DNA from: a bacterium
Lineage (GTDB): Bacteria > SAR324 > NAC60-12
Reading direction: 5' to 3'
Length of the DNA stretch: 64,000 nucleotides
NCBI GenBank assembly: GCA_965205865.1
Contig: CBDBHR010000030.1
Span: forward strand, 768,001-832,000
The notes under the pieces: model-generated
What the model was told of the DNA's origin: nothing
The model's database searches: none
Seen by the model: the letters and a program-made list of their open reading frames with translations, nothing else
Translations under genes and position numbers: made by a program
In this document: positions 1-64,000 of the stretch, in pieces
How the letters are laid out: each line of letters begins with the position of its first letter
Numbering within the stretch: position 1 is the stretch's first letter

Positions 1-41
1 AGGAACTCTTGAAAAAAGAAGGAATTGATCCAAGTGTATAA

Positions 42-614
<573 letters not shown>

Positions 615-644
615 TTTCTCTAAAAGATAAAATGGGCACAACAA

Positions 645-1401
645 CAGTCCCGAGGCGCGCAATGCACTTGGCGACGAACTCACGCCAGCGCTGCGTCTCA
701 TGATCGAACACCCAGTCGAAAGGATCCTTGGCGGCCGCGCGCGCCGGATCGGCGACCACGCTGCCCACTAATGATTTGAATTTCGGATTGGGTGCGTCCT
801 TTACGCGCATCTGCTCGAACGAGTGATAGGAAAAGCGCAAAGGCACGCCTCTGGTGAGCGCTTCAGCTTTGACCGTCTCGCGGAATGATTGATCCGCCAT
901 CAGTTGTTCGTAGCGATCAGTACCGAGCGCTTCAATCGCCGGGCGCCAAGCAAGCATCGCATGAAATGGGTAGGGCAATGCCATTGAGAATTCCATTTCG
1001 TGCGGAGAGCAGCCGATCTGGCCCCACAGTTCGCGCCCGTGCTTGCTCGCAGCTTCGATTTCACCGAATTCGCGCATGACGCGTTCCGGATCGTTGAGGT
1101 CGGTAAACATCGCAGCGATCATCACCGGGTGCCCATTGCGCGCCGCGACATCCTCCAGCCACAGCACCGTGGTGGTCATACCCTTGGTCAGCATGAACAC
1201 GCCCTTGCCGGTGTCACCGAGCGCTCCGGTGAGTTCCAGCATTTCATTTTCGTCAGCAAAGCGCGACGGCACGGGGATGTCGCGGTCACCATTGTGCTGC
1301 TCGAGCGTGGAAGTCGAAAAGCCGACTGCACCCGCATCCAGAGCGTCGCGAACTATTTTTTTCATCTGCGTAACTTCGGCCGGCGTGGCGGTGCGCTCCA
1401 T
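645..1401 (-). pseudogene. N-acyl-D-amino-acid deacylase (amidohydrolase) internal fragment
   Basis: ERTATPAEVTQM..ALDAGAVGFSTS..VPSRFA motifs; GC-rich; lacks both ends. Confidence 0.7.
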
Positions 1402-2205
1402 ATTTCCATTTTTTTTAAAAGGAGATTGATGTATTCAAGCAATTTAAGCGATCAACAATGGTCTGAGATTGAACATTTTTTGCACGTTCCGACCCCCTGG
1501 GGGCCAGGAGTATTGATAGCAAACATACCATCGTCAATGCGGTTTTTTATGTAGTGAAAACGGGTTGTCAGTGGAGATTGCTTCCCCATGATTTTCCTCC
1601 CTGGCAAAGCGTTTATGATCATTATCGCCGCTGGATTCAAAGAGGGATTTGGCAAGAAGTTTTGGATTTCCTCAATGCCCGCACTCGCGTGAAACAGGGC
1701 AAGAAGCCTTTTCCCAGTCATGCCATCGTCGATTCTCAAAGTGTGAAAACCCAATACGCTTCCAAAGAGCGGGGTATTGATGGGGGAAAAAAATCAAAGG
1801 GCGTAAACGCCATATCAGTGTCGATACTTTGGACAACCTTTTATATGTGAAAGTCCATGCGGCGAACCAATCCGATACCAAGGAAGGGTGTGCCGTTTTT
1901 GAGCAAACCACTCGCAAATATCCAAGCTCGAGAGCTTTTTCCGCTGACCAAGGATATTGTGGCGCCTCGCGGGAGTTTGTTGAAAAGGTGTTGGGACTGA
2001 AACTCGACATCGCAAAAGGAATCAAGGGCCAATGGGCGCTCTTGAAAAAACGTTGGATTGTGGAACGCGCATTCGCTTGGTTCGGGGGCTTCAGAAGATT
2101 AGCCAAAGATTTTGAAATCCTCACGAACACTGCTGAAAATATGATTCGTATTGCCATGATCAAAGTTAGCTTAGCCAAGTGTGTTTGTTAACCAAACGGC
2201 TTCTA
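1400..2205 (+). mobile_element. IS5-family element; transposase 1429-2191 split over three frames
   Basis: YSSNLSDQQW, KTGCQWRLLPHDFPPW, IVDSQSVK, ADQGY, KRWIVERAFAW; GGGGGAAAAAAA slippery site near 1782; additional frameshift in T-run near 1476; right end AAACGGCTTCTA. Confidence 0.85.
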
Positions 2206-2477
2206 AAGCCAGCGCGAGTTGGGCACGACTGATTCACAAGATCTTCGAGGTGGATCCTCTCTTATGTCCCAATTGCGGCAAAGCAATGAAAATCATCGCT
2301 TTTATTACCAGCCATCAGGAAATCAAGAAAATTTTAAAGCATATCGGAGAGGAAACGGACAGGGCCCCTCCCCTCCTCCCTTCTATCACTGCATCTGAGC
2401 CGGAGGACTCCTATGACTTTGCGGGGGTTTTCCCTCCGGATGAAGCTTATTTTTATGAGGAAGAATGGGGCGCTTAA
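2206..2477 (+). pseudogene. IS91/ISCR-like transposase C-terminal fragment
   Basis: WARLIHKIFEVDPLLCPNCGKAMKIIAFI..IKKILKH..RAPP; cut off by the IS5 end. Confidence 0.75.
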
Positions 2478-2610
2478 ACCTCAGGGATCGCTTTGTCTAA
2501 AATCCGGCTTTTTCAAACCTGCACAGAAGAAAAGTGGCGAAAAATTCAAGAGACCAGCCATCCCTTTAAGAAACCTGCCAAAAATCAACAAAATCCCCTG
2601 TCAATTCTCC

Positions 2611-2640
2611 TTGACATTCCTAATTTTCAAATGGTATTGT
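2611..2640 (+). promoter_or_regulatory. sigma70-like promoter
   Basis: TTGACA-18 bp-TATTGT upstream of RBS and ORF at 2694. Confidence 0.5.
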
Positions 2641-2693
2641 CTTCTGTAAATTTTTGATTTTCCTACTAGAACTATGATCAAGGAGGGGGAAAG

Positions 2694-2993
2694 ATGGTTC
2701 CCGCCATTGCGGAACATGCCGATGAACTTGGGGATCTGTGCCGCCGCTATAGCGTCCTCCGGCTCGACCTGTTCGGTTCATCCGCCGTCGGGGAATACCG
2801 GCCGGGCGAAAGCGACCTGGACTTTCTGGTCGAGTTTCTCCCGCCGGCGTTGACGGCCTATGCGGACTCCCACTTCGGCCTGCTTCAGGAGTTGGAAGAG
2901 CTTTTCGGCCAGCCGATGGACTTGGTGGTCGGCCCGGCGATCAGGAATCCCTACTTCTTGCAGTCGGTTGAAGAGACCAAGATGACCATCTAG
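2694..2993 (+). CDS. minimal nucleotidyltransferase (MNT antitoxin-like); no adjacent HEPN partner
   Basis: LFGSS..ESDLDFLVEF..MDLV..IRNPYF. Confidence 0.8.
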   Translation: MVPAIAEHADELGDLCRRYSVLRLDLFGSSAVGEYRPGESDLDFLVEFLPPALTAYADSHFGLLQELEELFGQPMDLVVGPAIRNPYFLQSVEETKMTI

Positions 2994-3213
2994 TGCTTGC
3001 CAGAAAAATACTCAAATTGCTGATATTAAATGACATTTCTTCAATTTCATAGGATGAAGATTTGTTTGATACAGTGTTCAGATGGCCGAAATCAGCAAAA
3101 AATGGGATTTTTATGAGTTTCTCCAAAATCTTCGTTTCTTAAAAAGAGGTGAATACCATTAAATTATGTATAATACCCTGGATCAGGTTTGTCCAGACAC
3201 TCTTTTTGCCCGT

Positions 3214-3285
3214 GTCATCTCGAACGAACGTGAGAGATCTTTTCCATGCCGAGACTCTAGATTTCTCCCATTCGGTCGAAATGAC
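3214..3285. repeat. GTCAT-type REP-like palindromic doublet
   Basis: GTCATCTCGAACGAACGTGAGAGATCT...AGATTTCTCCCATTCGGTCGAAATGAC; related copy at 44067. Confidence 0.65.
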
Positions 3286-3369
3286 GCACAACAGCATTTT
3301 CTATGCCAAGATAAATCTCATTCACTCTAGTATAGAAGTTTTGCGATCCGATTGGGGAGAGGGCTCCTC

Positions 3370-4329
3370 CTAAGAGAACGGGTTGATCAGCCGGGCGAGG
3401 AGGCCTCGTTTGCGTTTCCTCGTCGCAGCGCCGTAACTGCCCTGCCCGCCCCGCAACCGGGGATCCAGCAGGTCTCGCACCGCGTCGCCGAACATGTTGA
3501 GGGAGTAGACGACAATCGTCAGGCAAAGTCCAGGCCAGAGGGCGAGCCATGGCGCATCGTCCATGTATTTACGCCCTTCCCGGCTGAGCATCCCTCCCCA
3601 GCTGGGAACCTCTGAAGGCAGACCGTATCCGAGGAAGCTCAAAGAAGCCTCAGACATAATCACCGCCCCGACGTTGATACTGAATATGATGATTAGGGGA
3701 GGGGCAATATTGGGAAGCACATGTCGGATAAGTGTTCTCCATTTCGAGCAGCCAATCGCCTCCGCCGCCTGAAAATAGACATTCTCTTTTACAGCAATAA
3801 CCGCCCCTCTGGCTACTCTTGAGCCGCCGATGCCTCCCGATATGCCCAGGACCAGTATGATCTGCAGCAGACCCCGCTCCACTACGGACATAATCGTCAA
3901 CAACAGCAGCAGCCCCGGGAAGGCCATCCAGGCATCGACAAATCTCTGCACCGCCAGGTCCACTTTACCACCAACGAATCCTGAAATGCCGCCAATCAGC
4001 ACAGCCACCACAACATTGAGCGTGGTGGCTGCCAGACCCACAGTTAAAGAAACACGAGCCCCGTAGATAAGGCGGCTCAAGAAGTCTCGCCCCAGATAGT
4101 CGGTGCCCAGGAGATACTGGGCTGATGAGCCCTGAAACCGGTCTCTCAGGTGCACTTCATCAAAGGGATAAGGCGCCAGCAAATCGGCGAAGATCGCGAC
4201 GAAAATCAAGAGCAGGACGATCATCCCGCAGAACGTCCCCAGCGGCTTCTCCTTGAGAAGCCTGCTGAAGAAATCCACAAACCGGCCCCGTCGCTTGGGC
4301 TCACGGATGGGGGAGGATTTCTCACTCAT
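3370..4329 (-). CDS. peptide/nickel ABC transporter permease (DppC-like), cassette 1
   Basis: LLGTDYLGRD, EAA-loop AAEAIG, HVLPN, NMFGDAVRDLLDPR. Confidence 0.9.
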   Translation of the reverse strand: MSEKSSPIREPKRRGRFVDFFSRLLKEKPLGTFCGMIVLLLIFVAIFADLLAPYPFDEVHLRDRFQGSSAQYLLGTDYLGRDFLSRLIYGARVSLTVGLAATTLNVVVAVLIGGISGFVGGKVDLAVQRFVDAWMAFPGLLLLLTIMSVVERGLLQIILVLGISGGIGGSRVARGAVIAVKENVYFQAAEAIGCSKWRTLIRHVLPNIAPPLIIIFSINVGAVIMSEASLSFLGYGLPSEVPSWGGMLSREGRKYMDDAPWLALWPGLCLTIVVYSLNMFGDAVRDLLDPRLRGGQGSYGAATRKRKRGLLARLINPFS

Positions 4330-5278
4330 ACCGCACTCTCGGGTCCAAATAGGGATAAATCAGGTCGATGAGGAGATTGAACAGCACCACCCCGGTGGCG
4401 AAAAACAGGTTCACTCCGGAGACCACCGGGTAGTCTCTGTCTTCGAGGGCAATCAGAAAGAGGCGCCCGATCCCCGGCAGGTTAAAGATGTTCTCCATGA
4501 TAACGGCGCCGCCTACCAGCAAAGGTAACTGCAGGCCGATCAGGGAGACCACCGGGATGAGGGCATTTTTGATGGTGTGTCGGATAATCACGACCCGCTC
4601 CTTGAGTCCCTTGGACCAGGCGGTGCGGATATAGTCCTGCCTTAAGACCTCCAGCATCATGGTGCGCGTCATCCGCATGGTGCTGGCCGAGAGGGCCGTC
4701 CCCAGGATCAGGCTGGGGATGAGAAACACCTCCAGATTCCCCAGCGGGTCTTCGGAAAAAGGAATCAGCCGCATCGGTGGCGACCAGTTCCACCAGATTG
4801 CCGGGAAGACCATGACCATAGTTCCCAGCCAGAAGTTAGGCGTTGCCAGGCCGACGATGGCAACCGAGCGCCCCACGTAGTCGGCGGCCGTATCCTGGCG
4901 GACCGCCGAGTAGATGCCCACCGGCAGGGCGATCACCAGCCCGATGACGATTGCCAGGAGACCAAGCTCAAGGGTTACTGGCAGTCTACTTATTATCTTT
5001 TCCTCCACCAACCACTCGCCAAGCATTGATTTGCCGAGGGTGCCGTGCAGGAGAATACCGCCTATCCAGCGTGCATACTGCACGTGCACAGGTACGTCTA
5101 ATCCCAGGGCACGCTCAAGAGCTTCACGGTCTACCTTACCAATGATGATGGCCGTCCTGCCCAACATGGCATCTATGACATCACCCGGGATGAAGCGGAC
5201 AGAAAGAAAGACTAAAACGCTCAATATGAACAGGGTGGGGATGATGAGCAATAACCTCCTGATGATATAGGCTCTCAT
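4322..5278 (-). CDS. peptide/nickel ABC transporter permease (DppB-like), cassette 1
   Basis: MRAYIIRRLL, DYIRTAWSKGL, RDYPVV, LDPRVRY. Confidence 0.9.
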   Translation of the reverse strand: MRAYIIRRLLLIIPTLFILSVLVFLSVRFIPGDVIDAMLGRTAIIIGKVDREALERALGLDVPVHVQYARWIGGILLHGTLGKSMLGEWLVEEKIISRLPVTLELGLLAIVIGLVIALPVGIYSAVRQDTAADYVGRSVAIVGLATPNFWLGTMVMVFPAIWWNWSPPMRLIPFSEDPLGNLEVFLIPSLILGTALSASTMRMTRTMMLEVLRQDYIRTAWSKGLKERVVIIRHTIKNALIPVVSLIGLQLPLLVGGAVIMENIFNLPGIGRLFLIALEDRDYPVVSGVNLFFATGVVLFNLLIDLIYPYLDPRVRYE

Positions 5279-5358
5279 GGGACACACCTTACCATTCGCC
5301 GGATTAGAAGTGAATTCACAGCGTTAATATATTTCCCGGCATTCTTACATTGTTCGAC

Positions 5359-5506
5359 AGTTGTAAGTTCTCGTAAGTCATTGAAATTATTAAGTCTGTC
5401 TTAAACACTTTGTCATTCCTGCGAAAGCAGGAATCCAGAGTATTTTCAAGGGGTTACGCAGACTGGATCCCGGATCAAGTCCGGGATGACACAAGAACTT
5501 ACGACT
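5359..5506. repeat. REP-like doublet (5412-5490) inside a 16-bp imperfect inverted repeat
   Basis: GTCATTCCTGCGAAAGCAGGAATCCAG / CTGGATCCCGGATCAAGTCCGGGATGAC, bounded by AGTTGTAAGTTCTCGT and ACAAGAACTTACGACT. Confidence 0.6.
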
Positions 5507-5675
5507 CTTGAGTTACATTGATTGTGGGATGGCAGGCTTGTGCCGCCATCCCACAGTTCACAGTTGCTGCCCGCCTGGCTGCATCAATTTCCTCATCGCC
5601 GCCTGGACAGTATGGGTTCGCCCCTGGCGGCGTGGGCAGAGATCAGCTATACTACGATGCGAACAGGCGGAAATA

Positions 5676-7457
5676 CTAGTAGCCCATTTCTTTCTTCAGT
5701 TCCTGGTCAATCCAGAGGCGGGCCCATACGATCCCACCGTAGTTCATCCCTCCGAGAGTGACTTCGCCATTAAAACCTACCACCCACGGTTGGGTCGCAT
5801 GGTAATATGGAACCATGGGACCCCATGTATACCAGTGCCTCTCTATCCCGTACATGTCGGCCTTACTGATCTGCTTCTTCAGCTCCTCAGTCGAGGTAGC
5901 GGCTTTGGCGGCTTCAACGATGGCGTTGTAAACCGGATCGTCGACTCCCTGGCGGTTCCAATCATGCCCCGTTTCGAATATGACTATGTTGCCGAGTGGG
6001 TAAGTAGCGGCACCTGCAAGATGACGAGTCATCCCGCCGTAACCCTTATTCCTGACGTGAGCTATAAATGTAGGAACGTCCACCACATTGAAATCGACTT
6101 CAACCCCAATCTCAGACCAGTAGTTGATAGAAAGCTCTACCCACTCTCGTTCCCTTTCAAAGGCTTCAAGGGAGGTCCTGATTCTGATGCCATCCGCGCC
6201 GCGCGGATAGCCGGCCTCATCCAGGAGCTCTTCGGCCCTCTGCGGGTTGTACGTGTACTCTGCCTGGAGCTCTTGCGGCCACTCTTCAAATGGGACAAAG
6301 TACCCGTCCCACCAGGGGCCGATCATCCCTCGAGGTTTCCAATCGCCTTTGCCATTGAAGAACACCTCGTTAATCTCTTCAAGGTCCATGGCCATCTGCA
6401 TTGCAGTTCGCACCCTGATGTCGTTAAAGGGAGGCTGGGTTACGTTAAAGGCCCAAGTTTGATCTGATCTATAAGCGAAGGGCCACAGATCGATTTCCGG
6501 GTTGGTCTCCTGGAGTTTTGTTGCCGTTGCTAAAGGCATATCCCAGAGGGCGCCATGACCTAAGAAATCAACCTTACCCGTGCGCATTGCCGCGAGACGT
6601 GTTGTTTCCTCCATGATAATCAGGCCCTCTATCTCGTCGAAATAAGGCAGGCGGTTCTCCGGGTATTTTTCGTCAAAGCCCCAGTAGTTAGGATTCTTGA
6701 CCCAGGTGATAGAGCTGGCGTCAACCCAGTCTGTCAGCATGAAGGGCCCGGTGCCGACCACCTTCCTCCAGTCATTGACGTCGCCGTGTTCCTTGATGAC
6801 CTCGGGGGGCAGCATATAGGCAAGACCGTCGTCGACTATAGTCCGGAACGCGGTGAGGGACGGAGTCTTCAGCTTGAAAACAACCGTATATTTGTCGGTG
6901 GCCGTTATGGATTCCACTGGCACAGTGGGCAGTTCCATAGTAAAGCCGGGAGGTTCGGTGAAGCCGCTGCCCAGACCCATCAGACGATGATAGTTAAATA
7001 CAATGTCATCAGCAGTTAGCTCTCTCCCGGACATTGGTGCCTTATCATGCCAGTGAACGCCCTTGCGGATGTGGAAGATGATCGTGGTTGGGTCGGGGGT
7101 AAACCACCGTTCCGCCAGCGCTCCAGCAAAGGCGATATCAGGCACCAACTCGGTCCTGTAGCCATATACATCCCTCTCTATGCCCCAGTCCCCCATGGCA
7201 AGCTTCTCATTAACGCCACTGAGGAGAAACCCCGCCCAGTGATTGGCCACAGAGGGGTCAGTGCCCCGGGGCTGATTGGCATAGCCTGCAATGAACGTTC
7301 CGCCATACGTTGGTGCTGTCACCATTTTACTAGTGGTGGGATCTATGACCATCTTTTTCTCAGCCCCGACGGCCGAACTGACCCAAAAGGCGGCCACCAT
7401 CAGGGTGAGGGTGAGCAGGATTGTACTGAAGGTTGATTTGCTTTTTTGATTTTCCAT
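5676..7457 (-). CDS. ABC transporter substrate-binding protein, family 5 (DppA/OppA-like), cassette 1; ORF open to 7562
   Basis: signal peptide, PTYGGT, LAERW, GVHWHD, GTGPF, KNPNYW, PFNDIRVR, LLDEAGY. Confidence 0.9.
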   Translation of the reverse strand: MENQKSKSTFSTILLTLTLMVAAFWVSSAVGAEKKMVIDPTTSKMVTAPTYGGTFIAGYANQPRGTDPSVANHWAGFLLSGVNEKLAMGDWGIERDVYGYRTELVPDIAFAGALAERWFTPDPTTIIFHIRKGVHWHDKAPMSGRELTADDIVFNYHRLMGLGSGFTEPPGFTMELPTVPVESITATDKYTVVFKLKTPSLTAFRTIVDDGLAYMLPPEVIKEHGDVNDWRKVVGTGPFMLTDWVDASSITWVKNPNYWGFDEKYPENRLPYFDEIEGLIIMEETTRLAAMRTGKVDFLGHGALWDMPLATATKLQETNPEIDLWPFAYRSDQTWAFNVTQPPFNDIRVRTAMQMAMDLEEINEVFFNGKGDWKPRGMIGPWWDGYFVPFEEWPQELQAEYTYNPQRAEELLDEAGYPRGADGIRIRTSLEAFEREREWVELSINYWSEIGVEVDFNVVDVPTFIAHVRNKGYGGMTRHLAGAATYPLGNIVIFETGHDWNRQGVDDPVYNAIVEAAKAATSTEELKKQISKADMYGIERHWYTWGPMVPYYHATQPWVVGFNGEVTLGGMNYGGIVWARLWIDQELKKEMGY

Positions 7458-7489
7458 CTTTTTCCTTTCGATTGCATGTTCAAAATTAA

Positions 7490-7656
7490 GGATTGCTTTA
7501 AAACCTGCTTTGATTCCCGAAAGCACGTTCTCGACAATTTCTCTACTTTTTTGACGGTTCATGGTGCTCCTTTCTGCTTTTTGATTAAATACAAGATTGC
7601 GGGTTGCTTTAAACCTGCTTTCGTTCCCGAAAGCACGTTGTCGACGATTTCTCTAC
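7490..7656. repeat. ~55-bp imperfect direct repeat pair
   Basis: TTGCTTTAAA(A)CCTGCTTT..TTCCCGAAAGCACGTT.TCGAC.ATTTCTCTAC at ~7492 and ~7604. Confidence 0.7.
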
Positions 7657-7905
7657 CCATTGGGTCTCCTTCATTTTGGAGTGATCAAAAAACCGATTCA
7701 TTGGCTCCAGGATTGGGCAATGAACCATAAACCGACGCACTCAGGCGCCGATGATTTGCCAAATTCCCCATTGCCCTTGCGTTCCTGGAATTTGGAACGT
7801 GGGACTTGGAACAAGGAATCTTAAGGATCTCTCCCTGATGTCGAGATAATATAAGAGGGTAGAACTTGGGATTGGGGACTTGTGACTTGTTGCTTGGAAC
7901 TTATT

Positions 7906-7974
7906 ACTGGGAACTGGGAACTGGGAACTGGGAACTGGGAACTGGGAACTGGGAACTGGGAACTGGGAACTGGG
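7906..7974. repeat. heptanucleotide tandem repeat (ACTGGGA) x9 plus partial
   Basis: perfect 7-mer array; degenerate units upstream (7786-7900). Confidence 0.95.
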
Positions 7975-8560
7975 TATTTGAGTTTACTCTCATATCCACC
8001 TCATTATCAAGGGATTTTTTAAAAAGATGATTCATTAATAATTGAGTATTTTCTTATGGTTGTTTAAAGAGTTTACGGACATTTGGGAAGATAAGAATAA
8101 TTTGATTATTCACTCATCCCTTTAAATATCATGCCTGATTATAAAATAAAAGTAAAATTTGATTATTTGTTAATAGCACTGACAAAGTGCAGCAAAAACG
8201 TTAGTATCAACGTACAATACTCCCCATTAGTCTGAAGTGCAAGAGCAATCGTTTTTCTTTTTCAATATTCTTGATTTTGATTCTTCCATTTTCTTTCTCA
8301 CTTTTATCCTCCTTTGATCCTGCTCTTCTTCTTTCTATTTTCTTCCTCTTCCCTGAGTGAATCTTAGTGGGTGTTCAGTGAAGCTCATTCAATCTAACGT
8401 GTAGCAGCAATCATTTTTTTAAAATCTATCAAAAAAGAAAACGAAAGACAAGCCGAAATTCTTAAAAACCTTCAGCCCAAGGCGATTTCTTGAAAACGAT
8501 CACAAAAGAACGATGATGGCAAAATCCTGGTAGATTTCATTATCCTCTTCAGTATCCTCT

Positions 8561-8824
8561 CAATATAAAAATATTTAGAGGATGTCAATAGATTTTTTTG
8601 CTCCTCTTAACTCCTCAGTGGCGAGTGCTTGTCTCATCCTGGACTTGATCCTCGCTCCTATCTGTATCAGTCCCTGAAAATAGCGAAGGCATCCTTCCAG
8701 CACAATACAAAAATATTTAGAGGATGTCAATCGTTTTTTTTGCTCCTCTTAACTCCTCAGTGGCGAGTGCTGGTGTCATCCTGGACTTGATCCTCGCTGC
8801 TCTCTGTGTCAGTCCTTGAAAATA
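8561..8824 (-). repeat. tandem duplication (~122-bp unit, 142-bp period) containing a promoter-like sequence
   Basis: units 8561-8682 and 8703-8824; minus strand TTGACA-17-TATTGA / TATTGT. Confidence 0.85.
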
Positions 8825-9179
8825 CGGGGCAATCCTGCCCTTCCCGGAACGAAAAGCATGGGATGCAGAGCAAATCATTTCAAGGATTGATGCGCACTCG
8901 GCACGCGTGAGATATGAAAATAATCTGGATTAATTGTCAGTCAATCAATCCAATTATTGGAACAATTTTTGTGGTAAGTCAGGAATCTTCAGGATGTTTT
9001 TAAGTCCTTTTGGTAAGGAACAAACCTTAAATAACCTGTAATTCTTCTAATGGTGTGAGAAAAATTGGGGGACATGTACAGCGGCATCCCAACTCTACTG
9101 TTTTATGCCTGCTGTTACGTGTCTCCTAATTTTGCGTATCCATACTTCTAACTTATTTAAATTTCATTCCTTAGTGAAG

Positions 9180-9828
9180 ACATGCTTGTAGCACAACAAC
9201 AACAACGCAATGTCAACCCCCTGATATAAAATAAATGAGGGATTCGCAATAAAAATAAAAAATCAATAAACCTGCTCAAATCCGGGGACAGTCAGAAGCC
9301 AAATAAACGTTCAGTTCAATAACGTTGAAAAAAGCTTACGGGAGTACATTCCCGGCAAGGATCCATCGTTTTCACATCCTCCCAGGGTATTGTTCAATCG
9401 ATCAAGCGGGAACCCTCCCACAGCCAATTTTGAATCAAACGAGCGGAAATCCTCTCCTTCCCTGAAACAACAAGGCATGATTTCAGCACTACTACGCGGC
9501 GCAAAGCCTATAGCAAGTTTGGATCAGGAGAATTGCGCAACAATGGAGGTCAGCTATAAAAAGATATATTGCGGTCCATCTTCGGCATGAGCCAAAAAGC
9601 GAATGTTCGCTCCACAATCCAGCGTTTTTTCCAACGGCGATAATGATCGTAAACGCTTTGCCAGGGAGGTAAATCATGGGCAAGCATGCTCCACTGACAA
9701 CCCGTTTTCAGGACATACAAAATCGCATTGACGATGCTATGTTTGCTATGAATACTTTTGGCCACGCAGGGGGCGGAACGTTTAAAAAAAGGAGAGTTTC
9801 AGTAACAAGGAGGAGCAGGTGAAGCCTG
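9180..9828 (-). mobile_element. internally deleted IS5 derivative carrying a structured leader module
   Basis: KTGCQW..DHYRRW fused directly to KKRWIVERTFA; block nearly identical to ~15810-16448. Confidence 0.75.
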
Positions 9829-9839
9829 TCCCGGACTTG

Positions 9840-10198
9840 ATCCGGGGGATGCAAAGCCTGAGTGAGCAACTCGAGCATGGATTTCCCCTGTTTTCTGCTA
9901 GTGGAAATGGGTTCAGATACAAAAAACCTGCGTTCCTTCAGCAATTCGGAAGCCGCCTGAAATTTTCTGTCTCGAGAACTTCAATACGTTTGAGGAGTTC
10001 TAAGCGCTCTTGCTTCCATTACTCACTTTCTTTTTCAAAGAGTTGACATGCTTCTTGAAGAGCCTCGAAGTGGGGAGTCGATGAAATAGAATCAATATAT
10101 TTTTGAACTTTTGAGAGCATATAATCCTTTCTACCTTCTGCGAAATGCAAAATTCGTGCTTAAATCGATGGGTTCTCTGAAGTTACCTGAATAGTTAC
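9840..10198 (-). mobile_element. IS66-family (single-ORF type) internally deleted remnant
   Basis: end GTAACTATTCAGG at 10198, RBS plus coiled-coil N-terminus, and C-terminal ISTSRKQGKSMLELL motif. Confidence 0.6.
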
Positions 10199-10496
10199 CA
10201 TTTTATCTCTTTCTCCAGCAATCCAATGGCACAAAGTATGAATTATCATCATCATGCAGTCGAGATAAATATGCACTTTGGATTATTTTTTTGATTTTTT
10301 TTTTGGGGGGGGGTTTTTAGGGCAGTGGTTCTGTTTAATTTGAGAAGCAGAATTAGTCATTGCGAGCAACTCTATCAAATATCTTTTCTCAGATTCCCTG
10401 CTGAACAGACGACGCAAGAAATTGCAGTCCTCCGCCCAATGTGTTATTCTTTTGAAAAGACGACAAATTTCACTTCTCATTCCCATTGAGGACCTC

Positions 10497-11348
10497 ATGG
10501 CTTCTTTAGAATCCATCAAAAACAACACCACTCCAACACGGTTTCCTCCATCTGCCAGGGAGCCCCTCAGGGTGAGTGAGGCAGAGTATTGGAAGACGTA
10601 CTATGAACACCCGGATAGTCAATATGAATGGAACAATGGACTCTTGGAGGAAAAGCCCATGCCAGATTTTTTAAGCATCTCTCTGTATCAATGGTTCTTG
10701 CGCTTATTAGAAGAATATTTAACCGTCTTCCCTCAAGGGCGAATCATGGCATTGGAAATGGGCTTTCGTTTGGAACTGGGAAAGAAAAAGGTGAGTATTC
10801 GCAAACCGGATCTGGCCGTGATTCTTCACTCCAATCCTGTCGAGGCCAAACTGTTGGATCGTTCGTTTGATGGAGTGTGTGACCTCTGTATAGAGTTTTT
10901 ATCCGACTCGACTCCCTCGGAGGTGGAACGGGATACGGTTCACAAAAAAGAAGAATACGCCAAAGCGGGGGTAGCGGAATATTATATATTAGACCGTTTG
11001 CGCAAGCATACCGCCTTCTATGCTCTCAATGAGCAGGGGGTTTATGAAAGGATGAAGAGCAAAGAGCCCGGCGTGATTCATTCCAGGGTCTTTGATCGAT
11101 TCGCATTTCGTCTTCAGGATTTGGAAAAACAGGTGGCCTTTGAAAAATTAATCGATGATCCCCTCTACCAGCCGTTCCTCTTGAAAAGCTTCCAACAAGA
11201 GCGACAAGAAAAAGAAAACGCCTTGCAAAGAGAAGAAAAAGAGCGAAAAGAAAAAGAAAAAGAGCGAAAAGAAAAAGAAAAAGAGCGACAAGAAAAAGAA
11301 AACGCGCTTGTGGAAGTCGAACGGCTGCGTGCTCTCCTTCAAGAGTAA
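10497..11348 (+). CDS. Uma2-family (PD-(D/E)xK) endonuclease-like protein with repetitive coiled-coil tail
   Basis: YEWNNGLLEEKP, RKPDLAV, DLCIEFLSDS, EYAKAGVAEYYILD; ERKEKEK repeats. Confidence 0.85.
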   Translation: MASLESIKNNTTPTRFPPSAREPLRVSEAEYWKTYYEHPDSQYEWNNGLLEEKPMPDFLSISLYQWFLRLLEEYLTVFPQGRIMALEMGFRLELGKKKVSIRKPDLAVILHSNPVEAKLLDRSFDGVCDLCIEFLSDSTPSEVERDTVHKKEEYAKAGVAEYYILDRLRKHTAFYALNEQGVYERMKSKEPGVIHSRVFDRFAFRLQDLEKQVAFEKLIDDPLYQPFLLKSFQQERQEKENALQREEKERKEKEKERKEKEKERQEKENALVEVERLRALLQE

Positions 11349-11642
11349 AGATATCGATCCCGGCTAAAATTCGGATGGGCGGGATCGGGTCGGACCGGAT
11401 TATTTTTTCTATAGCACTGTTCTCCATAGATATATTCAAAAAATTAAGCTAAAAACGGCTCTTAGCCTTCTCTTTTGAGGAGCAAAAGAAGCGTTTAAGA
11501 AAAGAAGGGCTCTTTACACTGATCATTGTGACCTTCCTGGTTTTCAGCATCGTGCATTTCCTCCCAGGCACTGAATAACCACTCATGCGCTTATTTGTGA
11601 TCAGGTCTATTGTAGTCCCGGCACGAGGTCAATAGTTTCCTT

Positions 11643-12610
11643 CTAAGAGAACGGGTTGATCAATCTGGCCAGGAATCCTCGTTTGCGTTTCATCTTTGCG
11701 GCGCCGTAACTTCCCTGCCCACCCCGCAGCCTCGGGTCGAGCAGATCCCGCATAGCATCGCCGAACATGTTGAGGCTGTAGACCACGATGGTCAGGAAGA
11801 TCCCCGGCCACATCGCCAGCCATGGCGCCACCTGCATGTACTGGCGTCCTTCTCGGCTCAACAGGCCACCCCAGCTGGGAACGTCCAATGGCAGTCCAAA
11901 GCCCAGGAAGCTCAGGGAGGCCTCGGTGATGATGACGGTGCCAATGGTGATGCTGAAAATGATGATAATGGGGGCGAACACGTTCGGCAGCACGTGGCGC
12001 AGCAGCGTGCGCCAACCGGGATTGCCTACGGCCTTCGCGGCTTCGAAGTAGACGTTCTCTTTGATGCTGATCACCGCGCCCCGGATCACGCGCGAGTTGC
12101 CGATCCCATAGACGAAGCCCAGCACGATGATGATCTGCAGCACGCCGGTCCCCACGATCGACATGACCGTCATGAGCAGCAGCAGTCCCGGAAAAGCCAG
12201 CCAGGCATCGACGAATCGTTGCGTCACCATGTCGAACCTGCCCCCGATGAACCCCGAGAGGGCGCCGATGGCGGTGGCCACCAGCACCGCCACTGCGGTT
12301 GCCGCGAAGCCCACGAGCAATGACTGGCGAGCACCGTAGATGTTGCGGCTCAGGAAGTCGCGCCCGATATGATCGGTCCCCAGTGGATGCTCGACCGATG
12401 ACCCCTGCAGCCGCCGGGTCACATCCTGTTCAAGCTCGGGGTCAGGCGCCAGATAGTCGGCAAAAACGCTCGCCAACACAAACAGCGCAATGATCACAGC
12501 GCCGAGCAAGCCCAGCGGCTTCTCCCGAACCAGCCGGTAAAAGAAGTCGGCAAAAGGGCCACGTCTTTGCTGTTCGGCGGCGAGATCTGTCTTTTGGCGA
12601 GGTCTGTCAT
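11643..12610 (-). pseudogene. DppC-like permease, cassette 2; frameshifted near the start by a 17-bp duplication (ORF open from 12509)
   Basis: HPLGTDHIGRD, EAAKAVG, NMFGDAMRDLLDPR; ATG at 12610 followed by ACAGACCTCGCCAAAAG ACAGATCTCGCC. Confidence 0.75.
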
Positions 12611-13566
12611 TGGTACCGAATTCTGGGGTCGAGGTAGGCGTAGAGCAGGTCGATCAGCAGGTTGTTGACCAGGATGAAAGTGGCAAAGAAGAGGTTGATG
12701 CCCGAGACCATCGGATAGTCACGGAGCCCCAGCGACGCGATGAGCAGCGATCCCAGTCCGGGCAGGTTGAACAGCGTCTCGATGATGACAGAGCCCCCCA
12801 CCAGGATCGGCAGCTGCAGCCCGATGAGGGTGACCACCGGGATCAGCGCGTTCTTGATGGCGTGGCGGACGACGACTATCCGCTCGCGCAAACCCTTGGC
12901 CCAGGCCGTCCGGATGTAGTCCTGCCGCAACACCTCCAGCATCATCGTGCGCGTCATCCGCATCGTCGCGGCAGAGAGGCCGGTGCCGAGGATGAGGCCG
13001 GGGATGATGAACATGCCGACGTGGGCCAACGGATCCTCGCTGAAGTCAAGCAGTCTGAGCCGCGGCGTCCAGCCCCACCAGATGCCGGGAAAGATGAGAA
13101 CTATGAGGGCCAGCCAGAAGTTGGGGGTGGCCAGCCCGAAGATGGCGACGCTGCGCCCCACGTAATCGCCGAGGGTGTCCTGGCGCACCGCCGAGTAGAT
13201 GCCGACCGGCAGCGCGATCACCAGGCCGATGATCAGCGCCGTCGCCCCCAGCTCCAGGGTGACGGGCACTCTGGCAAGGATCTTCTCCTCCACGGGCCTA
13301 TGGCCCCGGAGCAGGGACTGACCGAGCGTACCGCGCAACAGGATCCCCGACAACCAGCGCACGTACGCTATGTGCGCTGGGACATTCAGCCCCAGCATCT
13401 CGCGCAGCCGCTCCTTGTCGTCCTCGGTCACGCCTATCTGATGGTCGGTCAGCAGGACGTCGACGATGTCGCCGGAGAGCTGGCGCACAGAAAAGAACAC
13501 CAGCATGCTCAGGATGAACAGGGTCGGAATGAACAGCAGCAGGCGCCGGATGACGTAGGTACGCAT
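12607..13566 (-). CDS. DppB-like permease, cassette 2
   Basis: MRTYVIRRLL, DYIRTAWAKGL, RDYPMV, LDPRIRY. Confidence 0.9.
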   Translation of the reverse strand: MRTYVIRRLLLFIPTLFILSMLVFFSVRQLSGDIVDVLLTDHQIGVTEDDKERLREMLGLNVPAHIAYVRWLSGILLRGTLGQSLLRGHRPVEEKILARVPVTLELGATALIIGLVIALPVGIYSAVRQDTLGDYVGRSVAIFGLATPNFWLALIVLIFPGIWWGWTPRLRLLDFSEDPLAHVGMFIIPGLILGTGLSAATMRMTRTMMLEVLRQDYIRTAWAKGLRERIVVVRHAIKNALIPVVTLIGLQLPILVGGSVIIETLFNLPGLGSLLIASLGLRDYPMVSGINLFFATFILVNNLLIDLLYAYLDPRIRYQ

Positions 13567-13570
13567 AAAG

Positions 13571-13732
13571 CTAGTGCTTTGTTAATAATGTTTTGATGTC
13601 TATGAAAAGTATAGTGATTTTAGCAATGTCATTCCTGCGGAAGCAGGAATCCAGGGTTTTAAGCTCTATCCCCTGGATCCCCGCTTTCGCGAGGATGACA
13701 AAGAATAATATATTAGTTTCACAAGGTACTAG
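13571..13732. mobile_element. MITE-like element between CTAG direct repeats, containing a REP-like doublet
   Basis: CTAG at both ends; imperfect IR TGCTTTGTTAA / TTCACAAGGTA; GTCATTCCTGCGGAAGCAGGAATCCAG..CTGGATCCCCGCTTTCGCGAGGATGAC inside. Confidence 0.55.
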
Positions 13733-15495
13733 TTCAACTCCTCCTTGAGCTGACTATCGATCCACACGCGAGAGTAGGGCCCGTTCCACTGGCAGTTGCC
13801 GAGCCCCATCTCGCCGTTGTAGCCGACGATCCACGGCTGCGCAACGTTGAACGTTGCAAACTTCACACCCCAGAGGTAACGGTGCTGCTCGATCACGTAC
13901 ATGTCGAGCGCCTTCGCCAGCCGTCGGTACTCGTCGCCAGTCGCAGCCTGTAACTCCTCCCACTTGGCCTCGAACACCGGATCGGTGAAGATGCCGCCGG
14001 TGTCGACGGAGACCGCGCGAAACCTGCCGAGACTTTGAGTGAGGTTCCCGTAGTCGGCGCCGGCGGACCAGAAGTCGATTAATCCGTCGAAATCTGACGC
14101 ATTCGCCCGTCCGGTGAACGTGGGGGTGTCGAGCGTCTCGATCTCGACTTCCACGCCGATCTTCTTCCAGTAGCCGGCGACGAGCTCCATGTAGCCGACA
14201 TCGGCCAGTTCGCTGTTAGTCATGATCGAGGTCCGGAAGCGGACACCGTCCGCCCCGCGTGGGTATCCGGCCTCATCGAGCAGTCGCTCGGCACCCGCCG
14301 GGTCGTAGGACCAGAACTTCTTGAGCTCCTCGGGCCAGGTATCGAAGGGGTTGTTGAAGCCGGTCACGTCCGTCCCGATCGGCCCCATCGGCTGCCACTT
14401 TCCGTAGCCGTAAAAGTAGTTGTCACTGATGGTCTTCAGGTCGATCGCCATCTGCAGGGCGTGGCGCACCCTGATCTCGCTGAGGGGCGGCTCTTCCGTT
14501 TTGATGCCCAGGCACGTCTCGCAGCGGAACCCGATCGGGAAGAGCTGCATGCCCGGGACATCTTTCTTGAGCTGCACCGCGTTGTCGATCGTCTTGATCC
14601 GCGAGACACCCGTCTCCCCGCTGATATCGATTTGGCCCGACCGCAGTGCCGCAAGTCTGGTCGCCTCGTCGCTCATCATCAGCAGCACGAGCTTGTCGGC
14701 GTAGGGCAGGCGGTTCCCCGGGAACTTCTCGTCGTCCTTCCAGTAGTTGGGGTTCCTGTCAAACGTGATCGAGGTGCTGCTGACGAACTCGTCCACCATG
14801 AAGGGCCCGGTGCCGATCACGTTGTTGGCGTCGGCGATCAGGTCGAAGGTCTCGGGCGCATATACCTTGTCTCCGCAGTCGTCCAACAGCGCCGCGAGCG
14901 TGCCCTGGTGCGGCTGCGACAGCTTGATCTCGAAGGTCAGCTTGTCGGTGGCCGTCACCGACTCGAAGGGGAGAGTCAGTCCCCACGGCGCGGGCTCTTC
15001 ACCGGCAAACCTGCCGATGCCGTACCGTCGATCGTAGTTCGCGGCCAAGTCGTCGGCGGTCAGCTGGCGACCGGATACCGGCGGCTTGTCGTGAAAGAAC
15101 ACGTTGTCGCGGATCTTAAACACCCACGTCAAAGGATCCGGGTTCTCCCAGCTCTCCGCCAGGTGCCCCACCAGGGCGCTCTCGGGATAGTAGACCACTA
15201 AGGAGTTGACAGTGCGGTCGATTGTCCAGTCCGCCAGGCCTAACCTGTCCAGCGCCGATCCCATGAAAAGCCCCCCTCCGCCAAAGACCCACATGTCGCC
15301 GTGCTCAATCGCGAGTGTTATCAGCGCAGCGGTAATGGTCCCGCCGTATTCCGGCTTCAGCACCTGCTTGCCGGTTGCGGGGTCTTTGACCATCTCTTTG
15401 GCAGTCACTGCTGCCGAACTGACCCAGAATGCGGCCACCATCAGGGTGAAGGTTAACAATATTGATTGAATTATTCCGTTTTTTCCAGTTTTCAT
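13729..15495 (-). CDS. family 5 substrate-binding protein, cassette 2; ORF open to 15648
   Basis: PEYGGT, LAESWE, GTGPF, RNPNYW, LLDEAGY; RBS GAGGA before ATG 15495. Confidence 0.9.
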   Translation of the reverse strand: MKTGKNGIIQSILLTFTLMVAAFWVSSAAVTAKEMVKDPATGKQVLKPEYGGTITAALITLAIEHGDMWVFGGGGLFMGSALDRLGLADWTIDRTVNSLVVYYPESALVGHLAESWENPDPLTWVFKIRDNVFFHDKPPVSGRQLTADDLAANYDRRYGIGRFAGEEPAPWGLTLPFESVTATDKLTFEIKLSQPHQGTLAALLDDCGDKVYAPETFDLIADANNVIGTGPFMVDEFVSSTSITFDRNPNYWKDDEKFPGNRLPYADKLVLLMMSDEATRLAALRSGQIDISGETGVSRIKTIDNAVQLKKDVPGMQLFPIGFRCETCLGIKTEEPPLSEIRVRHALQMAIDLKTISDNYFYGYGKWQPMGPIGTDVTGFNNPFDTWPEELKKFWSYDPAGAERLLDEAGYPRGADGVRFRTSIMTNSELADVGYMELVAGYWKKIGVEVEIETLDTPTFTGRANASDFDGLIDFWSAGADYGNLTQSLGRFRAVSVDTGGIFTDPVFEAKWEELQAATGDEYRRLAKALDMYVIEQHRYLWGVKFATFNVAQPWIVGYNGEMGLGNCQWNGPYSRVWIDSQLKEELN

Positions 15496-15674
15496 ATTTC
15501 CTCTTACAATTGAGGTAAAATAAAAAGATTCGCCACAGCATGGGACGAATCGGATCCCCGCTTTCGCGAGGACAAGTTTTTGAACGGCAGACACAGCGCC
15601 TGCCACGGTCAGCCCAACGAAGCGGGCCAGAAATTTCTTAAGATACATTGGAACCTCTTCTTACATAATTGAGT

Positions 15675-16448
15675 GTAACTATTCAGGTCTCTGAAAAACC
15701 CGTTTAGTTAAATATCATTAAAAAAGATTCCCGGGGAGGATCGATCGTTTTCAATTCCTCTCACGAAATTGTTCAATCGATCGGGAACCCTCTCCTTCAC
15801 TAAAACAACTTAGCGAAGGCATGATCCTGGCACAACAACAACAACCCAATGTCAACCCCCCAAGGCAAAATAAATGAGGGATTCGCAAAAAAAAAACAAA
15901 AAATCAATAAATCTGCTCAAATCCGGGGACAGTCAGAAGCCGTTCAGTTCAATAACGTTGAAAAAAGATTCCCGGGAAGGATCCATCGTTTTCACATCCT
16001 CCCGGGGTATTGTTCAATCGATCGAGCGGGAATCCTCCCACAGCTAATTTTGAATCAAACGAGCGGAAGTCCTCTCCTTCCCTGAAACGACAAGGCATGA
16101 TTTCAGCACTACTACGCGGCGCAAAGCCTATAGCAAGTTTGGATCAGGAGAATTGCGCAACAAAGGAGGTCAGCTATAAAAAGATATATTGTGGTCCATC
16201 TTCGGCATGAGCCAAAAAGCGAATGTTCGCTCCACAATCCAGCGTTTTTTCCAACGGTGATAATGATCGTAAACGCTTTGCCAGGGAGGTAAATCATGGG
16301 CAAGCATGCTTCACTGACAACCCGTTTTCAGGACATACAAAATCGCATTGACGATGCTATGTTTGCTATGAATACTTTTGGCCACGCAGGGGGCGGAACG
16401 TTTAAAAAAAGGAGAGTTTCAGTAACAAAGAGGAGCATGTGAAACCTG
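15675..16448 (-). mobile_element. IS5-derived remnant plus two leader modules, ending in an IS66-type terminus
   Basis: near-identical to 9180-9828; GTAACTATTCAGG at 15675. Confidence 0.7.
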
Positions 16449-17050
16449 CAGGCGGATATTGACGGGAATCTCGGTCTTGAAAACTTGATCCTTGTAATGT
16501 CCCCGGATCATTGCGACGATTTCCCTGGCAACGTTGGTACGGTAATCAACCAGCGTCAACAACAATCCCTGCAACTCCGCCTTCGTTCCGATCCTTTCAC
16601 GGATCCTGTCGACAGCTTCCAGCAGGTTGACCAGACCTTCCAATGCCAGGTATTGCGGAACAAGAGGGACAATGAAGGCATCAGCTGCCACCAACGCATT
16701 GATTGACAACAGGGACAGCGACGGGGGACAGTCCACCACCATGTAGTCATATTCCTGAATGATAATCCGCACTGCATGCTCCAAACGATTCTCATGTCCC
16801 TGAACGTCGGCAAGTACCAGGTCGGCATTGGCCAACTCCATCGAACCGCTTAGTAAGTCCAGGTTTGCGATGCCGGTTTGCCGGATGACCTGATCAATAG
16901 GATCCCTTCCAGAAGAACGTCGGCAGCGGAAGGTTTCAGGTCGCCCCTCGCAACCCCCAGGGACAACGACGCGGATCCCTGACTGTCCAGATCAATCAAC
17001 AGAACCCGGTATCCCCTCCTCGCCAGTTCAGCGGAAAGATTGACGGAGGT
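16419..17050 (-). pseudogene. ParA/Soj ATPase fragment, truncated and frameshifted
   Basis: SVNLSAELA..VLLIDLDSQG, YDYMVVDCPPSL, NALVAAD, IPVNIRL; Walker A missing. Confidence 0.8.
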
Positions 17051-17091
17051 GGATGAATGGAGATGTTACCGGAGAGCTCGTAAAAGAATCA

Positions 17092-17262
17092 TAGCTTGTC
17101 CGACAGCTCATCAAGTCGGGAAAAGGGACGCAGGTCCTTGACCCCTTTTCAGGCATTGGTACAACAACTCTGACAGCAATGGGTATGGGGCTGCAGGGAA
17201 CAGGCATAGAGATTTTACCCTTGGGCAATGCGGTCGCGGGGCGCCCATTGGCAAGTGAGTTT
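17092..17262 (+). pseudogene. amino-DNA methyltransferase fragment (SAM-binding motif I)
   Basis: reads VLDPFSGIGTTTLTAMGMGLQGTGIEI. Confidence 0.65.
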
Positions 17263-17263
17263 C

Positions 17264-18551
17264 TTACCCCGGAATGTTATCGACTTCGAGCCATAGCTCT
17301 TCGACTCCACGCAGTACCAAGCGATCTTGAAACTTCGGTTCATGAAGGATTTGAATAGAGGAAAAACGATCGAGAATTCTGGAAAATGCAACGCGGGCTT
17401 CAAGAATAGCTAGTGGCGCCCCCAGGCAATAATGAATACCACGCCCGAAGGAGACGGGGCTTTGTCCTTGTCGTCTGATGTCGAACACACTTGGGGATGT
17501 GAATACTGTGGGGTCATGATTTGCCGCACCAAGCAGGCAGAGAACGCGCTGAGAGAACGCGCTGGCCGGCTTTGATTTTTTTGTCACCTATAGATACGTC
17601 TTGGAGGGCTTCCCGGCTGTCTAACTGTACAGGGCTGTCATACCTGAGCATCTCATTTATCGCGGAGATCATAAGGTCAGGGTGATCGCGCAGCCGTTGG
17701 AGTTGTATTGGGTGTTTGAGCAGCGCGAGCATTCCGTTGCCTATAAGATTGCGTGTGGTTTCGTGACCTGCGACGAGGAGTAGAAGTAATGTGTCGATCA
17801 GTTCCCGATGAGTAAGGCGATCTCCCTGATCTTCAGCGGCGATCAGCGCACTTGTCATGTCGTCACCGGGATCAAGCCGGCGACGTTCTACCAGATCCTC
17901 AAAATAATCCTCGAGATTATTCCTGGCTTCGGCGATCTTGCGGCTTTGTCGATCGTTCAGTATTGGCTCGATGCTGAATGCTATATCATTAGACCACTCT
18001 CTAAACTTATTGACATCCTCGGACGGGACGCCGAGCATCTCGGCGATCACTGTGACTGGCAGTATATAGGCGAATTCGGTGATAAAGTCGAAGCGGTCAT
18101 AATCACTGATGGAATCAAGCAGGTCATCTACAATCCAATGGATTTTCGGCTCCAGAGCAGCGACTGAATGCGGGGTAAATGCTTTGGAGACCAATGATCT
18201 CAGCCGCGTGTGATCCGGAGGGTCGACGAACAACATACTCTTATAATCGATCTGTGGATTCCAATTCTCGCGCCCGAATATTCTATGCTCTCTGAGAACA
18301 TGATTCACATCTTCATAACGAGTGAGTACCCATCCATTGATCATCCTTAGCCGGTGAACAGGGTCTTTTATGCGAATCTGCTCGTACATGTCATATGGAT
18401 ACGCCTTAATCTCTTTCGAGAGCATATTGTAGCTGACTCCGGACTCTAATTGTTCCCAAGTGAGTAGTGCGTGGAGAGCCACAAATTGAACTATATTTTG
18501 TATGGTTTGGGGAATAATACTATAACGCTGATTTGAAGACGTAACGTCCAT
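17264..18551 (-). pseudogene. cytochrome P450, frameshifted by a 13-bp tandem duplication
   Basis: DPPDHTRLR, AGHETT, EMLRY, heme motif FGRGIHYCLG in second frame; AGAGAACGCGCTG x2 at 17539-17564. Confidence 0.9.
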
Positions 18552-18744
18552 AACATAGAAAGGAATACAAAGAGATTACAGGCATCACGCCGGTTGGTAT
18601 GCCGGATGCGTCAATTATAAGGGTATTCATCATCAAACTTCATCCTTCGATTGTAATCACGGAGTGATGTGATTACGATCGTCCGTTATTGCGACAACTC
18701 ACAGCTAAGCCAGACACTTTTTTGCTTTTCACCTCTTCGCTTGC

Positions 18745-18895
18745 GCCGCTTTGCGGGCAATGGCGCTTCGCTGCCCGGCAGTCAATTCCCCCACGCTGGG
18801 CATAGTCTACGTCTTTTCCAAAAGCATTTTGTACCACAGTCGGATAAGATGTAAAAGCGTCGGAAGTCAATTGAATACGATTTCATCAGGAACAC
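18745..18895 (-). pseudogene. IS1-family transposase internal fragment
   Basis: RIQLTSDAFTSY..AFGKDVDYAQ. Confidence 0.55.
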
Positions 18896-18913
18896 GAGAC
18901 AGATAAATTTTCT

Positions 18914-19225
18914 TCATTTGACGCAAGGCCACAATGATTGCGCTTCGATCCAACCTTTTCGACTCAATACCCACATCCCGCGACTTGCGTCAGTTCGGAA
19001 CAATCCTCGTTTTTTCATTCGAGTGTAAGCCTCGCGCGCCATGTTCTCACAACGGCGTTGACCGGATTCATTTTTCTCCAAATCCCCCGATTTTAAAATC
19101 CCGTCGGCCGTCATCAAACACAGCATTTCATTGACGACTTGAGATGTCTCGCCATGCCCGCCTAATGCGCGCATCGCTTTGAGGGGAGCTACCCCGCAAG
19201 TTAGGATTTGGATTCTTGTATTCAT
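18914..19225 (-). CDS. Mrr N-terminal-like winged-helix protein
   Basis: LKAMRALGG..SGQRRCEN..SRGMWVLSRKG pattern. Confidence 0.5.
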   Translation of the reverse strand: MNTRIQILTCGVAPLKAMRALGGHGETSQVVNEMLCLMTADGILKSGDLEKNESGQRRCENMAREAYTRMKKRGLFRTDASRGMWVLSRKGWIEAQSLWPCVK

Positions 19226-19644
19226 CGGATAACCCGACAAATGTCCAAGTACTGTTTGCAAAAAGGCAATATAGATAAAATCTGAATGAAACGCAAAAAT
19301 GAAAGCCAGGGCGATACTCCCTGAAGCGCTGGAATTGGAAATGAAGGCCTCTGTCTCGAACTGGTGCGAAAAGTGCTGGGCGGTGGCTGGAGGTTACAAT
19401 GGACGGATGTTTGCCAGTTTTGACTCAAAAAGGGCCTTTGGATGCGAATCCGGAAAATTCAGATACTCTCAATTCGACCGTGGTGCCAAGTTTTCAGGTA
19501 GGTCAATAAGGTAGGGTAGGGAATTGGAGGTACACCGGCCACTCCGGCCATTGTTTCAATCTGTCGACCGGATGATATTTTTATAAAAGTATCATATAAT
19601 TTCTAAATGCGCCTTTCGACTTGCGCTATCATTGACAGGAATGA

Positions 19645-20421
19645 ATGAAAATGAAAAATACGAATCGAGTCTTGAAAATCATAGCCTTTTTGCTCTCCTT
19701 CGGGCTCATTGCCTGTACAATCTCCATCAAACTACTGCCACCGGATGAAGTCAACCAGATGGGAGCCCAAACATTCAGTGAGATAAAACGGGAGGCTCAC
19801 CGGGAAACAGACACCCGCGAAAACGCCTATGTCCAGTGTGTCGCGAAACGGATTCTAAAGCATTCCGGGGAAAATTCCGCAATCGATCAATGGGAAGTCG
19901 TCCTGTTCCGGGACCCGGCTGTTAACGCCTTTGCGCTCCCGGGAGGAAAAATCGGCATCTACACCGGACTACTGAATATGGTCGCAAATCAGCACCAGTT
20001 GGCGGCGGTGCTCGGGCATGAGGTCGGACACGTCATCCTGGAACACGGTAATTAAAAAATCTCTCAGGACCTCCTGGTTAAAGGAGGGTTGGCGGCTATT
20101 GAGCGCCTTATCAAAGACAAGGACCCGCAGGAAAAAAAGAGATCCTGGCTGGTTTGGGGCTTGGCGCGCAGATCGGTCTCGCGCTTCTTTACAGTCGCCA
20201 TCATGGATTCGAAGCAGACCAGGTTGGACTTGACCTGATGGCAAAAGCAGGATTTGATCCCCGGGAAAACCTTACGTTTTGGGAAAATATGAATCAGAGT
20301 GGCGGTCAGCCACCTGAATTCCTCTCCACTCATCCTTCCGATGAAAATCGAATCAAGGATCTGAAATCGAGAATGACGGACGCCTTGAAGCTTTACGAGC
20401 AAGCGGAAAAAGCGGATTGTG
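19645..20421 (+). pseudogene. M48 metallopeptidase lipoprotein, disrupted
   Basis: VNAFALPGG, HEVGH, then stop/frameshift; YSR..EADQVG, EFLSTHPS. Confidence 0.85.
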
Positions 20422-21835
20422 GCAACGTTCGACTAACACTCGGAGAATGGAGTTTTTGGACCTATGAAGACGGCAGTCGTTACAAAGACCCGGTGCATGT
20501 GTGGAAGTTTCTTGATCGGAACCTGGGAGATCCTGAAGACGACTGTCAACATTCTATTGGTAGTCGGATCGGGAAAATTAATAAATAACCCCGATATCTA
20601 CGTCTTCAGGAAGTCGGACAAGTTCGTAGTAGCGTGAGCAGCCGACAAGGCTGTGGATTTTGGAGAGTGAAAGTCTCTCTGTCGTCAGTTTCCCATTCGG
20701 GCGACTAGCATATCCGGTGCGCTTAGCAGGTAACTGCTTTGCGTTCTGCCCGGAAGTAAAAGTCACCGTCTGCTTTGGACGAGAGTCCATAGTGGGAGCC
20801 AACAGGGTGGCGAGCAAACCTGGAGGCCTGAACATTAGTGAATGATTGCAGCTCCGAAAGAGACTTCCGTCGTGAATTGGCTTGACGGTGTGTTGCCCAA
20901 CCGCCGACCCGCTCGCTACTCGGGGAAGGCCGAAGTTCCAAGGGAAGTAATGGGAACAGGCACCTTGGAGGGAGCCGGAGTATGGATCCAAGCATCCAGG
21001 GAAAGATCCACAGAGATAACGTCGGGAAGGGCCAACTTCCAGCAGGGACTCGCAATAACCTGCAAGGACCTACCGTATAGGGTAACACCGAAATCGGCAG
21101 GAGGATTTTGGTCTGGCGCATGAGTCCGTATGAGCGATGAAGACCGGGTAACGCTGGTCGAGGGGATGCTTGGACATCTCCCTTTTGGAGGTAACACCTC
21201 TAAAAGGCAAAGGGGCTCTCGGTAAATGGCGGGCATTTCATGAACCACTGCCGAACTTGTGTCGGTCAAGAGTGTCACCACAAAGAATGTCGAGCTGGAG
21301 ATCAAATCACTCACTCCAGGGGTGAATGCAGGCGAGTGCTTAAGCTTCGGATTGGGTGGGAAGGGTTTCTGGGGAAACGCTGTTGCTGCCAACCGGACTC
21401 GGGAAATCCGACCGTCCGGGATGAGAGGGGGGGCTTGCGGAAACGTGATGCAGGGTCTGACGCCCTTTTGCCACGAAACCGGAAACGGGGGATACATTGG
21501 AAGTCGTTGACCTAAACATGCGCGCGCCGTATTTCTACCCGGCATGAAGCGGCGAACAATGAGATCATTTGTAGAGAGTAATAATGCAAAGGAAATCAAC
21601 GGAGCCTGTGGAGCAAAGGGACTTGGCTGAGAGGAATTCTGCTTGCCCTCCTGTGTTCGGAACTCAGAGGCCGGTAAAATCAGAGAGCGGTTTAAGCAGG
21701 GTGCGCCAAACGGCAACGTTTGAGCGTCTGACTCGAAGCAGGAGCCGGATGCGTTAGCAGCGCACGTCCGGATCTGTACCGGAGGAATGACGAAAGGTGG
21801 CTGGAAACCACTATAAGTCAGTTCTTTACGGTGAC
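20419..21835 (+). mobile_element. ORF-less group II intron (outer), 5'-truncated, interrupted by a second intron
   Basis: GGAACCTGGGAGATCC (DI end), AAGTCGGA..GTAGTAGCG/ATGAAG (DII-DIII), DV GAGCCGGATGCGTTAGCAGCGCACGTCCGGATCT (21742-21775), 3' end TACGGTGAC. Confidence 0.85.
20635..21543 (+). mobile_element. ORF-less group II intron (inner), 909 nt, complete
   Basis: absent from the second copy of the host intron; DV AACCGGACTCGGGAAATCCGACCGTCCGGGAT (21391-21422); 3' end CTACCCGGC; EBS1 loop TCGCTACT at 20913-20920. Confidence 0.85.
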
Positions 21836-21904
21836 TTTGATTATTTGATTAGGAACGAGTCCAGTTTTTTTGCCCCCTTTTCATTTAATCAAAGGCCTGA
21901 CCCC
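21836..21904. repeat. GGGGTCAGGCC-type REPIN/MITE lacking its first 11 nt
   Basis: matches the reverse complement of 36101-36178 from nt 12 onward. Confidence 0.85.
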
Positions 21905-22164
21905 TTTTTGACCCCCTTTTCAGACCCTTTTTCTGATAGGAGTTTGGCGGTTTTGAAAATATTCTTTCACAGAGAGAACTGACTCTTCAACCTTTTTAAA
22001 GAGTTTAAGAATTTCTGCTTGTTTTTCTTTTTCTTTTTTGATAGTTCTCAACGAAATCGCCTTTGGCTTAAGGTTTTATTTCACCTGGCATACGGCGATA
22101 ATATCGAGAAATTAAGAAAAATGACACTTAAATTTCGCTAATATTTTAGCCGAAAGTCATGCAT

Positions 22165-22583
22165 TAGGGGCTTGACGCTGCGTAGTAATGCTAAAATCAT
22201 GCCTTTACTAAGTTGTTTTAGTGAAGGAGAGGGTTCCCGCTCGATCGATTGAACAATATCGTGGGAGGACTTAAAACCATGGATCCTCCCTGGGAATTGT
22301 GTTCAACGATATTTAACTAAACCGCTTCTAACTGTCCCCGGATTTGAGCAGATTTATTGATTTTTTTTTTTGCGAATCCTGCATTTTTTGCATTTGGGGC
22401 TAGACATTGCGTATTAGTTGTGTTAGACTCATGCCTTCGCTAAGTTGTTTTAGCGAAGGAGAGGGTTCCCGCTCGATCGATTGAACAATATCGTGGGAGG
22501 ACTTGAAAACGATCGATCCTCCCCGGGAATCTTTTTTAAATGATATTTAATTAAACAGGTTTTTCAGAGACCTGAATAGTTAC
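22165..22583 (+). promoter_or_regulatory. two tandem promoter plus structured leader modules
   Basis: TAGACA-17-TAGACT (22401-22429); hairpin CCTTCGCTAA/TTAGCGAAGG; nested stems GGTTCCCG/CGGGAATC and GGGAGGA/TCCTCCC; T-run. Confidence 0.6.
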
Positions 22584-22608
22584 AACTAAAGAATATAAGG
22601 AGAATAAA

Positions 22609-24426
22609 ATGAAACTCTTAGCAAGTATAGAAACCTTAATAAAAACCTTCGCGGCTGGGCTGATCTTAATCTTCGTGGCCACAGCATCGTGGGCAGGCGA
22701 AATGGTGGACGTCAAGCTCACCAAGCTGGACGGAACCACCATGATAAAAAAGATGGAGAAGCCGCGATATGGTGGCTGGGCCGACGAGAATCCCAGACCC
22801 GAAACGCCTGGCTGGTCGCCGGATGGTCCCATGTTTCAGAATTGGCCTCTGCAAGTCACTCTTGATCGACTGCTGTCCTTTGACTTTTATAGGGGGCCAA
22901 CCGGCACAGATGAATACTCGTTTATCGGAGGCGCCCCCCCTAATGTAGCACTTATAGGAAATGTAGCTGAAAGCTGGGAACAGACCGACTTGACAACCAT
23001 GATCCTCAAAATTCGCAGGGGGGTTCGCCACTGGGATAAGAGCGACGTGGCGCGGCCCCATATGCTGCTGGAGTCGGCCTATGGCCGGGAGCTTGATGCC
23101 TATGATATTGAATACTCCTGGAATAGGATTGTAGCGGCTCCTACTTCTGGCCAGACCGGCCGGCAAGAAAAATATAAGGCCCTTGATAAATGGACGCTTG
23201 AAATAAGTTGGGAAAAACCGGATGGCACTTTGATGCCCGCTAATTTGTCGGGTACGGTCCTCATCCGGCCAGTTGAAGTCACGGACGAGGTGAACAGCGC
23301 TGACTGGCAGAATGCCATAGGCACAGGACCCTTCATCCCGATAGGTTATGTCGAGGGGAGTGTGGCAACCTACAAAAGGAATCCGAACTACTGGCAGCAC
23401 GACCCCTTCTTCCCCGAGAACCAACTTCCCTATCTGGACGGTTTTCGGCATGTAGTCTTAAAGGAAGATGAGGCGATTCTTGCGGCACTGCGGACAGGCA
23501 AGCTTGAACGAGCTCCTGGTCTTGCGGGCATCAACTGGCGTCACGCGGAAAGCCTGGCGAAAAGCAACCCTGAGCTCAAGCACGACGTGTTTTATAGCAG
23601 CATGAGAGTGATGCATGTGCGCGTAGACCTCGAGGATAGTCCCTGGCAAGATATCAGGGTGCGACAGGCAGCCATGCTGGCCGTTCCCCACCAACAAGTA
23701 GTTGACGGATTCTACAAGGGTAATGCCGGTCTTTATGGTTGGCCGGCCTGTCCGGGTCATGCCCCGTTGTATGTCCCCTATGAAGAGTTGCCCACAGAGC
23801 CAACACTACCCGATTCAGGGGCTAGCGCGAAAGAGCTGATCGAATATCATCCGGATAAGGCACGTCGACTTCTCGCCGAGGCCGGCTATCCTGACGGTTT
23901 CGAATTCGAATTGCTTACCCCGCCTGAATTCCAGGAGTGGGCCCAGCTTTATGCCGGCTTCTTTGACGCTGTCGGTCTGCATGCGAAAATCCGGGTTGAA
24001 GAATCCGGTGTCTACTCGTCCATGCTGGTCAAGGGAGAGGCCATGGAAATGGCAGCTAACGATTGGGGTGGCTGTGGGAATGCACTTTTGCCCTTCAACT
24101 ATTATTACCAACCGGGACACCAGTACAACTATTCCCATGTCACCATGGAGCAAGGCTTGGATGTGGTTCTGGATAAGTATGCCGAAATTGCGGAAACCTT
24201 GGACCCAAAGGAGTTCATCAGGAAGTTCCGGGAGCTATTGATCTACACGATAGAAAAAGCCCATGTGATCGGCCTGCCACCGGAGTCGGTACTGCTTTAC
24301 TGGCAACCGTGGCTGAAAGGTTTTAGCGGTGAAGGTAGCGTTGACACTGAGAGTGCTCATTCCATAGTAAAGCATTTCTGGATTGACCAAGACCTACAGC
24401 TTGAGATCACCGGAAGCAACGAGTAA
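22609..24426 (+). CDS. family 5 substrate-binding protein, cassette 3
   Basis: signal peptide ..ASWA, PRYGG, VAESWE, GTGPF, RNPNYW, LLAEAGY. Confidence 0.9.
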   Translation: MKLLASIETLIKTFAAGLILIFVATASWAGEMVDVKLTKLDGTTMIKKMEKPRYGGWADENPRPETPGWSPDGPMFQNWPLQVTLDRLLSFDFYRGPTGTDEYSFIGGAPPNVALIGNVAESWEQTDLTTMILKIRRGVRHWDKSDVARPHMLLESAYGRELDAYDIEYSWNRIVAAPTSGQTGRQEKYKALDKWTLEISWEKPDGTLMPANLSGTVLIRPVEVTDEVNSADWQNAIGTGPFIPIGYVEGSVATYKRNPNYWQHDPFFPENQLPYLDGFRHVVLKEDEAILAALRTGKLERAPGLAGINWRHAESLAKSNPELKHDVFYSSMRVMHVRVDLEDSPWQDIRVRQAAMLAVPHQQVVDGFYKGNAGLYGWPACPGHAPLYVPYEELPTEPTLPDSGASAKELIEYHPDKARRLLAEAGYPDGFEFELLTPPEFQEWAQLYAGFFDAVGLHAKIRVEESGVYSSMLVKGEAMEMAANDWGGCGNALLPFNYYYQPGHQYNYSHVTMEQGLDVVLDKYAEIAETLDPKEFIRKFRELLIYTIEKAHVIGLPPESVLLYWQPWLKGFSGEGSVDTESAHSIVKHFWIDQDLQLEITGSNE

Positions 24427-24448
24427 GACAGGTTACAGAAAGCAGCAC

Positions 24449-24486
24449 GGGGGCTGGGGGGACTCTCTCCCGCCCCCTTTTTCTTT
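24449..24486 (+). terminator. intercistronic hairpin with T-run
   Basis: GGGGGCTGGGGGGA-CTC-TCTCCCGCCCCC-TTTTT. Confidence 0.55.
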
Positions 24487-24506
24487 ATCATTGTGAGGCC
24501 TCATTA

Positions 24507-25466
24507 GTGCGGACATATATAATCCGAAGACTGTTATTGATTATTCCCACCGCCCTCATTGTGACCATCATCGTCTTCTTTACGTTTCGTCTCATCCCCG
24601 GGGACATAGTAGACCTGATGGCGGCGTTGCAAATAAGTCAGGGAAGCGGATCGGGTGACCAACGGGAGGCGTTGAGGCGCGAACTCGGGCTGGATCTGCC
24701 GATTCATATCCAGTATGGCCGTTGGTTATCAGGTGTGCTGAGAGGGGACCTGGGAAAATCCTTATGGACAAAACTACCGGTAGCCGAGAACATCATCAAT
24801 CGATTGCCGGTATCCCTTGAAGTTGGCATCCTGGGCTTAATCATATCGTTGGCCATCGCCTTACCCGTGGGCGTCTTGTCCGGCATGCGGCCGGAAACGA
24901 ACATGGATTATCTCCTGCGTAGCATAGCCATCCTCTTTATCTGCATTCCCAATTTCTGGCTGGCGACGATCGTTTTGATCTACCCGTCCGTCTGGTGGGC
25001 CTGGTCGCCACGGATGACGTATATTTCTTTCATGGAGGACCCCCTTGCCAACCTGGGCATGTTCATCATCCCGGCTGCCATCCTGGGGATGTGGCTCTCG
25101 GGAGTCACCATGAGACTGATTCGCACCATGATGCTGGAGGTGCTCAGGGAGGATTACGTCAGGACGGCCTGGGCCAAGGGGCTGAAGGAGAAAGTGATCG
25201 TGCTGAGGCATGTCCTGAAGAATGCGCTGATCCCGGTGGTCACCATGCTGGGGCTTCAGCTACCCGTCATGATTGGTGGTGCGGTGATTGTGGAGTATAT
25301 TTTTTCTCTGCCCGGGCTGGGTTCGCTCACGGTCGACGCGATTAATCGGCGAGACTATCCCATTGTCTCCGCAATCAATCTGTTTGTCGCGGGCTTTGTG
25401 CTCGTGATTAATATCCTCGTGGACATCAGCTACGCCTGGCTTGACCCCAGGATCAGGTATCAATAG
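24507..25466 (+). CDS. DppB-like permease, cassette 3
   Basis: DYVRTAWAKGL, RRDYPIV, LDPRIRY. Confidence 0.9.
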   Translation: MRTYIIRRLLLIIPTALIVTIIVFFTFRLIPGDIVDLMAALQISQGSGSGDQREALRRELGLDLPIHIQYGRWLSGVLRGDLGKSLWTKLPVAENIINRLPVSLEVGILGLIISLAIALPVGVLSGMRPETNMDYLLRSIAILFICIPNFWLATIVLIYPSVWWAWSPRMTYISFMEDPLANLGMFIIPAAILGMWLSGVTMRLIRTMMLEVLREDYVRTAWAKGLKEKVIVLRHVLKNALIPVVTMLGLQLPVMIGGAVIVEYIFSLPGLGSLTVDAINRRDYPIVSAINLFVAGFVLVINILVDISYAWLDPRIRYQ

Positions 25467-25480
25467 AGGAGAAGAGGGAA

Positions 25481-26419
25481 ATGGCGCTTAGAGATGAGGA
25501 GTTGGCAACGCAAGCAGCCGTACAGGTAAAAAGGAGACCGCTTCGTAACTTCCTGTCCAGGCTCTTCCGGGAGAAGAAGCTGGGTGCGGTTGGCTTGATT
25601 ATCGTCCTGGCATTTCTGGTGGTGGGTATCTTTGCTCCCCTGATTGCCCCCCATGGCATGTACGACTATAACCTGATGCATGTGATGGAAGGCCCCTCAG
25701 CCGAGTTTCTCATGGGGACAGATCAGTACGGGCGAGACCAGGTCAGCCGTATTATCTACGGGGCTCGTATCTCTATGATTGTCGGGCTTTCCGCCGGTGT
25801 TCTTGCGGTGGGGATTCCTATTTTTCTTGGCATTTTCTCAGGGTACTGGGGCGGTAAGTTTGACCTCATTTTGCAGCGGTTTGTTGATGCCGTACAGTCT
25901 TTTCCATGGCTTTTCATTATCCTGGGCGTCATGTCTCTGCTGGGACCCGGTATGGTCCAGGTCATCCTTGTTTTGGGGGTGTTTTGGGGTATCACCAATA
26001 CCAGGATGGTCAGGGGCGTGGTTTTGAGCACCAAGGAGAACGTGTATGTACAGGCAGCGATTGCTACTGGCTGCAGCACCTGGAGAATCCTCTTTAGGCA
26101 CATCCTGCCTAATATTTGGGCGTCGGTCATCGTTTTGTTTACCGTTACCGTCGGTTCAGCAATTATCGCCGAGGCCACCATCAGCTTCCTGGGATTTGGG
26201 ATTCCTCCACCCCAGCCCAGCTGGGGCGGCATGCTTAGCCTGGAAGGCCGTAAATATATGTACCAGGCTCCCTGGCTGGCATTGTGGCCCGGTCTCTGCC
26301 TGGCCATCGTCGTCTACGGGGTAAACATGTTCGGCGATGCGCTCCGGGACCTGCTCGATCCCAGGCTGAGGGGGGGCGTTGGGCGTTTGGGCGCCTTTGA
26401 CACGAAGTTGCTTAAGTAA
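25481..26419 (+). CDS. DppC-like permease, cassette 3
   Basis: MGTDQYGRD, HILPN, NMFGDALRDLLDPR. Confidence 0.9.
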   Translation: MALRDEELATQAAVQVKRRPLRNFLSRLFREKKLGAVGLIIVLAFLVVGIFAPLIAPHGMYDYNLMHVMEGPSAEFLMGTDQYGRDQVSRIIYGARISMIVGLSAGVLAVGIPIFLGIFSGYWGGKFDLILQRFVDAVQSFPWLFIILGVMSLLGPGMVQVILVLGVFWGITNTRMVRGVVLSTKENVYVQAAIATGCSTWRILFRHILPNIWASVIVLFTVTVGSAIIAEATISFLGFGIPPPQPSWGGMLSLEGRKYMYQAPWLALWPGLCLAIVVYGVNMFGDALRDLLDPRLRGGVGRLGAFDTKLLK

Positions 26420-26463
26420 AGTGCTCAAGAGAAAAGAAGCAAAGGCTATTCAATGAAGGTGAA

Positions 26464-26832
26464 GGGGTCAGGCTTGCAAGTTTGCAAATTTAAGAAAACG
26501 TTTTTAGGTTGAGTTCTTTTAACCGCTTTTGGAGATTTGTGGATTCCTTCAATCTTTCTCACAACTTATGCACTCCACGAATGATAGTAGAATCATCTCG
26601 ATTGAGAGCATTTGCCACTCCCCGGATTGTTGCAGATTTCCAATCGAAAACTGATAAAAGCGACGAGAGTCGCTGTCATCGAAAAAGTATGTTGCCCCCC
26701 ATTGCCTCGAAGTATCACATGATAAAGCGCACCAGGGTAGTACAAACGTGGTTTCCGAGACAATTTGGCAAATTGAAAAAGGTTAAAATTTAAAAAAATA
26801 CTCTATTTTTGCAAACTTGCAAGCCTGACCCC
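26464..26832 (-). mobile_element. internally deleted RAYT-like (Y1 transposase) element with 25-bp terminal inverted repeats
   Basis: GGGGTCAGGCTTGCAAGTTTGCAAA..TTTGCAAACTTGCAAGCCTGACCCC; minus strand reads SRKPRLYYPGALYHVILRGNG, then a C-terminal HTH-like VANALNRDDSTIIRGV. Confidence 0.8.
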
Positions 26833-27136
26833 GATTCGAAAATACCATTGTACGAGCATGACCCTCAACTCCAATCTTATCCGCAAATATAGCTTGATCC
26901 TATCTTACCAATTTTATAAAAACCCATTTATGAAAATCATAAAATTCTATCCGGGTGTTTTGTATGGGGAACATGAGAAAAACTTGAACGATCATTCGGA
27001 ACTAAATGCAAGAAAACGATTTAATCAATAAAAATGCTGTCATTGAAGGAACAATCTTCGACTGTCTCCAAATCGACAAACTGCTTAAAACATCCTCAAA
27101 TTCAGGGATATATTAAAACTGTCCAGACTTAATAAG

Positions 27137-30100
27137 ATGCGTTTCATGCATCCGGAAGCAATCTTTTCGTCCTATTTGAGTGATCTCGCCGCTGTGGCCC
27201 AACAAGGCGATGCCCGGGAGGAGAGTTTTTACCCGGCGCTTGCTGAAATGCTGAAGCAAATCGCCAAAGCGACCGGGAAATCGCATATACACGTGACCAC
27301 CCTTCCCAGACCGACCGACGGGGGGAATCCGGATTTTCGTCTCTGGAATGGCAAAGATCACATCATCGGCTATATCGAAGCCAAGAAACCGAGCGAAGAG
27401 CGACTGGACAGTATCGAGAAATCCGAACAGCTCAAGCGTTATCGATCCACGTTTCCGAATCTCATACTTACCAACTTTCTCGAATTCCGCTTGTACCGTA
27501 ATGGCAACCTCGAGCGTTCGGTTCTGGCAGCCCGGCCATTCGTACTCAACACCTTGCATACGACACCGGCCCTTGAAAAATCCGGTGAACTATTAGCCCT
27601 TTTCGAGCACTTCCTGGATTTTGTTTTACCCCAAACGTTCACGGCCGAATCGCTTGCCATTGAGCTGGCAAAACGTACGCGCCACCTGCGCGACGTCGTC
27701 GCCGAGCAGTTTCAAGACGAACGGCACAAACGAGGTATGCTATCCGGCTTTTTCGAAGCCTTCCAGACCTATCTTATCGGCTCACTTACAAGTGAGGATT
27801 TTGCCGACTTGTTCGCCCAGACCATTTCCTATGGACTTTTCGCTGCCCGTATCCGCGCCGAAAATGGTTTCAACCGGCGTGCCGCTTTCGACAACATTCC
27901 CCACACAATCGGTGTCTTGCGTGACCTTTTCCGCTTCGTCTCACTAGGCGATTTTCCTGCCGCCCTCGCCTGGTGCGTGGATGACATTGCAGAGGTGCTG
28001 GCCGTGGCAGATGCCCCCGGAATTCTGGATCATTACTACCAGGAAGGCAAGGGCAATGACCCGATCGTGCATTTCTACGAGACCTTTCTCGCGCAGTACG
28101 ATCCCGAAGAACGTGAACGACGCGGAGTTTACTACACTCCCGAACCGGTGGTGAAGTACATCGTTCATTCCCTTCATGGCCTTCTCAAGACGGAATTCGG
28201 CCGGCACGATGGTCTCGCTTCCGATGGCGTGACCCTCCTCGATCCGGCGGCGGGAACGATGACATTCGTCGCCCGAGCCGCCCAACAGGCGGTGTCCGAA
28301 TTCGAGGCTAAATATGGCAGTGGTGGCCGGCAAGACTTCATCCGTCACCATATTCTGAGAAACTTCTATGCCCTCGAATTGATGATGGCACCCTATGCTG
28401 TTGGCCATCTCAAAATGAGTTTTATTCTGGAAGAACTCGGCCACCGTCTCGAGGACAACGAACGTGTTCCGTTCTACCTCTCCAATACCCTCGACATGGA
28501 AGAATTGGAAGAAAGCCATTTTCCGGGACTTTCCGCTCTTGTCGAGGAATCCCGGCTGGCTGGAACGATCAAAAAACAGGCCCCGATCCTGCTCATCCTT
28601 GGTAATCCTCCCTATTCGGGTCATTCCAGTAACAGGGGCGAGTGGATACGGAAGATGATCGAAAATTACAAACAAGTGGACGGGAGTCCCCTGGGAGAGA
28701 AAAACCCGAAGTGGCTGCAGGATGACTACGTCAAGTTCCTGCGATTCGCCCAGTGGAAAATCGAGCAAGCCGGGCAAGGTATCGTCGGCATGATCACCAA
28801 TCACAGCTACCTCGACAATCCCACTTTTCGTGGCATGCGGCGGAGTCTGATGCATACATTCGATGACATCCATATCCTCGACCTGCACGGCAACTCTCTC
28901 AAGAAGGAGAGATGCCCGGATGGCAGTCCCGACCAGAATGTTTTCGATATCCGTCAGGGCGTGACCATCGCCTTCTTCATCCTGCGAGGCGGAAAAAAAG
29001 AAAGTGATGCCCGGGTTTGGCACGCGGAACTCCACGGGACGCGCGCGAGCAAGTATGACTGGCTGGATGCTCATGACCACGGTGACACTGGCTGGCGCAA
29101 ATTAAACCCCACTGCCCCGTTCTACCTGTTCATACCCCGTGACGATGCGCTCGCAGTTGGTTATCAGCGATTTATCCCGGTTCCCGACATTTTTCCGGTC
29201 AACAGCGTCGGTATCGTGACCGCGAGAGATCACCTGACGATTCGCTGGTCGAAACAAGAGGTGTGGGAAACCGTCCGTCCTTTTTCGGGATTGGACCCGG
29301 AACTGGCCCGGCAGGGTTATGCTCTCGGTAAAGATACGCGAGACTGGAAAGTGACGCTGGCGCAGAAGGACTTGCGGGACTCCGGTCTCAAACATCAAAA
29401 AATCGTTCCGATCCTTTATCGACCCTTTGACGTGCGCTACACCTATTACACCGGCCGGTCACGCGGTTTCATCTGCATGCCTCGTCCTGAGGTCATGCGC
29501 CACATGTTGGCTGGGGAGAATTTGGGACTAATGATGCCTAAACAACATAAGAATGAATTTGGCGCTTTAGTAACTCAATTCATTAGCGCTCACAAATCGG
29601 TTGCAGCATACGATATCAATTATCACTTCCCTGTCTACATTTACCTCGCGACAGACCACAATAATCTTTTCGCTCAAAACGAGTCAGCCGAACGAAAGCC
29701 GAACCTGAACTCCGAGTTGGTGACGGCACTGGCGAAGGCGCATGACAAAAAACCCTCTCCCGAGGCGATCTTCCACTACGTCTACGCTGTTTTGCATGCC
29801 CCGGCATATCGCAATAAATACGCTCAATTCTTGCGCACCGATTTCCCGCGTATCCCGTTTACTACAGACAAAGATTTGTTTGACAAGCTCGCCGGTCTGG
29901 GTTCACGACTGGTCGCCTTACATCTCCTCGAGTCACCGGAACTCGATCCGCCAACCTGCCACTTTGAAGGCGAAGGTAACGATACAGATGGTTGCACGGA
30001 CAAAGGCGCAGGGCTTTCGCTACGACGCCGCTGAGCAACGTATGCACGTCAACAGAACGCATTACTTCAGCCCCCTCCCTCTGGAAGTTTACGAATACCG

Positions 30101-30283
30101 CATCGGTGGCTATCAAGTCTGTGAAAAATGGTTGAAAGACCGCAAGGAACGTCGTCTCAAACCACCGACATCCGTACCTACTGCCGGATGGTGACTGCCA
30201 TCGAGCGCACAATCACAATCCAACAACAGCTTGACATTGCTTATGCCGATTTGGAAGATAACTGCGTGTCGCTCAAGGAATGA
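27137..30283 (+). pseudogene. type ISP/IIG-like fused restriction-modification enzyme (N6-adenine MTase); C-terminus frameshifted
   Basis: PDF..IEAK nuclease motif, RGVYYTPEPVV, LLDPAAGT, GNPPY, YRPFD, DFPRIP; YRIGGYQVCEKWLKDRK in another frame. Confidence 0.85.
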
Positions 30284-30559
30284 ATGTATACTACTCGTCA
30301 ATCACTATGCTAAAAAAGTGACTGGACAGGAAGAGATTCCAATGAACGGTTCACAACGCTTTATACGATTTGAGGTACAACCTGATGAACCACCACATTT
30401 AACGGTTAAATAGCTTTTTCAGAATTACTAATATTTTCTGTATATTCTCATAGGAAAATTTACATTCCTGCCTCGGTAGATAAAGAGGGCATAGAAGTTT
30501 CTCAGAATGTGGTGGCGGATAAAGTCTTCTCGGCCATTACTACCATATTTAATCTCGAA

Positions 30560-30806
30560 TTGGGCACTGCATTGGCTTTAATGACGATAAAGCCAGTAAC
30601 CGAAATAATGTGCTTCATAGACCACTTCCATAGGGAGCGCGTTGAAGGGAATCTACAGCTTTTGTGACGCCGACCAACTAGCCGGTATCGACTGAAAGCT
30701 CATCTCCATTCAAGGTGCGGAGGGTTACGTGAAAACTCTTCTTATGCGCATCAATGCCAACAAATAGGGTTTGACCTGATAAAGATTCAATGTAAACTTT
30801 TTCCAT
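30560..30806 (-). pseudogene. IS110-family transposase N-terminal fragment
   Basis: RBS GAGGAG, MEKVY..LFVGIDAHKKSFHV..VVYEAHYFGYWLYR with internal stops. Confidence 0.65.
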
Positions 30807-30926
30807 GACAGTCTCCTCTAAAGGTTGTTTGTAATTTGAGAAATTTCATTTTTTATCACACTCTTCGGAAGCTGTCTGTTTTACATAGTAAATATGTGGA
30901 CTATTTTTCAGGCTGTGGCTCATGAA

Positions 30927-31284
30927 GGGGTAAGGCTTGCAAGTTTGCAAATTTAAGAAAACGTTTTTAGGTTGAGTTCTTTTAACCGCTCTTGGAGATT
31001 TGTGGATTCCTTCAATCTTTCTCTCAACTTATGCGCTCCACGACTGATAGTAGAATCATCTCGCTTGAGAGCATTTGCCACTTCCCGGATTGTTGCAGAT
31101 TTCCAATCGAAGACTGATAAAAGCGACGAGAGTCGCTGTCATCGAAAAAGTATGTTGCCCCCCATTGCCTCGAAGTATCACATGATAAAGCGCACCAGGG
31201 TAGTACAAACGCGGTTTCTGAAACAATTTGGCAAATTGAAAAAGGTTAAAATAAAAAAAAATACCTTATTTTTGCAAACTTGCA
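30927..31284 (-). mobile_element. second copy of the RAYT-derived element; one terminal repeat cut by a group II intron
   Basis: near-identical to 26464-26821; lacks terminal AGCCTGACCCC. Confidence 0.8.
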
Positions 31285-31705
31285 GTCACCGTAAAGAACT
31301 GACTTATAGTGGTTTCCAGCCACCTTTCGTCATTCCTCCGGTACAGATCCGGACGTGCGCTGCTAATGCATCCGGCTCCTGCTTCGAGTCAGACGCTCAA
31401 ACGTTGCCGTTTGGCGCACCCTGCTTAAACCGCTCTCTGATTTTACCGGCCTCTGAGTTCCGAACACAGGAGGGCAAGCAGAATTCCTCTCAGCCAAGTC
31501 CCTTTGCTCCACAGGCTCCGTTGATTTCCTTTGCATTATTACTCTCTACAAATGATCTCATTGTTCGCCGCTTCATCGCTACTACGAACTTGTCCGACTT
31601 CCTGAAGACGTAGATATCGGGGTTATTTATTAATTTTCCCGATCCGACTACCAATAGAATGTTGACAGTCGTCTTCAGGATCTCCCAGGTTCCGATCAAG
31701 AAACT
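31285..31705 (-). mobile_element. ORF-less group II intron, 5'-truncated; uninterrupted copy of the outer intron
   Basis: reverse complement of ~20506-20634 joined to 21544-21835. Confidence 0.9.
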
Positions 31706-31869
31706 CATTTTAGAAGTGGCTTATGATTTTGACAACTCTCCTCTCAACTCAACATATCTTTATCCGTACAGGTCGAAATTTTTTATTAACGCCAAACCCG
31801 TTGATCAGATGGGCACCAACGACTGCCGGCATGTGATAAACAGTCGGTCCAATTGCAAGCGCTCAAATG

Positions 31870-32036
31870 TCCGTCAAGCGGAACTCGACAAGCACGGCAA
31901 GAACCGCACCTTCCACATGCGCAGCGATGCCGGCCACGCCTTCTTCGCCGATTACCGCCCCAGCTACTGCGCCACCTCGGCTCAGGACATGTGGCTATAC
32001 GTCATGCTGTTTTACAACGAGCATCTCAGGGGTTAG
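31870..32036 (+). pseudogene. dienelactone hydrolase C-terminal fragment
   Basis: DAGHAFFADYRPSY..AQDMW..FYNEHL. Confidence 0.65.
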
Positions 32037-32359
32037 CTCAGGATTGGACGAGTGCAGTGTTCAGGTGCGTGGCCGGCAAAAGCAGTGGCGAGTCTCGCAT
32101 AGCGGCGCTTAGAACAGGACGCCACTCGCTGACACTGCAAGGCTGCCTTTGAATGGGAGACCAATACGACGACTGAGAGCGCACAAGACGTGTACAAGTC
32201 GCCGACCGCTGGCGGCGGGAAGGCGCCGCCGTTTGGACATGGGTTTGGGTATGAACCAAAACCGCCGAAAGGTACCCTCATCTCGTTTTCTGCGCAAATT
32301 TCCAACCCGGGTGTTGTGGTCCGAGTGTCAGAGCGCGGAGAAAGAGGACTTAACTGCTA

Positions 32360-35300
32360 CTAACCAGCACGGGTGGGGAGCAGTTTTTCGTCCACTGTAT
32401 CCACGCACGCACTCCCATTCGCCGAGTACCAGCCCCAGCAGGTGGGCCGCATTTCGTTGTCGTCCGCGTCGTAGAGGGTCGCCACCACTGTCTCCCCGGC
32501 ACCCAACCCGTCAAAGCTCAGCGAACTCGGAGACGGTTCGTTCCTCGCCACTAGCCCAACCACGTCCATATTGAGCGAACTCGAGAGGGTCGCCTCAGCC
32601 ACCGCGACGGCTGTTACCACGCAGTTCGCGTCCACGGTCGCCTTCGTGGCGTTGTTGGACGTCCATAAAAAGGCATATCCCGGACATCTCCTCGCCCTCG
32701 CTGTCTACGACGCACGCTGAGTAGGCCACGGTGTCTCCCCCCTGCGCCCATTCCTTGTGTCCTCGGCGCTGATCTCCACGCTCAGAGCACTCTGTTACGG
32801 TTCCGATACCGTGAACGCTAAGGATCCCGATCAGTTGTTCGTCGTGTCCGATTCACCCGCAACCGCTTCCACGCAGGCCCCGTAGTAGTACGTGCCAGCC
32901 GTCGACGGCGCGTACAGGTCGATCCCCTCCGAAACCTGGCTCGAAGGGACCAACGCAGAAACTTCGTCGGTGCCGACCTCCGTGTCCGACACGGAGATCG
33001 TTGCGTCCGTCGATCGGTAGTATCGCAACGTCGTGGCATCAGAATTCGCGTCTCCATAGTTTCGAACGGTTGCTGAGAATTGGATGCGAGTTCCAGGACC
33101 AACGCCGCCAAGAGGGGTCCCCGCGATTACCCCAACGATCCTCAAGTCCGGCTGCCCCGTTGACTCCTCCTCCACAGCGATTGTCACTGATGACGAACAG
33201 TTGTTCGTGGTGTCCGACTCGTCCGTCACCGCTTCCACGCAAGCCCCGTAATAGTACGTGCCCGCCGTCGAGGGCGCGGTCAGCAAGATCGACTCGGCGC
33301 TCGTCCCTGAGGCAGCCAATGCCCCCACCACGTCCGTGCCGACCTGGGTGTCCGACGAAGAAATCCTCGAATCGGTCGAACTGTAGTAGCGCAGCGTCGA
33401 CGCCGTAGATTGCTTGTCGCCGGCGTTGCTCACTGTCGCCGACAGCGTGAACGATTCGCCCGTGTTCAAATTGCCGTCGTCCACCGATGCCGACACTACC
33501 AGGTCCGGTTGCGGCTCCGGCACCGTCACCCCCACCGACCGCGAACAGTTGTTTGCCCTATTGGACTCCCCCGCCACAGCGTCCACGCACGCGCCGTAAT
33601 AGTACGTTCCGGGTGCCGTCGGCAAGCGCTCGCTATGCACCTCGGCGAAGCGGCTCGAAACGGCGAGTTGCGGTACCGCGTCGGTGCTCACCTGCGTGTC
33701 GGACGTCGTGATTGTCGCGTCCGTCGACAGGTAGTATCGAACCGTCGTAGTCGCTGACGTTGCATCCCCAACATTAGCCACCCGCTGGTTCAAATGGACG
33801 AGTGCTCCCGGAGACGTTTCGAGAGTAGGGCCGAGTGTGATGGTGAAAGAGTCGACTATCAGGTCGGGCTGGAGCTCCGACTCCGGTTCCGTCAACGTGA
33901 CCTGCACCGATGTCGAGCAGTTGTTAGTCGTGTCGGACTCTTCCGTCACGGCGTCCACGCACGCCCCGTAGAATATATTCCGGGGTTCGACGGTACCGTT
34001 AAAGAAATCGTCGCCCCGTAGCCACCCGAAGGAACAAGCGTATTCACCACGTCCATGCCCACCGCCGTGTCGGAGGTGGTGATCTCTGCGTCCGTCGATC
34101 GGTAGTACCGCACCGTTGTCGCTGAGGACCTCTGAGCGCCCTGGTTGTGCACTGTCACAATTAGCGCAAACGACTCACCCGCGGCCAGACTGCTGTAGCT
34201 CACATTTGGCCCCAGCACAACCAAGTCCGGAGCCTGCTCCGGCGGCAGGGTGCCCTGTTCCGGAGGCGGGGTATCATGCACCGTGACCTGAACCGATGCC
34301 GAGCAGTTGTTGGTCCTGTCTGACTCTCCCGCCACTGTGTCCACACACGCTCCGTAGAAATGCGTTCTCACAGTTGCCGTCACCGAGATTGACTGTTCGC
34401 TATTCCCCGACGCCGACAGTTCACCCACTGCGTCCGTCCCCACTTCCGTGTCCGAGATCGTGATCGTCGCATCCGTCGAGCGGTAATAGCGCAGCGTCGT
34501 CTCCGACGATTTTCCGTCACCCGCGTTGCTCACCGTCGCCGACAAAGTGAAACTCGCTCCCGTTTCCGGAGTCGTGTTGTCCACCGATGGTGACGCTACA
34601 AACAGGTCCGGAGTAGGCGATTTGCCGGATTGTGCGGACTGACCCTCATCATCAAGACCCCAGCATGTCACGGTACCCGTAACGCGGACAGCACAGGTGT
34701 GCTCCCTTCCGGCACTGACCGTGATGAAAATGCCCGCAGGAGGCGTGGACTGACCCACGTCATCGAGACCCCAACATGCCACGGCACCCGTATCGAGAAT
34801 TCCGCAGGTGTGCTTACTTCCGGCACTGACCGTGGTGAAGGTGCCCGCAGGCGGCGTGGACTGACCCACGACATCAAGACCCCAACATGCCACGGCACCC
34901 GTATCGAGAATTCCACAGGTGTGTTCCGCCCCGGCACTGACCATGGTGAAGGTGCCCGCAGGCGGCGTGGACTGACCTTCGTCATCAAGACCCCAACATT
35001 CTACGGCGCCCGTGTCGAGAATTCCACAGGTGTGTTCCGCCCCGGTACTGACCATGGTGAAAGTACCCGCAGGCGGCGTGGACTGACCCTTGTCATTGAG
35101 ACCCCAACATGCCACAGCACACGTGTCGAGAATTCCACAGGTGTGTTCCGCCCCGGCACTGACCATGGTGAAGGTGCCCGCAGGCGGCGTGGACTGACCC
35201 TCGTCATCAAGACCCCAACATTCCACGGCACCCGTGTCGAGAATTCCACAGGTGTGTTCCGCCCCGGCACTGACCATGGTGAAAGTACCCGCAGGCGGCG

Positions 35301-35538
35301 TGGACTGACCCTCATCATCAAGACCCCAGCATGCCACGGCGCCCGTGTCGAGAATAGCGCAGGTGTGATCCGCCCCGGCACTGACCATGGTGAAGGTGCC
35401 CGCAGACGGCTCGACGGAAAGCGCTTCCCCTCCACCATCTTCGTCACCGCCTCCACCGCAGGCTGCCAGGATCAGTGCCACCAAAAAGGTGAGGCATAAC
35501 GAAAACAATTTATTCGGTTTCATTTTTATTAGATGCAT
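32360..35538 (-). pseudogene. surface lipoprotein with RCC1-like repeats and multiple CARDB/Ig-like domains, disrupted
   Basis: lipobox LAAC; VSAGAEHTCGILDTGAVACWG repeats; PDL..TVSNAG..YYYGACVDAVAGESDTTNNCS domains; frameshift near 33975, stop at 32831. Confidence 0.85.
34636..35405 (-). repeat. seven 108-bp coding tandem repeats (36-aa RCC1-like blades)
   Basis: near-identical DNA units encoding AGTFTMVSAG..CWGLDDEGQSTPP. Confidence 0.9.
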
Positions 35539-35622
35539 AATTTCACCCCACTTTGAACATATGGAAATGGTAATATACTCAAATAGTTAACACCAGAATC
35601 AACATTTTAAGAGATCACCATT

Positions 35623-36100
35623 TTGATGAAAAACAAAGGTAGCACAAGATCGGCAAGAACATCAGCAAAAAACATTCATATCAGCCAGGGAGGCAGAGAA
35701 CTGACTGCGCAAGCAGGCTTGATTCCGGTTGTCAAATTTTTTCACAAAGAAGGGATTTTTTCAAAGACAGAGCAGACCATAGACCATCAGCGTGGTGCCA
35801 CGGATCTTTATGACGCGGTGGACATGGTCATTTTGTCGGTGATCGGCATTGTTGGTGGCGCCCGTTCGATTCGTGCGATTGTGACGGTTTGGAACGACTG
35901 TGTTTTGAGTCGTGCGGCCGGATGGCTGAGGATTCCGGATGAAAACGCATTCGGTCGCATACTGCGTACCTTCACAGAGAAAAACATCAATGAAATGGAG
36001 AGCTTGAATCATCGGATTCGAGGCGGCATCTGGCGCAAGGCGCTTCGAAGTGCTAAAAGCAACGTTGGGGTGTTGCCCCGTCTTGTGATTGACGGAAAGT
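35623..36100 (+). pseudogene. IS1380-family transposase N-terminal fragment
   Basis: LTAQAGLIPV, IPDENAFGRILRTF, RLVID; ends at a REPIN. Confidence 0.7.
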
Positions 36101-36178
36101 GGTCAGGCCTTTGATTAAATGAAAAGGGGGCAAAAAAACTGGACTCGTTCCTAATCAAATAATCAAAGGCCTGACCCC
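36101..36178. repeat. GGGGTCAGGCC-type REPIN/MITE
   Basis: GGTCAGGCCTTTGATTA..TAATCAAAGGCCTGACCCC. Confidence 0.85.
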
Positions 36179-36238
36179 TTTTATGCCAGCCTTGCCTCTC
36201 TACTTTTCGAGATACCCAGAGAGACGAAAGAAGATGAG

Positions 36239-36370
36239 GTGTCATGGCGCAATCTGATAGGCCGACGGGACGTCATAGCGCATAGGCTGTTGACGGTTGA
36301 CGACGAACAGGTCTACAGGGAAACGGTACGTGATTTTCGCTCCCTGCATCAACTTCTTTCGAAGATCCAC
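36239..36370 (+). pseudogene. HEPN (DUF86/HepT-like) toxin C-terminal fragment
   Basis: WRNLIGRRDVIAH (Rx4H)..VDDEQVY. Confidence 0.6.
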
Positions 36371-36533
36371 TTTGCCCCCATCAAATCTGACCTCCCTCCT
36401 TTTTGCTCATCAAGAAACCTATTGAATTCATCTGGAGAAATGTATTCACTCATTTTTTAGTGTCTTCTGATAGTTGGCACCACATTCGAGGCTTGCCTAA
36501 ACAAAGTATAAGCAAGTCTCCATTGGTGCTTTG

Positions 36534-37837
36534 TCAGGTATTTTTGTCATCAATTTTAGTCTTTTTTAATTTCTTAGGATCAATTTCCATAGATGAATCA
36601 CCAGCCTTCAATTTTACCGAAGAAGCAGAGCCAAATAAAGCAGAAGCTAGCTGATCTGCCGGGTGTTCAAGAGGTTCTGATTTTTCTCCCTCTTTGACGA
36701 ATAAATTTCTTGAGAGGTCATCAAGCAACTCTGTTGGAATGGCAGTTCCTTTGGCGTCCTTCCATTCCAAACTGGATTCAACCAGCCAACTTGCTCGCTC
36801 CATATCCAATGCAAACTGCTTGAGTTGGAATTCAGATGCTGAATGCTGTTCAAACCAGCGGTTCTGCCACTTGATAAAATATAAAATAGAACCAACAGCA
36901 CCGGCTGAGTAGATAAATTGCTTTATGCCTGCAATGATAATTTTCGTGTATTCCGAATCTTGCAAAACCTCATAGAATTCAACGCCCGATACTACTCCTA
37001 AGATTATAAAGATTGAGATTAACACCAGCATTGTAAGGGTAATGGGTGTTCGGAGTTTATTAGTACCCTCAGTTAATGAAAATTTTTCCTGCTGGGATTT
37101 AATCTCCCTTAGAATGTCTTTTCTGATTTCGCGTCTAACATACGTATTGTCGCGGTCATCCAGTTCTTTTCGCAGTTTTTTAAGCTCATCACTTTTGTGA
37201 TCAATTTTTTTCGATTTTCTTCGATTTGAGTTTCAAGATTATGCCCTTTATTTACATACTCTTCCTCCAGGTTTGATTTTTTCTTCGAGTACTGTTCTTC
37301 TAAACTTTCTATTTTCTTTGAGTGCTCTTGGTCCAGATTTATCCGATAAGTGTGAGTTTTGTTAACTAACGATTCATTGAGGGCTTGCAGCCTTTCCAAA
37401 GTGGCAGTATGAATTGCCTCCAACTGCGTCTGTTCTGGCGATAAGCTGCCAACGGAGCGAGATGGATGAACAGCAATAAGAGATTTAGAAACTAAAACGG
37501 CCAATTTTAATCTCTGATCTAAATTACCTTGGTTCCCGCTGCTAAATGTAACTTCATCATAAAACGGCGATTTTTGTTGAGATTGACCACCACGATTAAA
37601 GGTTATGCTAAATCCATCTATGTTAATGGTAGCACTTGCAATTAAACACGTATCACTTTTCTCCAAATAGGAGATGGTGTCATTCTTTTCTCTTAAATCA
37701 AAACTAAGGATGTTTTCGAAGCCAATTGCGTAAATGTTACAAGTTGCGCTTCTATGTAAATCCATTATCTTACGAAAGCATGTGATTATTGCTTTATCTC
37801 GCTGTTTAGGGACATGCAAGAATAGCTGATTGGCCAT
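36534..37837 (-). pseudogene. AT-rich coiled-coil plus transmembrane hypothetical protein split by a frameshift
   Basis: two collinear ORFs 37109-37837 and 36534-37031; coiled coil continues across the break. Confidence 0.55.
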
Positions 37838-37952
37838 AAAACTCCCTTATCTGACTGATATGATACCTACACAACCAAGTTCACCGGGTCGGCAGGCCAA
37901 AGTGAATGAATATTTGAAACGTGAAAAAAAGCTGAACAAAGAAAACCCATTT

Positions 37953-38170
37953 TAGAACCTGTTTAAAAATTAGTTGATCTCTATTTTCAAGATGTTCCAT
38001 AAAAACAAGGAGTGGCAATGGAACGCATAGGATATAGCACGGATTTAAGCGATAAACAATGGTTAACCATAGAACAGTACTTTCCCGAACATTCAGGCCG
38101 AGGTCGCAAACGCAAGTGGGAATTACGCTTAGTTCTCAATGCCATCCTCTATGTGGTCTATACGTGTTGA
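37953..38170 (+). mobile_element. IS5-family left end and transposase N-terminus
   Basis: TAGAACCTGTTT end; MERIGYSTDLSDKQW..GRGRKRK..VLNAILYVV. Confidence 0.75.
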
Positions 38171-38516
38171 CAAAAGCGAAACATAAGAAAACAGCGGCTT
38201 GAGTGCGGGGCAATTTCTATTGGGACTTATTCCCTTTCTTCCTATCATTCAGTGCTGCACCAAATGGATCTGAGTCGTGGTATTTCGAACTTGTTATAAA
38301 TCCATGTTTTCAAATCGATGGTGTCGACTTTAATATCACATATCATCGTATATGATTTGTGCTGCATACACATATCGAGGTCAATTTGTTCAGCACTTGA
38401 AAGGTATTTGGTGACAGTGTTAAAGATTACGATGCCTGCGTATTGTTCCGCGGCACACTCGGTTTCTCTTGTCACCGGAGATGGGGTACTTATTCCGTTG
38501 AGTTTTACAATCAGAA

Positions 38517-38598
38517 GGGGGTCAGGCCTTTGATTAAATGAAAAAGGGGGCAAAAAAACTGGACTCGATCCTAATCAAATAATAAAAGGCCTGACCCC
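38517..38598. repeat. GGGGTCAGGCC-type REPIN/MITE, complete
   Basis: GGGGTCAGGCCTTT..AAAGGCCTGACCCC. Confidence 0.85.
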
Positions 38599-38608
38599 AT
38601 TTTTTCAA

Positions 38609-39253
38609 TTGGGGATCATGTCGATCCTTATCGGGCTCGTGATCGCCCTGCCCATCGGCATCTACTCGGCCATACGCCAGGATAACGCCTCCGATTATGC
38701 GGGGCGTTCCCTGGCTATCATCGGTCTGTCTACCCCGGATTTCTGGCTGGGAACGATGGTGATGGTTTTCCCCGCCATCTGGTGGAACTGGTCGCCCCCG
38801 ATGGAACTGATTCGATTCTCCGAAGACCCCCTGGGGAATCTGGGGATGTTTCTCATTCCCAGCCTGATTGTGGGAACCTACCTGGCGGCAACCACCATGC
38901 GGATGACCCGTGCGATGATGCTGGAAGTGCTGCGGCAGGACTATGTCCGCACCGCCTGGTCCAAGGGGCTCAAAGAGCGGCTCGTAGTGATGAGACATGC
39001 CGTCAAGAATGCCCTTATCCCGGTCGTGACCCTGATCGGCATGCAGTTGCCGATCATGGTCGGGGGTTCCGTTATCATGGAGAACATCTTTAACCTGCCC
39101 GGGTTAGGGCAACTGATGTGGCTAGCCCTGCAAGACCGTGACTACCCGGTGATCTCCGGCGTCAACCTGATTTTCGCCACCATGGTGGTGCTGGCCAATC
39201 TCCTGATTGACCTGATCTATCCCTATTTGGACCCGAGAGTCAGGTATAAATAA
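38609..39253 (+). pseudogene. DppB-like permease, 5'-truncated, cassette 4
   Basis: begins at LGIMSILIGLVIALP; N-terminal third missing next to the REPIN. Confidence 0.85.
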
Positions 39254-39298
39254 ATCGGGGCGTCACTCGACTCTAACGTATAAGAGGAATGAACAAAT

Positions 39299-39768
39299 AT
39301 GAGTGAAGTGTCGGATAATCCAACTGCAGGGAGAGAACCCAAGCGGCAATCCAGGCTGTTAGAATTCTTTAGCCGTCTGATCAAGGAAAAGCCCCTGGGG
39401 GCGATTTGCGGGATGGTCATTTTGGTTTTGATTGTGGTCACCCTCTTTGCCGATGCGCTGGCACCTTATCCCTTTGCAGACGGGGTCCACCTGGCAGACC
39501 GGCTGACGGGGTCCTCAACCAAATATCTCTTAGGAACCGATTATTTGGGGCGAGACTTCTTGAGCCGTCTGATCTATGGTGCGCGGGTTTCATTGCTGGT
39601 TGGTCTGGCTGCGACCGCACGATTGTCGTTTACTCCCTCAACATGTTCGGCGACGCCATGCGGGACCTGCTCGACCCGAGGCTGCGGGGTGGTCAGGGCA
39701 GTTATGGCGCTGCAAAGAGGAAACGCAAACGAGGATTCCTGGCCAGATTGATCAACCCCTTCTCTTAG
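39299..39768 (+). pseudogene. DppC-like permease with large internal deletion, cassette 4
   Basis: VGLAAT joined out of frame to TIVVYSLNMFGD near 39620. Confidence 0.85.
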
Positions 39769-39839
39769 AAGGAAACTATTGGCCTCGTGCCGGGACTACA
39801 ATAGATCTGATCACAAAATTTTAGCCGGGATCGATATCT

Positions 39840-40733
39840 TTACTCTTGAAGGAGAGCACGCAACCGTTCGACTTCCGCAAGCGCGTTTTCTTTTTCTTGT
39901 CGCTCTTTTTCTTTTTGTTGGCGCTCTTGTTCTTCTCTTTGCAAGGCGTTTTCTTTTTCTTGTCGCTCTTTTTCTTTTTCTTGTCGCTCTTGTTCTTCTC
40001 TTTGCAAGGCGTTTTCTTTTTCTTGTCGCTCTTGTTGGAAGCTTTTCAAGAGGAACGGCTGGTAGAGGGGATCATCGATTAATTTTTCAAAGGCCACCTG
40101 TTTTTCTAAATCCTGAAGACGAAATGCGAATCGATCCAAGACCCGGGAATGAATCACGCCGGGCTCTTTGCTCTTCATCTTTTCATAAACCCCCTGCTCA
40201 TTGAGAGCATAGAAGGCGGTATGCTTGCGCAAACGGTCTAATATAAAATATTCCGCTACCTCCGCTTTGGCGTATTCTTCTTTTTTGTGAACCGTATCCC
40301 GTTCCACCTCCGAGGGAGTCGAGTCGGATAAAAACTCTATACAGAGGTCACACACCCCATCAAACGAACGATCCAACTGTTTGGCCTCGACAGGATTGGA
40401 GTGAAGAATCACGGCCAGATCCGGTTTGCGAATACTCACCTTTTTCTTTCCCAGTTCCAAACGAAAGCCCATTTCCAATGCCATGATTCGCCCTTGAGGG
40501 AAGACGGTTAAATATTCTTCTAATAAGCGCAAGAACCATTGATACAGAGAGATGCTTAAAAAATCTGGCATGGGCTTTTCCTCCAAGAGTCCATTGTTCC
40601 ATTCATATTGACAATCCGGGTGTTCATAGTAGGTCTTCCAATACTCTGCCTCACTCACCCTGAGGGGCTCCCTGGCAGAGGGAGGAAAGCGTGTTGGAGT
40701 TGTGTGTTTTTTGATGGATTCTAAAGAAGCCAT
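39840..40733 (-). CDS. Uma2-family endonuclease-like protein, second copy
   Basis: near-identical to 10497-11348; tail 14 aa longer. Confidence 0.85.
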   Translation of the reverse strand: MASLESIKKHTTPTRFPPSAREPLRVSEAEYWKTYYEHPDCQYEWNNGLLEEKPMPDFLSISLYQWFLRLLEEYLTVFPQGRIMALEMGFRLELGKKKVSIRKPDLAVILHSNPVEAKQLDRSFDGVCDLCIEFLSDSTPSEVERDTVHKKEEYAKAEVAEYFILDRLRKHTAFYALNEQGVYEKMKSKEPGVIHSRVLDRFAFRLQDLEKQVAFEKLIDDPLYQPFLLKSFQQERQEKENALQREEQERQEKEKERQEKENALQREEQERQQKEKERQEKENALAEVERLRALLQE

Positions 40734-41140
40734 GAGGTCCTCAATGGGAATGAGAAGTGAAATTTGTCGTCTTTTCAAAAGAATAACACATTGGGCGGAG
40801 GACTGCAATTTCTTGCGTCGTCTGTTCAGCAGGGAATCTGAGAAAAGATATTTGATAGAGTTGCTCGCAATGACTAATTCTGCTTCTCAAATTAAACAGA
40901 ACCACTGCCCTAAAAAACCCCCCCCCCCAAAAAATAATCCAAAGTGCATATTTATCTTGATTTCATGATGATGATAATTCATACTTTGTGCCATAGGATT
41001 GCCGGAGAAAGAGATAAAATGAAAAAAATTATCTCTTGCCGGGAATCTTTTGTTCCTCATCCGGGCGTTCGAGCACCCGTTCTTTCGATGGGCTCAATGG
41101 CTGGGTGAAGTATTGTCAATCTCTTGTATAAGGAGTTATC

Positions 41141-42943
41141 ATGGACATGTATTTCAAGCAACTTTTTGCCCCTCTCGTGGGGCTGAACCCGGCAGGCGTT
41201 TGGTCTGCTGCAAAACTGCAATCTTTATTGCTCACCCTCACCCTGATGGTGACAGCCTTTTGGGTCAGTCCGGTTGCCGCCCAGAAGTATGTGACCGATC
41301 CCAGCACAGGTAAGGTCGTGACCGCTCCGGAGTATGGCGGGACATTGACCTTCGTCCGAAAAGAAGAGCCGGCGGGTCCTGACACCGTGGTCTCTGGCGT
41401 ATGGGCGCAAGCTTACGCCGCTGGCGTTTCAGAGAAGCTGGTCATGGCTGACTGGGCAACGCCCAGGGACGAATTTGACTTCCAGTATCTCAACCCTCCA
41501 ACAAACACGAAAGGGGCGCTGGCGGAAAGCTGGTCGCAGCCCGACCCCCTGACGTATATCGTCAAAGTCCGCCAGGGCGCGCATTGGCACAAGAAAGCCC
41601 CCATGAATGGCAGAGCGGTGACCGCCGAGGATATCGTGATCAACTATCACCGCATATTGGGGATGGGCAGCGGTTTCACCGAACCGAGCGAATTTGCTAA
41701 TCAATTCAAAAATGCGCAAATGGAATCGATCACGGCCACCGACAAATCGACGGTTGTTTTTAAGCTGAAGCAGCTACACCTCGGTGCGCTGAATGCGATC
41801 CTCAATGGCAACATCGCCTGGATCTACCCCCCCGAGGTCCTCGAGGAACACGGGGACGTGACGGATTGGAAGAACCTGGTCGGCACCGGACCGATGATGC
41901 TGACGGACTGGACCAAAAGCAGCTCTATCACCTGGAAGAAGAATCCGGACTACTGGGGGTACGACGAAAAATACCCGCAGAACCGCTTGCCTTATATTGA
42001 CCAGTTAAGGGCCCTGATTATGCCGGAAACGGCAACACAACTGGCAGCAATACGCTCGGGTAAGGTTGATTACATAGGTCCGATCGGCGCAGCTCAAATG
42101 AGGACGCTCGACCAGGTAGAGAGCCTCCAGCGGACCAACCCCGAACTCGTGATATATCCATTTTACAATCGGTCGGATAATGGTATTGGTATGAACGTTC
42201 AGATAAAGCCCTTTGACGACATCAGGGTGCGCAAGGCCATGCAGATGGCGCTGAATCTCGAGGAGATCAACAACGCCTACTATAAGGGTTTTGCCGATAT
42301 GACACCTCAGGGGCAGCTAAACCGTTCTTTTACAGAGGTTGTCACTCAATTTGAAGATTGGCCAGCAGAGGTCAAGAAAGTCTTTGACTACGACCCGGAA
42401 GGGGCGAAAAAACTTCTGGCAGAAGCGGGCTATCCCAATGGCTTCGAGTCTGTGTTGATGCACATCGAGCGCTACGATTTGAACTATGTCCAATTACTCG
42501 CTTCCTATTGGAAAAAGATTGGCGTTGATGTGGAGATTGATGTACAGCCAGTAGCTGCATTCGTTGCTAAAAGAAGCGCCAGGGATTTCGAAATGGTCAA
42601 TGCGGAAGCGGCCGGGCGTGGATCCCCATTGGGATGGCAAAGTCGCTATACGCCGGGCGTCCCATGGGGCAGCTCCAATGTCGACGACCCGGTTTATACA
42701 GCCAAGTTTGAAGCCGGCGGAGCCGCTACCACCATCGAGGAGCAGAACAGGATAGCTGGAGAGTTGAATCAATTTGGGATCGAGAAGTTTTGGACGATAT
42801 GGGGTCCGATGGCTCCACAGTATCTGGCGATCCAGCCGTGGATCATAGGTTTTAACGCTGAACTGAATTTGGGAGAGGGTCAATATAACACCATCTTCAC
42901 CCGCCTCTGGATTGACCAGGAATTGAAGGATAGGACCCAGTAA
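41141..42943 (+). CDS. family 5 substrate-binding protein, cassette 5
   Basis: PEYGGT, LAESW, GTGP, KNPDYW, PFDDIRVRKA, LLAEAGY. Confidence 0.9.
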   Translation: MDMYFKQLFAPLVGLNPAGVWSAAKLQSLLLTLTLMVTAFWVSPVAAQKYVTDPSTGKVVTAPEYGGTLTFVRKEEPAGPDTVVSGVWAQAYAAGVSEKLVMADWATPRDEFDFQYLNPPTNTKGALAESWSQPDPLTYIVKVRQGAHWHKKAPMNGRAVTAEDIVINYHRILGMGSGFTEPSEFANQFKNAQMESITATDKSTVVFKLKQLHLGALNAILNGNIAWIYPPEVLEEHGDVTDWKNLVGTGPMMLTDWTKSSSITWKKNPDYWGYDEKYPQNRLPYIDQLRALIMPETATQLAAIRSGKVDYIGPIGAAQMRTLDQVESLQRTNPELVIYPFYNRSDNGIGMNVQIKPFDDIRVRKAMQMALNLEEINNAYYKGFADMTPQGQLNRSFTEVVTQFEDWPAEVKKVFDYDPEGAKKLLAEAGYPNGFESVLMHIERYDLNYVQLLASYWKKIGVDVEIDVQPVAAFVAKRSARDFEMVNAEAAGRGSPLGWQSRYTPGVPWGSSNVDDPVYTAKFEAGGAATTIEEQNRIAGELNQFGIEKFWTIWGPMAPQYLAIQPWIIGFNAELNLGEGQYNTIFTRLWIDQELKDRTQ

Positions 42944-43044
42944 TAGGCCGACTGGAAGCACTCGTGGACCGGGCAGTACTGCCCGGTCTACTCCAGGATA
43001 CCCCGCGTTTCCCCGCCCATTGCAAAAATGATGAGGTCTGTCCC

Positions 43045-44004
43045 ATGAGAGCCTATATGATCAGGCGGTTATTGCTGATCCTCCCCACCCTGTTTATCTT
43101 GAGCATCCTGGTTTTTCTTTCGGTGCGCTTTATCCCTGGCGATGTCATCGACGTCTTGGAAGGGAGAATGGAATACGCAGAATCGGGGGGGATTGACCGG
43201 GAAGCGTTGGAGCGTCGGCTGGGATTGGATGTGCCTGCCTGGGTGCAGTATGGACGCTGGATCGGCGATATTCTCCTGAACGGCTCTCTGGGCGAGTCCC
43301 TGCTGACCAGTTACGCGGTAGAGGAGGCAATCTTAGAAAGACTGCCGGTCACCCTTGAACTGGGTGTCCTGGCCATCGTCATTGGACTGGTGATCGCGCT
43401 GCCGGTGGGCATCTACTCGGCGATTCGCCAGGATACCGCCGCCGACTACCTGGGGCGCTCCCTGGCCATCATCGGCCTGGCCACGCCTAACTTCTGGCTG
43501 GGAATAATGGTCATGATCTACCCGGCCATCTGGTGGGGTTGGTCGCCCCCGCTGGAGCTGATTCCTTTCACGCAAGACCCGCTGGGGAATCTCTGGGGGT
43601 TCTTCATCCCCAGCCTGATTCTGGGAACGGCCTCGGCGGCTGCGACCATGCGGATGATGCGCACCATGATGCTGGAGGTGCTCCGGCAGGACTATATCAG
43701 GACGGCCTGGTCCAAGGGGCTCCGGGAGCGGGTCGTGGTGATCCGACACGCCATCAAAAATGCCCTCATCCCGGTGGTGACCCTGATTGGTCTGCAGTTG
43801 CCGATCCTGGTGGGGGGTGCGGTAATCATGGAGAACATCTTCAACCTGCCGGGGCTCGGTCGTCTCTTGGTCGATGCCCTCCAAACCCGAGACTACCCCA
43901 TGGTCTCCGGAGTCAACCTGTTTTTCGCCACCGGGGTGGTGCTGCTCAATCTCCTCATCGACCTGATTTATCCCTATCTGGACCCGAGGGTGCGGTATGA
44001 ATAG
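43045..44004 (+). CDS. DppB-like permease, cassette 5 (no DppC follows)
   Basis: MRAYMIRRLL, DYIRTAWSKGL, LDPRVRYE. Confidence 0.9.
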   Translation: MRAYMIRRLLLILPTLFILSILVFLSVRFIPGDVIDVLEGRMEYAESGGIDREALERRLGLDVPAWVQYGRWIGDILLNGSLGESLLTSYAVEEAILERLPVTLELGVLAIVIGLVIALPVGIYSAIRQDTAADYLGRSLAIIGLATPNFWLGIMVMIYPAIWWGWSPPLELIPFTQDPLGNLWGFFIPSLILGTASAAATMRMMRTMMLEVLRQDYIRTAWSKGLRERVVVIRHAIKNALIPVVTLIGLQLPILVGGAVIMENIFNLPGLGRLLVDALQTRDYPMVSGVNLFFATGVVLLNLLIDLIYPYLDPRVRYE

Positions 44005-44066
44005 TCATGGGAGCGAAAGGTATGAAGTGTAATGGTTCGATAGCTTGTATTCCATTCATAAATGTG

Positions 44067-44121
44067 TCATTCCGAACGAACGTGAGGAATCTTGAAGATT
44101 TCTCCCTGCGGTCGAGTTGAC
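44067..44121. repeat. GTCAT-type REP-like doublet
   Basis: GTCATTCCGAACGAACGTGAGGAATCT..AGATTTCTCCCTGCGGTCGAGTTGAC. Confidence 0.6.
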
Positions 44122-44674
44122 ACTTGGGGGTACAACCTGATGAACCATTACATCTCAATAAAATCAACGCACGCATCACAAAACGCTTCAGTTGACCACC
44201 ACCACAGCACTTCGACTCTAAATTTTTTTCTTTAAAAATTTTGTTATTCCTCAAATTTTTCTTAAATGTGGCGACAACTGAGCTGATCGTTAAACAGCCT
44301 TTGTTGCCTATTGAAATCCGGGGACAGTTACTAATTATTTGCATTGGAATCGGTCTCCATGAAATCCCAATCCTCCTGTTGGGAATGGGTTCATTCTCTC
44401 CAATGACCGGTTTGGGTCCAGGCCAGGATGGGGATCTGTATCTCAAATCCGGCTTTTTCAGACACGCCCGGAAGAAAAGTGGCGAAGGCCGCCCATCCCC
44501 GCGAGAAATCTGCCAACAAAACAAAAAATCTTTCCTGAAGTCCCTTGACACACCCCTCTTCAAGATGAGCATTCTTCGCAGATCCGCTTTGCCGGAGCGA
44601 GTCATATGGCCCATGCGAATCTGAGACGATGGCCCCATACGCCCAAACTCAGGTTTCGCCGTGGAAGGCAACCT

Positions 44675-44822
44675 CGCGATCGATTGAACAATATCGTGGG
44701 AGGGTTCCCAGCCGTTCGATTGAACAATATCGTGAAAGGACGTGCAAACGATGGATCCTCCCCGGGTATCTTTTTTCAACGTTATTTAACCAAACGAGTT
44801 CTTAAGTGACCTGAATAATTAC
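44675..44822 (+). promoter_or_regulatory. variant of the repeated leader module upstream of the phoU-like gene
   Basis: CGATTGAACAATATCGTG x2, GATGGATCCTCCCCGGG, T-run, CCTGAATAATTAC. Confidence 0.55.
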
Positions 44823-44954
44823 TATTTTCTAATGTTTTCCTAATAAATTTCCAATAATCAAGGAGTAGACTGATGGTTCGTCAATTTATTACCTTAAAGA
44901 CGCTATGCTCGCCTGTGGGCTTTTCAATGCCTTTTACCCCGATTCAAGGCCACT

Positions 44955-46043
44955 ATGAGTCACTACCAAGAAACTGCGGAAAATGATTGGGTTCAAATCA
45001 TTGGACATTTGACCGCCGTCTCTTTGCAGGTGGAGAAAGCGATTGAAGACGCAGTGGATGCCCTCATTCTCAGGAATACGGAATTGGCCTACATCACCAT
45101 CCTTGGCGACAATCCCATCAATCGGGCACTCGAAGAAATCAATCATTTGTGTTATGCGTTTATTGCCCGACATATTCCGAGAGCAGCGGATTTGCGTCGG
45201 ATTTCCTCCATTCTCCGCTTCAATGTCGAACTGGAACGTATCGGAGACTATGCGGTTACCATCTGCAGGGAGATTGCGCAGATTTCCCGCCCATTGGAGG
45301 AGAACATGATCCTCAATGTGGAACAGCTTGCCGAGGAATCCCGATGTATTTTAACCCAATCTACTACCGCATTCAGGGAAGATGATGTGGCATTAGCCAA
45401 GAAAACAATGAAACAGACACGTCAAGCAAAAGGTCATTTTGAGCAAATTTTTCAGGAACTGAGCAACACGGGAAACAGGGAAGTCTGGTCCCTGCAGGAT
45501 CTTTTTGGACTGCTGGCCATTTTCAATGCTTTGGGGCGGATTTGTGACCAATCAAAAAACATCTGTGAAGAGACGGTATTTATTGTGACCGGAGAAACGA
45601 AACAGCGGCAACCCGTGCGCGTCTTGTTTCTGGAAGAGGAATGCGCCGGCCAAAGCATGATGGCCGTATGCATTGCCCGCGATCTTTATCCACGCAGTGG
45701 AGAGTATACCTGCGCCATCAAAGCACAGGTTGGCTCACCGGATCCGCAGATTATCAAACTGCTGGATAGATACGAGTTGGATTGGCAAACCTGGCAACCG
45801 AAAACTACGGCACAGCTTCCCGCATTGGACGATTTCAACGTGATCGTCTGTCTTCAGGGACATGCCGATTCCTACCTGCCAAAGGCTCCTTTTCGTACGG
45901 TGGTGCTGGAATGGGACACGGGTCCGGTGCAGACCGCAATATCTGCAGAACACAAGCAGGTCGTTTACGAAAAAATGTACCAAGACCTTTCATTCCGCAT
46001 CCAACATCTCATGAAAATCATGCGTGGCAAGGTCAATTCTTGA
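44955..46043 (+). CDS. phoU: PhoU-family protein with C-terminal LMW-phosphatase/ArsC-like domain
   Basis: DLRRISSILRFNVELERIGDYA, LGRICDQSKNICEE; C-terminal RVLFL..QSMMA..EWD. Confidence 0.75.
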   Translation: MSHYQETAENDWVQIIGHLTAVSLQVEKAIEDAVDALILRNTELAYITILGDNPINRALEEINHLCYAFIARHIPRAADLRRISSILRFNVELERIGDYAVTICREIAQISRPLEENMILNVEQLAEESRCILTQSTTAFREDDVALAKKTMKQTRQAKGHFEQIFQELSNTGNREVWSLQDLFGLLAIFNALGRICDQSKNICEETVFIVTGETKQRQPVRVLFLEEECAGQSMMAVCIARDLYPRSGEYTCAIKAQVGSPDPQIIKLLDRYELDWQTWQPKTTAQLPALDDFNVIVCLQGHADSYLPKAPFRTVVLEWDTGPVQTAISAEHKQVVYEKMYQDLSFRIQHLMKIMRGKVNS

Positions 46044-46299
46044 GCAGGGCTTCAGAAAGTCCGGATAGGCATTTAAAAGAACCGGAATTGCTCACCCGTT
46101 AACGGTCAAACCCACCCCACAGACCATATGTTTGGTACTCCTGCCAAACAAAAAGTGACTGACTTTAACGGAAGATGTTTTGGATGAGAGATTCCATAGC
46201 GGAATTGGCGCGGATTCAGGAATTAGTAGTAAAGCAACGAGAATGGAAACAGCAGAATGACTAATTTTTCAATTGCAAAACTATCTAAACCATAAGCAC

Positions 46300-46902
46300 T
46301 CAATCCATGAGGTTGGCGCCGCCGTCTTCCAACTTGGTTGGACGCTTCCAATAGGAGTATTGTGGTGTCCAGTCCTCTTCGCCAAGACCGGCGAGAGCGA
46401 GCAGACTCCATTGTGCGCAATAAATGTCGCCGGGTCCAAAAGCGCAGGAATTCTTGCGCGCAATAGAATCACCGTCGCGTTGATAAACCACTGCGCCTGG
46501 AAAATTGTCGGAACCCTCGAGGACAGATTGCTCATGAATGTAGTCCCCACCACCATGCGAAGCGAGAGAAAATCGCCAACCGCGGGAGTTAGCAAAACGA
46601 CGCTGAACTTCAGGTGAATCCTTCGAGAGCAAGACCACCGACAGAGCCGACTCCAGATGTGACAGCAAACCGTTGAAACCGTCCGCCCACAAGGTGCAGT
46701 AGCGGCATCCCTGGCCCATGTTGTGAATGGCGAGAAGCTTGTCCCGTTCGCCAAACAAGTCGCGTAGTGTCGTCTCGCCGGTTTGTGTCGAGAAGGTATA
46801 ATTTGGTACTGGTGTTCCCGCGCTCTTTTTGCGTAACGCGTTGAGCTCCGCTGTCAACTCACCAATCTTTCGTTCAAGCTCTATGATTTTCTGATGCGAC
46901 AT
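46300..46902 (-). CDS. DUF899 thioredoxin-like protein
   Basis: YTF..GETTLRDLFG, GCRYCTLWADG, RGWRF. Confidence 0.75.
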   Translation of the reverse strand: MSHQKIIELERKIGELTAELNALRKKSAGTPVPNYTFSTQTGETTLRDLFGERDKLLAIHNMGQGCRYCTLWADGFNGLLSHLESALSVVLLSKDSPEVQRRFANSRGWRFSLASHGGGDYIHEQSVLEGSDNFPGAVVYQRDGDSIARKNSCAFGPGDIYCAQWSLLALAGLGEEDWTPQYSYWKRPTKLEDGGANLMD

Positions 46903-47086
46903 AGTTGTCTCCTTTTTTGTATGATCCAAAATTCCTATCTTTTATTTTGTAAAGTACACTATGATATTATCAGCCTGCAAACTTGCGCAAGAGAATAATT
47001 AAAGGTTGCTCTGGGGACATCGTTTTGTTTTAAATGTGTTTGAGGGGGTCGCTTCCCGTGAAATGGTAAGCGGTCTCGGCTGGAGA

Positions 47087-48324
47087 TCAATTTTCCAAAT
47101 ACGATACAAGACGGGTATACGCCTGATTCAGGTTGCGGAAAAATTCGGGACTGCCTCCCTGATCAGGATGATGGGCTTTGGCCAATTTTCGGAAAGCAGA
47201 GCGGATTTCATCGATATTGTTTGTTTCCTGCAACCCGAGCATTTGGTAACAAGTATAAATTGAGGCGAGAGGAGCGTCGTATTGGGGAGACCGTTGCGCT
47301 TTTTGAAATCGATGACGAGCGCGTTGTTTCAAAGAGTATTTCCACTCTTCCGGACTTTGATACATTCCACAAGATTTTGCGTGAGCCGAGATTTTCTGTT
47401 TTAGTTGTTGATACAAACGGTCCCATTCCCAATGACTCTTCCGGACGACAAAATTTTGCGTGAGCCGAGATTTTCTGTTTTAGTTGTTGATAAACGGTCC
47501 CATTCCCAATGACCTTCGAAAAAACCAGGGAAACGCTGTTGCAGTTGGGATTTGAAGGGACGCTGCGATTGGATCATGGAACAAAGACGTTTTGCCGCGG
47601 ATTTTCGCAAGAAGGGGTTCTCAAAACTGTTGGCAATCTGCTGCTGTTCCTGACAACTGAGTTGAGTGATCGGTTCCAGCAGTTCACGAATGGTTTTACT
47701 GGATGCTTGATGGGGGAGCTTTGCTTCAATCAAGGCTTCGAGCTTTTGCTGGGGCAGGGAGAACTGCTGGATCTTTTTGCAGAAACAGCGATGGACTCCC
47801 TGTTGCAATTGGTGGTGGTGGTTCACACTGAAAATTAAGCCGGATGCCGTAATTTTTTCAATATCGACCTGCATGCGTCTCAAGAGGGCTTCGATCTCTC
47901 TGGGATTATTATCCAGTATGGCGTCCAAGTCAATCAAGCGATTTTGATCGGACTCTGGCAATGTCAGTTTCCATTCGGCCAACACTCCGATCCATTCACG
48001 GATATCCATTTTGGTTTTCAGGTTGGCAAGTGTAAGGGGTTGTTGCTGTTGCCGCAGTTGTTTGAGAACTCGCCAAACTTGAAGAGTGTGACTAATGGTT
48101 TTTTGTTTGTGACGCGAGGCTAAAACCAGATGCTCTTCCCGCCATTCCAAGACCCCTTTTTCAACCAGCTTCTTGATGGTTTGTACGAAAGAGTCGTAAC
48201 GAGAACGATATTTTTTTTTCTCCTCGAGAACCCCCTCCAGTGCTTCAAACAGGACTCTTTTTTCCAATATCTCCTGCTCTCGTACAATGCCTATGATGGC
48301 TTGTTGTTTTTTACTCAGTCTCAT
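47087..48324 (-). pseudogene. protein with C-terminal DnaJ domain, split by an imperfect internal duplication
   Basis: YQMLGL..IRSAFRKLAKAHHPDQGG; duplicated segments 47374-47436 and 47453-47513. Confidence 0.75.
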
Positions 48325-48340
48325 TTTGCCTTCGTACTAC

Positions 48341-48778
48341 TTATTGATCAGCAACCCGAGTGCCCCTACAAGCTGATTGCTCCCCGGAATGAACCACACA
48401 GGTAGCGTCGATTCCTCCCCGGGTATTGTATCGCGTTTTGACAATCAGTTGTTGAGGTTGAAGCAATTTATGCAAATCCTTGAAAATACGGGCGGTCGCA
48501 TCTTCCTGATAAATGCCAACTTGACGGTAGGTTTGAAAATAATATTTCAGAGACTTGAGTTCCACAATAAGACCCTGGGGGATATACTTGACCCAGACTA
48601 TCCCGTAGTCAGGCAATCCCGAAAACGGACAGACGGCTGAAAACTCTTTGAATTTGTAAGACACTCGTTGGCGTGGTCCCTGGTAGGGAAAGGTTTGCAA
48701 CAACTGTAAGTCAATCGTGTTCTCTTTCAAGAAGTCGAATGTTTTCCCTTCCGCATAGGTGTTCGTTTCAAAATCCAT
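48341..48778 (-). CDS. queF: preQ1 synthase (7-cyano-7-deazaguanine reductase, type 1)
   Basis: EFSAVCPFSGLPD, VELKSLKYY, TRGGI. Confidence 0.9.
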   Translation of the reverse strand: MDFETNTYAEGKTFDFLKENTIDLQLLQTFPYQGPRQRVSYKFKEFSAVCPFSGLPDYGIVWVKYIPQGLIVELKSLKYYFQTYRQVGIYQEDATARIFKDLHKLLQPQQLIVKTRYNTRGGIDATCVVHSGEQSACRGTRVADQ

Positions 48779-48816
48779 ATTGCCTCTATCAAGATAAATC
48801 ATCCGGTTCATATCTC

Positions 48817-49599
48817 TCAATTTCCCATGATGCTGTAGCCACAATCGACATAAATAGTCTGCCCGGTAATGCCGGAGGAGAGGTTACTGCAAAGGAATGC
48901 AGCGGTTTGTGCCACTTCCGTCTGAGAGACATTGCGCCGGAGCGCCGAATGCTCCGCAACTCCCTGCAGGAGTGTTGAAAAATTTTTGATACCTAATGCA
49001 GAAAGCGTGCGAATGGGTCCTGCTGAAATAGCGTTGACTCGGATATTGTCAGGACCCATTTCCCGGGCAAGGTATCGGACGGACGATTCCAATGCCGCTT
49101 TGGCAGGTCCCATGACATTGTAACTTGGTACTGCAAGCACCGCGCCGATATAGGTCATTGAAATAATACTGCCTCCCCCTTGTTCACGCATCAAAGGCGC
49201 CACTCCGGCACTCAAGGCCAAAAGGGAATACGCGCTCACTTCCTGGGCTTTGAGAAATCCTTCCCGGCTGGTCCGGGCAAAAGATCCCCCTAAATCTTCT
49301 TGAGAGGCATAGGCCAGACTGTGCACGAGAAAATCGACTCCTCCCCAACTTTGGGATAAAGTATCGATCAAGGAAGTAATAGCGCTTTCCTGCTGAACAT
49401 CACATGGATGTATGATTGATGCTCCGACTTGTTCTCCCAAAGAACGGACGTTTTTTTCAAAGCGTCCTTTGGGGTCTTCGAGGTAAGTCAGTGCCAATTC
49501 CGCACCACATTGATGCAAGCATCCGGCAATGGACCAGGCAATACTTTTGGAATTTCCAACGCCCAGGACCACTCCTTTTTTCCCACTGAAATCGATCAT
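48817..49599 (-). CDS. fabI: enoyl-ACP reductase
   Basis: GVGNSKSIAW, YNVMGPAKAALE, RVNAISAGPIRTL. Confidence 0.95.
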   Translation of the reverse strand: MIDFSGKKGVVLGVGNSKSIAWSIAGCLHQCGAELALTYLEDPKGRFEKNVRSLGEQVGASIIHPCDVQQESAITSLIDTLSQSWGGVDFLVHSLAYASQEDLGGSFARTSREGFLKAQEVSAYSLLALSAGVAPLMREQGGGSIISMTYIGAVLAVPSYNVMGPAKAALESSVRYLAREMGPDNIRVNAISAGPIRTLSALGIKNFSTLLQGVAEHSALRRNVSQTEVAQTAAFLCSNLSSGITGQTIYVDCGYSIMGN

Positions 49600-49790
49600 A
49601 ATTTTCCTTCTTGGCAAGAAAGTGTTGATAGTAGCAATCCGGAGGTATGCAGTCAGACTGAAATCCGGATTCCCGCTCCCCGCTTTCGCGGGGACAAGTT
49701 TCGCGAGGATGACGTATACACTAGGATACTCAAATTATTGAAGATTTATGTCGAACTCAGGTTAGTTTTTTAATTTTTCAATTGCAAAAA

Positions 49791-50711
49791 CTAGCTTCTT
49801 AAAAATTTACCAATGACATCTCCCATCCGCAATGGCTGTCCGATTGCCAATGCGTTCCATTGGATTTGTCCGGGTTTGAAGCAGCATATTACGGTCGAAC
49901 CCAATTCAAAAACACCCAATTCATCTCCTTTTCCGATCAGATAGGGAGGGTTCAAGGCTACCTCCGTGCGTTTTGCGCGAAATTCATTGGTTTTCATGGA
50001 GTGATAAACAAGCTTGATTTTACCAACAACGTTGGCGCCAATTTTCACAACTGCGCATTCTCCTTGTTGGGTTTCCAGATAGGATACAATGCGTTCGTTT
50101 CGCGCAAAAAGATTACGCACACCGTTTACTCCGATGGGACTGACCGTCCAGAGGAGGCCAGGAATGTGGATACAATAGCGAACGCTACCAAAAACCGGAC
50201 TGTGAATGCGATGATAATGATAAGGTGCCAGATAAATCGTGATGTATTGTCCCTCCATGTATTCCCTGGCTCTGGAAGGATCATCCAACAAATCGGCGAT
50301 GGTATAATCCATGCCTTTAGCCTGTATCAAATGTCCGCCTTTGATGGTGCCAAATTGGCCCACGATGCCATCAACCGGGCTGATGATCGTCTCGGGTTTT
50401 GAATCGACGGGACGGGAACCTGGTTTCAAACGCCTCGTGAAAAACGCATTGAAGGTGGAGTATGCCCATACAGGTTCGACGGCTTCCGACATGTTCACTT
50501 GAAAAAACCGGATAAAAAGCTCGATCAAGGGATGGAGTACTAATGGTGGCAAATGACGTTCGGCAACGTTCCCGCAAAATCGGCTGAAAAGGTTCTTGGG
50601 CAAGATCAGGAGGCAGTAAAATTTCAGTCGAAATCGTTTGCCAAGCGTGCCTATTCGTCGAAGTGACGGTCTCCCGACGCGACGTTCCGTGCTGGAAGAA
50701 GGATTGCTCAT
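49791..50711 (-). CDS. psd: phosphatidylserine decarboxylase
   Basis: FNAFFTRRLK, SPVDG, YLAPYHYHRIHSP, NER, FELGST cleavage motif. Confidence 0.92.
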   Translation of the reverse strand: MSNPSSSTERRVGRPSLRRIGTLGKRFRLKFYCLLILPKNLFSRFCGNVAERHLPPLVLHPLIELFIRFFQVNMSEAVEPVWAYSTFNAFFTRRLKPGSRPVDSKPETIISPVDGIVGQFGTIKGGHLIQAKGMDYTIADLLDDPSRAREYMEGQYITIYLAPYHYHRIHSPVFGSVRYCIHIPGLLWTVSPIGVNGVRNLFARNERIVSYLETQQGECAVVKIGANVVGKIKLVYHSMKTNEFRAKRTEVALNPPYLIGKGDELGVFELGSTVICCFKPGQIQWNALAIGQPLRMGDVIGKFLRS

Positions 50712-50754
50712 CGTATGGCCACAGGGAGGAGGGTGGGGTTTCAAATGCGGCTTC

Positions 50755-52563
50755 TCAGGTATTTTCCCCATATTGACGGATTGCGAGCAAGGACTGAATT
50801 TGCGGGCCATCAATGGTTTCCTCTTCCATCAGAATCTTGGCCATTTTATGCAACACTTCTATATGGTCGGTAAGGATTTTTTTTGCCTTTTGATAATGAG
50901 ATTTGAGCATTTTTCGCATTTCCCGATCCACTTGAGAAGCTGTCTTTTCTCCATATTCCCGCTCTTTGCCAAAATCTCTGCCAAATACATGTTGCTGCGT
51001 ATCATCCACCAAGGCAATCGGACCAATAGTCTCGTTCATTCCATAACGACAAATCATGTCACGAACAGTATTGGTGGCCTGTTGGATATCGTTACTGGCA
51101 CCGGTGGTGACTTCATTGAATATGATTTCTTCAGCGGCACGGCCTCCCATGGCAATCGTGACACGCCCTGCCAGATATTCCATGTCAAAAGCACGATTGT
51201 CATTCTCCGGTAAAAAGGACGTCATGCCCAGGGCTCGTCCCCGCGGGACAATGGTCACCTTATGCACAGGATCGGCGCTGTCGGTCAGTATGGCCACCAG
51301 CGCGTGTCCCGCTTCATGATATGCCGTGCTCAATTTTTCTTTTTCAGACATGACCATAGAAGAGCGCTCTGGCCCCATCAGCACCCGGTCCCGGGCTTTT
51401 TCAAAATCGGCCAGGGCCACCGTCTTTCTGTTTTTTCTAGCAGCGCCCAATGCGGATTCATTGACTAAATTCTTTAGATCCGCACCTGAAAACCCGGGAG
51501 TGCCCCTGGCAATCAGACTCAAGTCCACTCCTTCAGTCAAAGTGATTTTTCTGGAGTGAATTTTTAAAATCTCTTCCCTTCCCTTCACGTCAGGCAACGA
51601 GACATGAATTTGGCGGTCAAATCTTCCCGGACGCAATAAGGCAGGATCAAGCACATCCGGTCGGTTAGTGGCCGCAATGACTATGATCCCCTCCATGGAA
51701 TCAAAACCATCCATTTCCACCAGCAATTGATTGAGAGTTTGTTCGCGTTCGTCATTTCCGCTTCCCAATCCGGAGCCCCGGCTTCTTCCTACAGCATCGA
51801 TCTCGTCAATAAAGAGGATACAAGGCGCATCTTTGCGCCCTTCTTCGAACAAATCGCGAACCCGGCTGGCTCCAACTCCGACAAACATTTCAACAAAATC
51901 AGAACCGCTGATACTGAAAAATGGCACTTCCGCTTCCCCGGCGACCGCCTTGGCCAATAAGGTTTTTCCGGTCCCCGGAGGGCCTGACATGAGCACTCCT
52001 TTGGGAATCCGTCCCCCCAGCTTTCTAAACTTGGCAGGGTCTCTCAGAAAATCGATGATTTCCACCAATTCGTCCTTGCTTTCTTCGACCCCTGCGACAT
52101 CCTGGAAGGTGATTTTTCGTTTGCTGGGGTCAATTCGCTGGGCCCGGCTTTTTCCCAGTGAAAACAAGCGTCCGGCAGGCCCTTGCATGCGACGCATCAA
52201 CAGAATCCAGATGGCAAATATGAAGATAAGGGGTCCCCAATGGATCAGTAGGTTCAGATACCATGGTATGCCCGCTTCCGGCACTGAAGAAACCTGGACT
52301 TTATGCTCGCGGAGTAAATTTACCAAATTTGGATTATGCGGAGGAATATTGGTTTGATAGATGCTGCCATCCAAGTATTCGCCTTCGATCGAAGAGTTTC
52401 CAACAATCGTTGCGGTGACAACATTCCCTTCACGAACCTGATGGACAAAATCGCTGTATTTCAAACTGCGAACGTCTGAACTCTGCGAACTACTGAAGAT
52501 ATTCATCAGTAAAACCGCCAAAACCAGAATGCTGAAAATTATCAGGACATTTTCGCTTTTCAA
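50755..52563 (-). CDS. ftsH: ATP-dependent zinc metalloprotease FtsH
   Basis: two TM segments, [26 protein letters not shown]. Confidence 0.97.
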
Positions 52564-52956
52564 TACTCTACCTCCTTGATGGCCCGCAAAAGACCTGACA
52601 TATTTCCAGGTCGTCCCTTTGCATGAGTATGAATTCTACCATTACTCAAATGAATTTTCCAGAGATTTTGATAAAAGGAAAAAGGTTCAATTCGAAACTC
52701 CTTAGTCATGCGTATCAATAGCTGCTGAACCAGATTGTCGACGACGAGTCGGGAAAGGTGATTCTTTGGTTCTCTCGAAGTGCGATCCTGCTTGCTTCAT
52801 CTTACCAACTCCTGCTATATTACTCAAAAATAGAGGGACCGCGCCAGCCTTTATTCTGTGGGCAAGAGTTCCATTCTACCTTTTTAGTGGGCAAGACGCG
52901 CGCACTACTTTGGGGGAGAATTTCTCTACTTGTATATAAACCACTTCCAGACTATC

Positions 52957-53811
52957 ATGCAGGCAAAATTTTTATTCGTGGGTCCAAAAAGTAGTTGGAA
53001 AATCAGCAGAACCCGTCTTGTGGTCCTTAGTACATTTGCAAGCGGACTTTTAGCCCTTCTCATCGCGATTTCGATTTTTCAATTTTTTTCCTATCGTACT
53101 CTGGTTGCCGAACTGCGAATCACCTACGAAAATCAAATGACGACCAATCAGCAGTTGAGAAGCAATTTAAAGGAATTGGAGGAGGAGCAACTTGTTTTGG
53201 AGCGGCAGGTCGATCAAAAAAAATTTCTCCTTGCAGTGACAAAAAAACCCGATTCCATTAAAAAAAAAGAAGATGAATCTGCTCTACAAACAAAAGAAAA
53301 AGAACTCCTCCAGGAAATTACGGACTTGCAAAATACCTTGAATGCTCGGGCAAACCGTATTGTTGAACTAGAAGCGCAGAACAAACAATCTCAGGGCACA
53401 ATCCAGGAACTCTTCCAAAAAATTCCCCTGGTCAAAAGGCAGGTTCTGTCGCAGTCCACAACAACCCCTTTCGCAAGTATTCCTTCTCGGACAATCCCTC
53501 CACTGGATTTGATGATCGATCAATTCCGCATGACGGTCAAAAAAAATTCGATTGAGGTTCAGTTCAATATAAGAAACACGGGAAATAAGACCCAAGCTGG
53601 TCTCGTCATCGTCCGTGCACTTCGCCAAGAAGAACTCGGAGAGGAAATTCCATTCAATCGCAGTCAATCAATGCGCTTTGTCATCAAGCGATATCGCCCC
53701 TTCTCGAAAACATTTAAGCAATCATCAACAAATCCATATATCGCCCTGAGGTTGATCGTTTGGGATCTCAATGAAAATAGGCTGCTGGAAGAGCATTACG
53801 CGGTGGAATGA
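52957..53811 (+). CDS. membrane-anchored coiled-coil hypothetical protein
   Basis: N-terminal TM helix, heptad region, beta-rich C-terminus. Confidence 0.65.
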   Translation: MQAKFLFVGPKSSWKISRTRLVVLSTFASGLLALLIAISIFQFFSYRTLVAELRITYENQMTTNQQLRSNLKELEEEQLVLERQVDQKKFLLAVTKKPDSIKKKEDESALQTKEKELLQEITDLQNTLNARANRIVELEAQNKQSQGTIQELFQKIPLVKRQVLSQSTTTPFASIPSRTIPPLDLMIDQFRMTVKKNSIEVQFNIRNTGNKTQAGLVIVRALRQEELGEEIPFNRSQSMRFVIKRYRPFSKTFKQSSTNPYIALRLIVWDLNENRLLEEHYAVE

Positions 53812-53877
53812 GGAAGGTTTCTCGTCAAAATGAGGAAGGTTTCTCGTCAAAGTGATAAGCAGATTCAAGACGATTCA

Positions 53878-54171
53878 CTACCGAAACTCCTCGATGATGG
53901 TGCGTTCGATAGGAATTTGGACATAACCAACCTCTTCGCTCCAAAAAAAATAATAGCCCAATACTCTACCACTATCATCTTTGCCGGTTGTGATTTTTCC
54001 ATCCCGTACCAACCAGGTTTTGACTATTTTCCCTTCGTCAATGTATGAAACTTTTAAGTCTTTACCGAGGATATTGTCTGCTTGGCGAAATATCCGATTC
54101 CTTGATTCTTCAGTACATCCGACGAGAGAAAAGAATCCAAGGACCAGCAAAAAATAACTTGACTTTTTCAT
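53878..54171 (-). CDS. small hypothetical lipoprotein
   Basis: RBS AAGGA, MKKSSYFLLVLGFFSLVGC lipobox. Confidence 0.65.
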   Translation of the reverse strand: MKKSSYFLLVLGFFSLVGCTEESRNRIFRQADNILGKDLKVSYIDEGKIVKTWLVRDGKITTGKDDSGRVLGYYFFWSEEVGYVQIPIERTIIEEFR

Positions 54172-54178
54172 GTTTCCT

Positions 54179-55729
54179 TTATCGTATAAGCATGAAACAC
54201 AATCCCATAATGAGGGTAGGAATGATGGCTCCTGCCGCCAAACCAAGGGGGGACACTCCCCCATCAAAATATTCGGCAAGTATCGATTGCCCCGCTGGAT
54301 TTGGAGCATTGGCAATGACGGTCAATCCTCCTCCGGTTACCGCGCCTGCCACTACTGCGTACTTGAGTCCATCGGTCAAGGAAGGCACCAGGGTACTCAG
54401 GTAGGTGATGGCGGCATTGTCGTTGAATGCGGTTAAAACCGTAGCTCCGGCCATTAATGGCACTTCGGATAAACTGCCCAAAACCGGAGCAATCCACCAC
54501 CCCTGCAAACCTCCATGCGTCACTAAACCCGCCAGGAAAAATCCAACCAGCAATGCCGGTTTCAAATCAACCCGACTTTGATGAGGGTGGGTTGCCTGGA
54601 CAAAACCGAGGAAGAATAAAAATCCTCCAATAAACATTACGGGATAGTGGACGTTGAATACGGTCCATGCCATGAAGATAAGATGCGCAACGGTGATCCA
54701 TGCGGGCACAGGAGAATGGTTTGCGTTTTTTTCAGAAGAATGTTGCTCGGCAACTGGTTGTTTCAGTGTAGCAAACTCACGCCGAAAGACAAGAAAATAC
54801 AAAGTATTGGCCAGCACAATTCCGAGTGCTGCTTTCCAGCCAAAATGAGTGAACATAAACGCCATATCCCAGTTCCAGAGTGCGGCCACCATCAGGACGG
54901 GAGGCGCGGCAAAATGTGAAAGAGTTCCACCAACTGATATATTGACGAACAATAACCCAATTGTGGCATAGGCAAATCCGGGAGAGGGTTTGCATTGATA
55001 AAATTGTTTGGCAAGCAAAAGGGCGGAGATAGTCATGGCTGCAGGTTCCGTGATAAAAGAGCCGAGCAAAGGGGCGATTGTCAAAATCGACAACCACCAT
55101 GCCGCAGGGGAGTAACCGCCAAAACGAGCCACTGAATGGAGACTGTTTTCAGCCAATTTGACCACGGGTCTGCTGGAGGCAAGGGCCATGATCACCACCA
55201 CAAACATCGGTTCGGTATAATTGACCGTTCCATTGACATAATGGACGATATCGGCCCAACTGAAAAAATAAAACGCAACTGCCAGTAAAGGCAGTACCCA
55301 CAAGCCAAAAACCACTTCCACTTCACCCAGAAAATGCATGACTTGCGCACCAAAATGGACATCATGCCAGACACCAATGTCATCTTGTGTTATGTTTTTC
55401 ATCCGATCACCGGATTCATGTTCCCAACGATGCGCGGTCCTCCTGAACAATCCCGTCAGAAACGTATGGCAGATGGCGCAGGCAAAAAGGAGGGTTGCAA
55501 TCAAATTGAAGGGATGTTGGTCAATACGATGGGACAAGATTTCAATCAAGTCCGTGAGATGGCCATCTTGATAGCTATCCAGAGGAAGACGCAGGGAAGT
55601 GGCGTGTGAGGATTCGGAAGTAGATGACGGAGTTCCGGCGGCATAAAGCAATGCGGGTACGCTGACACCGGTGCACAGCGCAATCCACCATTTAAAAAAA
55701 TATCGCATAGGCGCATGAAAATCAGTCAT
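54179..55729 (-). CDS. putative Na+/H+ antiporter (DUF1504-like)
   Basis: HFLGEVEVVFGLW, GSFITEPAAMT, FNDNAAITYL, IANAPNPAG. Confidence 0.8.
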   Translation of the reverse strand: MTDFHAPMRYFFKWWIALCTGVSVPALLYAAGTPSSTSESSHATSLRLPLDSYQDGHLTDLIEILSHRIDQHPFNLIATLLFACAICHTFLTGLFRRTAHRWEHESGDRMKNITQDDIGVWHDVHFGAQVMHFLGEVEVVFGLWVLPLLAVAFYFFSWADIVHYVNGTVNYTEPMFVVVIMALASSRPVVKLAENSLHSVARFGGYSPAAWWLSILTIAPLLGSFITEPAAMTISALLLAKQFYQCKPSPGFAYATIGLLFVNISVGGTLSHFAAPPVLMVAALWNWDMAFMFTHFGWKAALGIVLANTLYFLVFRREFATLKQPVAEQHSSEKNANHSPVPAWITVAHLIFMAWTVFNVHYPVMFIGGFLFFLGFVQATHPHQSRVDLKPALLVGFFLAGLVTHGGLQGWWIAPVLGSLSEVPLMAGATVLTAFNDNAAITYLSTLVPSLTDGLKYAVVAGAVTGGGLTVIANAPNPAGQSILAEYFDGGVSPLGLAAGAIIPTLIMGLCFMLIR

Positions 55730-55828
55730 AATTTGGATTGCGAGTATTGCATAAGAACAACCAAGATAAAAAAATTTTCTCTTTTTTAAGCAGGAACTGT
55801 ATGATTTTTCTTCAATTGGGGACTCCCA

Positions 55829-57844
55829 TTAAAAGCGAAGCAGCATGAAGCAAAGTCCCATAATGAATGTGGGAATGAGTGCCGCTTTGGCTAGTCCAAT
55901 AGGGGAGACGCCGTTGTGAAAGTATTTGGATAATATCGATTGCCCCGCCGGGTTGGGAGCGTTGGCGATGACGGTCAAGCCACCTCCTGTGACGGCTCCC
56001 GCCACCACAGCATATTTTAGTTCCTCTGCAAGATCAGGAATCAATGTGCTGAGAAAAGTAATGGCGGCATTGTCATTGAAGGCGGTGAGGAACACAGCTC
56101 CCACCATCAAGGGAATTTCTGAGAGACTGCCCAATACGGGGGCTATCCACCACGCCTGTAATCCACCATGAATCACCAGACCTGCCAGGAAAAATCCGAC
56201 CAGCAAAGCGGGTTTCAAATCCGCGCGGTTCTGAAATGGAGCAGTAGCCTGGGCAAATCCCAGATAAAACAGAAAACCGGCAATGAACAAGGGCGGATGG
56301 TGGGCATTCATCACTGTCCAAGCCATGAAAGCGACATGCACCAGCATAATCCAGCTGGGAACCGCGTCAGAACGATTATCCCAGTTGGGGTCCCGATAAG
56401 CGGGGCGTTCCTTTCTTGGAAGAAGACCGGGTAGATTTTTTTCCATTTCATGTCGCTTACTCTTTTCAAAAACTCTATCAAATGCAGATTCCAGATCGGG
56501 AGATTTGTCAAGTTTTTCCGCAATTTTTTCTTTCAAGCGAACTTTGATTTGCTCACATTTCTCATCAAACGAGGCTTTGAATCCCAATTCCTCATTGACC
56601 ACTACTTCTATTTTGTCAAATTCTTGCTCCAAGGTGTTGCGATCAATCACGGTGGCTTCCAATTCCCTTTGCATTTCCAGAGTCGCATACTTTTGATCCA
56701 TTTTTTGCAATTCCGCTTTATGGAAGAGATAATAAACTGTGGTGGCAATGAGAATCCCGAGAGTGGCTTTCCAACCAAAATTTCCCAACATGAAGAAAAA
56801 GCCCCAATTCCAGGGAGCTGCCACAATCAATACTGGTGGTGCGGCAAAATGCGTTAGCGTTCCTCCCACTGAAATGTTAACAAAGAGCAAACCGATGGTG
56901 GCATAGGAGAATCGAGGACTGGGATTGAGCGAATAGAACTTTTTGGCCAGTAGCAAGGCAGAAATCGTCATTGCGGCGGGCTCTGTGATGAAAGATCCCA
57001 ACAGCGGGCCAATCACTAAAATCGTAAACCACCATGAGGTGAGGGAGCCACCCATGCGACTGGCAATTCTTTCCATGATCAACTCAGCCAATTTGACCAC
57101 GGGACGAGTCGAGGACAAGGTCATGATTACGACGACAAACATGGGCTCGGTATAGTTCACATAGCTGAAGTAATGCAACGTCAAGGAGGGACCAAAAAAG
57201 AGAAAAATCACAATACCCAGCACGACCGCCCACATGCCAAAAACAGCTTCCACTTCTCCGACAAAATGGAGTGCTTCCGCGCCAAAGCGCATCCCTTCCC
57301 TGGGTTTTCCTTGTTTGACGGATTCCTCGTAAACCTGGCCGAGATGATGGGCCATGTTTCGAAATCTGGAAGTGAGGAATGTATGAATGATAGCGCAAAG
57401 GAAAATGAGGGAGGCGATCAAGTAAAACGATTCAACCGCAATACGGTTGCTCATTTTCTCCAGGATTCCTGAATTTTCTTCACCCAGGTAGGTATCGATA
57501 GGACGAGGAAAGACTGCTGATTTGCTGGCACGGTACCTTACCAATTGTTTGAATGCTTGCGAAGACTCTTCACTCAGCAGTTGATTGATGATTTCCAGGA
57601 ACTCATCTTCATCATGAAAAACCTGCCCTTGCAAATCTTCCAATGCCTTCAAATCCCGCCCATCCACAGAACCAGGAGCTTTTGCAATATCACTTTGTAA
57701 CGTCTTCAGTACGGATTCGGTGATTTCAAAACCGGTACTTCCCCCGGAAATCCGACCACTAGCGGCATAGACCAAGGCGGCGATTCCCATCAGTATCCAA
57801 GCCAGGATTATCCATTTCCAGAAGGGTGTCATCCTGTTCTCCAT
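55829..57844 (-). CDS. putative Na+/H+ antiporter (DUF1504-like), longer paralog
   Basis: same motifs plus soluble insertions. Confidence 0.8.
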   Translation of the reverse strand: MENRMTPFWKWIILAWILMGIAALVYAASGRISGGSTGFEITESVLKTLQSDIAKAPGSVDGRDLKALEDLQGQVFHDEDEFLEIINQLLSEESSQAFKQLVRYRASKSAVFPRPIDTYLGEENSGILEKMSNRIAVESFYLIASLIFLCAIIHTFLTSRFRNMAHHLGQVYEESVKQGKPREGMRFGAEALHFVGEVEAVFGMWAVVLGIVIFLFFGPSLTLHYFSYVNYTEPMFVVVIMTLSSTRPVVKLAELIMERIASRMGGSLTSWWFTILVIGPLLGSFITEPAAMTISALLLAKKFYSLNPSPRFSYATIGLLFVNISVGGTLTHFAAPPVLIVAAPWNWGFFFMLGNFGWKATLGILIATTVYYLFHKAELQKMDQKYATLEMQRELEATVIDRNTLEQEFDKIEVVVNEELGFKASFDEKCEQIKVRLKEKIAEKLDKSPDLESAFDRVFEKSKRHEMEKNLPGLLPRKERPAYRDPNWDNRSDAVPSWIMLVHVAFMAWTVMNAHHPPLFIAGFLFYLGFAQATAPFQNRADLKPALLVGFFLAGLVIHGGLQAWWIAPVLGSLSEIPLMVGAVFLTAFNDNAAITFLSTLIPDLAEELKYAVVAGAVTGGGLTVIANAPNPAGQSILSKYFHNGVSPIGLAKAALIPTFIMGLCFMLLRF

Positions 57845-57875
57845 GTGACCACTTTGTCTCTCGGCAGTTTTTCCA

Positions 57876-58136
57876 TCAATACGGAATCAGAAAAGCACGG
57901 AGAACCTGAATGACAATCAGGACCACCACGAGGGAAAGATCAAATCTTCCGATTGGAGGCACCACCTGTCGCACAGGTGCCAGTACGGGTTCTGTGATTT
58001 GATACAAGAATTGAACGATTTTATTGCGAGGATCAGGGCTGACCCAAGAGATCAGAGCGCGAGCAATAAGGATAAACGCGTACAAATTCAAAATGGCACC
58101 CAAGACTTGAATTAAAGAAATCGGGACGGCATACAT
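57876..58136 (-). CDS. yggT: YggT family membrane protein
   Basis: RALISWVSPDP, ITEPVLAPVR, DLS. Confidence 0.9.
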   Translation of the reverse strand: MYAVPISLIQVLGAILNLYAFILIARALISWVSPDPRNKIVQFLYQITEPVLAPVRQVVPPIGRFDLSLVVVLIVIQVLRAFLIPY

Positions 58137-58177
58137 GTTTTCAACTCCCTATTTTATAAATTTCCTCGCTTTTCAAC

Positions 58178-58879
58178 TCAACCACGCGTGCCAAATATAG
58201 CGCTCCCAATCCGAATGAAAGTGGCTCCTTCTTCGATTGCCCACTTGTAATCGGAAGACATGCCCATCGACAATTCCGTAATGGTTTGCTGTTTTCCAAA
58301 TCGTCGCGCCAAACGTTCCCGCCATTGATAAAGGGTTGCAAAGATTTTTCGCGTCTCTTTTTCATTGGACTGGGGATTCGCCATCGTCATTAGCCCTTTG
58401 AACTGCAAGCTGCGACACGACAAGAGATGTTCAACCAAGCAACACAGATCATCCCATTCCCGGATTCCCGTCTTGGTGCTTTCCCGGGTGAGATTGACTT
58501 GAACCAAAACTTTCGTGGATACCTGGGACTGTTGGCCTCTTTTTTCCAAGGCATCCACCAATTGCATGGAATCAATGGAATGAATCCATTGAAATCTTCC
58601 CAGACAGTGACGAACTTTATTTCTCTGTAAATGCCCGACCAAATGCCATTCAATGTCCTGAGGAAGTAGAGGGATTTTTCCGATTGCTTCTTGCGCACGG
58701 TTTTCTCCGAATCGCCATTGTCCGGCAGCAAAAGCAGCTTCGACCGCAGTGGCAGGAAATGTTTTGGAGATGGCGATCAAGCGCACTTCTTCCATCCGCC
58801 GTCCGCATTTTTGCGCACTTTCCCGGATTTCTTGATGGAGCTTATCCAGATTGGCTTTGATAGGCTGGTGGGAGAGCAT
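58178..58879 (-). CDS. yggS: PLP homeostasis protein
   Basis: LIAISKT, FGENRAQE, WHLVGHLQRNK, LSMGMSSD, RIGSAIFG. Confidence 0.95.
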   Translation of the reverse strand: MLSHQPIKANLDKLHQEIRESAQKCGRRMEEVRLIAISKTFPATAVEAAFAAGQWRFGENRAQEAIGKIPLLPQDIEWHLVGHLQRNKVRHCLGRFQWIHSIDSMQLVDALEKRGQQSQVSTKVLVQVNLTRESTKTGIREWDDLCCLVEHLLSCRSLQFKGLMTMANPQSNEKETRKIFATLYQWRERLARRFGKQQTITELSMGMSSDYKWAIEEGATFIRIGSAIFGTRG

Positions 58880-59279
58880 TTTCTGATGCGTCAGGGAGGA
58901 AATTTAATGACTCGGACGGGTTCCTTTTCCCCAGTTTTCCGAAGACATCTTGGCTGGTTGTGATCTCAATAAGCGAAGATGCCCTCAAAATTTTGCAGCG
59001 AGTTGTCTGAGATTTTCTATTATTGATGTCTTGCCAGCGTTTTTCAAGATCTTTTATCAGTGAAAAGGGAAAGGAGGATGGGAAGGACGGTTGATGGGGA
59101 AAGAAAAAAGCGAGTGTATTTGAACTATACATTCAAGTATGTTTGATTTAATATAAAACTCTGCGGCGGTCCTGGAAAATTAATTTATTGCTTGAATATT
59201 CGCTCCTACTGAGCAATCAGTGACCAGAGATGTTGGCACTGAAAAATCGTTTGAACCACAATTTCGACTTGGAGGAGAT

Positions 59280-61499
59280 ATGGATAGCGAACTAGCAAGC
59301 CTGCTCTATCATTCAGTAGAAAAAGACAACCCTGAAGAAATTCTTACCTTTGAGGAATATTTGGACGTCATCAAAGAAGAGCCTTGGGTGGCGCGCAATA
59401 CTTTTCAATTGCTGCACGACATCATGCTTTCCAGTGGCGTGGAACATTCGATCATGCCAGGAAAACCGGTCAAGCATCGCTATGGATTCTTTGAGTTCTC
59501 GTCGATGGTGGGCGACTTTGTGGTTTTTGGACAGCAAAAAGCCAAGGAAAATCTGGTGGAAAAAATCGACAACGCCAGTCGTGGTTTGGAAGCTTCCAAA
59601 CGTCTCTGGATTTTGCTCGGTCCTCCAGGGGCGGCAAAATCCCGCTCCATGGATGGTATCAAGCTTTCGCTGCGCAACTACTCGAAATCGGAGGCGGGGA
59701 AAACCTACACCATGCTTCTGCCCACCATCGACGAACGCTTGAAAGACCGGGCGCTTTTTGAAGAGGAGGGGATTTTTTATTTGCAAAGCCCCCTGTTCGA
59801 AAAACCCCTGCAAGTCATTCCTGAAAGCATTCGGGATGAATTTTCCCAATGGTTGACCAATCAAATTGAACAGGAGGTAATCGCCGAATGGTTGGAAAAA
59901 CACCCTCACTATGACTATGAATTCAAAATCAATATAACGGGCGCAATTTCTCCCTACTCGGATTATGTGCTCAAAGATTTCATGTCCGCCAAGGGTCTCA
60001 ATTTTCTCGAGATGCTTCCTTGGATCAAAGTCAAGCGGATGATCTATGACACCCGCACCAAAACCGGGATTGGCTCTTACACTCCCAGAGATGAAAAGAG
60101 TCAGGAAGCCGGTTCTTTGGTGGGCAATATCGACTACAGCTTGCTGCCACGCTTTGGTAGTGAATCTCATCCCTTAGTTCATGATTACAAAGGAGAACTA
60201 TGTGCCGGCGCCAACGGATTCGTGGAGATTCACGAGATTCTCAAACTTTCCGATAAATTTTTATATGAGATGCTGTTTGCCACGCAGGATCGCTTTTTCA
60301 AACCGGAAGGGCAGCCACCCATTCCCTTCAATGGCGTAATCATTGGCCACACGAATTTCCATGAATTCAATATGTTCATGGGCAATGAATCCTTTGAAGC
60401 CCTGCGTTCACGGACCACTTTTATCGAAATGCCATTGTCGGTGGACTACAGTCAAGAGGAACAAATTTATGCCTTTACGTACTCCAATGACAATCGGAAA
60501 TGGGATAAAAACAAAAAACATCAGGCTCACGTCGCTCCCCACAGTCTGACATTCCTCAGTTTGATTGCCGTGATGTCACGGCTCTACGAATCTAAACAAA
60601 ACCCCAACCTGACACTTTTACAAAAAGCCCTCATTTATGCCGGCAGGGCAGACAGCGGTGCCGACAACAATGTGGCCAAAGTGATTTTGGATGAATTTGA
60701 ATTCGTCAAACCTTCCGAGGGCACATTTGGACTGGACCCGCGCTTCATTCAAAATATATTTGAAAATACTGAGCATTTCCAAATCAATGAGTATGCAGCC
60801 AACATCAAACAGTTGGAGCAAGAATCCGGAGACCATGCATTGCTCACCTCCATTGCCCTGCAAAACCCCTGCGTCACTCCATTGGATTTATACCTGCGCT
60901 TGGAAAATGGGATTAAGGATTCATTTGCCAATCAAAAAACAAAGCTCAGCCACTATGTGGAAAAAATTCTCCCCCAGGCCAAAAGCTGGATTTTCGGACA
61001 GATCTCCAGTGATGTATACAGCGCGATTCTGCGGGATGATACCGTCATCGAAACCTCATGGAAAAAATACACCGATCACGTGAGAGCCTATGCTCACAAT
61101 ACGAAAGTCAAGCACGACGTCACTCAAACGGATGTGCAGCCCGACGAAAAATTCATGCAGACGATTGAACAATATCTTGGAATTCCGGACAAAGAGGTGT
61201 TCCGCAAGGAACTGAGTGATGCGATTGCCAGTGTCAATTATTCCATCATTTTGGCCGATGAGCCGTCCTATCAAAATGCCATCAAAAAATTTGTTTTCGA
61301 AAATGAATTCAAGTCGGGTGAAAACATGAAGCTTTTGGGTTGGATCAAAAGCGGTACCAGTGCGGCCAATGTCAATTTGAAGGAACAGGAACAACTGAAC
61401 GAAACCATCAGATATCTCATCGAGGTGAAAGGGTATTGCGGCAAATGCGCGTTCCAGGCGTTGACCATCACAGCCAACGCGTCCAGTATTATCATTTAA
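59280..61499 (+). CDS. prkA: PrkA/YeaG-family AAA protein
   Basis: LLGPPGAAKS, DEKSQE..LVGNID, GELCAGANG..E, IIGHTN. Confidence 0.8.
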   Translation: MDSELASLLYHSVEKDNPEEILTFEEYLDVIKEEPWVARNTFQLLHDIMLSSGVEHSIMPGKPVKHRYGFFEFSSMVGDFVVFGQQKAKENLVEKIDNASRGLEASKRLWILLGPPGAAKSRSMDGIKLSLRNYSKSEAGKTYTMLLPTIDERLKDRALFEEEGIFYLQSPLFEKPLQVIPESIRDEFSQWLTNQIEQEVIAEWLEKHPHYDYEFKINITGAISPYSDYVLKDFMSAKGLNFLEMLPWIKVKRMIYDTRTKTGIGSYTPRDEKSQEAGSLVGNIDYSLLPRFGSESHPLVHDYKGELCAGANGFVEIHEILKLSDKFLYEMLFATQDRFFKPEGQPPIPFNGVIIGHTNFHEFNMFMGNESFEALRSRTTFIEMPLSVDYSQEEQIYAFTYSNDNRKWDKNKKHQAHVAPHSLTFLSLIAVMSRLYESKQNPNLTLLQKALIYAGRADSGADNNVAKVILDEFEFVKPSEGTFGLDPRFIQNIFENTEHFQINEYAANIKQLEQESGDHALLTSIALQNPCVTPLDLYLRLENGIKDSFANQKTKLSHYVEKILPQAKSWIFGQISSDVYSAILRDDTVIETSWKKYTDHVRAYAHNTKVKHDVTQTDVQPDEKFMQTIEQYLGIPDKEVFRKELSDAIASVNYSIILADEPSYQNAIKKFVFENEFKSGENMKLLGWIKSGTSAANVNLKEQEQLNETIRYLIEVKGYCGKCAFQALTITANASSIII

Positions 61500-61512
61500 C
61501 CATTGAAAACGG

Positions 61513-62574
61513 ATGGCCAGCGAAGAAAAAATTTCATCAGGCGAATCTGAAGGCGCGTTCAATGAATTCGTTGAAGAGCAGCTTACGGATATGCTTGAAA
61601 CCATCGTCAATGAAGGCGAATTCGACCATATTGGAGATCGCCATAGTGATGTGATCATTGAAATGGATGATATCGAGGTCCCCACTTTTTCTTACGGTGA
61701 AGAACGAGGGGGTCGAGGACAGGTAACAGGACCCGGGCGGGAAAAAGGGGGTAAAATGCGTTTCCTGCTCCCCTTTGACAAGCTGATGGCATTGATTGCT
61801 CATTCTCTCAGGTTGCCCGATTTGACAAAGGAAGGCAAAGGCAAGATCAAGGAATTTTCCTACGAATTCAAAACATTTGGGCAAATCGGAGTGACCCTGG
61901 ATAAAAAGCGTACCTTCAAACGAGCTTTGCGCAGCAATCTCGCTTTGAGGCTGTATGCTCCTGATGAAGGGCGCTATGACGTACAAATCATGCGCCGGGA
62001 CAAGCGATACAAACTCCCGGAACGCATTGAAAGGCCAAAGTACAAAGCAGTGGTCTTTTACATGGGAGATATTTCCTACTCGACTTATGGCGAGCGTCTG
62101 CAACTGGAAAAGCGCCTGGTGAATTTCACGCAAAGCTGGCTTGATTACAACTATGGTCCCGGCAACGTGGAACACCGTTTTTTTGTCCATGATATGGACG
62201 CATACGAAGTGCAGGCGGAGCAATTTTATAAGGTGAGCAACATAGGGGGAACCCAAGCCTCGACGGTCTTTGACCTGGTATTCCAGATTGCTTACAATGA
62301 ATATGATACTACCGCTACCAATTTTTATGGATTCTATTTTGGTGATGGAGAACTTTTTGATGATGATGCGCGTCATATCTTGGAAACCCTGGAAGGTTCC
62401 ATGCGTCCGTTGTTCAATCGCATTGGCATTGTGGAAGTACAGCCAGGGCGGTTGAGTTTGCTCAATCGTCAAGTCGCCACCCGCTTCAACCGGGATCCCA
62501 TAATCCGACTCAGTGAAATCAATGACAAACAGGAGACGGTAGATGTGATCAAAACTTTATTTGGAGAGCAGTGA
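61513..62574 (+). CDS. YeaH/YhbH (DUF444) vWA-like protein
   Basis: glycine-rich linker, LDKKRT, KAVVFYMGDISYS, GGT, GDGE; follows prkA. Confidence 0.75.
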   Translation: MASEEKISSGESEGAFNEFVEEQLTDMLETIVNEGEFDHIGDRHSDVIIEMDDIEVPTFSYGEERGGRGQVTGPGREKGGKMRFLLPFDKLMALIAHSLRLPDLTKEGKGKIKEFSYEFKTFGQIGVTLDKKRTFKRALRSNLALRLYAPDEGRYDVQIMRRDKRYKLPERIERPKYKAVVFYMGDISYSTYGERLQLEKRLVNFTQSWLDYNYGPGNVEHRFFVHDMDAYEVQAEQFYKVSNIGGTQASTVFDLVFQIAYNEYDTTATNFYGFYFGDGELFDDDARHILETLEGSMRPLFNRIGIVEVQPGRLSLLNRQVATRFNRDPIIRLSEINDKQETVDVIKTLFGEQ

Positions 62575-64000
62575 TGCGTGCCATTCGTAGCGTCCCGGCA
62601 CTTTATGACCTGGAGCAGCGGGTCCTTTATCATGCGAAGGCCATGGAACGGAAGCTTCCGGAAATGCGGTTTTTCATTCTGGATAGCTGGGAATTCGTAT
62701 CGCTTCTGGAGAAATATGTCTATCCCACCAGCCCTATCAATATTTGGGAAGGCAAACGCGTCGTCACCAAGAAACACTGGGTGGAAACCGGGCAAGAATC
62801 GACCCTCTTTTACGAAGTTGTACAAACCGGAAATCCCTCCTATGCGTATCTCAATGCCACCAATTCCCCCATGACGCAGGCTTCGGTGATGGCCCACGTT
62901 TGTGGCCATTGTGAATTTTCAGAATTGAACGTCTTGCAGGATTCCAATTCGGACCGCACTGAATTCGTCATGTATCTGGTGAAAAAAACCAATATCGCCC
63001 GACAACAGATGGGAGATAAATTGTTTCTGGAGTACTGGAACGCCTGTGAATCCCTCGTTCCCTTGCTGGCTCCTCATTCTCAATTCAACTTGGCGCGGTC
63101 CGTTTCCACTGATTCCCTGACTCGACATCAGGAACATGATACCTACGTTCCTGAACAAGCCCCTCCAGCCTTCATACGGCCTTTTTCCACTACGATGGAC
63201 GCTTTATTGCGGATTTCGCCCAATGAACTGGCATGGAGAGAAGAGATGCGGCAGAAGAAGACGCAGGAACTATTGAGCCGACAGGGCTATACCCTCCAGG
63301 CGCCCTGCCAGGATATCATGGGGTTTTTGAAGAATTATGCTCCATCCAGTCGAGGCGAAAAAGCCATCCTGCACTACATGACGACAGTTCATGCCACGCA
63401 TGATTTTGTGGTGCGTACTCAAATCATGAACGAAGGATGGGCCATGTATTGGGAAAAAAAAATCATGCTGGAACTGTTCAAAGAAAAGGCCGTTTCAGGA
63501 ATCATTGACTATGCCAGGGTCTTTTCCGGAGTGTGCTTCCCACGCCCTTATTATGCTCGCAATCCTTATCATCTCGGTTTTCACCTGTGGAATCATATCG
63601 AGGCGCTCTATCGGGAAGGAAAGGTGAATTTGGACTATTTGGAGGAAGTGGACCAAGAGAAAAAATACCATTGGAATCAAGGCAGCAAGGAGTCCCCCAT
63701 CAAATCCATGGAACACCTGATTCGCACGGTCACCGACTATGATTTTCTGCGTCGGTTTTTGACGCTGGAATTGATTGAAACCTTTCATCTGAATCGCATC
63801 AGCAAGCAGGAAGCGCAGCGGATGGGCCTTTCTGCCGACAACGTTGTGAAAGAAGATGTTTACTGGTTGTGGATCGATCCCATCCCGGTCAAGGAGGAAA
63901 TGCTCAAATTTTTTACTCATTTTTTCCGTCCCCGTATTTATATCATCGATACTGATTTTCAGGACGGTGGGCTATTACTATTCCACCGGGACGACGGAAG
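62574..64000 (+). CDS. SpoVR/YcgB family protein (runs off the window end)
   Basis: ATG overlaps the previous TGA; FYEVV, AYL, VMAHVCGHCEF, TQIMNEGWAMYW, NPYHLG. Confidence 0.85.
   Translation, partial: MRAIRSVPALYDLEQRVLYHAKAMERKLPEMRFFILDSWEFVSLLEKYVYPTSPINIWEGKRVVTKKHWVETGQESTLFYEVVQTGNPSYAYLNATNSPMTQASVMAHVCGHCEFSELNVLQDSNSDRTEFVMYLVKKTNIARQQMGDKLFLEYWNACESLVPLLAPHSQFNLARSVSTDSLTRHQEHDTYVPEQAPPAFIRPFSTTMDALLRISPNELAWREEMRQKKTQELLSRQGYTLQAPCQDIMGFLKNYAPSSRGEKAILHYMTTVHATHDFVVRTQIMNEGWAMYWEKKIMLELFKEKAVSGIIDYARVFSGVCFPRPYYARNPYHLGFHLWNHIEALYREGKVNLDYLEEVDQEKKYHWNQGSKESPIKSMEHLIRTVTDYDFLRRFLTLELIETFHLNRISKQEAQRMGLSADNVVKEDVYWLWIDPIPVKEEMLKFFTHFFRPRIYIIDTDFQDGGLLLFHRDDG

Follow-up and report, generated by a model that had tools for sequence, protein, structure and literature searches.

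In Thermosynechococcus elongatus, the ORF-less group II intron TeI3 ("F3") is nested within TeI4 ("F1"), at one conserved site in a reverse transcriptase (RT)-encoding intron family (Mohr, Ghanem and Lambowitz 2010, PMC2882425). In the sections of that report drawn on here, the occurrence of identical inner introns within outer introns that had diverged was interpreted as independent insertion, the RT of the outer intron mobilized the inner intron, and one of the active introns has a 5' T. In Methanosarcina acetivorans, as summarized from Dai and Zimmerly 2003 (via PMC4424553), ORF-less and RT-encoding introns homed repeatedly and site-specifically into other group II introns, and such nesting is described as giving parasite introns a perpetual homing site (PMC4424553). 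In the twintron of Trichodesmium erythraeum (Pfreundt and Hess 2015, PMC4649490), the inner intron lies within domain I of the host ribozyme; sequential splicing was demonstrated, and the inner domain V was called atypical. The twintrons of Euglena chloroplasts (Copertino and Hallick, via PMC4424553) interrupt essential organellar genes and consist of degenerate group II/III introns.

The locus described here, a 909-nt insert within another group II intron, resembles the TeI3-TeI4 pair in that the inner intron is ORF-less and occupies one conserved site in an RT-encoding family. Unlike the T. elongatus introns, as far as that report describes them (PMC2882425), the insert carries an AAC triad in domain V and occupies a domain III motif that is conserved in the host ribozyme; moreover, its domain I is of the D1D4-4 type rather than the D1D4-6 type found there, and no RT-encoding member was found in the sample of its family. 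The resemblance to M. acetivorans is in the repeated, site-specific homing into group II introns, but there, going by the title of the cited work, homing was into related intron ORFs, whereas the insert has entered a ribozyme domain (PMC4424553). The T. erythraeum inner intron is likewise inside a host ribozyme domain, but it encodes its own protein, its host is in a protein-coding context, and the portion of that report drawn on describes a single locus, with no intron-targeting family such as that of the insert (PMC4649490). The organellar setting of the Euglena twintrons is also unlike that of the insert, and in the summary cited they are not known to form an actively retrohoming family whose EBS loops covary (PMC4424553). 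Both twintrons and the borrowing of an RT by ORF-less introns are already known; what is added here is a target in the ribozyme core, an overlooked family, and the AAC triad.

The window, the whole 64,000-nt stretch of DNA that was analyzed, contains the following features.

20483 to 20634, plus strand: 5' arm of the host intron fragment, host positions 249-400 (end of domain I, domain II, and 5' half of domain III), assigned by BLAST against full-length copies and the fold of the uninterrupted copy
20620 to 20624 and 20628 to 20634, plus strand: IBS2 and IBS1, in the 5' arm of the host fragment
20635 to 21543, plus strand: inner ORF-less group II intron, 909 nt, 5' end UGAGCAGCC, 3' end CUACCCGGC
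20642 to 21025, plus strand: inner domain I, closed by long-range helices (consensus helices 2-14)
20861 to 20866, plus strand: EBS2, AGACTT, of which GACTT pairs with AAGTT at 20620-20624 (5 of 6 positions here)
20913 to 20920, plus strand: EBS1 loop, with core CGCTAC at 20914-20919 and in addition a base that pairs with the first base of the 3' exon
21122 to 21218, plus strand: inner domain III (consensus helices 18-23), with its own GTATGAGCGATGAAG motif, related to the target motif
21390 to 21423, plus strand: inner domain V (consensus helix 31), 12 pairs, a 2-nt CC bulge, and a GAAAU loop
21431 to 21543, plus strand: inner domain VI (21431-21536, long) and 3' end, with compensatory changes in helices 32-33
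21544 to 21835, plus strand: 3' arm of the host fragment (3' half of domain III, domain IVa, and domains V-VI at 21740-21835)
31285 to 31705, minus strand: uninterrupted paralogous host fragment (host positions 272-571 plus the 3' 122 nt), 5'-truncated and ORF-deleted

Alignment of the flanks of the insert (20635-21543) against the reverse complement of 31200-31800 revealed no duplication of target bases. GTTCGTAGTAGCG and ATGAAGCGG are joined without a break in the second copy, and in the first copy the 909 nt are placed exactly at their boundary; the sequence at 31285-31705 differs from the joined flanks of the insert at a single base. These comparisons confirmed the 909-nt, duplication-free insertion proposed in the initial annotation. 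The "empty allele" that it also reported is indeed uninterrupted at 31285-31705, but it is really a paralogous copy on the opposite strand, so that the term allele applies only loosely.

An assembly mis-join of repeats could also produce an apparent nesting, and the genome is a metagenome-assembled genome (30 contigs, 92% complete, 3.7% contamination) in which both elements are multicopy repeats. However, both junction strings occurred four times each in the assembly, on different contigs with different outer flanks. Furthermore, contigs from an independent DNA run crossed both host-insert boundaries without a mismatch, extending 30 and 28 nt on the host side, which falls just below the 31-nt rule for bridging. 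Reads that fail to span both junctions had been named in advance as grounds for refutation, and the DNA-run contigs do enter both, to the depth just given. A mis-join therefore seems highly improbable.

The host is a member of a canonical multicopy group II intron family with canonical ends (GTGCG...AC), present as RT-encoding forms and as ORF-less forms of ∼700 nt. Full-length copies encode an RVT_1 protein of 470 amino acids, and at least four open RT genes of the family, of 473 to 477 amino acids, are found elsewhere in the genome, which also contains two other RT families. The insert sits in the loop of the short domain III hairpin of an ORF-deleted host intron: the deletion in the host fragment fuses host reference positions 1200 and 2465, a 57-amino-acid remnant of the RT N terminus is left in domain IVa (21584-21757), and the host domains V-VI at 21740-21835 score 31 bits with RF00029. 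The annotated placement in domain III of an ORF-less intron is thus accurate with respect to the domain III loop and the deleted ORF, but the two hosts in the window are 5'-truncated fragments rather than complete introns. They lack the first 248 and 271 nt and, with them, the 5' splice site and domain I in whole or in large part. Being both 5'-truncated and ORF-deleted, neither host is able to splice here, and thus the window holds a relic and not a working twintron. Intact ORF-less hosts with the insert are located at C30:1205902-1207503 and C29:627015-628615. The possibility that the 421-nt repeat is a complete mini-element without domain I was considered and rejected, as most copies reach 271 nt further upstream to a GTGCG start.

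Domain V of group II introns is a hairpin of roughly 34 nt with a 2-nt bulge and a GNRA-type loop, and the G of its AGC triad is important for catalysis in the group II introns that have been studied. Domain VI contains a bulged branch-point A, 7 to 8 nt from the 3' end, and the textbook intron ends are GUGYG at the 5' side and AY at the 3' side. The fold of the insert as a single sequence was uninformative (z, -1.78). A consensus fold of 23 sequences, on the other hand, gave six domains (DI to DVI) and 188 pairs, 120 of them with changes on both sides. In this fold 96.7% of cells were paired, compared to 78.4% in shuffles (none of 500 reached the observed value) and 35 to 45% when the partners were slid. 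The window copy forms 175 of the 188 consensus pairs. The insert is a structurally intact ORF-less group II intron, and the domains V and VI that had been annotated in it were recovered, as a domain V-like hairpin at 21390-21423 and a long domain VI at 21431-21536.

The check with Infernal group II models gave a divided result. Rfam group-II-D1D4-4 (RF02003) matched 20661-20837 at 33.2 bits (E, 3e-5), which is below the gathering score of 49, and domain V of the insert had no match to RF00029 even at an E value of 10; no Rfam family reached its gathering score anywhere in the window. Two relatives, L126 and L110, did pass the gathering score of RF02003 (51.6 and 50.8 bits).

The triad position of the inner domain V reads AAC rather than AGC, opposite G-A-U with one extra base. 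The AAC hairpin pattern recurred across phyla, in at least 109 stretches from a variety of genomes; AAC is present in all 114 matches by construction of the pattern, but it is also present in all 23 aligned members. The closing pair covaries (GC in 18, CG in 4, and GU in 1), and U-A in the upper stem is replaced by C-G in 5 of the 114 matches, with no mixed cases. This conservation in at least 109 stretches, together with the covariation, rules out that the hairpin is a decayed domain V, and AAC is a conserved trait of the family. In the covarying domain VI, the unpaired A21537, seven bases from the intron end, is by its position a candidate branch point. The ends of the insert (UGAGC...GC) differ both from GUGYG...AY and from the family consensus (GGAGC...AC): compared to all 22 aligned relatives, the first base is U instead of G and the penultimate base is G instead of A, two changes that may represent covariation. 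Because these ends are unlike those of the relatives and of textbook introns, the splicing competence of this sub-lineage remains a prediction. The 5' T of the active T. elongatus intron, in the part of the report that mentions it, parallels the first-base U of the insert (PMC2882425). Head-to-tail arrays in relatives raised the possibility of a circularly permuted group II intron (PMC8637638), which was rejected because the domain order of the insert is standard.

The EBS1 and EBS2 loops of domain I complement the last 12 to 15 nt of the 5' exon. In the insert, a CCCG/CGGG hairpin carries TCGCTACT (20913-20920) in its loop, and this sequence is perfectly complementary to AGTAGCG (20628-20634) together with A21544. 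The core of this loop forms Watson-Crick pairs with GTAGCG (20629-20634) at all six positions and, with neighboring bases, eight contiguous pairs. Simple arithmetic predicts that a given 8-mer would occur ∼0.014 times by chance in 909 nt, but homology across relatives with many different targets provides the stronger control. The homologous EBS1 loop matched the element's own 5' flank at six of six positions in 21 of 24 relatives, compared to 4.1% when paired with the flanks of other elements. For EBS2, six of six positions matched in 12 of 24 relatives and at least five of six in 21 of 24; 3.4% reached six of six with other elements' flanks. The annotated EBS1 loop at 20913-20920 is consequently borne out by covariation with the flanks across relatives. 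GTGAATT, which had been suggested as EBS2, is present at 20872-20878, but this assignment was wrong: it lies in a hairpin loop that stays conserved among relatives whatever their flank, and the homologous EBS2 is AGACTT at 20861-20866. When the flanks of homologues were tabulated, the EBS loops tracked them, with no loss of the EBS1-flank covariation whose failure had been named as grounds for refutation. In a second nested intron ("B"), EBS1 was not singled out by a simple complement search.

It might be argued that the insert is some other mobile element or structured RNA that resembles a group II intron, with the 8-nt complementarity arising by chance, because no Rfam family reaches its gathering score in the window, the ends of the insert depart from GUGYG...AY, and AAC stands in place of AGC. 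Such an origin is very hard to reconcile with a six-domain fold with 120 covarying pairs, EBS1 and EBS2 loops that covary with the flanks across relatives, relatives that exceed the D1D4-4 gathering score, and an insertion that is strand-specific, precise, and duplication-free, as in retrohoming.

The insert is 68 to 77% identical to elements from many phyla, in a family that spans Bacillota to archaea. For 20 of the 24 element/flank combinations (the window intron and 23 relatives), the element is inside another group II intron, which supports the earlier proposal that other introns are the niche of the insert. No DNA transposase was seen beside the relatives. The literature searched contained no description of a protein-less intron family with an AAC domain V, but an earlier description is possible.

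The insert is non-autonomous, without an intron-encoded RT/maturase in domain IV: no RT similarity or remnant was detected in it, and its five longest ORFs (91 to 266 amino acids, on either strand) matched no Pfam family. No RT-encoding member of the family was found among the ORFs upstream of 32 loci searched with Pfam or the 114 domain V matches searched with tblastn. The RT genes adjoining family elements belong to host introns, and one apparent RT-encoding member (L120) proved to be a truncated element that has become part of a host RT ORF. In other genomes, family elements are found beside or inside introns whose RT most resembles the RT of this host. The lack of an RT, together with the nesting of 20 of 24 elements in other introns, supports the initial suggestion that an RT must be supplied in trans. 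The proposed search for RT-encoding relatives was negative for the intron's own family in the sample but positive for the host family, with its open RT genes in the same genome.

Four full copies of the insert are present in the genome, all at host position 400/401. They have no substitutions in 908 nt and differ solely by one G in a G-run. The host arms that bear them differ at 1 to 5 positions per 323 nt, and some of the variable sites lie as close to the insert as 29 and 39 nt. Thirty-one exact empty targets were found in the genome, and of ∼35 host copies 4 are filled. The only other trace of the insert in this genome is an old 196-nt 5' fragment (96% identity), whose 5' end is identical although its flanking sequence is unrelated; thus, the insert is a unit with a defined end outside the host. 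BLAST detected no homologues of the insert in 63 genomes of the order or in 87 other genomes of the class. The pattern of identical inner copies at one conserved site in diverged outer copies is that of the T. elongatus twintrons, which the insert also resembles, according to the part of that report drawn on, in its EBS/IBS fit and in the use of an RT in trans, which here we infer (PMC2882425). Unsubstituted copies in diverged hosts, with 31 sites still empty, favor recent independent retrohoming with an RT acting in trans. Points that weigh against this reading are the filling of only 4 of the 35 sites, the lack of BLAST homologues in the 87 other genomes of the class, the AAC triad, the unusual ends, and the sub-gathering Rfam score of the insert.

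Host copies are mosaic, with shared variants in incompatible combinations, which indicates active recombination among them, and this recombination could have moved the insert or rediversified the arms. An alternative is therefore a single ancient insertion followed by passive spread through recombination, gene conversion, or composite retrohoming, with an inner intron that may be immobile and dead for splicing. Consistent with this alternative are the mosaic haplotypes, the homology arms of 152 to 400 nt and ∼290 nt around the insert, the 5' truncation of the window copy, as expected for incomplete cDNA of a composite RNA, and the insert ends that deviate from the family consensus in an element whose splicing is only predicted. 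However, the absence of substitutions in 908 nt of insert contrasts with the 1 to 5 per 323 nt of host arm; composite divergence at equal rates would by our estimate have produced ∼8 differences in the insert, and conversion tracts would need to stop within 29 and 39 nt of it. Furthermore, EBS1 and EBS2 fit this site, just as the loops of 21 of 24 relatives fit theirs, and the 196-nt fragment keeps its 5' end outside any host copy. Thus, passive spread seems unlikely.

Contigs from three RNA-library runs (two studies) contained the interior of the insert and a joint that skips the 909 nt, but none crossed a junction of the insert. The joined form was also present in the DNA run, because 31 empty copies exist. 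In light of this and of possible DNA contamination of the libraries, these contigs show neither transcription nor splicing.

We consider it probable, at roughly 80%, that the insert is a protein-less group II intron, with a D1D4-4-type domain I and an AAC domain V, from a cosmopolitan family, which used a trans-acting RT to retrohome into domain III of the host. In the following scheme, we infer that the intron splices, which RT serves it, and in what order the events took place. The excised inner intron RNA would be bound to an RT made by another intron, most likely the resident host family, the RT type of which accompanies the inner family in other genomes. By base pairing of EBS2 and EBS1, the RNA would recognize AAGTT..AGTAGCG^A in DNA, which is a conserved motif in the domain III loop of the host intron family, reverse-splice there, and then be copied into DNA. 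Entry into 4 of the ∼35 host copies would have been recent and independent. In the window copy, the host fragment of which lacks domain I, splicing would be open to the inner intron alone and would require its transcription, such as by read-through from the upstream peptidase gene.

A recent census took RF00029 as its model for domains V and VI (PMC8919778), and the inner intron family, which is large and has been overlooked, has a domain V that is invisible to that model. With a target in domain III rather than in an ORF, parasite and host are functionally coupled, as folding of the host has to await removal of the inner intron. The conserved AAC represents a natural experiment on the catalytic center common to group II introns and the spliceosome. 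A broader and more tentative possibility, to which we give somewhat less than even odds, is that the family is a cosmopolitan, wholly protein-less lineage with an AAC triad that is an obligate parasite of RT-encoding introns, homing into motifs of the host ribozyme (the domain V tetraloop, the domain III loop, and domain I) and overlooked by censuses. If so, the host ribozyme would be disabled until the parasite excises, and the lineage would have been missed because censuses begin at RT genes or canonical domain V models. ORF-less introns would then not be rare in bacteria, and either AGC would be dispensable for group II catalysis or catalytic parts would be borrowed from the host.

When the flanks of the insert were aligned with the reverse complement of positions 31200-31800, the 421-nt repeat that occurs twice in the window, on opposite strands, read GTTCGTAGTAGCGATGAAGCGG unbroken in the empty copy and had exactly 909 nt (20635-21543) between GCG and ATG in the filled copy. 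The alignment contained no base duplication at the insertion, as the initial annotation had claimed, and only one mismatch separated the filled and empty copies elsewhere in the repeat.

The possibility that the 421-nt repeat is a complete unit without domain I was rejected, because a genome-wide search returned dozens of matches, and the shared sequence extends farther upstream in nearly every copy. With a copy bearing a reverse transcriptase (RT) gene as the reference for family boundaries, the host intron starts with GTGCGCCAGG, 271 nt farther upstream and right behind a conserved 5′ exon (GGGGTCAGGCY), and ends with ...CGGTGAC. Full-length host copies are ~1.96 kb long, code for an RVT_1-domain protein of 470 aa, and match Rfam group-II-D1D4-6 with 168 bits. 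Both host copies in the window are ORF deleted and 5′ truncated, starting at host positions 249 (filled) and 272 (empty). The same internal deletion, which fuses the first ~45 RT codons to domain V, is present in more than 12 further complete copies, leaving a ribozyme of ~700 nt. The insertion interrupts a 15-nt loop on a short hairpin, which is located between DII, a long hairpin with branches, and DIVa, the hairpin with the RT start codon. The initial annotation was thus right to place the insertion in domain III. However, neither host copy retains the 5′ splice site, and domain I is entirely or mostly missing, so that what is present in the window is a relic and not a working twintron.

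The 3′ exon of the host in the window (21836-21904) is a ~69-nt short repeat with inverted ends (GGGGTCAGGCC TTTGATTA ... TAATCAAA GGCCTGACCCC). Numerous host copies adjoin this repeat, in either orientation, and the host intron thus uses the ends of a small dispersed palindromic element as homing sites. Two ORFs, at 19645-20055 and 20154-20588, are the parts of a split peptidase M48 gene (Pfam profile positions 2-80 and 127-185). The truncated host-intron fragment contributes the stop codon and the last ~35 codons of the second ORF, and the inner intron lies 47 nt past this stop on the same strand. The gene has probably been broken and fused to the intron relic.

The insert alone matched Rfam group-II-D1D4-4 with 33.2 bits, below the gathering threshold of 49. 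Its putative domain V did not match RF00029 and has AAC in place of the expected AGC. Decay as an explanation for the AAC domain V was rejected by a scan of one genome per species with a hairpin pattern that had four free positions, which gave at least 109 matching stretches (Bacillota, Actinomycetota, Acidobacteriota, Planctomycetota, Desulfobacterota, Gammaproteobacteria, and archaea). The insert was 68 to 77% identical to many of these elements over most or all of its length. Among the 114 matches listed, 38 contain GAGCAGCCNNCAAGGCTG, the 5′ motif, in the stored locus, ~715 to 875 nt (mostly near 765) ahead of domain V, and this spacing indicates ORF-less elements of ~805 to 966 nt.

A consensus fold built from 23 sequences (22 distinct relatives plus the window copy) has six domains in the standard order and 188 pairs, of which 120 have changed on both sides. 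Paired cells made up 96.7%, compared to 78.4% in shuffles (observed value reached by 0 of 500) and 35 to 45% when partners were slid by 1 to 3 columns. Of these pairs, 175 are present in the window copy, within the 162 to 187 found in relatives. Domain V folds as a regular hairpin that has a 2-nt bulge and a covarying closing pair (GC, 18; CG, 4; GU, 1), and in 5 of the 114 domain V matches listed the upper-stem U-A has become C-G, with no mixed cases. Every member has AAC at the triad position, facing G-A-U with one extra base. All 22 aligned relatives start with GGAGCAGCC and finish with ...AC. The window element starts with UGAGCAGCC and finishes with ...GC, and its first and penultimate bases are both changed relative to the family. 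An interaction between these two positions occurs in group II introns that have been studied, so it may be speculated that the double change is compensatory. TeI4h, described as an active intron, has a 5′ T (PMC2882425).

A CCCG/CGGG stem closes a loop, TCGCTACT (20913-20920), that perfectly complements AGTAGCG together with the first base past the insert. Across relatives, the loop homologous to 20914-20919 complements the last six bases of the element's own 5′ flank, and these flanks are widely different (examples: ATCTAG/CTAGAT, GACTAG/CTAGTC, GGGGTG/CACCCC, and TGGGGT/ACCCCA). Among distinct flank/loop combinations, excluding two head-to-tail copies whose "flank" is another element, EBS1 pairing was 6/6 in 21 of 24 and 5/6 in the remaining three, versus 6/6 in 4.1% of 534 comparisons with other elements' flanks. 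A second variable block, the six bases behind a conserved GAAAT, pairs with the flank 2 to 3 nt farther upstream (6/6 in 12 of 24 combinations and at least 5/6 in 21 of 24; control, 3.4% at 6/6). The window copy has AGACTT (20861-20866) as its EBS2, and GACTT within it pairs with AAGTT at 20620-20624. The covariation of the EBS loops with the flanks, a check that the initial annotation had proposed, favors retrohoming and bears out the EBS1 loop given there. The GTGAATT suggested there as EBS2 sits in the next hairpin, in a loop that is conserved and does not track the flank. Overall, the earlier observation held, and its interpretation is supported with corrections, among them the position of EBS2 and the relic state of the host copies in the window.

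Contigs from two RNA-library runs of one study have a 2-nt TG insertion in the EBS2 block, at window position 20864, plus a few base differences; variants of the target-recognition loop exist in populations from other samples. At three loci in relatives (L108, L122, and L100), elements stand head to tail, with a 3′ ...CCCGAC followed directly by the next GGAGCAGCC. The EBS loops of the downstream copies at L108 and L122 pair with such a "flank" at 1/6 and 3/6, so ordinary homing did not produce the arrays.

A search of the genome returned four full copies of the insert.

Full copies of the insert in the genome
Window 20635-21543, plus strand
C30:1206302
C29:627308, minus strand
C28:263297

All four are inserted at host position 400/401, and complete ORF-less hosts surround two of them. 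The exact empty target, AAGTTCGTAGTAGCGATGAAG, occurs 31 times in the genome, and no further copies of the domain V pattern or 5′ motif of the insert were found elsewhere in it. The sole difference among the four inserts is one G in a G-run. The host arms of the filled copies are different variants that form no group among the 34 host copies. By our estimate, joint divergence of host and insert would give ~8 differences per pair in the insert. The same argument was used for T. elongatus, in which the RT of the outer intron was shown to mobilize the inner intron (PMC2882425). Mosaic haplotypes make recombination among host copies evident, and the insert might instead have spread by gene conversion, or by composite mobility with later conversion of the arms. 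However, such spread is unlikely given that the inserts have 0 substitutions in 908 nt and the arms differ pairwise by 1 to 5 over the 323 nt common to the four filled copies, at sites that include those 29 and 39 nt downstream of the insert. Retrohoming is the reading favored here.

A 196-nt 5′ fragment of the insert (L005, C29:45405-45599; 96% identity) has the same starting base and an unrelated flank. By eye, the sequence preceding it resembles the end of a transposase-type ORF, and the fragment stops before the EBS loops. A scrambled host-intron copy (L006, C28:30010-30990) has a 46-nt piece of inner-intron domain IV (insert positions 557-599; 91% identity) inserted in its RT-remnant region.

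No RT similarity or Pfam family was detected in the insert, and no RT ORF was found at the DIV position among the 114 domain V matches listed from other genomes. The genome contains at least four open RT genes of the host family (473 to 477 aa), plus two other intron RT types. In other genomes, RT genes adjoining elements stop just before the element's 5′ end or start shortly past its 3′ end, and most are closest to the host RT of the present genome. One candidate RT-encoding member, L120, was rejected because here a truncated element had become fused into the RT gene of a host.

Rfam matches around the elements, adjacent RT genes, and by-eye reading of flanks together placed 20 of 24 distinct element/flank combinations (from the window copy and 23 relatives) within other group II introns, with 5 of the 20 calls based only on flanks read by eye as domain V halves and with a sample biased toward elements with a recognizable 5′ motif among the matches listed. 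By our own grouping, roughly 11 of 15 distinct target sites are nested. Several elements interrupt a canonical domain V at its GNRA loop, and others split a D1D4-6-matched region or sit between the host's domain I and its RT gene.

Outside the window, other host copies have a second, unrelated ORF-less group II intron of ~903 nt in this DIII loop, inserted 4 nt farther upstream (GTTCGTAGT^AGCG).

Second nested intron in the present genome
C28:326614-327516
C30:654282-655114
C29:~728150-729060, minus strand

The domain V of this intron has the canonical AGC and scores 44 bits with RF00029, and the intron retains ~45 codons of an RT N terminus. An RT-encoding relative on a Planctomycetaceae contig (L104) seems to lie behind a similar CGTAGT motif.

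Contigs from the interior of the insert were present in three RNA-library runs from two studies. A skip of 909 nt was present in RNA-library runs and in a DNA run, the latter as expected because empty copies exist. The RNA-library contigs neither show nor refute splicing of the insert.

Twintrons have been described in Euglena plastids and M. acetivorans (PMC4424553), in T. elongatus (PMC2882425), and in Trichodesmium, in which an inner intron in host domain I is spliced first (PMC4649490). The system described here is like that of T. elongatus in its working, but it differs in the structural class of its inner intron and in having a ribozyme motif as the target. A 2015 review considered ORF-less introns rare in bacteria and unlikely to be overlooked unless their domain V was unlike known ones, and a 2022 census took domains V and VI via RF00029 (PMC8919778), which does not detect the inner-intron family. 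Text searches of the literature found no description of this family. The interest of the finding lies mainly in the family-level pattern and the AAC triad.

Follow-up and report, generated by a model that had tools for sequence, protein, structure and literature searches.

Group II introns share the (A/C)GC triad of their catalytic core with U6 snRNA and spliceosomal catalysis, and the middle G of this triad is regarded as catalytically critical in model introns. Among the bacterial introns, class E and class F (IIE and IIF) were reportedly described by Toro in 2002 and by Simon in 2008. The triad is given in the literature as AGC or CGC, with CGC in class IIC, and is treated as a constant of group II introns (PMC4424553, PMC12350094). 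A 5-nt domain V loop on a IIB-like frame is presented as an idiosyncrasy of IIE/IIF in Nagy et al. 2013 (PMC3753933). Domain V also serves as a search handle, and a 2022 census finds it with the Rfam model RF00029 (PMC8919778).

Introns that encode no protein can be mobilised by the proteins of others and can settle inside other introns. In Thermosynechococcus elongatus, TeI3-type ORF-less introns are mobilised by intron proteins and prefer insertion into other introns, according to Mohr, Ghanem, and Lambowitz 2010 (PMC2882425). In Methanosarcina acetivorans, nested introns have been described in which ORF-less and RT-encoding introns repeatedly home site-specifically into group II introns (Dai and Zimmerly 2003, in the summary given by PMC4424553). 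The window (the whole stretch of DNA that was analysed, 64,000 nt) contains an insertion of this general kind, with a domain V of a different make. Its features are as follows.

20483..20634, plus strand: 5' part of the host ('outer') ORF-less group II intron, a 5'-truncated copy, recognised by BLAST to about 40 genome copies of a 703-nt element
20620..20624, plus strand: probable IBS2, AAGUU, in the host intron, pairing with GACUU at 20862-20866
20629..20634, plus strand: IBS1, GUAGCG, the last six 5'-exon bases, complementary to EBS1 at 6/6 positions, as in 24/29 family members
20635..21543, plus strand: inner ORF-less group II intron of the AAC lineage, 909 nt, recognised as a clean insertion relative to an empty copy, with four genome copies, homologs in many phyla and no Pfam domain in overlapping ORFs
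20635..20639, plus strand: 5' end of the inner intron, UGAGC (family consensus GGAGC, canonical GUGYG)
20661..20837, plus strand: domain I segment matching Rfam group-II-D1D4-4 (RF02003, 33.2 bits, E 1.6e-4, below the gathering score of 49)
20862..20866, plus strand: probable EBS2, GACUU, 5 bp, in a loop that tracks the exons across the family
20914..20919, plus strand: EBS1, CGCUAC, 6/6 pairing with IBS1
20983, plus strand: EBS3, U, pairing with the first 3'-exon base A21544 (IBS3)
21115..21142, plus strand: strongly conserved mid-intron motif GGCGCAUGAGUCCGUAUGAGCGAUGAAG, resembling the target site in the host intron; its placement in J2/3-DIII is a guess
21391..21422, plus strand: domain V, with AAC at 21391-21393, a 6-bp lower helix, a 4-bp upper helix, the 5-nt loop GAAAU and a CC bulge at 21412-21413, missed by RF00029
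21429..21543 (start approximate), plus strand: long domain VI of about 115 nt, with an unpaired A at 21537 and the 3' end GGC, from RNAalifold and pair counts; the A is invariant in 21/21 aligned sequences
21544..21836, plus strand: 3' part of the host intron, with a canonical DV/DVI at 21740-21835 (RF00029, 31 bits; BLAST); A21544 is the IBS3 of the inner intron
31284..31705, minus strand: uninterrupted ('empty') copy of the host intron, 5'-truncated and also in this window, found by sequence comparison including BLAST

The limits of the 909-nt insert, which ends in GGC at 21541-21543, can be read from the empty copy. The 25 nt that lead up to 20635 and the 26 nt that follow 21543 each recur once in the window, directly contiguous at 31551-31601 of the minus strand, and a boundary shifted by 1 nt does not fit the empty copy. 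BLAST of the region against the window matched 20506-20637 and 21544-21836 to 31705-31284 of the minus strand at 99%. A preliminary description of this locus had set the boundaries by the empty allele, and the junction at 31551-31601, the 6/6 pairing of EBS1 and the pairing of EBS3 all confirm them. A start one base earlier (GUGAGC) was considered, since a G precedes the insert in both contexts and GUGCG opens the host intron. It was rejected, as U20635 is the first base according to the empty copy, to the EBS1 register common to 28 relatives and to EBS3. None of the ORFs overlapping 20635-21543 carries a Pfam domain. Because the genome holds four near-identical copies and full-length homologs occur in many phyla, chance can be regarded as excluded for the inner intron.

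Exon recognition follows the flanks of each element. Apart from the members with full complementarity, the EBS1 loop pairs with its own 5' flank at five of six positions in 3 of the 29 and with a one-base register slip in 2. The EBS3 column is Watson-Crick to 3'-exon base +1 in 28/29, with all four bases represented. A conserved CGAAA precedes the EBS2 loop, which varies with exon positions -7 to -18 and gives a mean longest run of 5.7 compared to 4.4 with swapped exons. Because EBS1, EBS3, and EBS2 match the flanks in this way, the ends lie exactly where the preliminary description placed them and recognition is of the IIB type, with the AAC lineage retargeting by a change of its guide loops. 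A delta-delta' (IIA-type) contact beside EBS1 was also tried and rejected; it fails across the members compared by eye, and a column scan picked the distant EBS3 column.

Domain V is where the element departs from existing models. At gathering thresholds, Rfam gave no match anywhere in the window. At E-value thresholds, RF00029 (the DV/DVI model) matches only 21740-21835, outside the insert, and a search of 21300-21560 alone returned no intron or domain V family even at E≤10. RNAalifold on 21 sequences predicts a domain V with a 6-bp lower helix, 2-nt bulge, 4-bp upper helix and 5-nt loop, followed by a long domain VI with a GGG/UCC base and then an unpaired A that never varies and stands 7-8 nt from the 3' end. 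Pooled over both domains in these 21 sequences, 96% of cells are paired, compared to 28-45% with the 3' partners slid. Sixteen pairs have changed on both sides, 13 of them in the domain VI helices (helices 3-8), and 0/500 shuffles reach the observed values. The domain V loop is GAAAU or GAAAA in all aligned members. The two A's of the AAC triad have no Watson-Crick partner, and, instead of U's, they face an invariant A and a G (C in one subgroup, A once).

Compared with the usual description of a group II intron, the element has a domain V hairpin with a 2-nt bulge and a domain I with exon-binding sites that pair with the flanks, and it carries neither an AGC/CGC triad nor a 5' GUGYG. At the 3' end, the unpaired A21537 is present and family-invariant; the family ends in AC or AU and this copy in GC. 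The domain order is normal, with domain I (20661-20837) preceding domain V (21391-21422). The triad AAC and the bulge CC were named in the preliminary description and are found as stated.

To sample relatives, three pattern scans were run with one genome per species, each returning at least 113-115 stretches. The domain V-based pattern required AAC and CC; it gave at least 114 stretches, and 80 loci were taken for analysis. The whole intron was matched by nhmmer in 75/80 of these loci, and 28 distinct full-length homologs among the matches listed are 54-67% identical to the inner intron. The hairpins are near-identical, written as AACCGGAC-UCGG-GAAAU-CCGA-CC-GUCCGG, with compensatory changes in the upper helix. 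According to the record titles, they come from Acidobacteriota, Actinomycetota, Bacillota, Desulfobacterota, Alpha-, Beta- and Gammaproteobacteria, Planctomycetota, Myxococcota, Nitrospirota, Chloroflexota, and others. Seven loci matching only DV/DVI were followed up as possible RT-encoding members and rejected; a search for a long upstream ORF in them found none, and they look like 5'-truncated copies.

Since the domain V pattern itself forced AAC and CC, a second sample was drawn by the conserved mid-intron motif, which is independent of domain V and of the ends. It gave 82 matches in 80 loci. A domain V was recognisable in 65, with AAC in 65/65. CC was the usual bulge in these; CU was seen about nine times, and AC and UC once each. 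The other 17/82 matches are truncated or interrupted, and Rfam found no canonical domain V downstream of these 17. The third scan, by a 5'-end pattern, served as a small check only, as it mostly produced chance matches in GC-rich genes; about 19 of its 80 loci are true members by eye, and 14/80 match the intron by nhmmer.

Across all genome scans, the matches listed contain 52 distinct full-length elements of 858-936 nt (median 910). Their 5' pentamers are GGAGC in 44, UGAGC in 3, GUAGC in 2, and three singletons, with GUGYG in 0. The triad is AAC in 48/48 parsed, and the bulge is CC in 42, CU in 4, UC in 1 and AC in 1. Metagenome copies give AAC in 40/40 parsed. On 20 loci with full members, RF00029 detected the element's own domain V in 0/20, and RF02003 matched domain I in 17/20, above the gathering score in 2. 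Pipelines based on RF00029, such as that of the 2022 census (PMC8919778), should therefore miss the family.

AAC, a C(C/U) bulge and a non-GUGYG 5' end thus appear to be lineage-wide traits, and the element evidently belongs to a widespread, conserved lineage. The preliminary description had argued for a distinct ribozyme lineage in place of random decay, and the counts for AAC (65/65, 48/48 and 40/40), the CC/CU bulge in nearly all members and the lack of GUGYG (0/52) bear this out. It had also reasoned that canonical close homologs would turn the case towards private decay; in the homolog comparison, the homologs keep AAC and a non-GUGYG start. As for the ends, UGAGC is indeed non-canonical and 0/52 relatives have GUGYG, and the claim can be refined in that the family 5' end is GGAGC and the initial U a rare variant. 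The 3' GC is non-canonical in this copy, as claimed, and it is not a lineage trait, as relatives end in AC (80/80), which is canonical AY. Taken together, 5' GGAGC, the AAC of domain V and the CC/CU bulge form a core that appears to set the lineage apart from group II introns as described.

A contact between the first and penultimate nucleotides is known from model introns. A metagenome scan that allowed R at the penultimate position (3' end ...CCCGRC) gave A there in 80/80 matches taken, and 27/27 readable 5' ends start with G. This copy and L044 (whose 3' end is a probable one) combine U1 with a penultimate G, L084 and L294 combine U1 with a penultimate A, and G1 with a penultimate G occurs in 0 of about 76 relatives (about 49 genome and 27 metagenome). 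Within the closest subgroup, U1 and the penultimate G appear to be private to this genome. Their joint occurrence is suggestive of the first/penultimate contact and goes no further, as the sequences are related. The two changes could also be mildly or fully disabling for this copy.

A canonical sister lineage helps to separate what is class-wide from what is particular to the AAC family. Its domain V reads AGCCGGAUGCGGGAAAUCYGCACGUCCGGUUY and has the geometry of the AAC family's domain V, its domain VI is homologous to that of the AAC family (nhmmer E down to 1e-9), and a frame open for 420-433 codons lies within 1300 bases upstream in 19/81 matches. Judging by these open frames, the sister lineage encodes a putative protein; it looks like class IIE/IIF. 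The 5-nt domain V loop and the long domain VI would thus be class-wide and not lineage-specific. The long domain VI with a bulged A that the preliminary description had listed among the deviations is present (about 115 nt, A21537 unpaired), but its length is not special, as the AGC sister lineage has it too.

The AAC family resembles IIE/IIF in its IIB-like recognition with EBS3 and its 5-nt domain V loop, a class assignment that rests on one named feature. It differs in its 5' GGAGC/UGAGC, in an AAC with purine-purine oppositions, in the CC/CU bulge, and in the lack, in the element scanned here, of any Pfam-domain ORF and thus of the intron-encoded protein of classes E and F. With the TeI3-type introns it shares a non-autonomous character, probable mobilisation in trans, EBS retargeting, insertion into introns and multicopy proliferation (PMC2882425). 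The TeI3-type introns are 28 closely related copies in one genome, with no core change mentioned in the abstract of that paper, whereas the AAC lineage is old, spans many phyla and has an altered core. For the nested introns of M. acetivorans, the summary in PMC4424553 reports no altered triad or 5' end.

Two further groups of protein-less elements deserve comparison. The HYERs (Liu et al. 2024) are multicopy group II derivatives like the AAC family, but, as papers citing that work describe them, they are ORF-less class IIC; the AAC family has EBS2, EBS3, a long domain VI with an unpaired A, and intron-like junctions. The IIC structure that marks HYERs combines a short domain I and a lack of EBS2 with insertion after terminator hairpins; the AAC family departs from it in having EBS2 and EBS3 and in inserting at varied, sequence-matched sites. 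The 'T-large' circularly permuted ribozymes of Roth et al. 2021 (PMC8637638) are likewise ORF-less and about 900 nt long, occur in several phyla and were missed by earlier surveys. They carry DV+DVI at the 5' end and keep AGC, in contrast to the AAC family with its AAC and its normal order, in which DV-DVI does not stand 5' of domain I.

In its own genome, the inner intron occurs in four copies, all at one host position. The only difference among the copies is a 1-nt indel in a G run, with 0 substitutions over 908 nt. The host introns around them are less alike, with differences of 7/702 to 12/588 (1-2%); each is closer to some non-host copy, and the hosts also differ from one another in SNPs at 28 and 38 nt beyond the junction. 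Because the inserts are identical, the hosts 1-2% apart and each host closest to a non-host copy, the pattern fits independent and recent homing of the inner intron. Copying of a composite unit or long gene-conversion tracts do not appear to fit these differences. The preliminary description had taken the clean insertion as a sign of former mobility, and identical inserts in differing hosts point the same way. As a separate matter, identical copies could in principle also spread by DNA recombination between host introns.

Beyond these four copies, nhmmer found in the genome only a 221-nt 5' fragment, a regex search found no AAC-type domain V elsewhere in it, and BLAST against 40 relatives of the genome gave no match to the inner intron. 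The fragment, at C29:45405, adjoins a transposase paralog; since its junction cannot be placed to the base and its flank mismatches EBS1, it says nothing on the 5' end. Contigs from four RNA-library runs (two studies) cover 20648-21422, and none bridges 20634/20635 or 21543/21544. The joint 20634>21544 is that of the empty allele and is present as DNA; for both reasons, these contigs are uninformative on splicing and on the ends.

Potential helpers are available. A scan that covered the GIIM domain found three intact frames of 460-461 codons in the genome that match this maturase domain. Maturase-domain ORFs also occur in 5/5 other genomes with family members, and in 3/14 control genomes. Many members of the family are nested in or beside canonical introns, several of them inside the domain V loop.

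The sequences support a ribozyme-like predicted fold, pairing with the flank on both sides, an unpaired A in domain VI, and, as far as copy comparison can tell, independent recent insertions. In the reading that we consider likely, the insert at 20635-21543 is a group II intron that is active but, being ORF-less, non-autonomous; it comes from a widespread lineage and has a IIB-like, class E/F-like architecture, with the core and mechanism proposed here. The inner intron would splice by branching and would reverse-splice into DNA. A reverse transcriptase/maturase from protein-encoding group II introns in the same cell would act in trans to copy it. The cDNA would thus be made by a protein borrowed from another intron, as for the ORF-less introns of Thermosynechococcus (PMC2882425). 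In this genome, the intron would home into one site of the 703-nt ORF-less host intron, between CGUAGUAGCG and AUGAAG.

Other explanations can be set against this active-intron reading. If the element were a dead relic with random, private damage, its copies would have been multiplied by riding with the host intron; this is consistent with all four copies lying at the same site of the same host family, with a U1 and penultimate G private to this genome and with the failure of the Rfam domain V model. Yet AAC, CC and the non-GUGYG start are kept in relatives 54-67% identical, together with compensatory helix changes, and identical inserts in hosts that differ by 1-2%, each closest to a non-host copy, are a misfit for composite copying. 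Such decay is the least probable of the explanations. It is also very improbable that the family has been domesticated and is an intron no longer, having become, for example, a regulatory RNA or a ribozyme that cuts DNA hydrolytically, as the HYER RNAs do. ORF-less, multicopy elements of about 900 nt do recall HYERs and circularly permuted group II ribozymes as these are described in PMC11754743 and PMC8637638. However, the unpaired A of domain VI is invariant in 21/21, EBS1-3 match both flanks, the junctions are precise, intron-like and at varied sites, the domain order is normal, and an informal look noticed no conserved neighbouring gene.

The catalytic domain of another intron acting in trans has to be weighed as well, as domain V is known to act in trans in model introns. 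In that case, the lineage would be real and selected but its AAC core crippled, so that it needs a helper beyond the maturase (for example the canonical domain V of the host) or spreads by DNA recombination between hosts. The neighbourhood gives this idea some ground: a canonical DV/DVI lies 200 nt downstream here, canonical domains flank the element in L037, L049, L077, and L086 (Rfam, 20 loci checked), and in the alignment, L047, L051, L065, and L066 have flanks that resemble domain V strands. The other 12/20 checked loci, by contrast, show no canonical intron within 1.3 kb. The element's own domain V is among its most conserved parts and covaries, its exon-binding sites track the flanks as in autonomous reverse splicing, and the SNPs 28-38 nt from the junction that differ between hosts speak against long conversion tracts. 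We therefore regard a crippled core as unlikely.

Returning to the active-intron reading, a fuller proposal can be put forward tentatively, as a serious possibility. It states that a phylum-spanning, protein-less lineage works with AAC in place of (A/C)GC, its domain V base being rebuilt on purine-purine oppositions together with a changed 5' end and bulge. The lineage would live as a hyperparasite that borrows the proteins of other group II introns, and would have escaped surveys based on proteins and on domain V models. In the copy studied here, U1 with the penultimate G would look like a natural compensatory swap in the contact between the first and penultimate nucleotides. A full-text literature search (main texts) found neither an AAC triad nor this family described, and a prior description is possible.

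A conserved and evidently mobile AAC lineage would show that the metal-binding core tolerates a different solution, and would be a case answering a caveat in a 2015 review of the field. The family would also offer natural co-varying changes for experiment, in the 5' end, the triad, the opposite strand and the bulge. In addition, ribozymes that are compact, need no protein gene of their own and can be retargeted are of practical interest for gene targeting.

The host element is itself a frequent resident of this genome. The 703-nt repeat is an ORF-less group II intron whose GUGCG start lies about 10 nt inside the repeat and whose domain V is canonical; in the window, the two copies are 5'-truncated. 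Without interruption, the 422-nt query stretch is found 17 times in the genome, and about as many copies extend over all 703 nt of the repeat. Many others are interrupted or truncated. The target of the inner intron in the host, CGUAGUAGCG followed by AUGAAG, resembles the family's own conserved CGUAKGAGCGAUGAAG. Some other host copies are interrupted 4 bases upstream of the inner site by a different ORF-less intron of about 900 nt, which has canonical ends and an AGC domain V and is present in three copies, one of them recombined at its 3' end. A second site in the host intron is interrupted by a 1264-nt element in four copies and by a 1346-nt insert in a fifth.

The 703-nt group II intron that is interrupted by the inner intron (the 909-nt intron at window 20635–21543, plus strand) offers a landing site to at least three other elements. 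It has no ORF, and about 40 copies of it, whole and broken counted together, are present in the genome. Its start is the canonical GUGCG, and at the middle triad position of its domain V (DV) G faces A. Positions of the host intron and of inserts in it, within the window and elsewhere in the same genome (G000), are as follows.

Window 20483–20634 and 21544–21836: ORF-less 703-nt host intron
Window 31284–31705, minus strand: second copy of the host intron
G000:C28:326612–327516, C29:729057–728189 and C30:654282–655123, outside the window: second ORF-less intron family, about 870–905 nt
G000, for example C26:286866–288129, outside the window: further insert in the host intron, at a fixed position, host base 581

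The second ORF-less family lies in other host copies, inserted 4 nt upstream of the site used by the inner intron. Its DV carries the canonical AGC, and its DV and domain VI (DVI) align with those of the inner intron (nhmmer E 6e-5). The ends of all three copies are damaged, two having lost their first two bases and one having recombined at its 3' end. Four copies of the insert at host base 581 are 1264 nt long, and a fifth has 1346 nt.

Directly upstream of the truncated host intron in the window is a gene with an HExxH motif (19645–20588), possibly a metallopeptidase. It is apparently split into two ORFs, 19645–20055 and 20154–20588, with a stop directly after the motif. A short palindromic repeat of the TTGATTAGGAACGAG...CATTTAATCAA type is found at these places in the window.

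Window 21835–21911, 36096–36168 and 38511–38588: short palindromic repeat

Because many host-intron copies are followed at their 3' end by this type of repeat, it may be their preferred target.

Among relatives of the inner intron, which share the DV triad AAC, copies at four metagenome loci (L492, L508, L549 and L553) start abruptly within their own DV loop (...AAAUCCGACCGUCCGG), as insertion of another element into the loop would predict. A lone element in genome contigs (L059) combines AAC and a CC bulge, yet its opposite strand reads GUCCGGUUC, as in canonical introns, and its DVI also begins in the canonical manner. This element is a possible intermediate or, alternatively, a mutated ordinary intron.

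In the RNA-library runs X15–X18, the DV stretch at window 21388–21432 was covered 3 to 17 times as deeply as the rest of the inner intron. The contigs behind this depth have flanks unlike the window, and therefore RNA libraries from this kind of community seem to contain another member of the AAC family, at high abundance.

A repeat scan of the window also returned two tandem repeats.

Window 34525–35490: period 111 nt, 7 copies
Window 39862–40050: period 21 nt

Follow-up and report, generated by a model that had tools for sequence, protein, structure and literature searches.

Two 5'-truncated copies of one group II intron, each consisting of 3' parts of the element, lie in the window, the 64,000-nt stretch of a SAR324 bacterial contig analyzed here (Table 1). 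Copy 1 on the + strand was read directly in the sequence as ending in ...CTTTACGGTGAC, with 21835 as its last nucleotide. Immediately 3' of it, 21836-21904 reads TTTGATTATTTGATTAGG...AAAGGCCTGACCCC, the reverse-orientation form of palindromic doublets of about 80 nt without their first 11 nt, GGGGTCAGGCC; the same doublet type follows the intron in 15 of 39 copies in the genome. Copy 2 has an identical intron end at 31285 on the - strand, followed by TGCAAGTTTGCAAAAAT..., the body of a 369-nt element. This element is intact at 26464-26832 (GGGGTCAGGCT + TGCAAGTTTGCAAA ... TTTGCAAACTTGCA + AGCCTGACCCC), and in its copy at 30927-31284 precisely AGCCTGACCCC is missing, the - strand reading of which is GGGGTCAGGCT. 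Direct reading thus confirmed two statements of a first-pass annotation of this DNA: copy 1 abuts a REPIN minus 11 nt, and copy 2 abuts a different, RAYT-derived element from which the same 11 nt are absent. That annotation was also right that both 5' ends are lost. BLAST against the other genome copies placed the start of copy 1 (20483) at intron nt 264 and that of copy 2 (31705) at intron nt 287, and the window copies display the 3' junction only. Copy 1 lacks the first 263 nt, including EBS1, and the 5' exon; other copies in the genome extend upstream, as seen by BLAST and in an alignment with relatives. Its domain IV stub was left by a 1265-nt ORF deletion with the junction at about 21714. 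A repeat search of the window returned 21544-21836 against 31284-31576 (293 nt) and 20506-20634 against 31577-31705 (129 nt), both 100% complementary. At gathering score, Rfam returned no family in the window, as the strongly matching 5' part is gone from both copies; by E-value threshold, RF00029 (domains V-VI) was found at 21740-21835 (31 bits, E 0.00095; gathering score 40).

Table 1. Positions of intron pieces and repeat elements in the window
Feature	Position	Strand	Description
Outer intron copy 1, first retained piece	20483..20633	+	Intron nt 264-414, from late domain I through domain II into early domain III
Inner fragment (~910 nt) of a second group II intron, inserted in the outer one	20634..21543	+	Begins GTGAGCAGCC; no domain V/VI
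Outer intron copy 1, 3' piece	21544..21835	+	Rest of domain III, domain IV stub, domains V-VI; ends ...GGTGAC
REPIN-like palindromic doublet without its first 11 nt (GGGGTCAGGCC)	21836..21904	.	3' exon of copy 1
Intact miniature RAYT-like derivative, 369 nt	26464..26832	-	Inverted heads 26464-26474 and 26822-26832
Second miniature RAYT-like element, right-hand head lost	30927..31284	-	96% identical to 26460-26759; repeat family D6; 3' exon of copy 2
Outer intron copy 2	31285..31705	-	Starts at intron nt 287; without inner fragment and without ORF
Unoccupied REPIN-like doublet, same family as the copy 1 host	36099..36178	.	Left head GTGGTCAGGCC, one or two letters off; right head exact
Unoccupied REPIN-like doublet	38518..38598	.	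Both heads exact

Copy 1 is interrupted by a fragment of another group II intron, one that copy 2 and most genome copies lack (repeat search and BLAST). The fragment matches RF02003 (group-II-D1D4-4) at 20661-20837 with 33.2 bits and E 3e-05, below the gathering score of 49, and it is 3'-truncated, since domains V and VI are missing. The composite form, of 1600 nt, is represented by four genome copies, 99.9-100% identical and all with the same truncated inner form. The three-level nest described in the first-pass annotation therefore stands as a nest, with the amendment that its third level is a 3'-truncated intron fragment and not a whole intron. An EBS1-like loop of the fragment, CUCGCUACU within ...GACCCG-CUCGCUACU-CGGGGAAGGCC, appears complementary to the outer-intron AGTAGC(G) just upstream of the insertion; this EBS1 assignment draws on the local motif and not on positional homology, because pairwise alignment of the inner and outer introns finds similarity near the 5' end only. 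The inner insertion site is probably the terminal loop of outer domain III: the minimum free energy structure of that domain is a hairpin with the insertion in its terminal loop, a fold no better than those of shuffled sequences (z 0.66). Introns are known to home into other introns, as in twintrons and in Methanosarcina introns located inside intron ORFs. The fragment at 20634-21543 resembles these in lying inside an outer intron and in having an EBS1-like loop that matches its flank; it differs from them in that domains V-VI are missing and all four copies are of one truncated form.

About 40 copies of the outer intron are present in the genome, and 41 intron 5' ends were catalogued. The full form, seen for instance at C30:423584-425540, measures 1957 nt and encodes a 470-aa reverse transcriptase/maturase (P0001), with the ORF intact in all four 1957-nt copies; the commonest form is a 692-nt ORF-less derivative, such as the one at C28:340771-341462. 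Two complete copies matched RF02005 (group-II-D1D4-6) with 163.1 and 168.1 bits (gathering score 49), and domain V/VI of the copies matched RF00029 with 31-32 bits (E about 0.001), below the gathering score of 40. The boundaries, read directly, are GTGCG...GAC; those typical of group II introns are GUGYG...AY. P0001 matched TIGR04416 with 342.7 bits (cut-off 300) and RVT_1 with 127 bits and contains YADD. The TIGR04416 match stops at residue 434 of 470; no HNH/En domain was found behind the maturase (X) domain, nor any further Pfam domain at E <= 0.001. The intron-encoded protein (IEP) is, judged by its sequence, endonuclease-less. Thirteen ORF-less copies are 97.0-99.9% identical (median 98.1%), which we count as a sign of recency. 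The stretch is present in 20 of 24 listed public sequencing runs from 9 studies; four of the runs are recorded as RNA, two of these being labelled sponge metagenome. Assembled contigs (not reads) of four public runs were aligned to a complete copy, and none joins the exons across the intron.

The complete copies reveal the 5' junction. The first-pass annotation had proposed that full-length homologs should carry 5' exons ending in GGGGTCAGGCY, hereafter the head, and that occupied and empty REPs be counted genome-wide. Full-length copies in the same genome do have the head directly before GTGCGCC: of 41 intron 5' ends, 23 lie behind an exact head, 14 behind a variant with one or two mismatches and four behind something else. 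By position, 37-39 of the 41 exons have G at -8 to -10, 33 have T at -7 and 37 have CAGGCY at -6 to -1. Downstream, 26 of 39 3' exons continue a REP body, the 8-mer at the start of each being seen behind an empty head as well. No recognizable REP sequence is present in four of the 41 5' exons and in 13 of the 39 3' exons. The exact head occurs 138 times in the genome, against 3.5 expected from base composition, and 24 of these occurrences are occupied by an intron and 114 are empty. T follows the head in 110 of 115 exact-head sites scored as unoccupied, one of the 115 being in reality occupied. With 138 heads and inverted doublets of 80-81 nt, the host repeats are short, palindromic and high in copy number, as REPs and REPINs are. 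The insertion point is exactly the boundary of head position 11 and the repeat body, nothing being duplicated and nothing lost, and occupied sites include ones with unrelated outer flanks. The 11-nt register at the two window junctions is more than chance, since the same register recurs genome-wide.

Repeats of this set also flank genes for a Y1 transposase. The full transposase (P0002, 312 aa) is of the Y1/HUH type and matched PF01797 with 52.6 bits (cut-off 23). Fifteen PF01797 matches were found in the genome; among them are five copies of one element at different sites, and internally deleted miniatures occur in addition. A head lies within 1.5 kb of 11 of the 15 matches, and about eight of the 15 are placed between an inverted pair of heads roughly 1.05 kb apart. 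In the intact miniature in the window, an internal deletion leaves N-terminal (KPRLYYPGALYHVILRGNGG) and C-terminal (FDWKSATIRGV..NRDDSTI) coding remnants, recognized by comparing stop-to-stop frames with P0002. A Y1/HUH gene between inverted repeats is the gene architecture of a RAYT. The match to the NCBIfam REP-associated tyrosine transposase NF047646, however, was 72.4 bits, below the cut-off of 80, and the element is multi-copy, whereas one copy per genome is given as typical of REPIN-associated RAYTs in one report (PMC5581495). The earlier label "RAYT-type" is thus kept as a resemblance with partial membership: the Y1/HUH identity stands, with PF01797 above its cut-off, and the sub-cut-off NCBIfam score and multi-copy state do not fit. 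At five of the 15 PF01797 matches, an intron occupies the head on the upstream side of the gene, always in the orientation of the gene, and such introns might be co-transcribed with the gene or modulate it.

On the intron side, EBS1 was located at intron nt 183-188 as 5'-GGUCUG-3'. It is complementary to both CAGGCC and CAGGCU, with one internal G.U and with its first G pairing with C or U, as the first-pass annotation had anticipated for CAGGCY. Relatives in other genomes show covariation of EBS1 and 5' exon: across 16 non-redundant intron/exon pairs drawn from several phyla, 90 of the 96 positions pair in register, against 55.9 +/- 4.7 after shuffling (0 of 10,000 shuffles reached 90). Within the host family, a sister species has EBS1 AGCCUG with exons ending in GGCT, and another genus has UGGCUG with exons ending in CAGCCA or CAACCA. 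No clear link was seen between EBS1 variants and C or T at -1 (GGUCUG, 14 T and 8-9 C; AGUCUG, 6-7 T and 3 C). The 6-bp EBS1 and T at +1 cannot be the whole recognition, because most of the 1168 empty CAGGCY-T sites in the genome lack a GGGGT-like sequence upstream, which is present in only 159. No loop complementary to GGGGT that could serve as EBS2 was found by consensus folding and inspection of a 21-sequence alignment; the sites nonetheless show specificity at -7 to -11. Two candidate motifs were rejected on the alignment: AGCCTG inside GAGCCTGGCG, considered as EBS1, is one strand of a covarying stem, and GACCC in AAAGACCCGG, considered as EBS2, belongs to a conserved segment.

From these sequence comparisons, we conclude that the elements in the window are very probably decayed copies of a mobile group II intron that homes to the 11-nt head of REP/REPIN-like repeats and of the Y1-transposase (RAYT-like) elements that the head flanks. 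The 5' exons, EBS1 and the filled and empty counts support the earlier suggestion of a lineage homing into REP-type transposase ends. By analogy with what is known of the intron family, the excised intron RNA with its bound protein would reverse-splice into the DNA head. EBS1 would pair with positions -6 to -1, T at +1 would be read as IBS3, and positions -7 to -11 would be read by the protein or by some EBS2. As the IEP is endonuclease-less, we propose that cDNA synthesis is primed by the nascent strand at the replication fork. ORF-less copies may have been moved in trans by the protein from the four intact copies. The dispersed heads would provide dozens of harmless landing sites, which would explain the roughly 40 copies. 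Deletion would later have removed the 5' parts of the window copies and, with them, the 11-nt head, and the second intron would have entered the lineage of copy 1 either before or after that loss.

It is improbable that the intron instead entered a REP or RAYT-like element once or a few times and then spread as DNA cargo of the Y1 transposase. The host elements are indeed multi-copy and mobile, as the different outer flanks of the five RAYT-like copies indicate, and 15 of 39 3' exons fall into one doublet family. Some intron copies also have identical 3' flanks (C29:725560 and C29:732458); since flanks are shared in this way and the host element is itself repeated, not all copies represent independent insertions. 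Cargo transport does not account for an insertion bond shared by at least six repeat sub-families with differing bodies (TTTGATTA, TGCAAGTT, TGCATACT, TGCATATT, TGAAAGTT and TGTGACTT), and it assigns no role to the complementarity or covariation of EBS1. The same host element, moreover, is found both empty and filled, and with two intron forms: three of the five paralogous RAYT-like copies are intact, and the two filled ones differ from them solely by an intron, of 689 nt in one and 1957 nt in the other, inserted precisely at the 11/12 bond. The transposase would presumably also have to tolerate a 0.7-2 kb insert in an 80-nt doublet, 11 nt from its end.

We consider it very improbable that the intron recognizes a DNA stem-loop, as class C (IIC) introns do, and struck the repeats because they are palindromes. 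The targets are palindromic, and the closest solved proteins to the IEP in a PDB search are IIC proteins (7uim, E 1.4e-43; 5hhl, 5hhj and 6ar1). Other classes scored nearly as well (6me0, 1.3e-37; 5g2x, 7.7e-37), and the intron class was left unassigned because IIC, CL and ML proteins matched too similarly to be told apart. The EBS1 pairing spans 6 bp, compared to the 3-4 bp given for IIC introns in a passage of PMC7923331. The insertion site lies in the 5' arm of the repeat, 11 nt in from the 5' end, and not behind a hairpin. The 45 nt upstream of the intron fold no better than random 45-mers from the genome (median -7.7 vs -7.5 kcal/mol; 6 of 41 vs 57 of 400 at -12 kcal/mol or lower). These introns thus have neither the upstream stem-loop nor the 3-4 bp IBS1 of class C.

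HUH transposases cleave at a set distance from a hairpin, and both window junctions, where only 3' ends are visible, are short of exactly 11 nt, yet it is extremely improbable that the Y1 transposase cut between positions 11 and 12 and joined repeats to intron ends, or that repeats inserted beside introns: 31 complete copies keep the 11 nt directly upstream of the first base of the intron, so that the repeat is split and not cut off, empty and filled copies differ by the intron alone, and EBS1, a determinant on the intron side, matches the site. Cleavage by a RAYT, named in the first-pass annotation as the explanation that could overturn homing, does not fit, since both repeat halves are retained around the intron with nothing lost or duplicated.

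Comparable sequences precede relatives in other genomes: GGGGACAGGCG, GGGACAGGCA and heads like them stand upstream of those found in a Planctomycetota MAG, the sister species and several Gammaproteobacteria, and the motif is enriched as inverted doublets in two of the relatives' genomes. In three of the five other genomes that hold relatives, GGGGWCAGGC was not enriched (Psychrobium, 1; Thiodiazotropha, 15 with 17 in the control; Endozoicomonas, 2), and an inverted head partner within 160 nt was found, by script or by eye, at only 3 of 25 outside loci. REP targeting is therefore established for part of the clade only. An orthologous-site comparison with the sister species was tried at one locus, the flanks of which were insufficiently syntenic. 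We tentatively raise the possibility that a multi-phylum clade of endonuclease-less introns has specialized as a parasite of one REP/Y1-transposase lineage, reading a head (GGGG-W-CAGGC-N) that the transposase system keeps conserved and recognizing -7 to -11 through a determinant other than a canonical EBS2.

An intron with ordinary RNA-guided recognition would here have taken the conserved end of a dispersed repeat family as its homing site, gaining more than a hundred neutral insertion sites within a single genome and reaching about 40 copies. This parasite-on-parasite arrangement joins two elements that are both believed to work on single-stranded DNA at the replication fork. As a natural system, it lends itself to asking how high intron copy number is reached without harm to the host, which target determinants operate besides EBS1, and whether an inserted intron abolishes the mobility of REPINs and RAYTs or exploits it. 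Such loci would be misread by REPIN/RAYT finders and by intron annotation alike if either is blind to the other element. In full-text searches of literature largely outside the subscription journals, no paper turned up on a lineage of group II introns homing to the ends of REPs or RAYTs. Passages of a review list homing sites, terminator motifs and attC as target specificities of bacterial group II introns (PMC4424553); if our reading of the clade is true, REP heads would be a fourth natural target class.

Several known systems share parts of this arrangement. RmInt1 has an endonuclease-less IEP and a homing site inside the insertion sequence ISRm2011-2. The intron described here is like RmInt1 in the missing endonuclease domain, EBS/IBS-guided homing, a site in a multi-copy mobile element, high copy number and presumed priming at the replication fork. 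Unlike that Sinorhizobium meliloti group II intron (the subject of PMC5010178 and PMC4615759), its target is an 11-nt head common to short non-coding repeats and Y1-transposase elements, with 138 exact sites, and not one insertion sequence, and no EBS2 is identifiable in the intron. Class C introns land behind intrinsic terminators or in the attC sites of integrons, according to passages of PMC4424553. They share with our intron the missing endonuclease, the use of abundant repeated palindromic motifs as landing sites and mostly harmless insertions; they differ in that here EBS1 pairs over 6 bp with a fixed sequence in the repeat, there is no upstream hairpin and the ribozyme matches RF02005.

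In Thermosynechococcus elongatus, ORF-less intron copies are mobilized in trans. The SAR324 intron likewise has tens of copies and ORF-less derivatives that presumably need the IEP in trans. The spread of the T. elongatus introns involved divergence of target specificity, according to PMC2882425; here, in contrast, one conserved repeated target is used. REP repeats are preferred landing sites of other mobile elements too, namely the REP-targeting insertion sequences IS1397, ISPpu9, ISPpu10, ISPsy8 and ISPa11 (passages of Tobes and Pareja 2006, PMC1525189), although these lack RNA-guided insertion. The same source, in the passages concerned, gives a group II intron of P. putida as REP-associated in only two of nine copies, whereas 37 of 41 5' junctions of the intron described here lie at the head.

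Both copies of the outer group II intron in the window are truncated at their 5' ends, and the within-window repeat search recovered them as two perfectly matching inverted repeat pairs (see table). Copy 1 ends in ...CTTTACGGTGAC at 21835 on the plus strand, and the identical letters end copy 2 at 31285 on the minus strand. No Rfam family was matched in the whole window at the gathering score; with an E-value threshold, the end of copy 1 matched group II intron domains V-VI (RF00029) at E 0.00095, its 31 bits falling short of the gathering score, 40. The palindromic doublet directly behind copy 1 equals intact doublets of its family minus their first 11 nt, GGGGTCAGGCC. The 358-nt element behind copy 2 equals an intact 369-nt element minus AGCCTGACCCC, which reads GGGGTCAGGCT on the intron's strand. 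Since each host element equals its intact counterpart minus 11 nt, direct sequence comparison confirmed as exact the first-pass annotation's observation that the two copies adjoin different elements lacking precisely this stretch. EBS1 is retained in neither window copy.

Positions of features in the window and of selected loci elsewhere in the same genome (prefix G000)
Feature	Position	Strand	Detail
Outer intron, copy 1	20483-21835	+	
Outer intron, copy 2	31285-31705	-	
Inverted repeat pair	21544-21836 with 31284-31576		100% identity
Inverted repeat pair	20506-20634 with 31577-31705		100% identity
Domains V-VI, copy 1	21740-21835	+	RF00029
Putative inner intron fragment	20634-21543		within copy 1
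Truncated doublet	21836-21904		behind copy 1
Intact doublets, same family	36099-36178; 38518-38598		
358-nt element	30927-31284		behind copy 2
Intact 369-nt element	26464-26832	-	
M48 peptidase gene	19645-20588		split in two frames, PF01435 on both halves
Type ISP-like restriction-modification gene	27137-30212		N6_Mtase + Type_ISP_C
Tandem-unit reading frames	32787-35490	-	families D1, D4, D7, D12
Dispersed repeat, core CCGCTCGATCGATTGAACAATATCGTGGGAGGAC	22160-22600; 15720-16040; 44670-44820		
1012-nt inverted repeat	10296-11307 with 39923-40934		97% complementary, 28.6 kb apart
RAYT-like element, five copies	G000:C29:722000-746000		
Tandem introns (locus L005)	G000:C26:239009-240180		head to tail
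Outer intron with different insert	G000:C28:326218-327823		
Inner-type fragment, 196 nt	G000:C29:45404-45599		96% identical

The 369-nt element encodes the start (KPRLYYPGALYHVILRGNGG) and end (FDWKSATIRGV...NRDDSTI) of a protein whose full-length version of 312 aa (P0002) is encoded elsewhere in the genome. P0002 matched PF01797 (Y1_Tnp) at 52.6 bits (cut-off 23) and a DnaA-C-like helix-turn-helix slightly below cut-off (29.2 bits), and its best NCBIfam model was NF047646, REP-associated tyrosine transposase, at 72.4 bits, below the cut-off of 80. Of the 15 PF01797 matches in the genome, 11 are no more than 1.5 kb from a GGGGTCAGGCY head, and about eight stand between an inverted head pair approximately 1.05 kb apart. 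This exact 11-mer was counted 138 times over both strands of the genome, against 3.5 expected from base composition, and is followed by the repeat bodies TTTGATTA (33), TGCAAGTT (25), TGCATACT (10) and more rarely TGAAAGTT (6), TGCATATT (5) and others. On the basis of the P0002 matches, the heads flanking PF01797 genes and the 11-mer excess, we interpret the repeats as REP/REPIN-like and their transposase as RAYT-like. Unlike in textbook REP/RAYT systems, several copies of the transposase element exist, along with miniatures that have lost internal sequence.

BLAST against the window's own genome matched the window copy to dozens of copies, most of which extend 263 nt beyond the 5' limit of copy 1. 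An intron catalogue built from end motifs in this genome comprised 41 5' ends and 39 3' ends, of which 31 paired within 2.7 kb; ten 5' ends and eight 3' ends were unpaired, both window copies being among the latter. The paired copies measured 689-692 nt (n=13), 1957 nt (n=4), 2039 nt (n=1), ~1600 nt (n=3) or other lengths from 228 to 1010 nt (n=10). Complete copies scored 163-168 bits against RF02005 (group-II-D1D4-6; gathering score 49). All four 1957-nt copies have an intact ORF for a 470-aa protein (P0001) with YADD. P0001 scored 342.7 bits against TIGR04416, the model for group II intron reverse transcriptase/maturase (cut-off 300), and also matched RVT_1; the TIGR04416 match stops at residue 434, and no endonuclease domain was found after it. 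The 692-nt form is the 1957-nt intron minus 1265 nt of ORF at one fixed junction (window ~21714), the 13 short copies being mutually 97.0-99.9% identical, and further, independent ORF deletions are also present. At locus L005, where two introns stand in tandem, the second begins one base past the end of the first (...GGTGAC|GTGCGCC) and is only 91% identical across its first 438 nt. One outer-intron copy on contig C28 carries a different 903-nt insert at intron nt 396/397, starting GCGCACTGGGCAGCG. The region upstream of locus L002 contains a ~1071-nt repeat with ~35 genome copies (98-99.7% identical, on most contigs), probably an insertion sequence.

That full-length homologs should have 5' exons ending in GGGGTCAGGCY was borne out: by manual count from the catalogue table, the exact head precedes the intron at 23 of 41 5' junctions; a further 14 show one or two mismatches to it, and four have other sequence, one of these being an intron directly behind another intron. 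Among the 41 exons, G occupies -8 to -10 in 37-39, T occupies -7 in 33 and CAGGCY occupies -6 to -1 in 37. Downstream, 26 of 39 3' exons open with an 8-mer also found after an empty head elsewhere in the genome, spanning at least six repeat sub-families. The proposed genome-wide tally of occupied and empty heads found the opening bases of the intron behind 24 exact heads and not behind the other 114. The clearest case is a RAYT-like element with five copies within 24 kb, whose outer flanks are unrelated. Head joins body directly in three of them, and in the other two this junction is split precisely by a 689-nt or a 1957-nt intron, with no sequence duplicated or lost relative to the empty copies, the pattern that reverse splicing would produce.

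Domain I of the intron was aligned with that of 20 relatives from other genomes, fetched via the intron-encoded protein. The EBS1 hairpin loop, GGUCUG (intron nt 183-188), is complementary to both CAGGCC and CAGGCU with one internal G.U pair. The Y of the head is accounted for by the loop's first G, which tolerates C as well as U. These six alignment columns in the relatives are likewise complementary to the final six nt of each intron's own 5' exon (for example UUAACG/CGTTAA, UGAGCG/CGCTCA, AGAGCG/CGCTCT, CCUGCU/AGCAGG, CGCCUG/CAGGCG, UGGGUG/CACCCA). Over 16 non-redundant intron/exon pairs, 90 of 96 positions paired, against 55.9 +/- 4.7 when exons were shuffled among introns, and 90 was reached in none of 10,000 shuffles; relative L006 paired at three of six positions, an insertion causing misalignment at these columns. 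Within the host's family, EBS1 of a sister species is AGCCUG and the exons there end in GGCT; in another genus EBS1 is UGGCUG and the exons end in CAGCCA or CAACCA. The predicted complementarity of EBS1 to CAGGCY was thus found, together with co-variation. Junctions, paralogs and EBS1 support the earlier reading that the outer intron targets position 11/12 of RAYT-type repeats, and suggest that it homes by RNA-DNA pairing to a fixed sequence in REP-type heads.

The genome contains 4430 empty CAGGCY sites, with T next in 1168; GGGGT-like upstream sequence is present in only 159 of the 1168, yet in nearly all intron copies, which argues that the recognised site extends beyond the EBS1 pairing to about -11, and perhaps to A-rich positions -13 to -16. 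No EBS2 was found in the domain I alignment; of the first-picked EBS2/EBS1 candidates, one proved to be a co-varying stem and the other a conserved segment. A class C type target was rejected, as the 45 nt upstream of introns fold no better than random genomic 45-mers and insertion occurs inside the repeat's 5' arm.

Relatives of the intron-encoded protein, at 46-86% identity, come from MAGs and genomes under the labels Deltaproteobacteria, Gammaproteobacteria, Planctomycetota, Acidobacteriota and Verrucomicrobiota, among others, and several stand behind similar heads (GGGGGACAGGCG, GGGACAGGCA, GGACACCCA). GGGGWCAGGC occurs 149 times in a Planctomycetaceae MAG (control 22), where two introns lie in doublets with an inverted head at the far end, and 57 times, often paired ~80 nt apart, in the sister species (control 18), which has the transposase at 88% identity and many miniatures. 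Three other genomes with relatives had no such enrichment, and the 5' exons of many relatives are quite different from the head; the evidence for repeat targeting thus covers only part of the intron clade.

The window copies break at different points, intron nt 264 in copy 1 and nt 287 in copy 2. The sequence next to copy 1 is the end of a disrupted M48 peptidase gene and that next to copy 2 is unrelated, with no 11-nt head upstream of either breakpoint. Differing breakpoints and the missing head argue against simple abortive reverse transcription and for deletions that took the intron 5' part and head together. The last frame of the split peptidase gene runs on into copy 1.

In copy 1 and three other copies, an insert of 909-910 nt separates outer-intron nt 414 from nt 415. 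These four inserts are 99.9-100% identical, start with GTGAGCAGCC, match RF02003 weakly (33.2 bits; gathering 49) and contain no domain V/VI. Empty copies read ...GTAGTAGCGATGAAG and filled ones ...GTAGTAGC-insert-ATGAAG, so one outer-intron nt is missing 3' of the insert if G is counted with the insert. The insert also contains a loop, CUCGCUACU, in a motif resembling the EBS1 hairpin of the outer intron; this loop complements outer AGTAGC(G) just upstream of the insert. We infer that the insert is another intron, which homed into the outer one before being truncated; on this reading the inner level of the annotated three-level nest is a truncated form without domain V/VI. The insert would lie in the terminal loop of a domain III hairpin, a predicted fold that is no better than shuffles. 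Each of the four composites occupies a different head, which leaves two routes: continued mobility of the composite, or recombination that passed the insert between resident copies. A 196-nt inner-type fragment on contig C29 has an unrelated 5' flank and apparently lies within a transposase-like reading frame.

The highly abundant CCGCTCGATCGATTGAACAATATCGTGGGAGGAC family lies upstream of the peptide ABC transporter genes and has well over a hundred partial genome matches. The 1012-nt inverted repeat contains 21-nt tandem repeats (families D8, D18), and the tandem-unit region consists of long reading frames of ~366-nt and 111-nt units. The end of the ISP-like gene appears shifted to another frame near 30034.

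REP repeats are documented as targets for insertion sequences in PMC1525189, where the same table gives the P. putida group II intron as REP-associated in only two of nine copies. The full-text literature searched, whose coverage is incomplete, contained no description of an intron lineage with REP or RAYT ends as its homing site. For bacterial group II introns, a review (PMC4424553) distinguishes three kinds of target: homing sites, terminator motifs and attC sites. The present intron shares with ordinary homing the principle that RNA pairs with DNA at a fixed sequence. It resembles class C introns in using an abundant palindromic motif as target, and differs in the mode of recognition. RmInt1 lacks an endonuclease and lives inside another mobile element, and the present intron is alike in both respects.
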